The notes under the pieces: model-generated
Told to the model about the DNA's origin: nothing
The model's input: only the letters and a program-made list of their open reading frames with translations
Databases searched by the model: none
Made by a program: the position numbers and the translations under genes
Shown: positions 1-64,000 of the stretch, one piece after another
How positions within the stretch are numbered: position 1 is the first letter of the stretch
Layout of the letters: every line of letters starts with the position of its first letter
Assembly (NCBI GenBank): GCA_030390025.1
Contig: CM059431.1
Location: 122,948,001 to 123,012,000 of the forward strand
From: Squalus acanthias
Taxonomy: Eukaryota
DNA length: 64,000 nucleotides
Reading direction: 5' to 3'

Positions 1-653
1 AACAGGGCACAAATGGCGTTGACATTGACTCCCGCCATAATCGGCGGGAGTTTTCCGACGGCGCTACAGCGTTGCGCCCCGATTTCCTTCGCCCGCAGAT
101 CATGATATCATCGGCTGCGCATCGCCCCAGACCTGAAATTGACATTTGCCCCCTGCAGCAACGCCGGTCGAAAACACCGACAGTTGCAGGAGGTGTGCAT
201 CGAGTGACTGGTAGCTTCAGAGGCGATAATCAAAGGCGAGGTGGCCGAGTTAAGTAAAAAAAGACTTACCTTTCCTGTTGGTGTTTTTTTCGCGGATTCC
301 AGCACGCGATCAATCAGCTCGGCACTCTACTTGAGTGTCAGGCTGATCGCACTGGATCACGGCAGCCTTGGTGGTCCAGGTAGATAATTTTTCCATTGCA
401 GAGCCTGCAGTGATGGCCCTTCCCTTTGAGGGAGGGAGGGAGCCTTTGAACGTAGCAGAGCTGAAGTCTCCTCCCTGATATTTGGGATTAGCACTCCAAG
501 AAGGAAGTGTTGCACTTGATTTAGCGCTCTACCTCCCTCTTGGTGCGCTAAAACTGAATTTCGCGGTCGCCGGCGGTAAGTCGCGCCGGGCGCTAAAGTT
601 TGCGCCCAGGCGATGGTAGCGCCCCAAAATAGTCGATACCGAATTTTTCCCCC
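1..653. mobile_element. Right part of a GC/CpG-rich non-autonomous Harbinger-type element (cut by window start)
   Basis: Ends in CCGAATTTTTCCCCC, resembling the terminus of 50522-52286. Carries repeated TAGCGC/GCGCTA subterminal motifs. Sequence turns abruptly AT-rich after 653. Confidence 0.6.
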
Positions 654-1199
654 ATTCTGTCCTTATTTTTATATAACACTTTGATTTTATATTATTCATA
701 GCAAACTGACAAAACCTACAGCAATTTAGGAAATAGAATTTGTTTGGAAGATAGGAGTTTCTTTATAATGCAGGCTGCATGACAAGTTTACTTAATGTGT
801 TTCCATTAGAAATATGGATGTAGAAATTTATAGGGTTTTGTAGACAGGAAGTCATGCGTTCAAGGATATTAATGTATAATCGATTTCTTGTTTGGATCCT
901 GGGGTTTTCCTTTAAATAAATTCGACACACACTGTCACTGGTATGCTGTCAGTATACCAGTTAATAGTCTTAATTCTGTTCGAGAATTTTGAAGGTGTAG
1001 GAGCTTTGCTGCGATACAGTGCCAGCCTAGTTATTACTGGGGAACGTGTATCATACTAAAAATATATTTAATGGAAAAAAATCACTCATGCAATTGGAAT
1101 TAAAAATGTATTCTATTAAAAGAAACCAACTGCTTGGTAATTTTTGTTTCATAGAATCATAGAAAGTTACAGCACGGAAGGAGGCCATTTTGGCCATCG

Positions 1200-4102
1200 T
1201 GTCTGCGCTGGCCAACAAAGAGCTATCCAGCCTAATCCACTTCCCAGCTCTTGGTCTGTAGCCCTGCAGGTTACAGCATCCTAAGTGCACATCCAAGTAC
1301 TTTTTAAATGTGGTTAGGGTTTCTGCCTCTACCACCCTTTCAGGCAGTGTGTTCCAGACTCCCACAACCCTCTGGGTGAAGAAATTTCCCCTCAAATCCC
1401 CTCTAAACCTTCCACCAATTGCTTTAAATCTGTGCCCCCTGGTTTTTGACCCCTCTGCTAAGGGAAATAGCTCCTTTCTATCCACTTTATCTATGCCCCT
1501 CATAATTTTATGCACTTCAATAAGGTCTCCCCTCAGCCTCCCCTGTTCCAAGGAAAACAAATCCAGCCTATCCAGTCTTTCCTCATAGCTAAGATTCTCT
1601 ACTCCTGGCAATATCCTTGTAAATCTCCTCTGTACCCTCTCTAGTGCAATCACATCTTTCCTATAATGTGGTGACCAGAACTGCACGCAGTACTCTAGCT
1701 GAGGCCTAACTAGTGTTTTATACAGTTCAAGCATAACCCCCCTGCTCTTGTATTCTATGCCACGGCTAATAAAGGCAAGCATTCCGTATGCCTTCTTAAC
1801 CACCTTATCTACCTGGCCTGCTACCTTCAGGGATCTGTGGACATGCACTCCAAGGTCCCTTTGTTCCTCTACTCAGTGTCCTACCATTTAATGTGTATTC
1901 CCTTTCCTTGTTAGCCCTCCCCAAATGCATTACCTCACACTTCTCCGGATTGAATTCCATTTGCCACTGTTCTGCCCACCTGACCAATTTATTGATATCT
2001 CCCTGCAGTCTACAGCTTCCTTCTTCAGTATCAACCACATAGCCGATTTTAGTATCATCTGCAAACTTCTTAATCATACCCCCTATATTCAAGTCTAGAT
2101 CATTGATATATACCACAAAAAACAAGGGACCTAGTACTGAGCCCTGCGGAATCCCACTGGAAACAGCCTTCCAGTCACAAAAACACCCATCAACCATTAC
2201 CCTCTGCTTCCTGCCTCCGAGCCAGTTTTGAATCCAATTTGGCACTTTGCCCTGGATCCCATGGGCTTTTAACTTTGTGACCAGTCTGCCATGTGGAACT
2301 TTATCAAAAGCCTTGCTAAAGTCCATATACACTACATCAAATGCAGTACCCTCATCTACCCTCCTTGTTACCTCCTCAAAAAATTCAATCAAGTTTGTCA
2401 GACACGACCTTCCCTTAACAAATCCGTGCTGGCTATCCTTGATTAATCCATGTCTTTCTAAATGAAGATTTATCCTGTCCTTCAGAATTCTTTCCAATAA
2501 TTTTCCCACCACCGAGGTTAGGCTGACTGGCCTGTAATTACTCGGTCTATCCTTTTCTCCCTTTTTAAACAAGGGTACCACATTAGCAGTCCTCCAGTCC
2601 TCCGGCACCACACCTGAAGCCAGAGAGGATTGGAAAATGATGGTCGGGCCTCTGCTATTTCCTCTTTTGCTTCGCTTAACAGCCTGGGATACATTTCATT
2701 GGGGCCTGGGGATTTATCCACTTTTAAAGCTGCTTAATACTTCCTCTCTCACTATGTTTATTTCATCTAATATTTCACACTCCTCCTCCCTGATAGCAAT
2801 GTCTGCTTTGCCCCTCTCCTTTGTGAAAACAGATGCAAAGTATTCATTAAGAACCCTACTGATGTCTCCCGCCTCCACACACAGATTATCCTCATGATCT
2901 CTAATAGGCCCAACCCTTTCTTTAGTTATCCTCTTACTCTTAATATATTTATAAAACATCTTTGGGTTTTCCTTGATTTTACTTGCCAAGAATTTTTCAT
3001 GCTCCCTCTTTGCTTTCCTAATATCCTTTTTAATTGCACCCCTGCAGTGTCTGTACTCCTCTAAAGATTTTGGAGTATTTAGCCCTCGGTGTCTGTCATA
3101 TGCCTCCCTTTTTTCTTTATCCTACCCTGTATGTCCCTAGACCTCCAGGGGCTCTAGATTTGTTAGTCCCACCTTTTTTCTTTAAGGGTACATATTTGGT
3201 CTGAACCCTCCGGATCTCCTCCTTGAATGCCTCTCACTGCTCTGACACTGATTTACCTTCAAGTAGCTGTTTCCAGTCCACTATGGCTAAATTCCCTCTG
3301 AGCTTAACAAAATTTGCTTTTCCCCAATTTAGAATTTTTATTCCTGGTCTATCCTTATTGTTTGCCATAACTACCTTAAATCTAACTGAATTATGGTCAC
3401 TAGCACCAAAATGCTCCCCCACTGATACGCCTTCTACCTGCCCAGCTTCATTCCCTAAAACTAAGTCCAGAACCGCCCCCTCCCTTGTTGGGCTTGCTAC
3501 ATACTGGCTGAAAAATTCTCCTGGATGCATTTTAGGAATTCCGCACCCTCGATACCTTTCACACTAATTTTATCCCAGTTAATATTGGAGTAGTTGAAAT
3601 CCCCTACTATTACTGCTCTATAGTTTTTGCACTTCTCAGAAATGTGTCGACATATTTGCTCTTCTATCTCCCTCTCACTGTTTGGGGGTCTGTAGTACAC
3701 TCCCAGCAGTGTGATCGCCCCTTTTTTGTTTTTCAATTCGACCCATATGGCCTCGTTTGATGATCCCTCCAACATATCATCCCTCCTCACAGCTGTAATT
3801 GTTTCTTTAATCAATACCGTGACCCCCCCTTCATTTTTCCCTCCCTCTCTATCCCGTCTGAAAATACTGCAACCAGGAATGTTGAGCTGCCATACCTGCC
3901 CCTCTTTCAGCCATGTCTCTGTAATAGCTATATTATCATAGTCCCAAGTATCTACCTGTGCCCTCAGCTCATCTGCCTTGTTTGCTATACTCCTTGCATT
4001 GAAGTATATGCCATTTAGTACAGGCAAACCTCCTTGTTGACTACTATCTAGCCCTTGATTCCTCTGTCCTTCCAATTTACTTTCTACGTTTTTGTTTTCC
4101 AA
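1200..4102 (-). pseudogene. CR1 ORF2 (APE endonuclease + reverse transcriptase), frameshifted into several pieces
   Basis: Motifs NARSI, ITETW, VYYRPP, VGDFN, NYRPVSLTS, YMDFSKAFDKVPH, PQGSVLGP, FADDTK, LVRPQLEYCVQFWSP in ORFs 3497-4102, 3234-3530, 2714-2989, 2518-2721, 1805-2611, 1051-1848. Confidence 0.93.
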
Positions 4103-4326
4103 TTCCAGTTTTTCTTCCCTCCCTACTGACTCGATTCTTAGGTTTCCATCCCCCTGCCAAGCTAGTTTAAGCCCTCCCCAACAGCACTAGCAAACCCTCC
4201 CGCAAGGCTATTGGTCCCATTCCCGTTGAGGCACAAACCGTCTGGCTTGTAGAGGTCCCACCTCCCCCAGAAACGGTTCCAATTCCTCAGGAATCTAAAG
4301 CCCTCCCTCCTACACCATCTCTCCAG

Positions 4327-4985
4327 TCATGCATTCATCTGCTCTATCTTCCTATTTCTGTACTCACTAGCACATGGCACTGGTAGTAATCCGGAGATTA
4401 CTACCTTTGAGGTTCCTATTTTTAACCTCTTTCCTAGCTCCCTAAACTCTGCCTGCAGGATCTCATCCCTCTTCCTACCTATGTCGTTGGTACCGATATG
4501 GACCATGACCTCTGGCTGTTCACCCTCCTCCCTCAGAATGCCCTGCAGCTGATCGGTGACATCCTTGACCCTGGAACCAGAGAGGCAACATACCATCCTG
4601 GAGTCACGTCTGCGGCCGCAGAAACGCCTGTCTGCTCCCCTAACTATTGAATCCCCTATCACTATTCATCTCCCTCTCCTCTTCCCCCCACCCCCACCTG
4701 TGCAGCTGAGCCTTCCATGGTGCTGTGGACTTGGCTCTGGCTGCACTCCCCAGAGGAACCATCGCCCTCACCACTACTCAGCACCGAATACTGGTTGGTG
4801 AGCAAGATGGGCTCAGGGGACTCCTGCACTACCTGCCTGGTCCTCCTCTTCTATCTGACAGTCACCCATTCCCTCTCTGCCTGCACACTCTTAAGCTGCG
4901 GGATGACCACCTCCCAAAACGTGCTATCCACATAGCTCTCAGACTCGCGGATGCAAAGCAGTGACTGCAGCCGCCGCTCAAGCTC
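4327..4985 (-). pseudogene. CR1 ORF1 with SGNH/GDSL esterase domain (fragment)
   Basis: IGDSIVRG...VCCLSG...VHIGTND...VISGLLPVP in ORF 4327-4662, directly upstream of ORF2. Confidence 0.85.
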
Positions 4986-5519
4986 CATTTAGCTTCTGAT
5001 GGGGGTGCTGGATAAAGAAAACTTATTGGAAGAGACCTCTGTTGAACACATTATAAAAATATGAAAATTTTTATTCCCTGCTGGAGACACATTCCCAATT
5101 ATCTTTTCCAGCTCCTGTCTACCTTAATTTCTGTCTACCTTAATTTCCAGTGATGTTAACTTGTGATGAACAGTTGCTGATCAATTTATATCAATACTAT
5201 CGTGCATCGTCATGTACATGTATATAGTGAAATGCAGAGATGAGCTTTTGAAATCTTACATTTGAAAATAGCAAGATATTCCAGAGGGGTCATAGTGTCA
5301 GGATAGCCTGATGTAACACAACACATGTTTCATCCAGCACCATTCAAAAGGCTACAATATTTAAACAGACTGAGAAAATTTAGATTTTGCTTCTGGGTGA
5401 TAAAATGGCTGAAATATTAGAAGTAGCACCAGCTTTATTAGGATTAGAAAGTTTTTTATTTTTTAATGTCTTACCTCCCTGGACCTCTATTTAAACTCAA
5501 GGGACTCTGCAAATCTATT

Positions 5520-6269
5520 GGGCCAGAAATTTGTGTTGGGGGCTTCCTGTGGGTGCAAGCCCCCGACCTGCATTTGGATACCGCGCCTGCCGTTGTGCTG
5601 TGGGCCCAGTGGAATTCGGCTCCTGGGCCTCCTACAGCTGCCGGCGCGCAGTGCTCGCGTATCCCAGTGACGCAACTAGTTCGAAGCGTCCCCTGGGATC
5701 ACGTAGGCCATGGAGAGCCAATCGGGCAGAGAATCTTCATTCATAGATTTGACAGGAAGACTTTTCAAATCTATGAATAGAGATCGGCGCCAAAACCTCA
5801 CTAAAACTTCAAATAATTTTTTTTTTAAAATCACATTCTTAAAATAACTATAAATTACATAAATTAACTACTTTAAACAAAAATGTAAATTTTTGAAAAA
5901 ATTAATTACACTTTTTAACGGTGCTAACAATAAACTTACCTTTCTTTAAAGTATGTAAAAAAGATAAACCTGTGGAAAAAATGTTTAAATTGTACTTAAT
6001 TCACCACTTACCTTGTTAAAAGCAGGCCTTGTGCCTCCTTTTTCCCCGCGCAGCTTCTCCGTACTTACCCTCACGGAGAAACCTATAAAAAAAAACGAAG
6101 TTCGAGGTCTACGCGCTGCCTCTCCGGCGCACGCGTTCGACCTCTGAACCCCTTCCTTCAGGGGAACAGAAGTTCCCGTTTCCGGCGCATGCGCACTGCA
6201 TGCGCGAAACCGGCACTTTCGTTGGGTCTATGGGTGAGTATCCAGCGTGTAGACCCGAATTTCTGGCCC
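5520..6269. mobile_element. 750-bp MITE with GGGCCAGAAATT TIRs (Harbinger-type)
   Basis: Perfect 12-bp TIR GGGCCAGAAATT/AATTTCTGGCCC. GC-rich ends and AT-rich core. A second copy lies in opposite orientation at 61690-62439. Confidence 0.85.
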
Positions 6270-6599
6270 AAAGTGTTGGAAGGAAGTGAAGAATAAGCTT
6301 GACAAATGTCAATTCTGTCAGCACAATTTAAGCTGCAATTGCATTCACCAATTCAAGTTCTATAATAATGTCATTAAAAGATACCACAACTGTTATGCAT
6401 GGGTTGAAGGAACAGCATCCCTACGAGACTTAGAATGGCTTTTCCGTGACCCTGCATGTCACTGCGTACTTGCTATTATAACAATTAGTATGCATTAGAA
6501 TTAAAGTAGTTGCTCATTTTAAGAAAGGCATGGATGATTTCCGAATGATTCTAAGGACCTGAGAATGCTGCTTTAAATATGACATAGCTACAACATCAT

Positions 6600-6925
6600 T
6601 TTCTTTATTCCCTTCCAACTTTTCCACTTCTCACTTGCAGTTGAAGACTCATGCTGGGGTGTTTTTTTTTATCCATTCTTTGTACAGTGTTGTCAGGCTA
6701 TTCAACTGTGGGCCCATTATAGCTGAGCCCATCCTGTCCTTATTCAATTTTTACATGTCCAATTTTACAGTCAGAGTAACTGGATAGAGAGGAGGAATGC
6801 CAACTGGGTGATTGTCTGTCATCCTAGCCCAGGGATACTGTGATTAATTGAAGTGCTCCTACTGCTACTCTAGCTGAAGAAAAAGTAAACTTTAAGAATA
6901 GGATATAATTCCTGCCACCTATATG
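6600..6925 (-). mobile_element. Old SINE-like interspersed repeat (same family as 31490-31895)
   Basis: Patchy similarity to 31490-31830 (acagtg..aggctatt..gagYccaKYc..cctagYcYggg). Confidence 0.4.
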
Positions 6926-8679
6926 AATTCAGCAATTCTATTCATCTGTTACAATTGATTTTTGGTGTTGCATTTACATTGCTCTGATAGGAAATGCAAC
7001 TAAAACTGAGGCATAGATCTGCTGCCACACTACCACACTTCACTGTGCTGGTAAGAGTGAGATCTCCATAAGTTTATGATCTCTCATTCCATTAGCATTC
7101 TGTCAATGTTTGTCTAACATCAGGAGCTTTCATAATGCCCCAGAATCTGTGGCCACTTTACCATTATCTACAAATGTGAGCTTGAGTCCTTGGATTCCAG
7201 AATTACTATAGTATGTTCTATTTTAATTGGCCAGGTAATATTGGTTGGAAATTCTGGATATTCTAACTCCTTCGAAAAGTCACAGCATATTAGTATGGCC
7301 ATTGCACATATACATGCATGTGTGTGGAATCATGGCCTTTGGCACTGTGTACTCCATCTTCACTTGGCTGTGCCTGCATGCTAGTGGTAGTGGTGTTCTG
7401 AGATTCAGAGGAAGGTTTGTACAGTAAATAAAATGCTCCCAGCACCACCAAAGCCACAACAATGGAATCAAAACAAAACAACTATAATGGCACCATTACA
7501 GTTCTAGTAACTGTATTTCTGTAGCCTACTGTGTTAAACTGAACTAATAAATACAGATTGTACTCCCAATTAGTGGTCAACAATGAATTTCAGCAAATCT
7601 TTTTCTTTTTGTTTATGCTTCACAGAGCAAAAAGTCCTGTTGCCATCATGATTTACTATTAGTGATAAAGTATGGTGTGGGATAAGGAACTAGCAGTAAA
7701 GTAGTTTTAGTCTCTCTACCTATAAATATAAATATAATGAAATATAAATATAATTAAATATAAATAATTATTACTTCAAAAGTATGGAAATATAAATAAT
7801 ATAGCCACAATTCCCACACTGCATGTAATACTAATATCAAGGTAATTTGAAATTATGATACGGGTGAATATACTGCACTCTACAATTCTGCAATGACAAA
7901 ATATCTGGCAAATTCAAGCAAAATCTTTATTTTTTTTTTAAGAAGGACGTGTTTTTTGTACAATGGAAACAGAAGGTAAAGGTAACTGCTGGAAATGACT
8001 TATTTAGACACTGACAGGTAGTCATAAGATCATAGTAATCTGTCAGCTGTTGTAGCTTATCAAGTGTAAAACACAGCAGTCTATCAGCCAAGGTTTATTT
8101 ATTCACATCATTTTACTGGTTCATACCAGTAGGAATCACTACAGAAAGCATCTCTGTTGATGATCTCCAACAAATGAATACTGTATGACCTGACAATTAA
8201 CAAACTTCGACATAAATCAATGGTATTTTTAACCTAACATTTTCTCAATTTATACCAAAAGGAAGCATTGACAAGAAGACTGACGTGGACGTAGTGAGGG
8301 TGAAACCTGACATTGTAGATCCCATTTACTTTCCCTGTAATATTCCATAATTTCCTCTCTATCTTCTGCTTTTAGTATGTAACTTAATCCAAGTCAATAT
8401 TCTAACAATTTAGAGGTTTACTTGTGAAAATTCAATGTAGGGTATCCTCAGGTATTTTTCAGGGTTGTTGCCTGTTACCACGCAGCATAGTAGAATGTAG
8501 TTGGTTAGTCAATGCAGTGGGCTATTTGTCACGAGGCAGATAGTTCATTAAGATTTTGATATGAGTTGAACAAAAGGGATGTAGTGTCAGTTGAAGAAGA
8601 AGCTACCTTAGATTGCTGTAACATACCTATTAGTGGCTGGTGCAGAGCAAAGTTGGCACAGGCATGAGTGCAGGTTAAT

Positions 8680-11600
8680 TGCCTGCATTCTCAGGTGAAT
8701 GTTGATTGATAGCCCTGATACAGTAGTTTGTAAAGTAAAGCATGTTTAAGGTTGGTACAAAGGAATGGATTGTGTACTGTGCCAAATCACTCACATTGTG
8801 CAGGGATATGAACCTGCACTCTGTGCCAATACACGGCCTGTGAGTTGTCTCGAATGTGTTTAGTTGCCACGTAGACACTTAGATCATCAAATCAGTATGT
8901 CAGACGTCTGAAACATCGTGCATCTTCTGTTCTCCCTCTTTTTTATCCTTGTTTTCAGTTTGTCTGAGTTGTGACATGAGGCTTTACATAACTTTGGCTA
9001 TACGTTTAGTCCACCACTGGACTTCTTACTTTCTTCTCTCCCTTCACCACAACCCAAATGTTGTCCCTTTTTTATGTCAGATACTCAAGAACTGGAACCT
9101 GCCCAACCAGTGGAGGAAGAGCCAGAAGAAAGTGAAGATGAATAGACACTGTCACTCAATTTCACAGTCGCAGCCACCAGCTCAGATACTGACACTGCAC
9201 TGCACGTAATTTAGAGGGTAGCATAGAGGCGGGATCTGCACGTGGTGAGACACTGGACACAAGTGCGCTGGAACCAGGGCTGGGGGAAAGGATAGCTCAG
9301 GTGCCAGCTCGCCGGCTGCAGAGGACTCAGATGAGGACTTCAATGGGCCAGGCTACAGAAGAAGGCTGATGGATGTACACACCCAAATTCTTGGTGCACT
9401 GGAAAGCCTTCTAGAAAGCCTGCATTCAATGTCAAGAAGCATGGAGGAGTCCAGCACCAACATGACACAGGGCTTTTGCATAGCGCTTGGAGCCCATCCT
9501 TTCCAACATGGAACGGGTGGCCACTTCCATCAACACACCTGTGAAGCCAACCATGATGCAACGTCTGATGGTCGATGTCTCAGCGTCCATTGCAGCGCAA
9601 GCAGCATCAACCCAATGTCTGAGTGCTGCAGCGGAAACTCAGACTGCTGTATGGAAGCTCCGACTGCTGCCATCATGACTCAGGGTATCAGTGTGCAAAG
9701 GGGATTCCAGGGTGTCACAGCACTCCAGCAATCTGTTCTCCAACAGAGTACTAGGATTGCTGAGATGCTGCCCTGGGAGAGTGGCAGTACGAACCTGCTG
9801 CCCTCTCTCAGAATGAGAGCATTCGTGCTCCCACCCCTGCCACTCCGCCAGTGCCCTTGTTGTTGCCTGTCAGCCAGCCAGCCCAGAATGCTACAGCCCA
9901 GGCCGAGATGGTGCAGTCTGCAGCTGGGCCTTCTAGGCCCAGATCTGCTCGAGGTCGCTCTCCAAGGTCATCTGCAGTCTCCTCCACTGAAAGCCAGCAG
10001 CCTTCCACCAGCCATGCAGTAGCCATCGGGGAAGCACCTCGCAGGAGCACTAGGACAGGCAAAGGTACACGGAAGAGGCATTAAGAGAGTGCACAAGGGC
10101 GAGTAGTTTATTTTTGTATGCAGTATGGCATGATTTAATTTATAAATTTGGATTGGAATGTATTTTGTATTGGCTTTTATTTTTGCATTGTGGGAAAGAG
10201 GACAATGGGCTGGTCAGTGCCAGAGGAAAGCTAAGGAGTGTGGGACTGTTGGTGAATGGGGAATTGGGGTTTAAATTACTGATGTCACTCATGGATTATT
10301 TTTTCACGTAGAGCCCGGGCAGAAAGGGGCTGCCTAGGTTGCAGTTTCCCTTCCTCTTCCTCCTCTGCCTCCTCCTCCTCAGCTTCTCGCATGATAGATG
10401 GTGGCAAGGGCTGTTCCCTCATGATGGCCAGGTTGCAGCGTTCAGCATACCATGACAAATCTTGAGACCCACTGAGGCGAGTGCTGCAGGGCTCCCCCAG
10501 AGCGGTCCAGGCAGCGGATGGGTTACTTTAGGATGTCAATGGTCTGCTCGGCAAGATTTCTTGTGGCAGCATGTTTTGTTGTATGCCTGCTGTGCATGTG
10601 TGCATGGGTTCCATGTCATGAGTCATGAGCCATGTCATGTGTGGATAACATTTGACGCCCAGTAGCCACCGTTTAGTTTGCCGTGGTGGTTGAAATACAG
10701 CTGGCACAGACGACTGCCACAGAATGAACGAATCATGACTGCTGCCAGGATACCGGGCATTGACTTGCATGATGCGCTGCCTGTGGTCACACACCAGCTG
10801 CACATTGAGGGAGTTCAGGTGCATGGCTGAATTCACATGGCGCGCACGCAAAGCAATGTGCATGCAGTCAAAGGCACCCTGCACCAAGGGGAAGCCTGCA
10901 ATCCTTGGAAACCCTTGTGGTCGCTCCACCTGCTTCTCTCTGGCAAGAGGGAATGAGATGAAGTTGTCTCTCTTTGCATAGAGAGCCTCAGTGACCTCCC
11001 TTGTGCAACAGTGCACTGCAGACTGAGAGATGTTACTTATATCTCCAGCAGCAGCCTGGAAGGAGCCAGACGCATAATCATTCATAGCCACGGTCACCTT
11101 GACAGCCATTGGCAATGCGGTCCTTGCCCTGCTCTGAGGTTGGAGTTGTGGCTGCAGCAATTGACAGATTTCAGTGATGGCCTCCTTAGTGAAGCGCAGA
11201 CATCTCAAACATTGGTCAGCGCTGACCTTCAGGTACGAGAATTGCTCCCTAAACACCCTCTACAGATATGGCCTTCTGCTGAGATCCCCTCTCCCCTCCT
11301 CTACCTCCCTCTTCTAGCAACTTTTCCTGTTCTGCTTGGCCTCTGCTCATTCTCCCAGTGATGCTCAATGCCAAGAGGAAGCTCTACTAGCCCACCCATG
11401 TCTGGAAGCAACTGGTTTGAGCACCAGCACTTTACGTTACCAAAAAAGTACTTCAGCAGTCCACCCGCTGTAGACTACTGAAACTTCTAATAAGTATGGA
11501 GAAGCTCGCAAAATGCATAGAATTGCAGCAACAGCCAGAAGAAATAATTCAGCAACTAACCTGTAAGTAGTTTGTGATCCCTTTTAATAACGCTGGTAGG

Positions 11601-11909
11601 TGGTCCTTCATGCCACTTAATATTGTGTTCAGCTGTGTGAGGTTAAGAGAGGGCGTAGGTTGCAGCGTGGAGCTCCAAAATAGCAGTGCTGGCGTCAAAT
11701 CAGCATTGCATGCTGATTGACGTCATGATCTGCCTGCTCTGCATGCTGTCGGCGGTCATTAGGGGCTCGCGCGCTAACCCCTTTACAAATATGGCGTCCG
11801 GCGCACTTCCCGTCGGAAGTGTGCATGCGTGTCGCGAACGCCATTTTGGTAGTTCATGAGGCCTCGTAGCGCCCAAAAAGTGGGTGCTGCAGAGCCCAAA
11901 TTTTGCCAC
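8680..11909. mobile_element. Degenerate PIF/Harbinger transposon (Myb-partner last exon on +, transposase on -), left end lost
   Basis: Transposase remnant at ~10271-11399 (-). Partner C-terminus SAAGPSRPRSARGR...PSTS...PRRSTR at 9851-10084 (+). TIR-like AAATTTTGCCAC at 11898-11909. Confidence 0.85.
10271..11399 (-). pseudogene. Harbinger (HARBI1-like) DDE transposase pseudogene
   Basis: VKVTVAMNDYASGSFQ, GAFDCMHIA, SLNVQLVCDH, YPGSSHDSFIL in ORF 10528-11256. The GDKGY motif has decayed to GVKCY, with frameshifts downstream. Confidence 0.9.
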
Positions 11910-11996
11910 TGTAATGCTTTAGTAGAATGCAATAAAATATAATGAAAAAGCTAAGATGGTTGGTATAGCCTAATAGCCCTTGCAAACACAGTGACA

Positions 11997-13300
11997 ATAG
12001 AATCATAGAATAATACAGCACAGAATGAGGTCATTTGGCCCATTTTGCCTGTGCCGGCTCTTTGGTAGAGCTCTCCCATTAATCCCTCTCCCCTGCTCTT
12101 TCCCCATAGCTCTGTAATTTTTTTCCCTTCAAGTATTTATCCAATTCTCTTATGAATATTACTGTTGAATCTGCTTCCACCACGCTTTGAGGCAGTGCAT
12201 TCCAGATCATAATAACTCGCTGTGTAAAAAAATGTTACCTCAAGTCGCCTCCTGTTCTTTTGCCAATCACCTTAAATCTGTGTCCTTTGGTTACCGACCC
12301 TTCTGCCACTGGAAACAATTTCTTCTTATTTATCCTATCAAAACCATTCATGATTTTGAAGGCCTCTATCAAATCTCCTCTTAACCTTTTCTGTTCAAAT
12401 TTGAACAACCCCAGCTTCTCCAGTCTCTCCACATAACTGAAGTCCCTCATCCCTGGTACCCTTCTAGTAAATCTCTTCTGCACCCTCTCCAAGGCCTTGA
12501 TATCCTTCCTAAGTTTGGTGCCTAGAATTGAACACAATACTCCAGCTAAGGCCTAACTAATGTTTTATAAGCTTTAGCATAACTTCCTTGTTGTTGTACT
12601 CTATTCCTTTATTAATAAAACCATGGATCCCATATGCTTTTTTAGTAGCCTTCTCAACTTCAAAGATTTGTCGACATACACTCCCAGGTATCTCTGTTGC
12701 TGCACCTCCTTCAAAATTGTACCATTTAGTTCATCATTGCCTCTCCTCATTCTTCCTACAAAAATATATTACTTCACACATCTCTGCATTAAATGTCATC
12801 ACCATGTGTCTGCCCATTTCACTAGACTGTCTATGTCTTCCTGAAGTCTCACTGTTTACTACATTTCTGAGTTTTGTATCATCTGCAAAATTTGAATTAT
12901 GCCCTGTATACTCAAGTCCAGGTCATTAATATATATCAAAAAGAGCAGTGGTCCTAATACCAAACCCTGGGGGACACCACTGTATTCTTCCCTCCAGTCT
13001 GAAAAACAACCATTCACCACTACTCTCTGCTTCTGTCCCTTAGCCAATTTTGTATCCATGCAGCCACTGTCCCTTTAATCCCAAGGGCTTTAATTTTGCT
13101 AACAAGTCTTTATGTGGTATTTTGTCAAATGCCTTTTGAAAGTCCATATACACTACATCAACTGCACTACTCTCGACAACCCTCTCCATTACATCATCAA
13201 AGAACTCGATCAAGTTAGTCAAGCACAACTTGCCTTTAATTAATCCATGCTGATTTTCATTTATTAGCCTATATGGCATTTAATTTTGTCCCGGATTATT
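11997..13300 (-). mobile_element. CR1 LINE 3' fragment (RT to tail)
   Basis: ATAGAATCATAGA tail. [23 protein letters not shown] and ALERVQKRFT in ORFs 13040-13279, 12859-13059, 12235-12537. Confidence 0.92.
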
Positions 13301-13319
13301 TTCTCTAAAAGCAATAAAA

Positions 13320-14560
13320 GCACAACAGCCTGTATTTATACAGAACCTTTAACATAGAAAATGCCCTACGGCATTTCACAGAGGAGAAAAGAGAAAGGTG
13401 TCGCACCTTTTCAGGACATTTAGGAGAGGTGATCAATAGCTTGGTTGAAGAGATGTATTTTGAGAAGGCTTTTAAAGGGAGTTTTGGAGAATAGGGCTGA
13501 GCCAGCTGAAGGTTCTGCCACTAAAATGGAGCAATAGGAGAGAGGGATTGCACAGGAAGTCAGAGTCAGAGGACTAGAGGGATATAAGGTTAGATCAGGT
13601 TGCAGAGGGAAGGTAGAGTGAGGCTGTGATTGGATTTGTAGATGAGAACAAGAATATTAAATGTAATTTGTTCGGTAACATTGAGGTCAGCAAAGATGGG
13701 AGTGGTGGGCGTGAGCAGGACTTAGTGTGGGATAGCATGTGAACGGCAGAGTTTTGGATTATTTAGAGTTTGATCAAAAGTCACTTTGTGTCAGTTGAAG
13801 AGGAACCTACCATAGATTGCTGCCATATACCTCTTGGTGGCTGTCTAAGAGCAGAAGGCCGGAAAGGAGTGTATTGGAGAAATTAGATCAAGATCTGACG
13901 ATGGCATGCCTAAGGGTTTTGGTGGCAGTGGGGATAAATATAGTTGCAGAGGTGAGTAATGTGTGGAGGTGGAAGTGGATAGGAAATTGGGTTTGAATCT
14001 CAGCCCTAGGAGAAACAAAACACAGAGGGTGCCAGCCACCTGGTTCAACCTGAACAAGCAGCCAAAGAGAGGTATGGATTCAATGAAGATGGTGCAGAGT
14101 TTTTAGCAGAGGCTTAAACAATGGCTTTGGCCTTCCCGATGTTGAACGGTAGAAAATGATGGTTCATTAATGACAATGTCTGACAATTCCTGGGGTCAAT
14201 CGAAGAGGTAGTGAGCAAGAGATGGGTGTCATCATCTTACACGTGAAAACTGACCCTGTGTCTACGGTTGATATTACTGAGGAGCCGTATGTAATGCATA
14301 AGAGGAAGGGGCCAAGGATAGAATCTGGGGGATCTCTGGAGGTGACTATATGGAAGGTGGAGGAGGAGCCATTGCTGGGGATGTGCTGCCTGCATTCGGA
14401 AAGGTAGGACTGGAACCACATAAGGGCAGGCCTACTGAGGTGGACCACGGGGTAGAAGGAAGGAGTGGTCGACCTTGTTGGATTCTGTAGGCCAAGAAAA
14501 ACAAAGAGAGATAAAGCACCATACTTGCAATCGCAGAGAATGTTTGTTGTGATTTGAGCA
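13320..14560 (-). mobile_element. Old L2-clade LINE fragment
   Basis: ALMWFQSYLSECRQ...SILGPFL is L2-type RT. 3' tail resembles the L2 copy at 15557-16320. Confidence 0.7.
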
Positions 14561-14880
14561 TTCCTCAAGGTGTTTTGTCTTTAAGGTACCATTTACCTGA
14601 CCTGGTAACAGTTTCAGTAATGTGTACAGAAGAACTGAAACGAGAATATTCTGCTATCCTCCCCTGGGTGTTATTTGCAATTTGTTCTCTACATGCAGAG
14701 GTTGAAGCGGAATCCTTCTGGTTCATCCACCTTTTCTGCTCCTTTTTGAGTTGTTATTCATTCTGTTGTTTGAAAGCACAGTGTCATTTATAATTGAATC
14801 AGGGTACTGAGCTTCTAATGTCTGATTGTTTTTGAATTCCCAAGCGAAAGAGAAAGTGACAAGGGATAAAGAAAGAAATT

Positions 14881-14990
14881 GGTTTTATTCCAGCTATTTC
14901 ATAGTTCCTAAGAGGACGGCTGGATCTTGGGTTATCCTGCACTTCAGAGATCTGAGCAAATACCTACAGAAGGAAATGTTTTAAGCTGGT
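14881..14990 (+). mobile_element. Highly decayed DIRS-type (tyrosine-recombinase retrotransposon) RT fragment
   Basis: Frame from 14881 reads GFYSSYFIVPKRTAGSWVILHFRDLSKYL, like the DIRS RT motif GFYSxYFLVPKKxGxxRPILDLRxLN. Confidence 0.55.
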
Positions 14991-15556
14991 CAAACTGACA
15001 CAGTAACTAGATTTCTATGATTAACAAAAAACACTGAAAAGTTGTGGACGACACCAAAGGTGCTTCAAATGCCCAATTGTCTCAAGAAAAGACATCCAGT
15101 GCCCTTTACGCTGTTGAAGACAGGCCAGCTTATTGTGTTTTGGTAAACTGTAGCACAATGACATGTTCTGAATGCAAAACAACAAGACCCCTGAAATTAT
15201 GATGTTCATGCCAGCAGCAGGTGAAGGCTTGCTGAAAATTGCTAGCTCCACTCATTAACTGTAACAGGCTCCTGGAGCTTAGTTGGAGCCTCATGTCAGA
15301 GACATCAATGGTTAGGGAGCTGGAATTTTTTCAAGGCACTAGCTGTTAAAGAGCTGCTGTTCATACTTAAAGGGGAGAACTTCCATCTGGATCTAGCGAT
15401 AAGATATTGTTGAAGCTACAGTGGAATCAAGGAGCAATGTGGCAGAACCACACCATTTTTAGGAAGAGGCATTAGAACTGCTAATACATGAAGTACAGCA
15501 CAGAAGGATGGAGTGCAAGGCCACTCTCCAGTGAATCCAAACATGCAAGCTTTGCC

Positions 15557-16320
15557 ATAAAATCCGTTCCTCTCCCTAGCCACTGTTTGAGGCTGAACCA
15601 GACTATTCACAACCTTTGCATCAGATTTGACCCTGCGATGAGCTTCCAATCGGATATCTGCCTCATCTCCAAGACCACCTATTTCCACCTCCGTAAGATC
15701 GTCCTTTTCTGCCCCTGCCTCAGCTCATCTGTTGCTGAACTCCTCATCCATGCCTTTGTTAACGCTAGACTTGGCTATTCCAGTGCTCTCCTGGCCAGCC
15801 TCCCATCTTCCACCTTCCATAAATTTAAGCTCATCTAAAACTCTGCTGCCCGTATCCTAACTCGCACCAAGTCCCGTTCATCCATCACCCCTGTGCTCGC
15901 TGACCTACATTGGCTTCCGGTCTGGCAACACGTCGATTTAAAAATTCTCATCCTTGCTTTTAAATCCCTCCATGGCCTCACCCCTCCCTATCTCTGTAAC
16001 CTTGTCCAGCCCTACAACTCTCCGAGATCTCTACGCTCCTCCAATTCTGGCCTCTTGGCACATCACCGCTTTTGATCACTCCACCTGTTGGCGGCCATGC
16101 CTTCAGCTACCTAAGTCCTAAGCTCTGGAATTCCCTCCCTAAACCTCTCCACCTCTCGAGCTCTCTCTCCTCCTTTAAGACACTCCGTAAAACCTACAAC
16201 TCAGCTGTCCTAATATCTCCTTATCTGGCTCGGTGTCAAATTTTGTTCGATAATGCTTCTGTGAAGCATCCTGGGGTGTTTTACTACATTAAAGGTGCTA
16301 TTTAAATGTAAGTTGTTGTT
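15557..16320 (+). mobile_element. L2-clade LINE 3' end
   Basis: FHLRKI...LIHAFVNARLGYSSALLASLP...LADLHWLPV...LKILILAFKSLHG. Tail TTACTACATTAAAGGTGCTATTTAAATGTAAGTTGTTGTT. Confidence 0.9.
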
Positions 16321-17816
16321 GACTTAGGTGGAGGTAGCAGAGACAGTGAGTGGATTCTCATAGATCTGAAGCGGTATGGAAAAGTAATGGAAATTTAAGC
16401 AGAGTAAAAAAGTAATTTGACAAACCTTTGCACACTTTATTAATATTGGTACATAGAATGCATGCCACAAACAAAAATTGTGAATTGCAGAATCCTCAAA
16501 AAGGGACCACACAAAGCTTTCCTCTTTTCTAAACGATTGCATTGTCAGGTCAGGTGTTAAAACCTGCTACCGTAATGACAGTAGACAGTACTAGCTGTAA
16601 CTGACCAAGTGCTGGGTAGCGGTTAAGTAACTTGGCCACCTCCAGAAATGTCAATGATGGATGAACATCTGGAGGAGGGAAGTGAGACCCTTGATGGAGG
16701 AAATGCCATTAAAAGGCGGATGAGCTAATCCTTGAATTAGCCAACAGCATCCATAACCTGCAAACCGTGACACAGCTGCAGTACAAAACAAAGCAATGAA
16801 AGAGCAACCACGGACAGTCTTAAACACAACTAAAGAGGTGCGGAGAACAGTCACAGGAGCTCCAACATTAGTCAACTGATAGTACAATTGCAGAAACACT
16901 GGCATGATGAGCTATTATGGATGGTAATTCAGCACAAGTTACAAACAAAGGACGCTCTATAAAATATTCTATTCCTTTCTTTTGATTTGTGTTGCTGATA
17001 ACCTGTGCTTTTTTCTTTGTTTTTTTCAATGTGCTACCCATTACCCCTCCCCTGGACTATTGGGGGGATAGGGGGTTGCATTAGGCACCTGTGGTTTAAC
17101 AGTATGTCAGTTCTAGCTGTTCTTAGATCTACATGAAAGACCTTTAAAAGTCATTCAGCAAAACACTACTGCATCACCAACATGATACAAATTGTTAGCC
17201 AGTTAAGGCAGATGATGGATCAGCAGGGAGAGAAGTATCTTTGGACTGCCAGCCTAACCCTCGGGTATCTGGCTCATTAATTGCTCCCAGAATGCAAGAG
17301 GAAGAGCTATGGTCCTCACTGACCAGATTGTAGCCAGGTAAAAACTAGCAATCTCTTGAGGCTCCATCAAAGGAAGAAGATATGCCCATTCTCAAGACCA
17401 TCCAGAAAATGGGGCATTGAGGGGGCTGCTGGCACTTAATCCTTAAAAAAAAACATTTTTGGTCAAAGGCACAAGATCCCCAAAAAACATTAAAATAGAA
17501 TTTTTATGTGATGACAGAGTCGATCTTTAAATTTTTATAACAGTATATTTTCTTTAAGCTGATGGTAGGCTTTACGTTTTTTTGTAAGCTACTGTTAGAA
17601 AGGTATTTTATTATGCTGCTGGCTCCGTGACCTTTTCCAGTGAGTAGTCAAAATCGACAGAGGAGAAGGTTCCAGGTTTAATCTGAGCAACAGCTGCCAG
17701 GGGACAAAAGAACGGAGAAAATTGATGGTGAAAAAATAGAGGTAAAAAAACATTTTCACAAAACACCACAAATAAGTGCGAGCATTTTTTCGTGATGGAA
17801 GAATACCGGTCGCCGA

Positions 17817-17972
17817 GGTCGGGAATTTCCCAGGAGTTGCTCCCATTCCATCGTCGTAACTTCGCTGGAAGTGTGGCAGCAACCAATGTGCATGTGTGTG
17901 AACGGGTTTCCACCATACTTCCAGCAATGTTAGGGCGGTGGAGCGGGAGCAGTTCCCAGGAAATTCCCAGCC
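17817..17972. mobile_element. Short palindromic MITE-like unit
   Basis: Imperfect ~33-bp inverted termini GGTCGGGAATTTCCCAGGAGTTGCTCCC / GGGAGCAGTTCCCAGGAAATTCCCAGCC. Confidence 0.6.
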
Positions 17973-18258
17973 ACAGAATTGCCACACAATACAACAACAG
18001 CTTGCATTAATATAGTGCCCTTAATGCAGTAAAACGTCCCAAGGTGCTTCACAGGAGCATTATCAAACTAAATGTCAGCACCGAACCACATAAAGAGATA
18101 TTAAGACAGGTGACAAAAGCTTGGTCAAAGAGGTAGGTTTTACCACTTAAGGAGGAGCGATAGATGGACAGGTGGCAAGGTTTAGGGATGAACTTATAAA
18201 ACTTGGGTCCTAGGCAGCTGAAGGCATGGCCGCCAATGGTGTGGTGATGGAAACCAGG

Positions 18259-19889
18259 AGCCCAGGAGCCATCTTGTCTGTCTGTCCATCTTCAAGAAAG
18301 GTGACAAGTCTGATTGCGGTAATTACAGAGGAGCTTCCCTGCTGTCTGCCACAGGGAAAGTCATCGCAAGAATCCTCCTCAATCGCCTTCTCCCAGTGGC
18401 TGAAGAGCTCTTCCCAGAGTCGCAATGCGGATTCCGCCCACTAAGGGGCACAATGGACATGAACTTCACCGCGTGCCAATTACAAGAGAAATGCAGGAAA
18501 CAGTACCAACCGCTGTACATGGCCTTCTTTGACCTCACAAAGGCCTTCAACTCTGTCAACCGTGAGGGATTATGGAGTGTCCTCCTCAAATTCGGCTGAC
18601 CTCAAAAGTTTGTCACCATCCTTCGCTTGCTTCGTGACGACATGCAAGCCATGATCCTGACCAATGGTTCCACCACAGACCCAATTCATGTACGGACCAG
18701 GGTCAAGCAAGGCCGTGTCATCGCACCAACGCTCTTCTCAATCTGCCTTGCGGCAGTGCTCCATCTCACCTTCAGTAAGCTCCCCGCTGGAGTGGAGCTA
18801 ATTTATAGAACAAACAGGAAACTGTTCAAACTCCGTCGCCTCCAGTCCAGATCCAAGGTCGTCCCTTCCTCTGTCGTCGAATTACAGTATGCAGACGACG
18901 TTTGCGTCTGCGCATACTCGGAGGTCGAACACCAAACCATCGTTAAAACCTTCACCGAAGCGTACGAGAGCATGGGCCTTACACTAAACATCCGTAAGAC
19001 AAAAGTCTTCTACCAACCTGCCCCCGCCACACAGTACTGCTCCCCGATTATCAAAATCCATGACAAGGCCTTGGACAATGTGGACCACTTTCCATACCTC
19101 AGGAGCCTACTGTCAACAAGGGCAGAAGTCGATGACGAAGTCCAACACCGCCTTCAGTATGCCAGTGCAGCCTTCGGTCGCCTGAGGAAGAGAGTGTTTG
19201 AAGACCAGGACCTCAAACCCGGCACCAAGCTCATGGTCTACAGAGCAGTAGTGATACCCACCCTCCTGTATGCCTGAGAGACATGGACCATGTACAGCAG
19301 GCAGCTCAAAGCACTGGAGACGTACCATCAATGCTGCCTCCGTAAGATCCTGCAAATCTATTGGCAGGATAGACGCACCAACGTCAGTGTTCTCACTCAG
19401 GCCAACATCCCCAGCATCAAAGCTTTGACCACACTCGATCAGCTCCGATGGATGGGTCACATCGTCCGCATGCCCGATACGAGACTCCCAAAACAAGCGT
19501 TCTACTTGGAACTCCGAAATGGCAAGAGAGCCCCAGGTGGGCAGAGGAAATGCTTCAAGGACACCCTCAAAGCCTCCTTGAAAAAGTGCAACATCCCCAC
19601 TGACACCTGGGAATCCCTGGCCCAAGACCGTACAAAGTGGAGGAGAAGCATCCGGGAAGGCGCCGAACACCTCGAGTCTCTTCGCCGGGAGCAAGCGGAA
19701 GCCAAGCGCAAACAGCGGAAGGAGCGCACGTCAACCCAAGCACCCCACCCACCCCCCCCTTCAACCAACGTCTGCCCCACCTGTGACAGAGACTGTAGGT
19801 CCCGCATTGGACTCAGCAGTCACCTGAGAACTAATTTTTTATGTGGAAGCAAGTCATCTTCGGTTCCGAGGGACTGCCTAAGAAGAGAA
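18259..19889 (+). mobile_element. RTE-clade LINE, 5'-truncated
   Basis: ESQCGFRP, AFFDLTKAF, VKQG..IAPTLF, LQYADD, C-terminal CPTC...SH zinc knuckle, (AAG)n tail. 13-bp TSD GATGGAAAYCAGG at 18246-18258 and 19890-19902. Confidence 0.95.
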
Positions 19890-20096
19890 GATGGAAATCA
19901 GGGATGGGCAAGAGGCTAGAATTGGAGGACCGCAGAGATCTCGGTGGGTTGTAGGGCTGGAGAAAGGTACAGAGATAGGGAAGGGCAAGGCCATAGAGGG
20001 ATTTGAACATAAGGATGAGAAAATTAAATTTGGGGCATTGCTGGACCGGGAGCCAAAGTAGGTCACAAGCACAGAAGTGATAGGTGAACGGGACTT

Positions 20097-20378
20097 ACAT
20101 AGAAACATAGAAACATAGAATCTAGGAGCAGGAGTAGGCCATTCGGCCCGTCGAGCCTGCTCCACCATTCAATACGATCATGGCTGATCATCCAAATCCA
20201 GTACCCTGTCCTTGCTTTAATCCCCACAGTACACATATCCCACCCTACCCCCGTAACCCCACGTATTTAATTCCCCCTAACATATCCCATCCTATCCACA
20301 TAACCCTACATATTTAATCCCCCCCTAACACTAAGGGTCAATTTATCATAGCCAAATCAACCTAACCCACACATTTTT
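20097..20378 (-). mobile_element. 5'-truncated HE1/V-SINE-like element with CR1-type tail
   Basis: (TTCTATGT)n tail and CR1-like 3' end, followed by AACACTAAGGGTCAATTTATCATAGCCAAATCAACCTAAC. Flanked by GGACTT (20091-20096, 20379-20384). Internal ~48-bp tandem duplication. Confidence 0.6.
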
Positions 20379-20808
20379 GGACTTGGTGCGATTTATGATA
20401 CGGGCACCAGAGTCTTGGATGGGCTGTTGTTTACGGAGGGTGGCATACCACACCATGTGGCCAGAAAGGGCTCTGGGCATTTGCAGGGTATTTGTATACC
20501 TCTAACTACATATTACAAGATTTTTTTAATGAAAAATCAGGGTGAACAGTCAAAACCAATAGCTCAGAGCATCATCAATGTTGAAAATGTAAGAGCCAAG
20601 CTAATTCAAAGCCAGCAAATAAAATCAAATTAATGGAAGGAAAATTCTGTGGGTTCTGTAAGAGGTGTGTAATCCTCCCTGTCGGATATTCCTTTTTTCA
20701 TCTGCCCAGGTGATGCTTAATGCCCAGGCAATAAAGAAAGAAATCTACCCCAACCTATTCATGATCTTGCTAGAAATATTACCCAAAGGAAATCTTCACA
20801 AATGCAAA

Positions 20809-23800
20809 GGCCGGAATTTTGTTTACCTGGGCGGGTCAGATGCGGGCAGTCGCCGTGGCGGGTCGCGACTCCATTGTTGATTCCATCCCGCTCCTAAACT
20901 CGACTTTGCGCTAATGGGGCATATTAAGCCCGCCCTGCGCGTTACCCGGCCCTATTAAATGGTGCGGGTCTGATGACATCATCGTTGACGCATTTTCAGC
21001 TGGGATATTTAAAGGAGCCATGCCCACACTGCATTTGAAGGTTCATCTAGGAGTGTGCAGGTAGCACACTGCAAAATTGGACTGCTACAAAGAGTGCCAA
21101 ACATGACTGCACTGAGACAGAGGGCTGCACCCAGGTTCGCCGATGACTCCCTCCATAAGTTTGTGGAGGTAGTCAGAGCATGCAGGGAGGTCCTCTTCCC
21201 TTCTAATGGGTGGAAGAGACCTCCCCAGGAGACAAAATGAGCCTGGCTCCAAATAGCAGAGGAGGTTACCAGCAGGGATGTGTTCAGAGGACTTGGGTGC
21301 AGTGCCGGAAATGTTTCAATGATCTCATTAGATCAGGAAAGGTGAGTACAAAGCCACACTCAACTTCATCCTGCTGTGCTTCTCATCACATCCCCATCAC
21401 TTTGCCTTCCCAAGCCTGCTGCTGCACATCCTTACTCACACCAACATACCTTGCACATCCACCCATCCCCCTCTCTCTATCTACATACTCATGTCCCCAT
21501 CTGGTTAGCCACCCTTCACACTCACCCTCATTCAATCATATCAACTAACAACACACAAGGAGGCCACTTGGCTTTGGCACCCCACCCCATCATAGTCTCC
21601 CTCTAAAGATGTAACCCATCCATTCCTTACACTCATTCCATCACTCTCACTCAACCTTCTCTTCTTTCCCTCCTTGTAGGAAAAGAGTCCACACTAAGAG
21701 GGAGAGAACCAGTGGTGGAAAGCCATCAATGGCCACCCTAACATCAGCAGAGGAAGCTGCCTTAGAAGTTTCGGAAGCCACTGAGCAGCTGGAGGTGTGA
21801 GATGGAGAGAGAGGGACATTCCAGCAACCTGGTGATAGAATTACATATCATACAGCTACATGGCATACAACAGTCACTCAAATGGGGACTGATGTCAACA
21901 GCCAGTGAATGGTCATCATGAGCAAAATGGTATCGTTACCCATTCTTCATATGACATTTCTAAATCAGCTCTTTACTCTCCCACAGGTCCATCAAGAGCC
22001 ACCCCCCCCCCCCCCCGCCCCCCCACTGTCTGGGAGGAAGAGGAAGATGACTCCTCAGAGGAGCCTCCAGCCTCTGAGAGTGCATCGTCACCAGACATAA
22101 ACGCACACCAGCGCAGATACGGACACCTCGGTGTGTCCCACGCGAGATAGAATAGTGTTGTCACCTGGTATGTCACAACTTACAAGTGAGCAAGAGCAGA
22201 TGGTGGTGACAGGGACAGCAGTGGAGACTCCTCGCTGGAGGGCGCAGGACGCTCCCAGCTCTGCTCAGCTGCATGCAGATGCTGTGTCTCGGGGGCCAAT
22301 GAGAAAGAGGGCGATCCTGGAGGTGCAGCAAGAAGTGCAGGAGGCTTTGACAAGCTTTGCGAGCGCGATGTCTGCAAATGTGCAGATAAGGGAGGAGTCT
22401 GTCTCCAACATGAGCACAGCCATGTCTCAGGCGATGGCGACTGTATCCTCCTCCATGGATAGGATGGCCACCTGCATGGAGCAGCTAATGCACCACTTAT
22501 TGGAGCACATGGTCTCTATGGAGAATACATGGCTAGCTATGGAGGATAGATGGCAAAGGCTCATAGACCTCCTCTCTAGGATGTCAACATGGACGTGGGT
22601 CCTCATGGTCCCACTGATGTGCAGCAAGGTGCTCTCCAGCTCCTTGCTAGCAGGGAAGTGCGGGTGGCCCATGAGAGGGATGATAGTGAGAGGGCACATG
22701 GAAGTGGGGCTCCTCTCAAAGCGCTTACACTTCTTCGCAATTGCCACCCCCTCAGTCAGAGCTCCAGATGCCTCCTCGGACAGCGATGGCTGAATCTGCC
22801 CCTGCACAGTCGCAGGAAGAGCAGACTTTGGCGGGGCCATCAGAGGCTCCAAAACCCAGGGGACTTCTGCCAAGAGTGTCTAAGCAGTCGCAGCAGGGAA
22901 GTGAGGAGGCTGCCTCTACCTCTGCTGAAGCCATAGGGGTTGCACCTCGTAGAAGCACGCGTAAGAGAAAGATGACACACAAGTAGATTTACAAGGGTAG
23001 CCACTTGGGTGTTTTATTCAATGTTTCTATTAAGTTTCCGTCACTGTGATGTCACACATAAAAATCTTTATTTTCACCACTTTCCGGTCATGGCCAAATT
23101 TGTGTGCACCTTTGGAAGTGGCTTAGTGAGTTGGAGTGAATGGTGAGACATAACAGTACCTCCAGCAATGGTGGTCAGTGTGAAAGGAATGGCTTGGTCA
23201 TTGTAGGGATGCTTTATGGTGTTGGTGTGGGGTGGTGCCAACCTGGCGCAGCAGAGTGTACTGTGTAAAGTTAAGTAAATCTGGCCATGATGAGCCCATC
23301 CCTGGCCTCCCAGGCAGCAATGTACTCGGGTGCTGGTGGGATCTGGACCTGCTCCTCCTCCTCCTCGTCTTCCAGCTGATGCTCCTCCTCCTCCTCTGAA
23401 GAGGCTGTGCGCTCAGTGCCTTGCACCTAATGCAGCACTAATCCTCACTGCTGTGCTATATTGTGCAGGGCGCAGCAGACCACGCGATTCTAGAAACCCT
23501 GGCTGGTGCGTACTGAAGCGCTCCTCCAGATCTGTCAAGGCATCTGAAGCACATTTTCAGCCTGCCTATTGTCTGCTCTATGACACATCTGGTGGAAATG
23601 TGGCTTTCATTATATCTCTCCTGGGCCTCAGGACATGGCCTCCTCAAGGGTGTCATTAGCCACGTCTTCAGTGGATAGCCCTTGTCTCCAAGCAGCCAGC
23701 TGGAAAGTCTGCTTGGAGGAGCAAAGAGCTGAGGGGCAGTGGACTAGCGCAGGATGAAAGAGTCATGGCAGATGCCAGGGAATTTGGCACATACATGCAA

Positions 23801-25040
23801 GATGATCTTCCTATGATTGCAGACGAGCTGCACATTAGGGAGTGGAAGCCCTTCTGGTTGACAAACACTCCTGGGTGATGATGGGGTGCCCTGATGGCCA
23901 CATGTATGCATTCGATGAAGATTGCACCCGTGGGAAGCCAGACAGTGTGGCAAAGCCGAGCGCCCGCTGAGTAACACTAGCTTCATCAGTGGCAACATTG
24001 GTATAATTGGCTGACTTGTCAAACAGGGCATCGGTGACCTGTGTGATGCATCTGTGGGCGGCCGACTGGGAGAGGCCACAAATGTCTGCAGCAGATCCCT
24101 GGAAGAAGCCTGAGGCGAAGAAGTTGAGGCCGCTGGTGACTTTGACAGCCACTGGTAAGGCATGTCAACCCGCTCCTCTGGGCTGCAGGTCTTGCTCCAG
24201 CAATGTTCTAATGTTTGCGATGACCTGGCGTGATAGCCTGAGCCTCCTTTGGCACTGCTGCTCAGTCCTGTTGAGAAAGCTCATCCTCTGCCTGTATACC
24301 CTGTGTTGGAGGTATCGCCTCCGGCATGGTGCAGCCCTGCGCTGATGCCCTCTGTCCTGTGCAGCATCAGGTGGTTGAGGAGAAGTTTGGTGGTGCTGTT
24401 GGTGCTGCTGGTGTGCCTGGTGCTGCTGGTGTTGGGGCTCATTGCGCTCCGATTCTGAGGACCAAGGTGAGACAGTATAGACGGCACCCTTGCTGATGGA
24501 ATAGATGGCAGGTCAAGTGGAGATGAGAGACGCAATTTGTCAATGATGTGATAGGTTCTAACAATCAGGTGACACTGGTTGGAGACATTGCTGGAAACAC
24601 TTGCAGCCTGTAGAAAGCTGAATCTGTGCTAGCAATGCAGTCAGCAACAGCTTCTGCCTGAGGAAAGTGAGCAGCTGTGAGGTGGGAGTTTTTATTGTTC
24701 TTTCCATGCTGTGCACTAATCAGCTGGATCAATGGCCACTCAACTTCTGCCTCAGGTTGACAGACGTGGTTCCCGAGCTGCGTCATTCCCGTGGTCAGCC
24801 AGGGAAATTTGAAAGGTAGGTTTAAAAAACTCTTAAGGATCTGACAACTACCTGATAATGATTTAAATTAGCTCGCCCGCCTCTGCCATTCGGGTCGCTG
24901 CCGCGCCAGCAAACGCACCCGAGGGAAAGGTGCGTGGGGGGCGGGATGACGGTGGGTTTCCGTCCCACTCCAAGATATTGCAAATTTCCCACCTGACTCA
25001 CCTCCGATCGTGTCCGCACAGACCCCAGAAAATTCCAGCC
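20809..25040. mobile_element. Degenerate full-length PIF/Harbinger transposon (Myb partner on +, transposase on -)
   Basis: TIRs GGCCGGAATTTT / AAAATTCCAGCC. SANT exon RAAPRFADDSL...WVQCRKCFNDLIRSGK|GTGAGT ends at 21341. Later exons run to 22986. Transposase pieces [38 protein letters not shown] at 23250-24500. Confidence 0.9.
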
Positions 25041-26216
25041 AATGTCACTATACAGACGACCCAATTGAATTCAGTACCCCATGACGGTTCCTGTATTGCT
25101 GTAGCCAGCAGAATCTCTGCTTCTGACAGTCAGACCCACTGTTGGGGACAGAGTTCTCAAATGTAGATCCCGTTGTCTGTGACGGACAGCAGGCCAGGTT
25201 TTGCAGGATATGTGGATGGATAATATTTTAGAATTTTGGTTGATTATCTTTGCCAGTCAGTGAGTATTTATATCGAGCTTTTGTTTAAGAGATGTTGGGT
25301 TAGCTTGCACGTGGTCTATGGAAAGAACAGGCCGGGTTTCAGTTTTTTATTGTGCTTTCTTATGTTCTTATTCTTGGCTTTGTCCCCATGAACTTCTAGT
25401 TCTACTCTTGATGTTTGCTGGCTCTACCTCCACAAGTTTCTGGTTCTGTCCCTTTTCATCAGTAAGATTGGCAGCTCAAAGTCACAGATCCACCTACGTT
25501 GCTGCCACTATTATAACACCACAGCAGTTGTTGCTATTCCCATGACTACATACATTCATCTGAAACTTTACTCTTTATTAAGCCTCCAGCTGAAATCATA
25601 GTGGTACACTACGATGGTAAACGGAATCAGCTTGACGCTCACATAGTTTTCATTTTGCCAATTTTCTCTTTCCTCCTGAAGATGTTGATGCCTTACCAGG
25701 GTGCCATTCCACAGGTACTGGGCACTCTCTAATATAATGTACTGCCGTGTTTAAAGGACAAATAACCCTCCAATGCCTCACAGATTCTACTTCCAAGTCA
25801 TTTATTTTTCTTTCCTTGTTTGATGTGCACTACTTTTTAAACAGAAATATAAGGTACTTTCCAGCTTCACCCTTTATGAAAAGTTATTGAATAATGGGAA
25901 ATGTAATTTATTTCCAGGTTATTTCAATATACAGAGGAGGTCTACCTCCCAGACGTGGATTAATTGGTAAAATGCATAGAAAGCCCATTACTTGCTCTGC
26001 AGGGTCCAAAGTTATCCAGACCAGTAGCTAGTAACAGGAGTTTACTCCTGCTTTTATTCCTGAGGAAGCACCTTGGCTTGGCATCTTCCCCAATATTTGA
26101 CTGAGATTTGGATCTTACCCTGTGAGAGATTCGATGGCAAACCTATTTTGGCATAGGAATCTGCAATGCTTCTGAGCTGCCTGTCATTTTATAACTTATG
26201 GAAATGTAAACATTTT

Positions 26217-26913
26217 AGGGGAAAATTGGTGCTTATTGCGTCTGTTTTCCAGGCATAAAATAGGGGCAATGAGACCCTTTTTCGTCCCGCACTTGATCTG
26301 TACCTGGGGTAGGGGCACCACCATATCGGTGAGGATGGTTTCCCAGGCGTCTGTGGCACTCGCCTGGAACAGGCATTGGTTGCCTTACATAAACGTGGGG
26401 TGGTGGGTCGGGGGGCTAATGCCTAATTCAGGACCTCTCTAGGACATTCAGTAGTGCAGATCAAGCAAGCACCAAGCCTGCCCCACATAGCATTACCAGT
26501 CTTCATGCAGCCTAACCAGCATCCTTAAAGGTGACCGCTGGAGGGCACTAAAAATATAAGTTTTTTTTATACTTACCTTAATGTGAAGCTGAGAGGAGCA
26601 GGAGTTCTCCTCCCAGTACTACAGTACTACTGCCCATGAACAGCCTACCCCCCACCCACTCCCGTGTTCCTCCCACCCCCGCCCCCTAACAGGATATACC
26701 TGAGGGCTGCTGCCAATGAGGCAGCCCACCCAAATTGGATCTCAGAAAATGGGTGAGCTGCCTCTAGAGGTGTGACAGACGCTGGCTGCTCACCACTATT
26801 ATTGCAATAAGACTCAAGACCCAATTTCTGTCAAGCTTTGGATCTCCCAGCTCGGGTGCATGCTGGAAGCACGCCATCAGTTATGTGCCCGCAAATGGGA
26901 CATAACAAATTTT
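26217..26913. mobile_element. Decayed Harbinger-type MITE
   Basis: Starts GGGGAAAATTGG, has a GC-rich body and a weakly complementary right end. Confidence 0.35.
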
Positions 26914-27397
26914 AATAATAATATCTTAATTATCCTCGGCCCTTATAACATAAGTAATTATCAGGGAAAATTTGTGAGATGTTTATTTCTTGAGCTAATT
27001 TTGCATCTTTTAACACACAAAATAGGAAGTCTACTTAGGCTGGAAATTTACTATTTGCAGACAACCGTTTACTTCATTCATCCGAATCCCTTTGTCCACT
27101 ACTTTAATAGAGGTGTAAACCTGTTTTTTTAAATCACTTAGGTCAGACTTTGAAAGTCATTTTCAGCGAGTTGCAACAAATGCGATTTCACAACGCAGAC
27201 CTCCAACAAAGGGGTTGACAATCCCTCGCAATGCGGCTCTAATGACTTCTGTGGCAAGAGGTAGAGTTAGCAGCACTTGACTGTTTACATGGACAAACAT
27301 TGAATTATCTTGCTGTGGAGCAAAATTAAATCCTTGCCCTGGAGGTGGAAGATTCTGCTCTGCAACCAAAGCACAGCAGGCTGCTCACAATCATAAA

Positions 27398-27498
27398 TAA
27401 AAACAGAAAATGCTGGAAATACTCAGCAGGTCAGGCAGCATCTGTGGAGAGAGAAACAGAGTTAACGTTTCAGGTCGATGACCCTTCGTCAGAACCCT
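27398..27498 (-). mobile_element. Penelope-like element terminal (pseudo-LTR) fragment
   Basis: Minus strand reads CTGACGAAGGGTCATCGACCTGAAACGTTAACTCTG...CAGATGCTGCCTGACCTGCTGAGTATTTCCAGCATTTTCTGTTTT. Confidence 0.7.
27458..27498 (-). ncRNA. Minimal type-I hammerhead ribozyme motif
   Basis: AGGGUU-CUGACGA-AGGGUCAUCGACCU-GAAAC-GUU-AACUCU. Core intact, stem II present, 6-bp stem I with one GU pair, palindromic ACGU stem III. Confidence 0.65.
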
Positions 27499-27974
27499 TC
27501 CTCACAATCTTACACAGCCACGAATAAGGTCCCAGTCACACAGCTCTTGATAACATGTCAAAATGACGATTTCTGCTGTATTTATACAAATAGTAATTTG
27601 TGGATTTTTTTCCCAGCCATTTTCAGAGTAGTTTCCGGAAAACTCATCTATTCGTGTTCAGATGGTGGCCTTGTGGGAAATCCTTTCCTTAATCAGTTCT
27701 GCATTCTTTATATGACATGTTCTGTTCAAAGTTTGAGAGCCGAATAAATCGTTATTTATTGAACATATTCTGTAATTTATTTTAAATGTTGTACGCATCC
27801 ATCACAGCATTATTTTGACATTAATCTGTTTATATTCTGTATTTTTACCTTTCTTGCTTTGCCCCGATTTGTGATTTAAAAACAAAGCACAATTTTATGA
27901 AATTAATTTACTTTCACTGCATCTTACAATCTATTGTACTTTTATTGTGCAGAACACATGATAATTACCAAAAG

Positions 27975-28290
27975 CAAACAACAGCATAGCACCTGTAACT
28001 TAAGAAATGTCCTTAGGCACTTCACAAATAGCTGTAAGGAACACAGACACCGAGTTTGAAGGTAGAGATTCGGAGGCATGAAAAAACTTGGTGAGGAGAT
28101 GGATCTTGAGGAGGTTTTAGAAGATGGAGAGAGAGGTGGGGAGGTTTAGGTAAGGAACTCCAAAGAGTACGACCAAGGCAGCTCAATGTTTCGCTACTAA
28201 TGGTGGGGCAAAAGGAGAGAAATGCACAGAAGGTCGGAGTCAAAGGAATGGTTCTTTCGCATGGGGGTATAATGTGAGAGGAGATTTCGG
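27975..28290 (-). mobile_element. Old L2 3' tail fragment
   Basis: Decayed match to the L2 tail (TLWSSLPKPPHLS vs KLWNSLPKPLHLS). Confidence 0.55.
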
Positions 28291-28293
28291 AGC

Positions 28294-29190
28294 TTTTTTT
28301 TTATTACTTCCTGGGATGTGGGCGTCGCTGACAAGGCCAGCATTTATTGCCCATCCCTAATTGCCCTTGAGAAGGTGGTGGTGAGCGACTTTCATGAACT
28401 GTTGCAGTCCGTGTGGTGAAGGTACTTCCACAGTGCTGTTAGGGAGGGAGTTCCAGGATTTTGACCCAGCGACGATGAAGGAATGTCAATATATTTCCAA
28501 TGTGTAACTTGGAGGGGAACTTGCAGGTGATGGTGTTCCCATGTGCCTGCTGCCCTTGTCCTTCTAGGTAGTAGAGGTCGTGGATTTGGGAAGTGCTGTC
28601 GAAGAAGCCTTGGCGAGTTGCTGCAATGCATCTTGTAGATGGTACACACTGCAGCCACGGTGCGTCGGTGGTGGAGAGAGTGAATGTGTAAGGTGGTGGA
28701 TGGGGTGCCGATCAAGCGGGCTGCTTTGTCCTGGATGGTGTCGAGCTTCTTGAGTTTCCTTGCCCATGTTTGACCTGAAGCCGTGAGACTTCATGGGGTC
28801 AGGAGTCAATGTTGAGGACTCCCAGGGCCACTCTCTCTCGACTGTATACCACTGTGCCGCCACCTCTGGTGGTTCTGTCCTGATGGTGGGACAGGATATA
28901 CCCAGGGATGATGTTGGAGGAGTCTGGGACATTGGTTGAAATGTATGATTCTGTGAGTACGACTATGTCAGGCTGATGCTTGACTAGTCTGTGTGACAGC
29001 TCTCCCAATTTTGACACAAATCCCCAGATTTTAGTGAGGATGACTTTGCAGGGTCGACTTGGTGTGCCGTTGTCGTGTCCGAAGTCACTGCCGAGGTTGA
29101 TGCCGGGCGGTCCATCTGGTTTTATACTTAGTATTGTTTTCTGTAGCAATTTGTTACAACTGAATGGCTTGCTAGACCATTTCAGAGGTG
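28294..29190 (-). mobile_element. Internally deleted APE-type LINE (endonuclease N-terminus fused to ORF 3' end and A-tail)
   Basis: KIWGFVSKLGELSHRLVKHQPDIVVLTESY...IPGY...RGGGTVVY is joined near 28755 to HHRRTVAAVCTIYKMHC, the 3' UTR and an A-rich tail. No RT lies between. Confidence 0.8.
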
Positions 29191-29941
29191 GCGTGGGGCA
29201 AGGCATGTGTAGAAAAGGGCAAGGATTTGAATATGATGTGTTGAAGGACTACCAGCCAGTGGTAGTCAGCTGTTGGAAGTTGAGTGCTTCCTGTGTGCAC
29301 TTGGGTCACCCTTTCATATTCCTCCTCCTGCTGTGCTGCAAGGTACTCAGCAATTGCTGCCAGCCACATACAGCTGGGCAGAATAACCCTCTGTATATTC
29401 ACTTCTGGTGATGCTTCAAAATCTTCCCCTTTGTTAAACTCAACTTTAGGCCTGACTGGGAGTAAAATAGCCAGTTTTTTGATTATTCTTGGCAGGTGCA
29501 TAATTCTGCCCAAGCTTCAAATGATTTGCCTTTAACAAAGCCTTAGCAAGTACAAGTTCACTTATTACTTTGTTAACTTTTCACTAATGCTTGTTATTTC
29601 ATTTTTTGATGGTAGGGGTATTCAGAGCAGCAGTCAACACTGATTAATCATTTCGCTCATACAATGCACGTCAATTTTATCTTGCTTTTGGCATGAATAA
29701 ACAGAAATGGCAAAATATGAAGTCCTCTTAAAGAGGTGTGACAGTGACATGAGGTAAATTTTCTTCTCAGAGCTCCAAAAATGGCAAATCAGAGGGGATG
29801 AGCGTCGATTTCCTGAGATGTGCTCCTGGCCTGTGAAGCTGTCCTCTGTGGGAGGAGAGCTAAAGGTAAAACCTTACTCCCAGGATTTCTTATGTGATCC
29901 TGGAGCACAAAACCACAGCAAACTTTGAACTAAAATATAAT

Positions 29942-30195
29942 GGGGCAAATTTTCCTGTTCCTGTGCCTGTGCCAGATGTTGGCATGTATTAAAACATCAA
30001 TATTGGATTTCTAGGCACAGTGTAAAGAGATTTGAGTGCCTGCAAAGGAGTCTACCCAATTTTCCGAGTATTTAAATGAATGCATGTAATATCGAACAGA
30101 TTCCCTTGTAGGTGTTTTCCTTTCCCGATATTTGTCTACGGGCTGTGCCCAAGCGATCCAATATGCCCAGATGTGGGAACAGGAAAATCTGCCCC
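29942..30195. mobile_element. 254-bp MITE (Harbinger-type)
   Basis: TIR GGGGCAAATTTTCCTGTTCC vs reverse complement GGGGCAGATTTTCCTGTTCC (19/20). Flanks AAT / ATT. Confidence 0.8.
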
Positions 30196-30509
30196 ATTGT
30201 TTCTGATCTGATTCTTACTGTTAGATATGCTGAGTTGACACTAGAACCAGTAAGCTATATTGATGGGCCCCAGCAATGGTCACTTTTATATACCACAAAG
30301 GCTGATTATAGCAATTGTGACACTATATAGTAATAAAGTAATAGGTTCAGAGTTTTTTTCTTGAATGAAAGTGCATGCTTCAAAAAAAACTTCTTAATTA
30401 TGTGATGAGTTGGAATTTTTCTCAGAGTAAATTGTAGTTCACTGCAACTGGCCAGGCTTTCTGTATGTATTAATACCTCACAGGATTGTTGGCTGTTTAT
30501 GTATGATAG

Positions 30510-31360
30510 AACACAGAGGGTCGTGGAACAGGAATTGTCATCAGCATTGGAGAATTTTACCAGTGGGGTCCCACAGGCGTCTCTATCATGGGACCTATTT
30601 TCATTAATAGTGAGGTAATCCTGCCACGTTATAAATCATTGGTGTGACTGCACAGAATTCTGTGTACAGTTCTGATCATCACAGTACAAAAAAGATATTT
30701 CAGCTACTGAAAGGATACAGAAGAGAGCAAACAGAATGATTGAGGGGATGGAGGGATTGGATCATGAGGAGCAATTATGAAAATTGTGCTGTTCTCACTG
30801 GAAAACAGGACATTGAGGGGTGATATGATTGCTGATTTTAGGGATTCTAAAGCACGAGATAATGTAAGATCATGACAAGCTGTTCCACCTTGTCCAGAGC
30901 AGTAGAACCAGAGAACACACTCTGCCCTTAAAGGGAAGTAAATTCAAAACCAATCTGCAAAAACAATATTTCAGTGAGCGAGTGTTCACTCTATGAAACA
31001 GGCTCCCTAGTGGGATGATGAAAGCAGATAGTATTGATTCATCCAAATCAAATTAGATAGATTTATTTCAGAGATTAATATTTCTGTGATACAGTATATG
31101 AGTAATTTGAGACATGACATATGGTGAGTGTAGCATGCTTGGGAGGAACAGGTGACTTTTGACCTATCGATCCCAAAGCTCTCCACCACTGGGGATTTCC
31201 TCGCCTCCTGTCTGGGTCTGTTGTAGACTAATTGATAGAGATTGATTGCTATGATTAGTCAACAACGCTATCATCATTGTATCATGGAACTACCAAGATG
31301 CTAGGAGGCGAACTAGACAGACCTTAGACTTTTATCGTCCAGCAATTCCTATGTTCTTAT
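30510..31360 (+). mobile_element. Old CR1 3' fragment
   Basis: Decayed ACCAGTGGGGTCCCACAGG and TGTGTACAGTTCTG..CACAGTACAAAAAAGATATT motifs, tail TTCCTATGTTCTTATG. Confidence 0.75.
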
Positions 31361-31489
31361 GTATGCTAATAATGCATAGGAATGTCTGTAATTGGGCTCA
31401 TTAAGGAAAAATACCACTAGTAACGGGAAACGGAATGAAGTTATAGGTTCAAACAGAATAACCTTCAACTTTGAAATTAAGACATCCAC

Positions 31490-31895
31490 CTGATTTTCTA
31501 TTAGATTTCTCCCCTCATCTCCTGAAAGCAATGATTGACATTTGTCTGCAGTTCCTTGGTGCACCAACAGCCTTCTGATATCTTGCCTAATTGTTTTGTT
31601 TTTTGTGTGTGAATTTGGACAGTGAGTGTAGGTAGGCTATTTAGCCCTAGGGCTCACCACAAGTGAGTCCAGTCCTCTTCCCATGTGAACCTTCACATTT
31701 CCACCAGGAAGTCATTAGATAATGATCAGGAGACAGAGATTGGTTGTTCCTCACTCCCCTAGTCTGGGGATGTTGAAACAAATCATAGCTCCACAAATGC
31801 CACTATGGTTAGGATCGGTTAACTCACCACCGATTGAACTTGGGATCTTCACGATCCATATGGCCCACCACCATAGCAGGTGACTCATTTGCCTG
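31490..31895 (-). mobile_element. Old tRNA-headed SINE-like repeat
   Basis: B-box-like GATCCCAAGTTCAATC on the minus strand near 31832-31847. Body similar to 6600-6925. Confidence 0.4.
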
Positions 31896-31985
31896 CTTAT
31901 TTCAGAAATTAATATTTGTGTGATACAGTTTATGAGTAATCTGAGACATGACATATAGTAAGTGTAACATGCTTTTGATTCATTT

Positions 31986-34550
31986 CAGAAGGTTGTGGGT
32001 TCAAGTCCCACTCCAGAGACTTGAGCACAAAAATCTAGCCTGACACTCCAGTGCAGTACTGAGGCAGAGGTGCCGTCTTTCAGATGAGACATTAAACCAA
32101 GGCCCCGTCTGCTCTCTCAGCTGGAAGTAAAAGATCCCATGGCACTATTTCGAAGAAGAGCCAGGGAGTTATCCCTGGTGTCCAGGCCAATATTTAACCC
32201 TCAATCAACATCACTAAAACAGATTATCTGGTCATTATCATATTGCTGTTTAATGGGAGTTTGCTGTGTGCAAATTGGCTGCCATGTTTCCTACTTCTTC
32301 TTCTTCTTCTTCTTAGGCAGTCCCTCAGAACCGAGGATAACTTGCTTCCACATTAAAAATGAGTTTTCAGGTGACTGATGAGTCCAATGCGGGAACTACA
32401 GTCTCTGTCACAGGTGGGGCAGACGGTGGTTGAAGGGGCAGGTGGGTGGGGTGCTTGGGTTGACGTGCGCTCCTTGCGTTGCTTGCGCGTGGCTTCCGCT
32501 TGCTCCCGGCGAAGAGACTCGAGGTGTTCGGCGCCTTCCCGTATGCTTCTCCTCCACTTTGTGCGGTCTTGGGCCAGGGATTCCCAAGTGTCAGTGGGGA
32601 TGTTGCACTTTTTCAAGGAGGCTTTGAGGGTGTCCTTGAAGCGTTTCCTCTGCCCACCTGAGGCTCTCTTGCCGTGTCGGAGCTCCGAATAGAGCGCATG
32701 TTTTGGGAGTCTCGTATCGGGCATGCGGACGATGTGACCCGTCCATCGGAGCTGATCGAGCGTGGTCAAAGCTTCGATGCTGGGGATGTTGGCCTGAGTG
32801 AGAACACTGACGTTGGTGCCAATGGATTTGCAGGATCTTCCAGAGGCAGCATTGGTGGTACCTCTCCAGTGCATTGAGGTACCTGCTGTACATGATCCAT
32901 GTCTCTGAGGCATACAGCAGGGCGGGTATCACTGCTGCTCTGTAGACCATGAGCTTAGTGCCGGGTTTGAGGTCCTGGTCTTCAAACACTCTCTTCCTCA
33001 AGCGACTGAAGGCTGCACTGGCACACTGAAGGTGGTGTTGGACTTCGTCATCGACGTCTGCCCTTGTTGACAGTAGGCTCCCGAGGTATGGAAGGTGGTC
33101 CACGTTGTGCAAGGCCTTGTTGTGGATTTTGATAATCAGGGGGCGATACTGTGTGGCGGGGGCAGGTTGGTAGAGGACCTTTGTCTTACGGATGTTTAGT
33201 GTAAGGCCCATGCTCTCGTACGCTTCGGTGAAGGTATTGACAATGGTTTGGAGTTCGACCTCCGCGTGAGCGCAGACGCAAGCGTCGTCTGCATACTGTA
33301 ATTTGATGACAGAGGATGGGACGACCTTGGATCTGGGCTGGAGGTGACGGAGGTTGAACAGCTTTCCCGTTTGTTCTGTAAATTAGCTCCACTCCAGCGG
33401 GGAGCTTATTGAGGGTGAGATGGGGCATTGCAGCAAAGAAGATCGAGAAGAGCGTTGGTGCAATGACACAGCCTTGCTTGACCCTGGTCCATACGTGAAT
33501 TGGGTCTGTGGTGGAACCGTTGGTCAGGGTCACGGCTTGCATGTCATCACGAAGCAGGCAGAGGATGGTGACAAACTTTTGAGGGCAGCCGAATTTGAGG
33601 AGAACACTCCATAATCCCTCACGGTTGACAGTGTCGGAGGCCTTTGTGAGATCAAAGAAGGCCATGTACAGTGGTTGGTGCTGTTCCTGCGTTTCTTTTC
33701 TAATTGATGCGTGGTGAAGATCATGTCCATTGTGCACCTTAGTGGGCGGAATCCGCATTGCAACTCTGGGAGGAGCTCTTCGGCCACTGGGAGAAGGCGA
33801 TTGAGGAGGATTCTTGCGATGACTTTCCCTGTGGCAGACAGCAGGGAAACTCTTCTGTAATTATCGCAATCGGACTTGTCACCTTTCTTGAAGATGTTCA
33901 CAATTACGGCATCTCTGAGATCCCCTGGCATGCTCGCCTCCTTCCAGATAAGAGAAATGAGTTCATGAATTCGCGCCAGTAGTGCTTCTCCGCCATGCTT
34001 TACTGCCTCAGCAGGGATTCCATCTGCTCCTGAGGCCTTGTTGTTCTTCAGTTGTTGGATGGCCTTTTCAACCTCATGCCGGGCTGGGGTTGTGCTGAGA
34101 TGGTGGCGGGTAGCATGCTGCGGGATGGAGTTGAGGACACTCGCATAGAAAACAGAGTCTCGGTTAAGGAGATCTTCGAAGTGCTCCTTCCAGCGGGCAC
34201 TGACTGCCTCTCTGTCCTTGATGAGTACCTCTCCGTTTTTGGCCCGCAGTGGGGTAGGACCTTCGGTGCTTGGGCCGCAGATGGTCTTGACTGCGCTAAA
34301 GAATCCACGCACATCGTGGTTATCAGCAAGCTGCTGGATCTCCTGCGCTTTCTCCACCCACCATCTGTTCATTAGGTCATTATCTGGTCATTATCATATT
34401 GTTGTTTAGTGGGAGCTTGCTGTGTGCAAATTGGCTGCCGCGTTTCCTACATTACAACAGTGACTACACTTCAAAAGTACTTCATTGCTGTAAAGTGCTT
34501 TCGGACCTTCTGAGGTCATGAAAGGCACTTTATTAATGCAAGTCTTTCTT
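31986..34550 (+). mobile_element. Deu-domain tRNA SINE (SacSINE1-like) with L2-type tail, split by an RTE insertion
   Basis: GGTTCAAGTCCC B-box, central GTAAAAGATCCCATGGCACTATTTCGAAGAAGAG. 5' part 31986-32294, 3' part 34379-34550. Confidence 0.75.
32295..34378 (-). mobile_element. RTE-clade LINE, 5'-truncated, 72-bp TSD
   Basis: ORFs 33530-34372, 33186-33758, 32591-33211, 32353-32913 encode RT and zinc knuckle. (AAG)n tail at 32295-32313. Flanking direct repeat 32223-32294 / 34379-34450. Confidence 0.95.
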
Positions 34551-34727
34551 TTTTCTTTTTCTTTTTGCTGATCCATTTCAAAACTCATTGACATTGCGCG
34601 TTTAACTTAGAATAAAACCATTTTAGAAAAAGTGCGCTGATTTGTTTTCTTTTCTGTCAGCCCTTGAAAGTCTGCCACACACAAGATGTATCAAAAGAAT
34701 ATGTACTTGCTGGATGTGAGAAACAAT

Positions 34728-34928
34728 GGCCTTAATATTAACTACCCCCCACCCCACCTGCCCCCACCGCACCGCCCCCCCCCATGATGGATGACAGAAA
34801 TTCAGACGGGGTTAAAAATCTAAAACAGGGAACGCATCTCCAACCTGCAGAGTCCCCGAAATGCCAGGTCTTCCCTGCGCTACCGTACTCCCCCGCACCT
34901 TCCCCACCTCCCCATAAATATCAGGGCC
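34728..34928. mobile_element. 201-bp MITE with AAT TSD
   Basis: GGCCTTAATATT / AATATCAGGGCC termini (10/12), AAT on both sides. Confidence 0.65.
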
Positions 34929-35902
34929 AATAACACTGTATTCCTGTGCTCTGCAATGCGCAGTGAAGTGCAATCTCATTAGGCAGTAGTCAGTTACCAA
35001 AGCCTGCAGTTACACCTGGCAGACAGCTGCGGGCTCTGATAAGAATCAAATGGAACATGTTGGCCGTAGGACTGAAATGTGCTGGTTATCAAGAGAACTA
35101 ACTGCAGCATATAAAGTAGAGCCGCAGCACAGCTTTCCCCAACCCTCCAGAGGAGCACAAGTCAAAACCATACATTCAGGAATACTCTGAATGGGCATTT
35201 TTAAATCTGAACAATTCCATAAAAGCTATGCTTGATGCCAATACTTGCTTCTAATTTACAGCTCCATCATATAAATGCTTTCATCCCTGACTATGTAATC
35301 AATCAATAATGACAGTTTGTTTGAAGATGAATTTTACATGTGATATCCACAAAGTGACATGACGGAGCCTCAAATGAGCGTCCTGCAAATGCAAAATCTT
35401 TGACAGAAATATCTTTCAAATTGATGTGCTTTTTTCTGCTGACCTACTGTATATGTAGGAAGCCATTACAAAATACAGCATACAAGGAACCATTGTCCGA
35501 ACAAATTTACCTGCATTCAATTTTCCAAATAGAATTTTGTCATTCCATAGGCTTCTGATGGCAGCAGCAATGCTAACACAAGGCTGTCAGTTTTCTCCAG
35601 GGACCATGAATAAAATGCATTATTTTTAGCCATACTCTTGCCATGGATGCTCATTAATAATCATCACAAGTGTGTTTGTATGCACAAATTTTATGTAAAA
35701 CAGTTCTTATTACCCGAATAGCAATTAAACAAATGGCAAAAATAACTCCATATTTTGTATAGAAGTCAGCATTAATGCTAAGGGCTGAATAAACTTTGTG
35801 GAATTTGCATTTTATTTATTTCAGGACTTTTCATATATGATTACCTATATTTTAGTGTATGCAAATTCCTTGTAGTGTTCATAAATTAGAAAGCAATCTA
35901 CC

Positions 35903-36396
35903 TGTTGTGGGATTTCTCTCTGCCCGAAAGCAGACGGAGACGAGCGTGTACTGGTTCCAAGTGATCTTTATTCAAGCACGTGCAGGGAGAGGCCTTCTCA
36001 GTCTGAGCTGAGACGGGAGTCTAATTTTTACATTCGAGCAGTTGGCTTATGTACAATCTTACATCTTGTTTCCTTCACATCTTTGGGACTTGGCCAATTA
36101 ATTGTCCAAGTCACGTACACTTAATCACATCTCCACAAAACACATCTTGTTTATCTCATTTGCCCTGTTTCCACATCTGCCATTGTTCTACTCTTTAGCT
36201 CTTATCCAATTTTGTACACTTAACCACATCTTCGCAAATCACATTGGCGGCCCATTGTTCAATGTATGGCCTTCTTTCACTCCCCCAATCATCGTGTAAT
36301 ATGCTTTTTCCAACCGACTTTGGTCTGCCAGACTTCTCCTTTATTACATCAGCTAGCTAATCAGTTAAGCCACTAATCTAACTTTTAACCCCTTCA
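35903..36396 (-). repeat. ERV 3' LTR (494 bp)
   Basis: Direct repeat of 41270-41771 with about 15 substitutions and one 8-bp indel by eye. Minus-strand AATAAA at 35967-35972. Confidence 0.95.
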
Positions 36397-36408
36397 GTCC
36401 CCCCTTTT
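36397..36408 (-). promoter_or_regulatory. Polypurine tract
   Basis: AAAAGGGGGGAC immediately before TGAAGGGG, the start of the 3' LTR on the minus strand. Confidence 0.9.
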
Positions 36409-36525
36409 GGCCCTTGGTGATAGCCCAAGATGGCCAACTAACTTCACCTGCCCGTGCTTGTCGCCCCATCACTGCTGGCCAGGCAGGTGGTTGGATTTGC
36501 ATGGGTGTGGCTACTTAAACTACCT

Positions 36526-38644
36526 CTAACATTCCCTGCTTCTCTCCCAATCTATACTGTGTTTTAACAACGGTTTTAGCAATGGTCGGTTACGGCGTCG
36601 TTTACATCGAGTACAATACTCAAACATAAGTATGATGACAATTAGCAACTGCACCACCACCAATACATGAGATGCAATTCTAAGCCAGTGGTGTATGTCC
36701 ACCCTAATACCGCAGTCCCAAAGTGTCTGCCACCATGAGGCATCTTTCAGCTTGGCCTCCACATCCTTCTCCAGTTGTTTGACCTCCTGGTCAATTCGGT
36801 GATACTGCTTCATTATCGCCCCGGCCTCTTTCCTCGGTTCCAGTAGGTGTTCTGGTAGTTTTGGGATGTCCTTCCGGTCCTCAGTTGGACTCACCCGTTC
36901 CTTGCGGGGCGACCGTAGGTAGGTTATGGTTGCATGTCCAATCATTGTTGGGGCCCGGGGGCGGAAGCAGAAACTTGAGCTGGTCACTGGGCACTGGATG
37001 TTACCATACTGGTATTGAGATTCACTGGTGGTCACACAGTATTCTCCTTTTCCCCGGTGTGCTGCTCGCGTTGGCTCATGGCGGGCGCTGGGAATTTCAA
37101 GGGTACAGTTTCGGGTGGTGTTGAAGCCGTACATGGCTCCTGGCCCTGTCCCCACTGGATGTGGGCAGACTACGTTACTCCCCCTTTCTCTGCATCCCTC
37201 TAGTGAGATCCCCATCAAGAAGGAACCTTTCTGGGTTGCATAACTGGGTGTGTGGTGGTATCTGAGCCAATTGCCATCTCTTATGATCCCGACCTTCTCT
37301 ACCTCGTAGAGGGGCTTGGATTCCCATTCCTGCAGACTGGGTACAGCTAATACCATTCCTATCAGCTTCAGGTGAGTGATAACACAATGTTTAGTTGTCG
37401 GGTAGACCCTTATAAGTCCTCGTAGGGTGCACGAAGAGCAATTGCCGCTCTCTGGCGCCCAGTCTTGCAGTGCACTATCCGTAATTCAATCTGGTACATC
37501 TCCATTGTGGAGCTGTACTAGATTATATCGCAACTCCCCCACTAGCCATGCACCATAGGCCACGCACATTTGCTCCCTAGGGGCGTGATTGGTTACGTTA
37601 TGCAGGGTGGCGGTGACATGGTTAACTGTATGGGCATGGTTTTCCAAAACTTGCACAGACTCTAATAGGGTTTTAGTCAAGTCTTCTCCGGTCTGTCCCT
37701 GTTGTCCCTCCAACTTATTTGCCTTTAACATGAGGTCCCTTAGTTTGGATGTTAGATGATTCACCTTGCTATCGATTTCCGTTATATCCAGGGAATTAAC
37801 TGTGGATGTCCCTGCCCTGTAAGCAGTGGCTATGTCATTTACCAGGTTCCTCTGGCAGCGAGATAGGCTCGACCGCACGCTTCCCTCAGAGGTCCTGAGG
37901 GCATCAGTAACTGCTGTGTCGAGGAGCCGATGGTAAAACGACCTTGTACGCTACTCGCACCATTTGGGTAACCCCATCTGGCTAATATTGAGCACAACTG
38001 AAACTATCTCATGGTGTACATTCTCAAAAAAGCGCCGATCAGAATCCTGGATCACGAGCCCTCCTTTGGGACCTGAGCTAGGCTGCGGACACCTCAAGGG
38101 TTCCTCCATAGTCAAGGTGGTGGGCTTCGGGGCTCCTGTTCCTGGAGTGGTCGGTGTGGTTGTGGTGGTGGGAGTATCCCGGGGGTTCAGCTTCCAACAT
38201 CAATCATCAGAGTTGGTGCACTTGGAGGTTGGGCATAGTTCCCACCCTCCTTCTTCCTGCTGGGGTACCCCGGACATCTGAGTGAAATCCCTCCCACATC
38301 TTATTTGCATAGTTCCTCCCTTTACACATGTTAATGTATCATCACTCTTCTTCCCGAAGCATACCGTGCTCATGCTTGTCCATTTAACAGCCACCCCTGT
38401 GTTACCCCTATCCCCTGTATCGCCTGGCTTGTTGTCAAATATGCTTACGCCCGTTAACCCGGAGCTACAATTTAAATACACTGTTTAATCAACCGTGACA
38501 GTTAACGCCCCACGTTCCCGATCGCAGCTGACGTCGCTCGAGTTCTTGTAATACAGGCCTCGTTGCTCCCTTCGGTCGATTGATGTGGCTCCTTTTGTGG
38601 TCGCCGTGGCCAGGCATATCAGTAAGGTCATCCGTATCTGAGTC
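36526..38644 (-). pseudogene. env: ERV envelope glycoprotein pseudogene (~706 codons in one frame, four internal stops)
   Basis: ORFs 38200-38481, 37486-37878 and 36526-37356 share one frame. Signal-like MTLLICLATA, Thr/Pro stretch, RCQR cleavage-like site, heptad region, Cys-rich region, anchor IASHVLVVVQLLIVIILMF and basic tail. Confidence 0.88.
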
Positions 38645-40216
38645 CTGTAGAGGGAGATAAACAGTGGACGCCTTATTATTTACTGTGCTTTCAAATTTCT
38701 TAAGTTGCGTCCAGTGTTTCCACCGACCTTTTCCTTTCATATTTATGCATGCGCAAGTGTCGCTAGTCATTAGGACCTCGTAGGGTCCCTGCCAGCGAGG
38801 TGCCCATCCTGGTCTGGCGGGTAAGACTCTTTCCATCACCCTGTCCCCTACTACTGGTAAATTTTGTTCTTCCTCCATTTTCTCCAATTCCATATCCCTG
38901 ACTATTTGTTGGTCCCTGACTTCCTGTCTCAGATCATGCAGTTGTTTGCATAGTTCCTTAATAAACAACCTAATCCTGTCCTGGGCTGGTCCCACGTCTT
39001 CACTACCCGTGATCGTGCCCTCGGGCAGTCTCATGTCCCGCCCAGTCATTAGTTCAAATGGGGTTAGTCTGGCTGTGCAATTGGGCGTAGCCCTCAACCT
39101 CATTAGGATGCTCGGTAGTAGGTCCGCCCATCCCCTGCCGGTCTCGGCAATGGCCTTTGTGAGTGACGCCTTTAAGATTCTATTCATTCTCTCTACCATT
39201 CCCGAGCTCTGTGGGTGGTATGGTATGTGAAACCTCTGTTTTACTCCTAATAGGGCGCATGTCTGCTCGATGACTTTGCCAGTGAAGTGTGTTCCCTGAT
39301 CTGAGTCTATTTGCAGTAGCACCCCCCATCGGGGTACTATTTCCTCAGTGAAAATCTTTGTGACGGTGGCAGCAGAGCAATCCCTTGTGGCGAATGCTTC
39401 TACCCATCGTGTGAACTGGTCTATCACCATTAGGCAATACGTTTTACCTCAGCTAGGGGGCAGTGGTCTGGTGAAGTCTATCTGGACCTGCTCCCAAGGC
39501 CCCTTAGGCCGAGGCTGGTGGAACAATCTGATCTTTACGGCCTTGCCGGTATTGTACTGGGCACAGGTAATACATCTGTGGCAATATTTTGCTACGACCC
39601 TGCCCATCCCTGGCCACCACCAGCACTGTTCTATACTCCAGTGCATAGCATTTCTTCCGGAGTGTTGATTCCCAGGATAGATTTTGAGCAGGTTTTGCCG
39701 TATGCATTCAGGGGCTACTACTCGTCCCTCCTTTTTCCAAATCCCATGCTCATCCTTGTCTGCCCCTTTCCTTTTCCACCCTTCCTTCTCTGTTTCAGTC
39801 GTTTCCTCTTGTAATTTTTGCACATTTACTTCCTCTGGAACGATGGCACAAGCTGCCACCGGCTCCAGGGTCTCAATCTCCACAGCCCCCTTTGCTGCCT
39901 CGTCTGCCCACGATTTGCCCTTTGGATATCATCCTGGACTTTCTGGTGTGCCTTGACCTTTATTACTGATGCCTGTCTGGGCAGCTTTGCCACCTCGACC
40001 AATTCCCTTACTGTCTCCTCGTGTTCTCTATGTCCCCCACCAGAGGTTATATATCCCCGTCTGCTCCAGCTGATCATGTAATCATGGACCACCCCAAAAG
40101 CGCATCTGCTATCTGTATAGATGTTCGTGGTCTGACCTTTAGCTAATTTCAGGGCTTCAGTGAATGCCGTCAATTCGACGACCTGTGCGGAAAGTCCCCC
40201 GAGGAGCCTCCCCTTA
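38489..40216 (-). pseudogene. pol: ERV pol 3' part: RNase H C-terminal half + integrase
   Basis: SAQVVELTA, NIYTDSRCAFGVVH, IKVKAH, WWWPGM..CHRCITC, QIDFT, IDSDQGTHFTG, YHPQSSGMVERMN, PRWQGPY. One frameshift and one stop. Confidence 0.93.
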
Positions 40217-40997
40217 CCAATCGCTTAAAACGGTTGTATCTTCCTAGCTGATTCAATCCCCGTGCATCCTTCCAATTTCCACTTAGGATTAAGTTGGGCA
40301 TCTCTAGCCAGGTTTGCCGGGGTACATTGGACTTTACGAGGACGTGTATATCTTCCGGGTGAAGTGAGTGTACATCTGTCATCTCCTCTAACTTATTCCA
40401 AAAGTTAGTGTTTGCATGGTTTGTTTTAGGGGTCGGGAGGTCCCTCGTCATCATCTGCTTCTCAGCTGGGGTGAACGGGACATATCGTACTGTAGTCTGA
40501 GCCTGCCCATTTCCCAGTTGTTTAATCTCCATCGTAATAGGGGCCATGGCCATTACGCCCTTCGTCCCTGGTTTCTGGCAGTGGCGGGGCCGATGGTCCC
40601 TCTGCGTCATATTTAGGTGGGGGCTCCCAACCCCCGTCATCGTCCTGTCTGTCGTAATCTGCGGCTTCTTTCTCTAATTCTCCCCAGTCAACGTCGTCAT
40701 TATCGTCTGTCGCTCTAAACCTTGGTCCCGGTGCCCGCACCGCACTGACCTTAACCTTTTCCTTTCCTATATAACTTTGTACATGTCCACTGAGTCCTAA
40801 GTAGCTACTAATAATGATAAGAATTCCCTTCTCTTCCTTACCCTTACACTGGGAGTCCCACAATTTCCTTTGCCTGTCCGGACTGTCGTTCGGACTCCAG
40901 CCTTTCTTTTTCATTTTCTCGATTAGTTTCTTATTTTTTTCTGCTATAAATTTGGTTATGGACCCTTCCAGTCCCCAATCTTCCCTCCTGTGGCCAT
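40217..40997 (-). pseudogene. gag: ERV gag N-terminal portion, frameshifted and truncated
   Basis: Position between PBS and pol. ATG at 40997, basic MA-like part, PPPKY/PSAPP late-domain-like motifs, capsid-like YVPFTPAE...FWNKLEEMTDVHSLHPED. Confidence 0.75.
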
Positions 40998-41248
40998 TTT
41001 TTAAAATTCCTCTGACCTGCGCAAACGGTAACTTGGGCCTTCCTGCTACAACGCGGTTCTGGTTACCTACGGCGGCTCGCTGTTCTACTACGCAGAGATC
41101 ACTCCACTACCCGCTAGTCTCCTGTTCAGATTCCCTACATTCTCACGTTCAGCCTTCTGGGGTTCCGCACCTAACTATGGGTGGTAATATAAGGTACTCA
41201 CCCGACTTGCGGTCCCATTATGGTTGGTCGTTCGACTGCGTCCTGGGA

Positions 41249-41266
41249 ATCCTGCCGACTACGTCA
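41249..41266 (-). promoter_or_regulatory. Primer-binding site, tRNA-Ser
   Basis: TGACGTAGTCGGCAGGAT, 3 nt after the 5' LTR. One mismatch to TGGCGTAGTCGGCAGGAT, the complement of a vertebrate tRNA-Ser 3' end. Confidence 0.85.
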
Positions 41267-41269
41267 ACT

Positions 41270-41771
41270 TGTTGTGGGTTTTCTCTCTGCCCGAAAGCAG
41301 ATGGAGACGAGCGTGTACTGGTTCCAAGTGATCTTTATTTAAGCACGTGCAGGGAGAGGCCTTCTCAGTCTGAGCTAAGACGGGAGTCTAATTTTTACAT
41401 TCGAGCAGTTGGCTTATATACAATCTTACATCTTGTTTCCTTCATATCTTCGGGACTTGGCCAATGAATTGTCCAAGTCACGTACACTTAATCACATCTC
41501 CACAAAACACATCTTGTTTATCTCATTTGCCCTGTTTCCACATCTGCCATTGTTCTACTCTTTAGCTCTTATCCAATTTTGTACACTTAACCACATCTTC
41601 GCAAATCACATTGGCAGCCCATTGTTCAATGTATGGCCTCCTTGCCTTCTTTCACTCCCCCAATTATCGTGTAATATGCTTTTTCCAACTGTCTTTGTTC
41701 TGTCAGACTTCTCCTTTATTACATCAGCTAGCTAATCAGTTAAGCCGCTAATCTAACTTTTAACCCCTTCA
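41270..41771 (-). repeat. ERV 5' LTR (502 bp)
   Basis: Matches 35903-36396. Minus-strand TATA-like TATATAAG near 41413-41420. Confidence 0.95.
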
Positions 41772-41934
41772 CCACCCAATCAAAATTCCTCAGTGATGGG
41801 TTCAGTGGGGAAGAATTTATCTGTCCTCCATCTGTACCAAAATCATAACTATGATTATACATTAACAATTTTGCCACAAATGATGAACAGAGGAAATTTT
41901 CTTCTGGGTTTGTAAGGTTGCTTAAGAGCACAAT

Positions 41935-42094
41935 GGGGGTCATTTTGACTTTGAGCGATAGTGTAAAATGGGTGATGTTGATTCAAGTGCCCATTATACA
42001 TTTCTCACAAAATTAAAATTGGGAGACATGTATAACGAGCAGCTGAATCGACATCACCCATTTTACACGCTCGCCCAAAGTCAAAATAATCCCC
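41935..42094. mobile_element. Palindromic MITE
   Basis: Inverted arms ATTTTGACTTTGAGCGATAGTGTAAAATGGGTGATG / CATCACCCATTTTACACGCTCGCCCAAAGTCAAAAT. Confidence 0.75.
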
Positions 42095-42160
42095 TATTTT
42101 TTGTTAAAAGCAAACATTTAGAGAGAAAGTAGTGAAGAGAAGACAGCTTATGTAGAGTGA

Positions 42161-42304
42161 AGGGGTGAACTTCAACGTTGGCGGGATCACAAACAGGTGA
42201 AAGTGGATTTGCCGCCCATTATGCAAATGAGAAGCAAAATGGAACGAGTTGTACAATGGGCTTCTGATCTATTCCTGCCCTTGCGGAAGTTGAATTTCAC
42301 TCCC
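42161..42304. mobile_element. Decayed palindromic MITE
   Basis: GGGGTGAACTTCAAC / GTTGAATTTCACTCC termini. Confidence 0.5.
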
Positions 42305-42321
42305 AGAATGTCAAGAGACTA

Positions 42322-45300
42322 GGGCCCTGATATTAACTTGGAGATGCGTTGGGAGAGATGGGGGTTCGATATCACTTGTGAAACCAGGAAGTAAGTACAG
42401 CGCGTCTATCTGTGGCTTTTTAATGTAGCCAGCTCATTATCATTTTACTTCCAGGTTTGACATCGATTGCGCTGTAGTGGGTACGATGTCATCTTGACTT
42501 CAGCAGCGAGTGAAATATGATCGTCTTCAGAATGATAAGTTGCAACATTCTTATCTTGCCAGTACTAATTCATATCTTTTATCTCTTCCCGGTTCTACAC
42601 GCATGCAGCAGCAGCCAATGGATGCCGCGGATGCTGATTCCTCAGAGGAGCTGATTCGTTTTGAGGGTGCACTGTCATAGGACTCATGCATACCAAGCAA
42701 CAGCTCAGATACTCGCACTTCCGTGGGACCAGTAAGACAGATAGTTGGGTTTTCATCTGGGGACTCACACATCACAAGTGTGCAAGGACAGATGTGTTGG
42801 CCAATCTTCCCTGTAATTTATTTTGTGCCGTGCAACCCCTTAACGAGCTGCATGATGGTATCGCAGGGCATTGTGGAACATCAAATGCGTCAATCCAATG
42901 ATTTCATGCAATCCTTGAACACAGCCATGCAGACTCTGGATGCCAACATGTCTGCCGCCTTAAACAGGATGACAGATACTTGGCCTTACAGCAACCCACT
43001 GATCTGCACCAAAGTGCTCTCCAGCAGAGTGGGCCATGAGAGGTGAAAGGGGACATGGAATTGGGTACTCCACTCAAAGCGCTTCCACTTCTCACCCGTT
43101 GCACCCCCTGCCACCCCAGTCAGTATCCGACATTCTGCCTCGTGTCCTGATGGCCGAGTCTGCCCTGCAGAGGTACGGGTGGAGCAGTCTTTGGCGGGGC
43201 CCTCACGGGCTCCAAAACCCAGAGGATGTCGGCCAAGAGCATCTCCGCAGTCAGAGCAAGGATCTGAGCAGCCTGCCTCTACTTCTGCTGAAGCCACAGG
43301 GGGTTGCACCACGTAGAAGCGGTAGGAAATGGAAGAGGAAAGCTTTGCATTTGCACAAGGTTATGCACATAGGTGAGAAAATGTTATACTGTGAAGTTTC
43401 TATTCTTTAGTTCAATCACATAAATTTTGTTCTTTTGCAACAGTTTCCCACCTTGCCCATTCTTGATTGCTGGGTGGCAAGTCGCCTTTTAAGTTGCTTG
43501 ATAATGAGTGAGAAGACATGAATAGATGGGGACCAATTGGGGGATGTGCAAATGGTGGTTGTTTGTTTACAGGATTGCTTTGTGTCAGTGGCATGGGGAG
43601 GGGTAAGGGTGGGGGTGGGAAGTGTGGCCATTGCATGTGCTTCTGACACCGATCCACTGCTGCAACCTAAGTGAACCTTGCATTAATAAGGGCATCCCTG
43701 GCAGCAATGTGAGCAGCTGGTGCTGCATTGCCCTCGTCATCTTCCACCTTTGTGTAGCTCCTCTGAATTGTCCGAAGAGGATCTGCGCTCTGCGCCTTGT
43801 TTCTCCTGCAGGTCCAAACTTCGCTGTTGCATCATGTTGTGCAGAGCGTAGCATACAGTGACCATTCTGTACATGTGGTGCTTACAGAAGGGCACCTCCG
43901 GATCTGTCTAGGCACCTGAAGCGCATCTTCAGCTTGCTGATGGCTTGTTCGATTACACATCTGGTGGTCATATAGCATTCATTGTAGCGCTGTTGGGCTT
44001 CAGTTGTCGGGTTTCTGACAGATTTCATCAGCCAAGTTTTAAGTGGGTATCCCTTGTCTCCTAGCAGCCACCCCTTAAATGTGCTTCCAGATGCAAAGAT
44101 CTCAGGGAGCTTGAAAGGCTGTAGGACAAAAGTATCATGGCAGCTCCACAGGAATCCTACACACATCTGCAAAAATATCTTTTTGTGGTTGCACACCAGC
44201 TGCACATTGATGGTGTGGAACACCTTGTGGTTCATGAATACTCCTGGTTGATCTGCGGGTGCCCGGATTGCCACATGTGTGCAGTCGATGGCGTTCTCCA
44301 CCTGTGGGAAGCCATTCAGAGACGCAAACCCGAGCACCCGCTCATTCTAACTGGTGTCATCACAAACGAAGTTGACATATTTGCCGGCCCTGGCAAACAG
44401 TCACCTGTCTTATGCATTTGTGTGCCACCAGACTGGGAGATCCTGGATATGTCTCTGATAGAGCCCTGGAAAGATCCAGAGGCAAAAAAGTTGAGGGTGA
44501 TGGTGCCTTTAACAACCACTAGTAACACGTGGCCACCAGGCCCACCAGGCAGCAGGTCGCAGTAGTAGGTTGCAGATGTCTGCCACCACCTGATATGACA
44601 ACCTGAGCCTCCGGAAGTACTGCTGTTCGGACATGTCAATGATTCTCAGCCTCTGCCTGTGCACCCTGTGTTGCGGGTAGTGCCTCCTGCGAGCTCCACC
44701 CTTCTGCTGCTCCCCTTTTTGCTGTCCAACTGTAGGTCTCTGAAGAGCAGGTGCTGCTGATTTTGGTCCCCTCTCTGATGCCTCTCAATAGCAGGCTGAT
44801 GCTGGTGCTGGTAATATTGCTCCTCGTCTGAGGTCCAATCAAAGGCAACCAAAGCGCTAACCATCCAGATGTGATTCAGAAAACCTCTAAAGTGTAGAAA
44901 GTAAACTCTCAGCAAAAGTACTGTGAACAAACCCTTTACCACTAGTAGGTAAGAAAGCAGCTGTGTGTACTGAGCACTTATTGCAGTATTTCCATGAGTT
45001 TGAATTAGCCCCTTCAATTGACGATGTGTTCTCGCCTTGCTTTCACTTGTGAGTTTCAGGAAGCTTGGGAAACCCGTGGATAAGCCATTAAATTTGATAG
45101 CCAGTTGAAATATCACTCCAATTGAGCGTTAAGCATATGTTAATAGGCAACCCGCCTCTCCTGAGGGTGTTGCGCGCGAGCAGCCTAACGCTCTCTAGTT
45201 AAACGTAGAAGTCGGCGGGTTGGACACGCTTGTATTTTTCCTGGTTTTCACCCCCATCTGCACCCAAACCCACGCGCTCCTTGAGGTTAAAATTCCCCCC
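42322..45300. mobile_element. Degenerate PIF/Harbinger transposon (partner remnant +, transposase -)
   Basis: [45 protein letters not shown] in ORF 43882-44337. Partner C-terminus LAGPSRAPKPRG...VAPRRSGRK at 43190-43345. Weak TIRs. Confidence 0.85.
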
Positions 45301-46655
45301 TAACTTGCTGTGACTGGGACTGGGACAGATATAAAGAACAGCAAAGAAAGACAAAAAGAAAGTAAGAGCGGCAAAAGGGAATACGAAAAGAAACTTGCGA
45401 GGGATATCAAGATAAATACCAAAAGTTTTTACAATTATATTAGAAGAAAAAGGGTAGTCAAGGGTTATGTGGGCCCTTAAAAACAGATGGGTTTAATATT
45501 GCAAATGAAAATAAGGAAATGGCAGACCTGTTGAATGGTTATTTTGTGTCAGTCTTCACAGTAGAGGAACTGGATGCTGTAACTGACATTCCAAGGAAAT
45601 TAATAATGAATCAAGGACTGGAACTCACTAAAGCTAACATAAGAAAGAAAACAGTATTAGACAATATGGTGGCACTAAAGACTGACAAATCCCCAGGATC
45701 TAATGGTTTCTACCCCAGGGTTTTAAAGGAAGTAGGTGAGGAAATTGCATATGCTTTAGTCGTAATCTTCCAAAGCTCTCTCGATTCAGGAATTGTCCCT
45801 TTAGATTGGATGATTGCAAATATAACTCCATTATTTAAGAAAGGTGAGAGAGAGAAACCAGGAAATTATAGACCTGCTAGCCGAACATCTGTTATAGAGA
45901 AGTTATTGGAATTTATAATTAAGGACAAAGTGACTGAGCGCTGAGAGAAATTTGAGCTGATTAGAGAGAGCCAACATGGATTTGTAAAGGGTAGGTCATG
46001 TCCAATGAACCTAATTGAATTTTTTGAGGAAGTAACTAGAGTAATAGACAGGGGAGTGTCTATGGATGAAGTTTATATGGACTTCCAGAAGACATTCAAT
46101 AAGCTTCCACATAAGAGACTGTTAGCGAAAATTAAAACTCATGGGGGTAAAAATTCAGTTGGTTGCGCCTCCCGTTAGCGCCTTAAATGGGCGCTAATGG
46201 GGCGTTAAGGCGCTAACGCCCGGGCGCAGCGATGTTTGCGCCGCTCGAGAACTTAACTTGAGATTGTGCGGCAGCGCTAAAACTTACCGCTGCGACCACC
46301 TGCGCGCGCAGATTGTGACGTCAGTCCGTGGTGCAACGCCCTTGGGGCGCCCCGGAGCGGAAATTGAGTGGCGCCCCCTGCCTTACCGCCTGGCGCTTCC
46401 AACGACCGGAAGACTGGAACGTTATCAATCGGTCTGGGGCTGGGGGGGGCGCTATTTAAAGGGGGCCTCTTCCTGTCTTTTTCTGTGGTCGACATTTATG
46501 CACCACTCGTTCTGAGAGAGAGAGAGAGATTCGGAGAGAGAGAGAGAGAGACTTCTACATTGACTCAACGCTTTGTGAGGTAGTTTTGCCTAGTTCATCC
46601 TAACTTTGCTGCTACTTTCGTTGCTGTACCTCATTACTTTTCTGGCAAAGAGAAG

Positions 46656-47816
46656 ATGGGGGCTGCAATGATTGGGGGCGTCGTCCTGCTCCAGCTCAAT
46701 CGGAGCAGAGTGAGACGCAGACAGAGAGTGGCAATGATGGCCAGACAGAGGAGGCCCATCAGGCGCATGTACAGGAGAGCTTACCCTCCCAGGGTATATC
46801 GTGAACAGCTCTCCTACATCCACATGTCCGAGGAGCTGTGTTTGCGAAGGCTGCGATTCAGCAAGGAGGTGGTCACTGAGCTCTGCCACCTGCTGCAGCC
46901 AGATCTGCAGCCTCAGCTGAGGTCCAGGACGTCTCTGTCGGTGGCAGTGAAGGTCACAGTGGCCTTGAACTTCTACGCCACTGGCTCATTCCAAGCTGCT
47001 GTTGGGGACCTCGCCAATATCTCCCAGTTTGCGGTGCATCGCTGCATCCGGCAGGTCACCAATGCCCTCTTCACAAGGAGACGAGACTTCATCTCCTTCC
47101 CTATGACCCCAGACAAGCAGCATGACCGTGCTATGGGCTTTGCGAGGGTAGCGGGCTTCCCCATGGTGCAGGGCGCCATTGACTGCACGCATGTGGCTTT
47201 GCGTGCTCCGCGAGAGAATGCAGAGGAGTTCCGGAACAGAAAGGGGTTCCATTCCTTGAATGTGCAGTTGGTCTGTGACCACAGACAGGTGATTCTCGCT
47301 GTCAATGCCCACTATCCGGGCAGCTGCCACGATGCTTTCATCCTGCGCCAGAGTACTGTGGCAGAAATTTTCGAGGCACCGCATCAGCCAGTCGGTTGGC
47401 TTCTGGGGGACAAGGGGTACGCATTGAGCACCTGGCTGATGACACCGCTCCGTGCGCCAAACACCCCTGCTGAGCTGCGGTACCAGGAAAGCCAACAAGC
47501 AACGAGGAACATTATTGAGCGCACAATCGGCGTGCTCAAACAACGATTCCGCTGTCTGGACCATTCCGGAGGAGCCCTGCAGTACTCGCCTGAGCAAGTT
47601 TCCAAATTCGTAGTGGTGTGCTGCATGTTGCACAACATGGCAATCCTCAGGACGCAGCCAATGCCACCAGGCCTTGCAGCACCACAAGAGGAGGAGGAGG
47701 AAGAGGAGGAACAGGCCGAGGACGATGATCAGCAGCAGCACCAAGGCAGGAGGGCGGCCCACAATGGTCAAACTGCAAGGGCCGTCCGTCAACGACTAAT
47801 AGCAAGCCGCTTCTAG
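46656..47816 (+). CDS. Harbinger (HARBI1-like) DDE transposase, uninterrupted, 386 aa
   Basis: ATG-to-TAG ORF with HTH region VKVTVALNFYATGSFQ and catalytic GAIDCTH, YPGSCHD, LLGDKGY, IERTIGVLKQRFRCL. Acidic C-terminal tract. Confidence 0.95.
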   Translation: MGAAMIGGVVLLQLNRSRVRRRQRVAMMARQRRPIRRMYRRAYPPRVYREQLSYIHMSEELCLRRLRFSKEVVTELCHLLQPDLQPQLRSRTSLSVAVKVTVALNFYATGSFQAAVGDLANISQFAVHRCIRQVTNALFTRRRDFISFPMTPDKQHDRAMGFARVAGFPMVQGAIDCTHVALRAPRENAEEFRNRKGFHSLNVQLVCDHRQVILAVNAHYPGSCHDAFILRQSTVAEIFEAPHQPVGWLLGDKGYALSTWLMTPLRAPNTPAELRYQESQQATRNIIERTIGVLKQRFRCLDHSGGALQYSPEQVSKFVVVCCMLHNMAILRTQPMPPGLAAPQEEEEEEEEQAEDDDQQQHQGRRAAHNGQTARAVRQRLIASRF

Positions 47817-48110
47817 GGCCCCTGCCAGTGCTACAAACACGAATCAACCCAGCACGCAACCCCTAAGCCGGCCAAGGCACCAATAATTCCAACCACCAGC
47901 CATGTATATTTTGAATACAGAAACTTATTTATTGTACAAACTCTGTGTGTGTCAATTCCTCATGACAAACTCATAGAAATAAACACAAAAAAACAGTCAA
48001 TAATATAACTGGTTCTCACAACCTGGAGATAATGTCCAAAACACTAAACAAAAGTTGGGCCATGAACCTCGGCCTTTAATAAAAAAATGACCAGCATTTT
48101 GGCACACCTC

Positions 48111-50013
48111 CTACTTTTTGCCCTTCGAGGGTGATCTCCTTCCCTTGCGCACTTCCCCCCTTCTCACCCTACTGCTCCTCCGTAATGGGACCTCAGTGGC
48201 TGCAGCAAGGCTGGTGGAAGGCTGCTGCTTGTCAGACCCTGACACTGCAGATGCCCCTGAAGGCCGGCCTCGACCACTTCTGGGCCTGGAGGGCCCGGCT
48301 GCAGACTGCACCAACTCTGCATGGGCGGCAGCAGTCTGTCCGACAGGCGGTGGCAAGTGCAGTGGAGAAGTGACAGTGTTGGCAGCAGGAATGCTGTCAT
48401 CGTGAGAGAGGACAGCAACTCCCTGCTCGCCCGACACACTGGCACTCCCACGGGGCAGCACTTCAGCATCCGGAGCAATTTGCCTGAGAACAGATTGCTG
48501 GCCTGCTGCGGCGCGGTGACAGCCCCGGGGACATGTGCACGAACCATCGAGGATGGCAGCAGTCAGTGCTCGCGTGGCCTCAATCTGAGTCTGCATGAGA
48601 GCAGGCTCAGATGGGTTCCTGGCAGCCAGTGACTGAATTGCAGCAGTAAGCTTTAGTGTGGCATCCGCCTGTGCTACAGCGAAGTGCTCCACACTCCTTG
48701 CCAGTGCCTCAATGCATTCGGGCACCCTTCCCACTGCACCCATGAGCTCAGTGTGCATGACCACCGCCTGGCTGTTCATTTCTGCAATCATCCGCTCCTC
48801 CTCTGCGTCCATTGCATTAGGAGTGTCTGGCATACTCTCCCTCTGGGGAGAAGGCTCCCGTTCTTCCCTCCCCCCCCCATGGCGTTGCTGCAGCCCGCTG
48901 GGTCCTGGAACTTCACCATCATCAGCCCCTTCCCCCCTGCTCCCCCGTTCTTCCCTCCCCCCCCATGGCGTTGCTGCAGCCCGCTGGGTCCTGGAACTTC
49001 ACCATCATCAGCCCCTTCCCCCCTGCTCCCCTCCGGGGAAGGCGTGTTCCCAGTGTGGCCATGGGCTTCCTCGGGAGAGGGTGGCACTGATGCTCCGGCT
49101 TCCTCCTCAGCTGCAGCATCACTCCCAGTGGCAGCTTCAGGGACCATCTCCTCAGCTGGTGAATCACCATCTGAAAGCAGGGAGGTACAAGAGTGGCTTT
49201 AGCGTGAGGACAGGGTGGCAGTAAGGGAGGAATAAGTGCAGCGAGTTAGCAAGTTGGATTGAAAGTGTCAAAGGCTGGTATTGTGAGGGACAAGTGGAAG
49301 GACAGAGGACAAAAAGGTGATGACCTTACCATTGCTGTCCACAACGGGGTCGGCGTCTCCAGTGGCGACGGGACCGATCACCCGGCTTGCCACAATCCTG
49401 TGGACGCGCTCCTCCAGATCGCTGAGGGGTTGCAGCTGAAGCCGCCCTCCACCCGTCCGTTGCTGCTGTGTCCGATTATGAGCCAGCTTAGCCTGCAAGA
49501 AAAAGGACAGCATCTGAGTCAATATACAGCCATGGTCTTGCCTGATGTGCCTCCCATAGGTGAATAGCCCTTACAATATGCAGCCATGGTCTTGCCTGAT
49601 GTGCCTCCCATAGGTGAATAGCCCTTACTGTATGCAAAGTGTGGAATGTGTGTGTGTGTTTGATGAAAGGGCCATAGGTGTTGGATGAGTGTTGTGCATT
49701 GGGGTTTTAAGACCCTCTGGCCATAGAGTGAGGTTGAGATGGAGGGATGGAGAGGTATTGAGAAAAAGCCACTCACCCTGACGACCCGAGTGAGGTCGTT
49801 GAACTTTTTGCGGCACTGGACATGGGTCCTGGGCACCATGCTCCTGGAGGAGACGCTCTGAGCCACCTCCCTCCACACTCTTCTGAACTCGCGTGGCAAA
49901 GGCCTCCTGCCACTCTCTGGGAACAGCATGCATCGTCTGCGCTCCACTGCGTCAACCAGAGCATCCAAGGCCCGCTCGGTGAAGCGATGAGCGCGTTCTC
50001 TCACCCTCTCCAT
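48111..50013 (-). CDS. Myb/SANT-like (trihelix) DNA-binding partner protein, three exons (50013-49777, 49492-49330, 49170-48111), one 1-bp frameshift in a G run
   Basis: Exon 1 RAHRFTERALDALVDAV...WREVAQSV...RTHVQCRKKFNDL ends at GTGAGT (phase 0). Exon 2 TTGCAG|AKLAHNR..RTGGG ends at GTAAG (phase 1). Exon 3 TTTCAG| joins in frame. ~486 aa if the C run at 48957-48964 is 9 rather than 8. Confidence 0.85.
48858..49030. repeat. 86/87-bp tandem duplication in Myb-partner exon 3
   Basis: Two copies of CCCGTTCTTCCCT(C)nATGGCG...CCCCCCTGCTCCC that differ in C-run length (9 vs 8). Confidence 0.92.
49520..49628. repeat. 54-bp tandem duplication in Myb-partner intron 1
   Basis: CAATATRCAGCCATGGTCTTGCCTGATGTGCCTCCCATAGGTGAATAGCCCTTA twice, one mismatch. 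Confidence 0.92.
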
Positions 50014-50804
50014 TCTTGGCAGCAAAATGGATTACAGGTCTCTCCAGGCTGAGATTCAAGGCTGCAATGAGCAGGGTGTGGCTGGGGAGCAAGTGGCCCC
50101 CCCCGCTTTAAGAAGTGTCCGGCGCCAGTGTGTCTGTGTTACCGCGCTAACTGGCAGCAGCTGCGCTGCGCTCGTGCGCTGAGTTAGCGCCTCACTCCTA
50201 GGCCTTTGCGCCTTAAGAGAGGTGTGCAGCGCCTAATTTAGCGCTCCACTCACCTCCCGGGGCGGTAAAAGTGAAGTTTCCTGTCAGTGCCGATAATTAG
50301 CGCCAGGCGCTAATATTTGCGCGCGGACGATATTTGCGCCCCAAATGGGGCGCGACCTAATTTCTACCCCATGGAATTGAAGGCAAACTATTGACCTGGT
50401 TAGGAGTTTGGCCAGGCGATAGAAGACAGAGTGTAGGGATAATGGGTATGTACTTGAATTGGAAGGAAGTGACCAATGGTGTCCCACAAGAATCTGTGCT
50501 AGGGCCTCAACTATTCACTATGGGGGCGAAATTCAGTTGCTTTGTGCCTCCCGTCATCGCTGTGCCCCGGCTGCAAACTTGGGTTGCGCCCCCTGACCTA
50601 TCGCTGGACGATATGTCCGACTGGGTCAGGGTGGCATTTTTGCAGCCGCCGCGGCACAAGTTAAAGGGCAGGTGTCGGGCGGACTTTTTTTGGCCGATTA
50701 CCAACACCTGCCCCCTTCCCCTTTTTATTTGGGGTGCCGGCTGCGATCGCTCAGCCCGGAACTCATCTACCTCTAACAGATTTATCAAATACGATTTTCC
50801 TTGA

Positions 50805-51500
50805 CACCGCGGGACACACTCACTAGAAGGAGATGCACTACAGGACACACTCACTAGAAAGAGACGCACCGCGAGGACACACTCGCTAGAAGGAGACGCA
50901 ACGCGAGGACACACTCGCTAGAAGGAGACACTGCGAGGACGGTGCCCAGGAGCGAGGTTGAGGCCCAGGCGCGAGGTCGGGTCCCAGGAGTGAGGTCGAG
51001 GCATAGGAGCGAGGTCGGGACCCAGGAGCGAGGTCAGGAGCGAGGTCGAGGCCCAGGAGCGAGGACGAGGCCCAGGAGCGAGGTCGGGACCCAGGAGCGA
51101 GGTCAGGAGCGAGGTCGAGGTCCAGCAGCGAGGTCGAGGCCCAGGAGCGCAGTCGAGGCCCAGGAGCGTGGTCGAGGCCCAGGAGCGAGGACAAGGCCCA
51201 GGAGCGAGGTCGGGACCCAGGAGCGAGGTCGAGGCCCAGGAGTGAGGACGAGGCCCAGGAGTGAGGTCGGGACCCAGGAGCGAGGTCAGGAGCGAGGTCG
51301 AGGCCCAGGAGTGAGGACGAGGCACAGGAGTGAGGTCGGGACCCAGGAGCGAGGACGGGGCCCAGGGACAAGGACGGGGCCTGGGGCCCAGGACGGGGCC
51401 CGGGGCGGGGGCGAGGACGGGGCCCAGGGGCGGGGGCGAGGCAAGCAGCAAGGTCGAGGTGCAGGAGTGGCGCAGCGTGGACCAGCAGCGAGGTCGGGAG
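50805..51500. repeat. Compound GC-rich minisatellite
   Basis: Four ~31-32-bp units (GGACACACTCRCTAGAAGGAGA) followed by 19-bp and 12-bp AGGAGCGAGGTC(GAGGCCC/GGGACCC) units. Confidence 0.93.
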
Positions 51501-51571
51501 GACCACACTGCAGCCTATGAAACCCAGGCAGAGAGGACCTGCGGGAGGGAGGGAGGAGGACAGTAGGAGTA

Positions 51572-51943
51572 TGTGTGTGTGTGTGTGCTAGGCCAATGTA
51601 GCAGAGCCTGGTCTCCAATCGTCTTGGATCCCCTTGCCATTGGACCAAGACCTTGCTCTGTCAAGCCGATGTGGTAGCTGGTGTGCAACGGCCACCCCAC
51701 GTTAAAAGAATTCACGCACAGGCATCTTCCACCCTTTAAAATGAAGTTCGGGACCTGGAACATCAGGACCCTCATGGACAACCCCAACAGCGACAGACCA
51801 GAATGCCGTACTGCTACCACCGTCTGCCCCACCTGTGACAGAGACTGTAGGTCCCGCATTGGACTCATCAGTCACCTGAGAACTCATTTTTAGTGTGGAA
51901 GCAAGTCATCCTCGGTTCCGAGGGACTGCCTAAGAAGAAGAAG
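51572..51943 (+). mobile_element. Short RTE deletion derivative (5' UTR + first codons fused to 3' end)
   Basis: (GT)n, 5' UTR and MKFGTWNIRTLMDNPNSDRPECRTA are joined at ~51815 to TTVCPTCDRDCRSRIGLISHLRTHF, 3' UTR and (AAG)n. Confidence 0.88.
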
Positions 51944-53049
51944 ACTCCTCTTGAGTGCTGGGCTGTTATCTCGGCACCCTGCTCCCAGGTGGTCCAGCAG
52001 GGCCCTGGTGTACGCAGCGCTAGGCCCCTCCCCTTTAATCAGAGAAGGGAGTCCGGCAATGACGCGGCGTTATGTGCCGACGTGCGTGGCGATGTTGCAT
52101 GTAGCGCCGCAAAATTCACTGGTAGCGCCTCAAGAAGGAGGGGGAGCGCTTCCATAATGCCCTGCCTCCTGCTTGCGGCGCTACCGCTGAATTTATGGCG
52201 CAGGGGTGCTAACTTTTTCGGCGCGCTAAAAGTAGCACCCCAGCAAAGTTAGCGCCCCAAAGGGGGCACCACCGAATTTCTCCCTCTATATCTATTAATG
52301 ACTTAGGTAACACAATAGCGAACCATAAATCCAAGTTTGCCAATGACACAAGATTGGTGGTATAGTAAGTAGTGTAGACGGGAGCATAAAATTACAAAGA
52401 GATATTGATAGATTAAGTGGGTGGGCAAAACGGTGGAAGTTGGATTTCAAAGGAGGTGTCAGGTCATCCATTTGGACCAAAAAGGATAGATCCGAGTATT
52501 ATTTAAATGGTGAAAAGCTAAGAAAAGTGGAGGTCCAAAGAGATTTAGGGGTCCATGTACACAGATCACTAAAATATAGTTGTCAGGTACAAAAAATAAT
52601 CAAAAAGGCTAATGGAATGTTAGCCAGTATAACTAAAGGGCTAGAATATAAAGGGGAGGAGGTTTTGCTACAGTTATACAAAGCCCTGGTTAGATCACAT
52701 CTGGAGTACTGTGTACAGTTCTGGGCACGGCACCTTAGAAAGGATATATTGCCCTTTGAAGGAGTGCAGCGCTGATTCACCAGAATATTACAGGGCTCCA
52801 AGGGTTAGATTATGAGGAGAGATTATATAAACTAGGCTTGTATTCCCTGGAATATAGAAGGTTAAGAGGTGATTTGACTGAGGTTTTTAGGATTTTGAAA
52901 GGAATTGATAGGGTAGATAGAAAGAAACGTTTTCCGCTGGTGGGGGAGTCTAGGACAAGGGAACATAACCTTAAAATTAGAGCCAGGCCATTCAGGAGAG
53001 AAGTTAGGAAACACTCCTACATGCAAAGTGTGTTGCACTGTGATTAGTG

Positions 53050-53880
53050 TGTAGTCTAAAAACAAATTACAGGAATGAGGCCCCGGGTCTCAAAATTGAA
53101 GTGATCTCTTTGCTGTTGTAATGGCTGGCCGGCTAGCGCACTCCGATGGTCGGCTGACCAAAAGTCAAGGGCCTAGAGATTTGATTGTGCCCAACAACAG
53201 GTGTACAGGGCCAGATTCAGCTGGTCCACGAGCACACAAGGTCATGTGTGTCCCGTCAGTGGCACCTTGCACCCTGGAGAAGCCTGCATTACATGTGAAA
53301 TCTAGTGCTTTCTTGTCCTGCTTTACTGTGTCCATGGGGAAAGAGATGTAGGTGCCCGTCCTGGCAGAGAGAGCCTCGGTGATACAGCGGTGCACTGTAA
53401 ATTGTGAGATGTCACTGATGTCACCTGCTGCAGCCTGGAAGGAGCCTGTATGTAATGGATGAGCGATTCAAATAGTGTTTCAGGAAGCGTCCTTCCTGCC
53501 TGATTGCAGTGTGAGTCGCTGGGTGTGTTTATCACAGGGCGAGCCAGACGCTGGGGCAGCACAATATTGCAAAAAGGACCGACAATAAACGTAGGATCCT
53601 AATTTAAATATTTTAATCAGTGATTTAAATAGCTCTGGCATACTCCATGTATGCCAATGGAGCAGCCGACACAATATGGGGGATTGTGCACATAATGAGT
53701 GTGTGCACTCTTCCTGCCAGATTGGATGTTCAGGCACCCGTTTTTGCGGGTGCAATGGCATTGACATTTTAGGCCAAAACCTACACCCAAGTCTCCAGCA
53801 CACCAGTAAAACCTAGCACTAGACTCAGGCAGACCTGCAGGCTGGAGGTCATTTAAAATGCCTACACCATTTAAAGGTAA
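53050..53880 (-). mobile_element. Decayed Harbinger fragment
   Basis: HRCITEALSARTGTYISFPM...GFSRVQGATDGTHMTLCA in ORF 53165-53395. Confidence 0.75.
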
Positions 53881-53987
53881 GTGCATTAGGCCTTTTATTT
53901 TTATATATATATTCATAATTTATTAATAATTTCTTAACAATGTAGCTTGTTTCGTGATGAGCAAACTATATGAATCATGCATCATAG

Positions 53988-54595
53988 ATGTCAGCTTGCC
54001 TCAGTTGACAGTACATTTCAGGGTGAGACGGTTGTGACTATGAGCACACTGAGGTAGATTAACACAGCAATTAGCACTTCAAGCGCAGAGCTTCACTCAA
54101 TACGAGCGCATATTAAGAATTTAGGCGCGGAGATCATTGCATGATTTGACATCCATTAATTTCACTATGGAAAGTTGTGCTCGGCATGCATATCTCTGTG
54201 TCCTCATTTCCAATATGAAGTCCTCTTCAGTGAAGCTGTGCGTCAAGAGCACTCATTTTTAAAATCCGCTCCATAATTTATGCTGACATTTCGGTGCAAT
54301 ACCTTGGGAGTACTCCATTTTAGGAGATGCAGTTCTTTGGATGAGACATGAAACTGAAGTCAAGACTGCCTGTTCAGGTGGATGGACAACAGCAGGAATT
54401 TCTCTTGTAACCTGTTCAACATTCCTTCCTCAACCAATACAACCGAAAAACTGATAGCTGTTCATGTGTCTCATAGCTGTTGGGGGGATGTTTCTGGTTA
54501 AAGGTGTTTGTCTATTTAATAACAATCACTGCACTTCAAACAGTAATTCCTTCTGTCAAGCACTTTAAAACATTACAAAGTTCTATATAAATTTA
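53988..54595 (+). mobile_element. Old Deu-domain SINE interrupted by a ~220-bp MITE-like insert (~54051-54272)
   Basis: Decayed match to 31986-32294 (TCTTTGGATGAGAC..AAAC, CCTCAACCAA, CACTGCACTTCAAA). Confidence 0.55.
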
Positions 54596-55099
54596 TTATT
54601 AATTAATGTATCTTTCATATACTCTTTTCAATGATTAATAAGTGCCTTACCTGTCTATATCAATAACTTAACATCAATGGCTGTTTTATGTTTTTTTTTT
54701 CTGTGAACTACATTTCGAGGGTTTGAATATAACTTTCTGTTCCAGTGCCAAAGGAAAAGGACTTTGATGTGATTATTAAACATTCACTGGAAGTATTCAC
54801 TTAGTGTGAAACTATTTTGAACTAGGCTAATTACACACTGAGTGGATCTTAAGAATTTTTGACTATAACTTGAAACAAGTTATTTTTACCTTGCACAGAT
54901 CATTGGTTCAGTCAAGAGGAACAAAGATGACTTTGGAGCACAGGGCTCGATGTTATGAAGCCAACCGCACAGAGGTGAACTTGTTTTCATTGGAGAAAAG
55001 ATTGATATGCCATTTATATCGTGGGATTATTTCCAATGGATTATGATCTGATTCCCATTATTTGCAGAACTGACCCAATTTACTCAACTAGATTCGGAG

Positions 55100-55230
55100 A
55101 CCACTGACAAAAACTCTCGCCTGAAACATTTGATGAAGGAGCCCAGCTGATGATGGGTCCAGTATTAACAAACGTTTTCTTACAGATGTTCACTGTATTT
55201 CCAGCATTTCCTGATATTATTTCAGGTTTC
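55100..55230 (+). mobile_element. Decayed Penelope-like terminal fragment
   Basis: CCTGAAACATT and CAGATG..TATTTCCAGCATTT resemble the reverse complement of 27398-27498. Confidence 0.4.
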
Positions 55231-56519
55231 TAATATTTTCATTTTACCCTGCTGAAAGTAATTGGTTGGTATATTCCTGAAATGGCAGATTTTTAAACAT
55301 ACACAATGATAACAAATTATGAGCAACATAACATAATTTAGTTATTCTGAAAGAAACCTGACGTACTGGTGAATTTGTTTATTCAGGCACACTGCATTAG
55401 GTCACAATAGTCAACAGCATATTTTATTTCCCTTGGCATTCAATCTAATCAAATATCTTTTCTTTAAATCTTAATTTCAAAGTTACAATTTAAACTGCCT
55501 CAGAGGCCCAGTTTCTGCAGTGATATGAAGACAATCAGCTATTTCTTCTGCAAGTGTTTTGTCACATAAAGCCGATCGCAGCTGTAAAACATTTAATCTG
55601 CAGTTTAATCTATGAATCTTGCAGTGTGTATGTGTAAAAGATTGGGTGGTTAATATCCAACTGTGAGAGCAATTACTAATTGGTGCATCATAATTAGTTT
55701 GGGATTTTAGAAAAGTACCACTGCAGGTAATGGCCCACTAGGCACGGAAGTAAGCTTGTCAGCTATCAGACATTGAAATAGGAGCAATTATGTACAAAAT
55801 ACACATGAATGTCTTGATACCCTGTGTGGTAAATAATCCATTCATAGGGAAAAAAAATAAAGAAAATGAAGTACTATTTATCATTGTTCTCTACCTACAA
55901 AATCTTTACAATAAAGACAGTAGTAAATACAAAATCTCAGCTGAAAATTTGGGGCTTGACATTATGCTTTCTGTGCTTAATAAGTCTTTTGTTTTTGCAT
56001 ACTACATTGAATTGTTAGTTGAATACATGTGCAAAACAATATATAAACTCAGAGATGAAATGCTGGATGATTTCAATTATTTCAGAATATTTCATTAACT
56101 TAGTTGTCACGTTTCAGTATTTCTGACTATGCCACCACAGAGGGACCTTGGTGTACTATGTATTAAAAATATAACTCTTGAGTTAAGTTAAGCTCTTATT
56201 GGGTTAAGTTCACAGGACAGCAAGGCTGAGAGGTGTAAATTAGAATTCTGACAGGGTGTCTGAACCAACATGCTTCAGACAATGAAAAATAATTGAACAT
56301 TCTGGTAATCATTTATATTCATTGCTGCTGCAACAACTCTATTCGTTTGACCTCAGCAGGGGGTGGATTTCACTCTCAGGTGGGTATATGGTCAGTTTGA
56401 CTGAAAGCTGACGCTCGAGTTAGGCTGATGAAAAAAAAGCTAACAATCTGCAGGGATAGAAAGTATTGCTTTGGGCTGAAGGCCAAAATGCAAAGGTTCA
56501 GTTTCTACTAGTTGGTTTT

Positions 56520-57209
56520 AAAACTCTCATCCTTCTGTTAAAATTCCTCCATGGCTTCGTTCTCCCTATATCTGTAACCTCGTACAGCCGTTACAGTGTA
56601 ACATCCCCACCGACACCTGGGAATCCCTGGCCCAAGACCGCACAAAGTGGAGGAGAAGCATCCGGAAGGCGCCGAACACCTCGAGTCTCTTCGCCGGGAG
56701 CAAGCGGAAGCCAAGTGCAGGCAGCGCAAGGAGCGCACGTCAACCCAAGCACCCCACCCACCCGCCCCTTCAACCACCGTCTGCCCCACCTGTGACAGAG
56801 ACTGTAGGTCCCGCATTGGACTCACCAGTCACCTGCAAACTCATTTTTAATGTGGAAGCAAGTCATGCTCGGTTCCGAGGGACTGCCTAAGAAGAAGACA
56901 GCTGTACGACCCTCTGACATATCTGAGCTCCTCCAATTCTGGGCTCTTGCGTAACCCTAATTTTAATCGTTCCACCATTGGCGGCCGTGTCTTCAGCTAC
57001 CGAGGCTCTATGCTCTGGAATTCCCTCCCTAAACCTCTCCACCTCTCTACCTCTCTTTCCTCCTTTAAATGTTCCTCAAAACCTACCTCGTTGTCTGCCC
57101 TAATATCTCCTGAAGTGGCTTGGTGTCAAATTTTGTTTGATAGCACTCCTATGAAGCGCCTTGGGATGTTTTACTACATTAAAGGGGCTATATAAATGCA
57201 AGTTGTTGT
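56520..57209 (+). mobile_element. L2 3' end with a nested short RTE 3' fragment (56594-56897)
   Basis: L2 tail TTACTACATTAAAGGGGCTATATAAATGCAAGTTGTTG. RTE zinc-knuckle end with (AAG)n and approximate TSD ACAGCYGT. Confidence 0.88.
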
Positions 57210-58129
57210 ACAAAAAGTAAGATATTCCGAAAATCCGAGTAAGACCCCCACCAACATGGAATAATGTGACAAGTTCATCCTTAGAGATATTGAAAAAGTA
57301 CATATGTGAAAGACATGAATATCTAGTTCAGGTCACAAGGGAATACGATTGTCACACCTGTGGGTTACGCAATTGTATAAGTATATATAGGTCAATGTGA
57401 GACAATTCCCATAAAGTAAGATAGTCAGATAATAGATTAGTAAAATAATCACTTATGAGAATGAAGGTTATCTACAGCAGACCTAAATTTGTAACAATGG
57501 TGATATATTTATTTACAAAATAATGACAGACGAGCTTATTGTGCATATTTCTAAGAAATTATGAAAATGAACAGTTTTATTTAAGTAATTCAGTGGGGGG
57601 AAATTGTTTTTTACCAGAACTTGTCCCTTTTTTATGATGACTTCTAATCATCAAGCCTGATTAATGTAGTTCCTTGTTTATGTTCAGGGCCACAGATGGA
57701 ACCCTTGTTTAAACATTCCAAGACATTACCTGCAGTTTATCAAAGCACCCTGTTTATGTTGTGCAAAGATTTAACTCACAAGAAGGAGGGAAAAAACATG
57801 CAAGTTATTGATGTCTGGACTTTTTTTACTCAGTTTTACTATGTTAAGAAAAGTTCCCATTGAAGCCATATACAGTGTCGTAGTACGTAAATACAATTGT
57901 GGGGTCTACCATTGTTTACACTGCCAAAAGGTTACACCTTTCGTGCATAATAAATTAAACTGGCAATGTTAATATTGTTGATTTAAAAGGCTCAAAATTT
58001 ATGACATTTATTTTTAATCACAAAGGCCTGAATTGCTTACTTATTAAATGCTTGGCTCCTTTTTGCTACTATAAATAAGATTAAGACATGAGGTGTGGGA
58101 ATTGTAGACCAATGGTAGTGAGGAAAATG

Positions 58130-59150
58130 CTCAGGAGTATTCAACAGGATAATCGTCTAAAAAGTGCAGAGACCAAAAGGAATAATCAGCATGGATTTAG
58201 AAAGAACAGGATGTTGCTACAGAAGTCTATTAGAATTCTTTGCAAAGTTGACTAAAAGGGGAGAATTCAGTGTGCTGAAGTTTTAAGGAGGTATTCGATA
58301 AAGTTCAGCATATTAGGCTTACAAAGAAAAGGCTCATGGAATTCAAAGCAAATTAGCTATACGGGATTGAAAGCTGGTTTAGCAATATATATATATATAT
58401 ATCAGGAGGTGCTGATAACAGGAAAAGCTCTGCTGGGTGGAACAATGCCTTGTAGATCATAAGGCAGAGGTAGATAGATTCTTGATAAGCAAGGGGTGAA
58501 AGGTTATTGGGGGTAGGTGGGAATGTGGAGTAATCAGATCAGCTATGATCTTATTGAATGGCGGAGCAGGCTCGAGGGGCTGAGTGGCCTACTCCTGCTC
58601 CTAATTCGTATATTCGTATCATCTGCTGCTCACACTATTCGCAAATGAAATGGGTCAACCTCTTTTTGGTTTTTCCAGCAACTGCGTATGCCAAAAGATT
58701 CCCAATCAGCCAATGACAACCCTTAAAAATGCTACATTCTATTAGTGAGCATTTACTGTGCAAATGTACAGGCATATTTTTCAGTAAGGACAGTTAGAGG
58801 AATGTTTTGACTATATGCAATATTGGAATATGATAAATGTAGGCTATATTTGTGTGTGTTCCTCCACCCAAGAAAATATAGGCTTCTAGTATGTTATATT
58901 TTATGCGGCTTTGTGGCAGTTTCAGTTCTCTGCATCACAGTCATGTTGCACAATGATTTCTGAAGAAATTAAGTTGTTATGATCTGGAATGCATGGCCTG
59001 AAAGGGTGCAAAAAGCAAATTCAATCATAATTTTCAAAGGGGAATGGGATATATACTTGAAAATAAAAAAATTACAGGACGATGGGGAAAAAGCAGGCAC
59101 AGGCATGATGGGCCGAATGGCCTCCGACTATGCTGTATGATTCTATGATT
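58130..59150 (+). mobile_element. Three CR1 fragments (old RT piece 58130-58440; 3' tails 58455-58620 and 58975-59150)
   Basis: CAGCATGGATTT..., GAATGGCGGAGCAGGCTCGAGGGGCTGAGTGGCCTACTCCTGCTCC and GGCCGAATGGCCTCC..TATGATTCTATGAT. Confidence 0.75.
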
Positions 59151-59569
59151 TTATGGCTTATTATAGTTTACTGCTACAATTTTGTTCAATATTAGTACAA
59201 TCATTGTTTTCTCCCCTTCAAATCATCCATGTGCCATTAAAGCTAGATAAACATTTTGCTTTAACAAAATTAAGCAATAAAAGAAGAAAAGGAATAAAAA
59301 AAAGTAATTCAACTAAAGAAATCTTCTTTTTAAGGATCATTTCTAATTTTGTACTTACTTTTGCATGTCCGCAATGAACAATACATTCTGCCCTCATTAT
59401 TTATAAATGACAGAAACACTGCTTAAAAAGGGATTTATTAATGCATTAGTAATAACAACAATGACCTTTTCTGATCCTATGACCCACTTTACTCTAATCA
59501 CTGGTATTTTCATGGGTAAAGCTGAGCTCTTGAAATTATATTAGTACAACACAAATATAATTCCACGTA

Positions 59570-59970
59570 GAGGCAAAGCAATTCTGAGGCTTTGACCCAA
59601 GCAGCTATGGGCTCTCAATACATCCAATGGAGACGTAAGCACAAAGCCTAGACTGACACTTCAATGCAGTACTGAGGGAGTGCTGCATTGTCAGAGGAGC
59701 CTTCTTTCAGATGAGACGTTAAACCATCAAGTCTGCCCTCTCAAGTGGACAAATTACAGGGTGATGGGGTAAAAGATCCCATGGCACTATTCGAAGAAGA
59801 GCATGGGAGATTTTCCCTGGTGTCCTGGCCAGTATGCTCTGACCTCTGACAATGCAGCACTCCCTCAGTACTGCATTGAAGTGTCAGTCTAGGCTTTGTG
59901 CTTAAGTCTCCATTGGATGTATTGAGAGCCCATAGCTGCTTGGGTCAAAGCCTCAGAACTGCTTTGCCTC
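59570..59970. repeat. 128-bp near-perfect inverted repeat (59570-59697 / 59843-59970)
   Basis: The arms are reverse complements with two mismatches. Spacer is 145 bp. Confidence 0.95.
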
Positions 59971-60160
59971 AACACGCACCACTAAAAGAGATTATCTGGT
60001 CAATATCACATTACTGTTTGTGGGAGCTTGCTGTGCGCAACTTGGCTGCCATGTTTCCTACATTACAACAGTGACTACACTTCAAAAAGTAATTAATTGG
60101 TTGTAAAGAGCTTTGGGACATCGAGAGGTCGTGAATGTTGCTATATAAATGTAAGTCTTT
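59628..60160 (+). mobile_element. Deu-domain SINE, rearranged
   Basis: TGCAGTACTGAGGGAGTGCTGCA, GTAAAAGATCCCATGGCACTATT, CATTACAACAGTGACTACACTTCAAAA and tail GCTATATAAATGTAAGTCTTT. Confidence 0.8.
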
Positions 60161-61689
60161 ATTTCTTTTTAATTTAAAGAAGTGATGGGGGAAAAAAATG
60201 GAAGAGGGATAACTAGACATTTCTAGGATGAATTGTACTAAGGAGAAATTTCCACTCCAATTTGATGTGGGAAATTTGAGGCAAAGTGGGAACACAGAAG
60301 ATGCACTAGGAGTGCTCTGATCAGTATTTTCCAACCTGATGGTTATTAAAGGTCACAAATGTATGATTTTGGGCGGCCGTTAACTGCGGCCCGCGGTGGC
60401 ACCGGCAGGTTTCCAGCCTACTGCAATTTCTAGACCTTATTAGACTTTAGTTACAAACCAAACAATGGACAACAGCTGTGATAGTAAGAAAAATCCAACT
60501 TTACCAGTGAGCCAAAACATACACGACAACTGTCCTTAGAGGCAAGATGAAAATAACATTTAGTTTGTCTAGCACTGTTTATCTTCAGCTAATTAACACC
60601 AATGGTGGGGGCGGGGATGTGGAAGATAGAACATAAAAACAAAGTTCTGATGGCAACAATGGCTACAAGCGCTACAAGCAGTCCGATGGAGAGTGGTCAA
60701 TCTTTAGCTACTCTTAAAAGCTGGGATCACCTAATTTAGCCAGGTTGGGGGCATACTCCCACAGTATTTTTTAAATTATTAACATATTTTATCATAATTT
60801 AATCCCTTCTCTTATCATATTTTTCTGCCTTCACACAGACTGACTGAATGTGTCCTTGCACTGCACTGTTTACTGATAGCAGCCACACCAAAGAGGAGGA
60901 CAAAGCCCCCTTCTGATTTGTCCTCTTTCAGTGATGGAGCAGCTGCCTCTGCAAGACACGTTCCACCTCGAAGCCTGGCCAAGAAGCAATAAGCCTCACT
61001 TGTAGTGCAGAGCTGAGGTTCAGTGTCAATTGAGGCTGGGATTCGAATCTCGATTCTGAGATCCCAATGCTCTACTGATGTGACAACCAGGAAACCCCAA
61101 AGTATATAAAATGTTAGCTTTGATTTAATCCGGAAAACATCATGATTTACATTGCCTCGTAGTGTTCATGCTCAATAAACTCCTTTCCTTTCCAGTATGC
61201 CATCTTTCATACTGGATTCCAGAGGGAAGGATGGTAAGAAACATAGCAAATAAATTGAAAGAGCAACCTGGAGCAGCACAAGAGCAGGTGCAGAGGAAAT
61301 ACTCGAGAAGCAGCAATGAGTGGCAGAGAAGTAACCAGAAATAAAGCTACAATGTTTATAAAAAGCTACATTTCAAAATGTTATGCTGCAAGAAGCTGTG
61401 TCAATTTAAACAGATGCACAGCAGCTACTAATGACAATTAAAATGGGAATTTTGCAATAATTCATTCAGCACTGTAGATGGTAGCATTGATCATGCAAAG
61501 CATGTGGTATTGGGTAGCTTTTAACATTAACGCATAAGCATACTAGATCTTCAGTGGGATTAACATTTGCTGCTGTTGCATTTTACAAAATCGGAGAACC
61601 AAAATCTGGTAAAAAAGCAATTTATTTTAATATTGGGTAGCTCTATAGTGGAGGGTTCATAAGTATCTGCAAATGAATAATTTATAATT

Positions 61690-62439
61690 GGGCCAGAAAT
61701 TCGGCTCTTGTCGCGCTGTGTACTCACCCGTAAGGCCACCTGAAGTGCCGGTTTCACGCATGCACTGCGCATGCGCGGGAAACCAGAACTTCCGTTCCCC
61801 TGAAGGGAGGGGTTCAGAAGTCGAATGTGCGCGCGGGAGAGGCTGCGCGCACGCAGCAAACTTTTTTTTTCAGGTTTCTCCGTGAGGGTAAGTATGGAGA
61901 AGCTGCACATTTAAAAAGGAGGCGCAAGGCCTGTTTTTAACAAGGTAAGTGGTTAATTAATTACAATTTAAAAATTTTTTCAACAGGTTTATCTTTTTTA
62001 CATACTTTAAAGAAAGGTAAGTTTATTTTTAGCACCGTTAAAAAGTTTAATTAATTTTTTCAAAAATGTATATTTTTGTTTAAAGCAGTTAATTTATGTA
62101 ATTTATAGTTATCTTAAAAATGTGATGGTTTTTAAAAAATTTATTTGAAGTTTTAATGTGGTTTTGGGGCCGATCTCTATTCATACATTTGACAGGTCTT
62201 CCTGTCAAATCTATGAATGAAACTTCCCTGCTAGGATTGACTCTCCATGGCCCACGTGATCCCAGGGGACTCTTCGAACTAACTGCGCGCCTGGGATACG
62301 CAAGCACTGCGCGCCGGCAGCTGCAGGAGGCCCAGGATCCGAATTCCTCGTGGGCCCGAAGCACAACGGCAGGCGCGGTAGGTAAGTGCGCGCGCGATGC
62401 TTGCACCCGCAGGAAGCCGGAGAGTCGAATTTCTGGCAC
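61690..62439. mobile_element. 750-bp MITE, inverted sister copy of 5520-6269
   Basis: GGGCCAGAAATT / AATTTCTGGCAC termini. Colinear reverse-complement similarity to 5520-6269. Confidence 0.85.
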
Positions 62440-62800
62440 AATGTTTATGTGTATTGAACAATATTTATGCGTAAAACAAGTCAAGAATATGTTTTTTTTT
62501 CCATTTGAAAATAATGCACAATCACCAAAGTAATTCTGAGTGCAGTGAGAAATCAGGATGGAAAACTTTATCTGACTAACACAGTCCGTGTTCGAACTTT
62601 TCATAAATCTCTAGAACAGTGAAAAGAAAAAACTTGCACTTGCTAAGCACTATCACATCCTCAGGACATGCTAAAGCACTTTACAGCCAATGAATTACTT
62701 TTGAAGTGTAGTCACTGTTGTTATGGTGGCTAACGCGGCAGCCAATTTACGCAAACAAGTGACAAGTTATCTGTATTTGATGCTATTGGTTGAGGGATAA

Positions 62801-64000
62801 TAAGCCGCAAGTGCAAGGCATTCCTGATCTGGAAACAGCAACACAACTCGAGAGCAAGAAAGCAACTCTACAGACGCCTGAAGGCCGAGGTCCAACAAAA
62901 ATCTCGCGACCTAAAGAACAGATGGTGGATGGAGAAAGCGCAGGAGATCCAGCAGCTAGCCGACAAACATGACGTGCGTGGATTCTTTAGCGCAGTCAAG
63001 ACCACCTATGGCCCAAGCACCCAAGGTCCTACCCCACTGCGGGCCAAGAATGGAGAGGTACTCATCAAGGATAGAGAGGCAGTCAGTGCCCGCTGGAAGG
63101 AGCACTTCAAAGATATCCTTAACCGAGACTCTGTCTTCGACGCGAGTGTCCTCAGCTTCATCCCGCAGCATGTTACCCGCCACCATCTCAGCACAACCCC
63201 TGCCCGGCATGAGGTTGAAAAGGCCATCTGACAACTGAAGAACAACAAGGCCTCAGGAGCAGATGGAATCTCTGCCGAGGCACTAAAGCATGGCGGAGAA
63301 GCACTATTGGCAAGAATACATGATCTCATTTCTCTTATCTGGAAGGAGGAGAGCATGCCAGGAGATCTCAGAGATGCCGTAATCGTGACCATCTTCAAGA
63401 AAGGTGACAAGTCCGATTGCGGTAATTACAGAGGAGTCCCCCTGCTGTCTGCCACAGGGAAAGTAATCGCAAGAATCCTCCTCCATCGCCTTCTCCCAGT
63501 GGTTAAAGAGCTCCTCCAAGAGTCGCAATGTGAATTCCGCCCACTAAGGGGCACAATGGACATGATCTTCACCGTGCATCAGATACAAGAGAAATGCAGG
63601 AAACAGCACCAACCGCTGTACATGGCCTTCTTTGACCTCACAAAGGCCTTTGACACTGTCAACCATGAGGGATTATGGAGTGTCCTCCTCAAATTCGGCT
63701 GCCCTCAAAAGTTTGTCACTATCCTCCGCCTGCTTCACGACGACATGCAAGCCGTGATCCTGACCAACGGATCCACCACAGACCCAATTAACGTATGGAC
63801 CAGGGTCAAGCAAGGCTGGGCCATCGCACCAACGCTCTTCTCGATCTTCCTTGCTGCAATGCTCCATCTCACCCTCAGTAAGCTCCCCGCTGGAGTGGAG
63901 CTAATCTACAGAACAAACGGGAAACTGTTCAATCTCCATCGCCTCCAGTCCAGATCCAAGGTCATGCCATCCTCTGTCATCAAATTACAGTATGCAGACG
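62801..64000 (+). mobile_element. RTE-clade LINE, 5'-truncated, runs off the window end
   Basis: EKAQEIQQLADKHDVRGFFSAVK...RWKEHF and RT motifs up to CAGTATGCAGACG (QYAD). Same family as 32295-34378. Confidence 0.93.

Follow-up and report, generated by a model that had tools for sequence, protein, structure and literature searches.

The locus described here raises the question of what kind of fusion protein was encoded by the envelope gene (env) of a decayed endogenous retrovirus (ERV) in Squalus acanthias, and what that protein means for the origin of retroviral env. In the 64,000 nt stretch of DNA that was analyzed (the window; GCA_030390025.1, contig CM059431.1, positions 122,948,001 to 123,012,000), env lies on the minus strand at 36526..38631, from an ATG at 38631 to a stop codon ending at 36526. 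It has 701 codons, compared with the ~706 counted in an earlier reading made from the DNA letters alone (the sequence-only reading), and, as that reading had it, runs in a single frame with four premature stops and zero frameshifts. The stops are at codons 49, 144, 227 and 382 (window 38487-38485, 38202-38200, 37953-37951 and 37488-37486, respectively). The remaining five frames over the env interval contain 16-49 stops each, and 2000 shuffles of the env stretch gave a mean of 34 stops and a minimum of 18.

Along this frame (all features are on the minus strand), codons 1-180 (38092..38631) comprise a signal peptide, a variable Cys-containing N-terminal module and a Thr/Pro linker. This module was predicted with pLDDT mostly <50, falls outside the region aligned with paramyxovirus F proteins, and differs in length across homologues, with 22 to 229 aa preceding the core; we infer that it is a candidate receptor-binding part. 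Codons 181-261 (37849..38091) form an F2-like part of the core, made of two strands and a helix and ending at the cleavage position, with model residue 186-188 aligning with the first residues of mature F. A polybasic furin-type motif is absent from the window copy; among the 23 homologues covering the site, 17 have R-x-K/R-R immediately ahead of the aligned fusion-peptide segment, so that at the family level cleavage is placed right before the fusion peptide, as is characteristic of class Ib. The fusion-peptide-like segment itself (codons 262-281, 37789..37848) aligns with the Gly/Ala-rich post-motif segment of the homologues and is weakly hydrophobic (mean hydropathy 0.1 versus 0.13-0.84 in homologues). 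Codons 282-575 (36907..37788) continue the F-like core with heptad A, helices and beta domains rich in Cys; Cys 480, 489, 532, 547 and 555 are conserved in 84-97% of the homologues spanning them. Then come heptad B (codons 594-629, 36745..36852), a helix in the model, and a transmembrane anchor (approximately codons 652-670, 36622..36678; hydropathy peak 2.8) with a 30-aa basic tail. All motifs that the sequence-only reading had quoted were found in the order given, and its estimate of ~440 aa for the post-cleavage subunit agrees with the 440 aa measured from the aligned cleavage position (codons 262-701). The CX6CC and immunosuppressive motifs, said to be lacking, were found nowhere in the window copy, and CX6CC in 0 of 43 homologues. 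The proposed order of parts therefore held, with the amendment that the F-like core starts ahead of the cleavage site (strands from residue 188), a portion that had been omitted.

The provirus carrying env is 5.9 kb long and also lies on the minus strand. Its 5′ LTR (41270..41771, 502 bp, TG...CA) and 3′ LTR (35903..36396, 494 bp) are ~3% apart (K2P distance 0.031), and are flanked by 5-bp target-site copies at 41772..41776 (5′) and 35898..35902 (3′) that are identical at 4 of 5 positions; in six two-LTR sister copies the duplication was 5 bp (n=3), 4 bp (n=2) or none (n=1). Contigs from other organisms were seen to terminate loosely at 41771, the edge of the 5′ LTR. A primer-binding site for tRNA-Ser(AGA) is located 3 nt past the LTR (41249..41266) and matches the intact site of sister copies at 17 of 18 nt; the 15-mer complementary to it sits in a host gene called as tRNA-Ser(aga) by ARAGORN. 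Scanning of the window itself found no tRNA genes, and an Rfam scan gave chance matches only. Downstream lie a frameshifted gag 5′ half (40207..40997; start inferred), collinear with gag in fuller sister copies, and the junction of an internal deletion of ~3.5 kb (40207..40215) that took away the gag 3′ half with its two zinc knuckles, the protease, the RT and the tether. The sequence-only reading, which saw env correctly, made no mention of this loss. At the position of the junction, 4 of 20 sister loci have 3.5-3.9 kb of extra DNA bearing the Pfam domains zf-CCHC, RVP, RVT_1 and RT_RNaseH. Beyond the junction follow an RNase H remnant (39826..40206; PF00075, E 1.4e-11) and an integrase with zinc domain, core and C-terminal GPY motif (38489..39830; PF17921 E 1.8e-10, PF00665 E 5e-14, PF18697 E 0.024), interrupted by one stop. 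A pyrimidine tract plus AG at 38644..38660 may serve as the env splice acceptor, and a polypurine tract is located at 36397..36408.

By HMMER search of representatives with env, 45 homologues were obtained; word-based searches with env or its alignment gave no match. One of the candidate homologues, P0175, proved to be spurious, a Thr-rich bacterial protein, and was excluded from alignment A2 together with the host-gene fusions P0165, P0170 and P0178 and the short matches P0180 and P0186, while four members from one cyprinid cluster were gained. The alignment used for modeling had 44 rows, namely the window env and 43 homologues; the family's members come from sharks, a skate, a frog and cyprinids and span 19-40% identity. 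The nearest named Pol and Env relatives came from Mustelus, Heterodontus, Pristiophorus and Chiloscyllium, which supports the probable shark host of the sequence-only reading. Within the genome the ERV family is multi-copy and decayed. The four env stops of the window copy recur in 0, 2, 2 and 1 of 22 copies, respectively, which indicates that they are mostly private damage suffered after insertion. The search for intact env copies that had been proposed alongside the sequence-only reading returned none: each of 13 near-full-length sister copies has stops, frameshifts or both. A 729-codon open frame at one sister locus was considered as an intact env and rejected, since codon comparison found stops or frameshifts in all near-full copies. 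The family thus looks dead, and the window copy encodes no working Env. No IMG/VR record matched the RT peptides of the family, and among the listed matches in sequencing runs there was no RNA dataset, the contigs being uninformative on expression.

Modeling from a single sequence was unusable (pLDDT 35), whereas the AlphaFold model from the 44-row alignment had a mean pLDDT of 62.6 and a pTM of 0.44 with a well predicted core (pLDDT mostly 70-96 from residue 351 onward, and 50-65 in heptad A). The model matches paramyxovirus and pneumovirus F across ~280 residues, pre-cleavage strands included. In Foldseek against the PDB, such F proteins made up 42 of the 42 matches listed (best E 1.5e-10), at TM-scores of 0.2-0.3 and large rmsd. 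An alignment independent of Foldseek against 48,161 chains placed F in the top nine positions (Z 9.0-10.5, 266-308 residues, model 186/188-575) and aligned foamy Env at Z 8.0 over 267 residues (rmsd 5.3); for post-fusion Nipah F the values were Z 11.6, rmsd 5.0 and 289 residues. For a chain this rich in helices, Z values of ~10 are moderate, as unrelated helical chains reached up to 8.8, with <120 residues aligned. Gamma-type TM structures were absent from the structural matches listed, which does not amount to exclusion. In the BFVD ranking, an arthropod virus glycoprotein came first, WEHV1 Env second and the Env of walleye dermal sarcoma virus (WDSV) 27th. Sequence-based comparisons pointed in the same direction: PF00523 matched the window env at E 0.018, below the Pfam cut-off (and none of the 45 homologues at E 0.05), F0 supplied the top six of 10 matches in a PDB sequence search, the family profile had foamy Env as its top PDB match, and an Atlas search ranked F0 first (0.92) with low recognition. 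The Atlas search with a bamboo-shark homologue assigned no family, and PDB sequence searches with two homologues with Ig-like-looking N-termini found no match, leaving that look unconfirmed. PF00429 (TLV_coat) matched none of the 45 homologues. In the predicted structure the aligned region spans the cleavage position, so that both subunits build domains I-III, as in class Ib. Fold, motif absence and profile comparisons together support the earlier proposal of an F-like or foamy-like rather than gamma-type architecture, and Env is very probably a class Ib fusogen, as modeled, with an extra N-terminal module of ~180 residues.

The profile of this family was compared with 59 ORFs from 14 retroviral records, and all 12 domains scoring >7 bits were Env: snakehead retrovirus (SnRV) Env at 21.1 bits, WDSV Env at 19.0 and 16.3, and 9 of 10 foamy Envs at 7.2-17.5. 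The SnRV score compares with ≤1.5 in 300 shuffles and −1.3 for the reversed sequence. By hhalign, the family profile was collinear with WDSV Env (probability 96%; 461 columns, reaching from the beginning of the core to TM) and with SnRV Env (94%; 289 columns). None of the 16 controls exceeded 0.6%; these were Gag, Pol, reversed and shuffled sequences, and two TLV_coat-bearing proteins, the last at 0.2-0.3%. Foamy Env aligned more weakly than WDSV and SnRV Env, with the match lying in the Cys-rich domain. Since the family profile aligns with both WDSV and SnRV Env, F-type Env occurs within Orthoretrovirinae, contrary to published statements. The sequence-only reading had also called the protein not epsilon-type, which fails: the Env of WDSV, an exogenous epsilonretrovirus, is its best named relative at the sequence level, with WEHV1 Env ranking as noted above.

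RT was taken from sister copies, and trees (LG+G4, no mixture model) included neither loki nor named ERV-L references. The shark and cyprinid sequences formed a clade (support 97/96), and neither the class I clade (100/99) nor the foamy clade (100/100) contained them. A grouping with WDSV was rejected (p-AU 1.6e-5), and the position is a polytomy beside SnRV, in which neither a grouping with SnRV (p-AU 0.43) nor one with foamy viruses (p-AU 0.078; trees without fish foamy-like ERVs) was rejected. These trees, together with RT scores of 252 bits for SnRV, 207 for WDSV and 121-157 for foamy viruses, bear out the claim of a deep-branching, SnRV-adjacent lineage. Two narrower labels did not survive. 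ERV4 is defined by the lack of a Gag zinc finger and of a GPY/F motif (PMC4299795), and this family has both, with two zinc knuckles and a GPY motif; the 5-bp duplication, another ERV4 criterion, is imperfect in the window and occurs in 3/6 sister copies, with 4 bp in 2/6. As for 'loki-like', the RT motif reads PQG-x-x-SP/YVDD against PFG in the loki rows compared, a by-eye judgment on a motif; the lokiretroviral feature of an Env similar to PF00523 is present, by the sub-threshold match and by structure. Of spuma features, PF03408 gave no match, the core is F-sized, and the sister-copy Gag has zinc knuckles, which 0 of 10 foamy records have. By-eye comparison put the turtle elements Ch_my_ERV12, Ch_pi_ERV20 and Ma_te_ERV13 and the whale-shark Rh_ty_ERV4 nearest among published Pol (by hand count, Ch_my_ERV12 is identical at 118 of 163 residues). 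As far as the name order of S2 Fig in Xu et al. 2018 goes, these elements are listed after SnRV, where the Huo block ends. By the same by-eye comparison, the Pol lineage appears to have been sampled already in that study through turtle and whale-shark ERVs.

Could two heptads and a modest model have produced a spurious likeness to F, hiding a diverged gamma-type or unrelated Env? The low pTM, high rmsd and sub-threshold Pfam scores are what this would predict, but the aligned region extends beyond helices to beta domains and pre-cleavage strands, and several independent methods led to F or foamy Env, with no TLV_coat in the homologues and negligible hhalign probabilities to its bearers, so we regard an artefact as very unlikely. 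Hardly more probable is that the element is a true lokiretrovirus or fish foamy-like virus whose F-like Env, a hallmark of both groups, needs no further explanation. The foamy clade is tolerated by the RT test (p 0.078) and the loki Env motif series looks alike by eye; against this stand the PQG motif, the ranking of RT bits from SnRV down to foamy viruses, the two zinc knuckles, the missing PF03408 match, the one membrane anchor, and the presence of loki elements in 0 of 3 chondrichthyan genomes, by which this reading is largely refuted. Co-option of the env copy by the host for a useful truncated product is the most remote of the readings: 701 codons are free of frameshifts and the median pairwise dN/dS against sister copies is 0.67, but the first stop comes at codon 49, the integrase value is alike (0.78), all pairs include the window's own branch, and CpG decay can inflate dS. 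What we consider very probable is instead that the locus is an inactive provirus with an internal deletion, that it belongs to a multi-copy ERV family primed by tRNA-Ser, and that its env encoded a class Ib fusion protein.

For the way in which retroviruses came by such an Env, two accounts compete. In the first, which falls just short of even odds in our judgment, F-type (class Ib) Env is ancestral; loki, foamy, SnRV-like and walleye viruses retained it, and in the better-known lineages class Ia (gamma- and beta-type) Env took its place. The same core is found in four separate RT lineages (loki by eye; PMC7947760), and the account corresponds to Wang and Han's scenarios 1 and 3. Against it, Env identities of 15-20% are close to the limit, Env swaps are frequent in ERVs, as PMC8278194 describes for XtERV-S, and most fish epsilon-like ERVs carry a gamma-type Env that has been read as the ancestral epsilon state (PMC9967133). 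The other account, plausible at somewhat under even odds, has F-type Env moving laterally among aquatic retroviruses or being captured repeatedly from negative-strand viruses; passage of a loki or SnRV-like Env to WDSV/WEHV and to the shark family would be one example. Env likeness indeed does not track RT, as WDSV Env is the best match while a WDSV RT clade was rejected, an arthropod virus glycoprotein leads the BFVD ranking, and cross-class transmission has been reported for clade Huo; however, the breadth of the family (sharks, skate, frog and cyprinids at 19-40% identity) implies old age. Both accounts can be partly true.

For the class Ib protein itself, computation has shown a predicted core fold with its collinearity, the cleavage position of the homologues, and the homology to SnRV and WDSV Env. 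By analogy with F proteins, Env would form a trimer and be cleaved by furin into N- and C-subunits that are both retained in the scaffold; after receptor binding, which the N-terminal module might provide, heptad A would refold and project the fusion peptide, and heptad B would zip back to bring about membrane fusion.

Section 10 of PMC11468914 assigns orthoretroviral Env to class Ia and F-like Env to foamy viruses and lokiretroviruses alone, and PMC9040795 derives independent env gains from the lack of detectable similarity between canonical and loki Env. This division is undermined by an F-type Env that accompanies an SnRV-adjacent Pol and has homologues in two living orthoretroviruses, and the question of where retroviral env came from is raised anew. 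In the literature searched, no paper was found that describes the Env of SnRV, WDSV or shark clade-Huo ERVs as F-like; what is new thus appears to be the Env-family link to SnRV and WDSV, the Pol lineage having apparently been sampled by RT surveys. It is conceivable, though we hold it rather doubtful, that this family is a sequence bridge uniting loki, foamy, SnRV-like and walleye Envs as one F-derived family, a link that would be new to print, and that the retroviral ancestor used an F-type fusogen onto which receptor modules (Ig-like and others) were grafted N-terminally, gamma-, beta- and lenti-type Env coming later. As SnRV is culturable and WDSV Env is an intact natural protein, the question is approachable without the dead shark copies, and the window locus is a decayed marker of the family only.

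Among known systems, SnRV, described with SnRV-clade and clade Huo ERVs (PMC6001957, PMC12193657; CmiERV lineage I, PMC4422223), resembles the family in its zinc-knuckle Gag, albeit with one knuckle against two, in being the best-scoring named virus for RT, and in an Env whose core begins likewise with CP..GP.SG and has a corresponding cleavage site and arrangement of Cys residues. It differs in ~500 residues before the Env core (here 180), a long tail and accessory ORFs; its spread requires env (PMC12193657). WDSV combines a class I RT with an Env that has ~400 residues before the core and ~340 after the matched region, and Env of this type has been called only 'distinct' from gamma-type (PMC9967133). 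Foamy Env gp130 (PDB 8RM0, 8RM1, 8OZH; PMC11468914) shares the class Ib core, but its leader is anchored in the membrane and a large receptor-binding domain sits as an insertion between its subunits, whereas the shark family has an N-terminal module, an F-sized core, one membrane anchor, and a Gag and RT that are not of foamy type. Loki Env (PMC7947760, PMC9040795) is likewise F-like on an LTR element and shows the same core motif series by eye; in those compared, however, the core directly follows the signal peptide where the shark family has its ~180-residue module first, and loki RT carries PFG, branches outside canonical retroviruses and is from a group unreported in cartilaginous fish. 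Paramyxovirus and pneumovirus F0 (PF00523; PDB 1ZTM, 8DMJ, 3RKI) matches over the whole core, beginning with the opening strand of mature F and reaching the point where heptad B begins, at 7-15% identity, but F lacks an N-terminal module and depends on a separate protein for attachment. With its variable N-terminal module on an F scaffold, the family layout is coronavirus spike-like, unlike the internal insertion of foamy Env, and represents a retroviral instance of the spike-type layout.

Minus-strand env was found to read from an ATG at 38631 to its end at 36526 as 701 codons without a frameshift, with internal stops at codons 49, 144, 227 and 382, which agrees with the single frame and four premature stops described in the sequence-only reading. 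The remaining five frames of this stretch contain 16–49 stops each, and the stop count never fell below 18 in 2000 shuffles of it. All motifs quoted in that reading were recovered in order in the window env, and the reported absence of a CX6CC and an immunosuppressive motif was likewise confirmed, with CX6CC absent from 43 of 43 homologues as well. No polybasic cleavage motif was found in the window env copy; such a motif lies immediately before the aligned fusion-peptide segment in 17 of the 23 homologues spanning the cleavage site.

Sequence comparisons gave weak but consistent signals suggesting an Env like the paramyxo/pneumovirus fusion protein (F): a PF00523 match (E 0.018), paramyxovirus F0 chains as the best 6 of 10 matches in a PDB sequence search (E 0.3–0.5), and foamy Env as the best PDB match of the family profile (E 0.022). 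An Env model was then built from a 44-row alignment (mean pLDDT 62.6), with residues 181–240 and 351–570 mostly at 70–96 and residues 1–170 below 50. Comparison of the model with F and foamy Env, proposed earlier as a check, ranked F best and foamy Env lower: F proteins made up 42 of the 42 PDB matches listed by Foldseek, and a Foldseek-independent search of 48,161 chains returned F structures as its top nine (Z 9.0–10.5, 266–308 residues), with foamy Env at Z 8.0. The best second-look match was post-fusion Nipah F (Z 11.6, rmsd 5.0, 289 residues). Foldseek TM-scores were low (0.2–0.3) and several rmsd values large, which a monomer model would be expected to show when the protein has two conformations; the F match therefore rests on coverage and consistency.

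A relationship to the envelopes of known retroviruses was also observed. Among BFVD matches to the Env model, WEHV1 Env ranked 2nd (E 5e-13), with walleye dermal sarcoma virus (WDSV) Env at rank 27 and feline foamy Env at rank 38, amid many F-type glycoproteins; rank 4 went to a fish filovirus glycoprotein (Wenling thamnaconus septentrionalis filovirus), and abalone and ranid herpesvirus proteins were also present. When the family profile was run against 59 ORFs of 14 viral records, scores above 7 bits occurred only in Env: 21.1 for snakehead retrovirus (SnRV), for which 300 shuffles reach 1.5, 19.0 and 16.3 for WDSV, and above 7 in 9 of 10 foamy Envs. By hhalign, WDSV Env scored 96% over 461 columns and SnRV Env 94% over 289, while a local rerun gave 95.5%, 92.1% and, for three foamy Envs, 3–59%, with all 16 controls at or below 0.6%. 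A Pfam search of WDSV Env (L053:5962-9648) and SnRV Env (L042:6131-9532) from their viral records found no meaningful family; both match the F-like family profile, and 400–500 residues precede their core. The lokiretrovirus (loki) Env in the consulted part of the PMC7947760 supplement carries the same series of core motifs, as compared by eye and unscored.

The env lies in a provirus with a 5′ LTR at 41771-41270 and a 3′ LTR at 36396-35903 (both minus strand; K2P 0.031). The provirus has a polypurine tract, a tRNA-Ser(AGA) primer site and a 5-bp target-site duplication that is imperfect; besides env, its LTRs enclose half of gag, RNase H and an integrase that has a GPY motif. Approximately 3.5 kb is absent near 40207-40215, where 4 of 20 fetched sister loci have an extra 3.5–3.9 kb; fuller sister copies encode two zinc knuckles, protease (PR), RT and a tether. 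The window copy is inert; it was probably mobilised or broken, perhaps following the loss of PR and RT. Searching the 3.7-Gb host genome with the env C-terminal frame gave 128 matches, including 84 further ones at 69–94%, figures that derive from 125 scored of 9,369 candidates and are not copy numbers. Many contigs also carry a second ERV family that seems more abundant and has env at 37–44% to the window env (43 of the 128), often with long open frames. Twenty-five loci were compared; among the 22 aligned over env, the four window stops were common to 0, 2, 2 and 1, respectively, and none of 13 near-full sister env copies was free of stops and frameshifts. Median pairwise dN/dS was 0.67 for env and 0.78 for integrase, in a set of non-independent pairs that includes one unrelated element in an integrase row and one element represented by two loci. 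Five of six sister copies have LTR distances of 0.027–0.038, which indicates insertion of the family in one wave, about 7 My ago if a mammalian rate applies or about 70 My with the shark rate that the consulted part of PMC4422223 assumes. The family was present in sequencing runs from four organisms (4 runs), two of which show many differing flanks at each LTR end. Six sister copies (L023, L025, L027, L033, L036 and L037) all have a 3-nt gap between LTR and primer site; their target-site duplication is 5 bp in three, 4 bp in two and absent in one, which has a doubled LTR distance and is perhaps recombinant. The tRNA-Ser primer-site 15-mer has 581 exact matches genome-wide, 75 with tRNA context, mostly a tandem array on contig C889; several hundred Ser-primed elements are likely.

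Elsewhere in the window, a 410-codon minus-strand frame (46584-47816) presumably resembles a Harbinger-type transposase, and a nearby minus-strand frame (49519-50031) is, we assume, a possible Myb/SANT-like partner; decayed relatives lie at 10528-11259 and 43882-44346. A GC-rich tandem array of a 19-nt unit occupies 50895-51454. Decayed LINE reverse-transcriptase frames, typical for shark genomes, occur at 1051-4186, 18222-19919, 32353-34387 and 45444-45944, and we take them to be CR1- and RTE-like.

For the Pol lineage, a motif scan provided a 12,708-nt genome that carries the WDSV RT motif and that we take to be WDSV, together with ten genomes of foamy type, of which PF03408 confirmed four. 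The SnRV reference (P0018, from a 10,688-nt record) matches the SnRV row in the consulted part of the PMC7947760 supplement. Against structures, sister-copy RT scored 237 bits with MLV, 161 with foamy, 114 with Ty3 and 86 with HIV. RT trees (33 and 34 rows) placed the family in a shark and cyprinid clade (support 97/96) that falls outside class I (100/99) and outside the foamy clade (100/100), in a polytomy with SnRV. By AU tests, a clade with WDSV was rejected (p 1.6e-5), but a clade with SnRV (p 0.43) or with foamy (0.078) was not. The ERV4-like and loki-like affinities suggested earlier did not hold: zinc knuckles and the GPY motif exclude ERV4, and the RT motif excludes loki. Mustelus (58%, cluster of P0002) and Heterodontus (56%) supplied the nearest named Pol relatives, followed by cyprinids (44–47%). 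In the consulted part of Xu et al. 2018, the closest published Pol by eye belongs to turtle ERVs and whale-shark Rh_ty_ERV4, with 118 of 163 residues of Ch_my_ERV12 identical by hand count; in the figure text these names come after SnRV, where the clade-Huo block ends. The Pol lineage is therefore probably already known.

Of ten Env relatives examined, cartilaginous fish account for six (Mustelus, Heterodontus, Chiloscyllium, two Pristiophorus and Rhinoraja), the remaining named ones being a frog (Pelodytes) and a cyprinid cluster. With these Pol and Env relatives, the host is probably a shark. Three homologous proteins (P0165, P0170 and P0178) are Env fragments fused to gene models of Niban-like, F-box and cadherin type; they are artefacts of annotation or else ERV pieces that became exons. 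Several homologues (P0167, P0152, P0153 and P0158) seem to have an Ig-like domain ahead of their F core (P0167 has a V-set match, E 0.045; P0152 is named Ig-like in UniRef), and the window N-terminal module has no Ig-like look.

In the portions consulted, PMC11468914 places orthoretroviral Env in class Ia, PMC9040795 reports no detectable similarity between canonical and loki Env and prefers independent gains, PMC9967133 describes walleye Env as both distinct and recent, PMC12583693 points out that reverse-transcribing viruses have class I glycoproteins and anticipates more in Retroviridae, and PMC13524379 leaves vertebrate ERVs for later work. The literature searched, with most subscription journals outside its reach, yielded no statement of an F-like nature of SnRV-clade or epsilon Env and no description of the Env of this Pol lineage. 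The novelty lies in a class Ib Env with an N-terminal module on a canonical, SnRV-adjacent Pol. An F-like Env is well supported, and the reading as a whole, a real but dead ERV with such an Env, is in our judgement very probable. It would link the envelopes of SnRV, WDSV, foamy and, probably, loki viruses; ancestry and a lateral swap are about equally likely origins.

Fold class, domain order, family cleavage position and homology to Envs of infectious viruses were shown by computation, and SnRV without a working env fails to spread, according to the consulted part of PMC12193657. By analogy with F-protein biology, Env would assemble as a trimer and be matured by furin, a receptor would trigger refolding of heptad A, the fusion peptide would insert, and heptad B would zip back. 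The first strand of mature F aligns with model residue 186-188, and the core has the size of F. Under the definition that the consulted part of PMC11468914 gives, the modelled Env is class Ib, the F-type fusogen, with an extra N-terminal module. This module may be a swappable receptor-binding part, which fits because pre-core length varies from 22 to 229 residues across the six homologues with the start motif located. Coronavirus spike likewise carries its extra module at the N-terminus, whereas in foamy Env, unlike in the window Env, the module is inserted internally.
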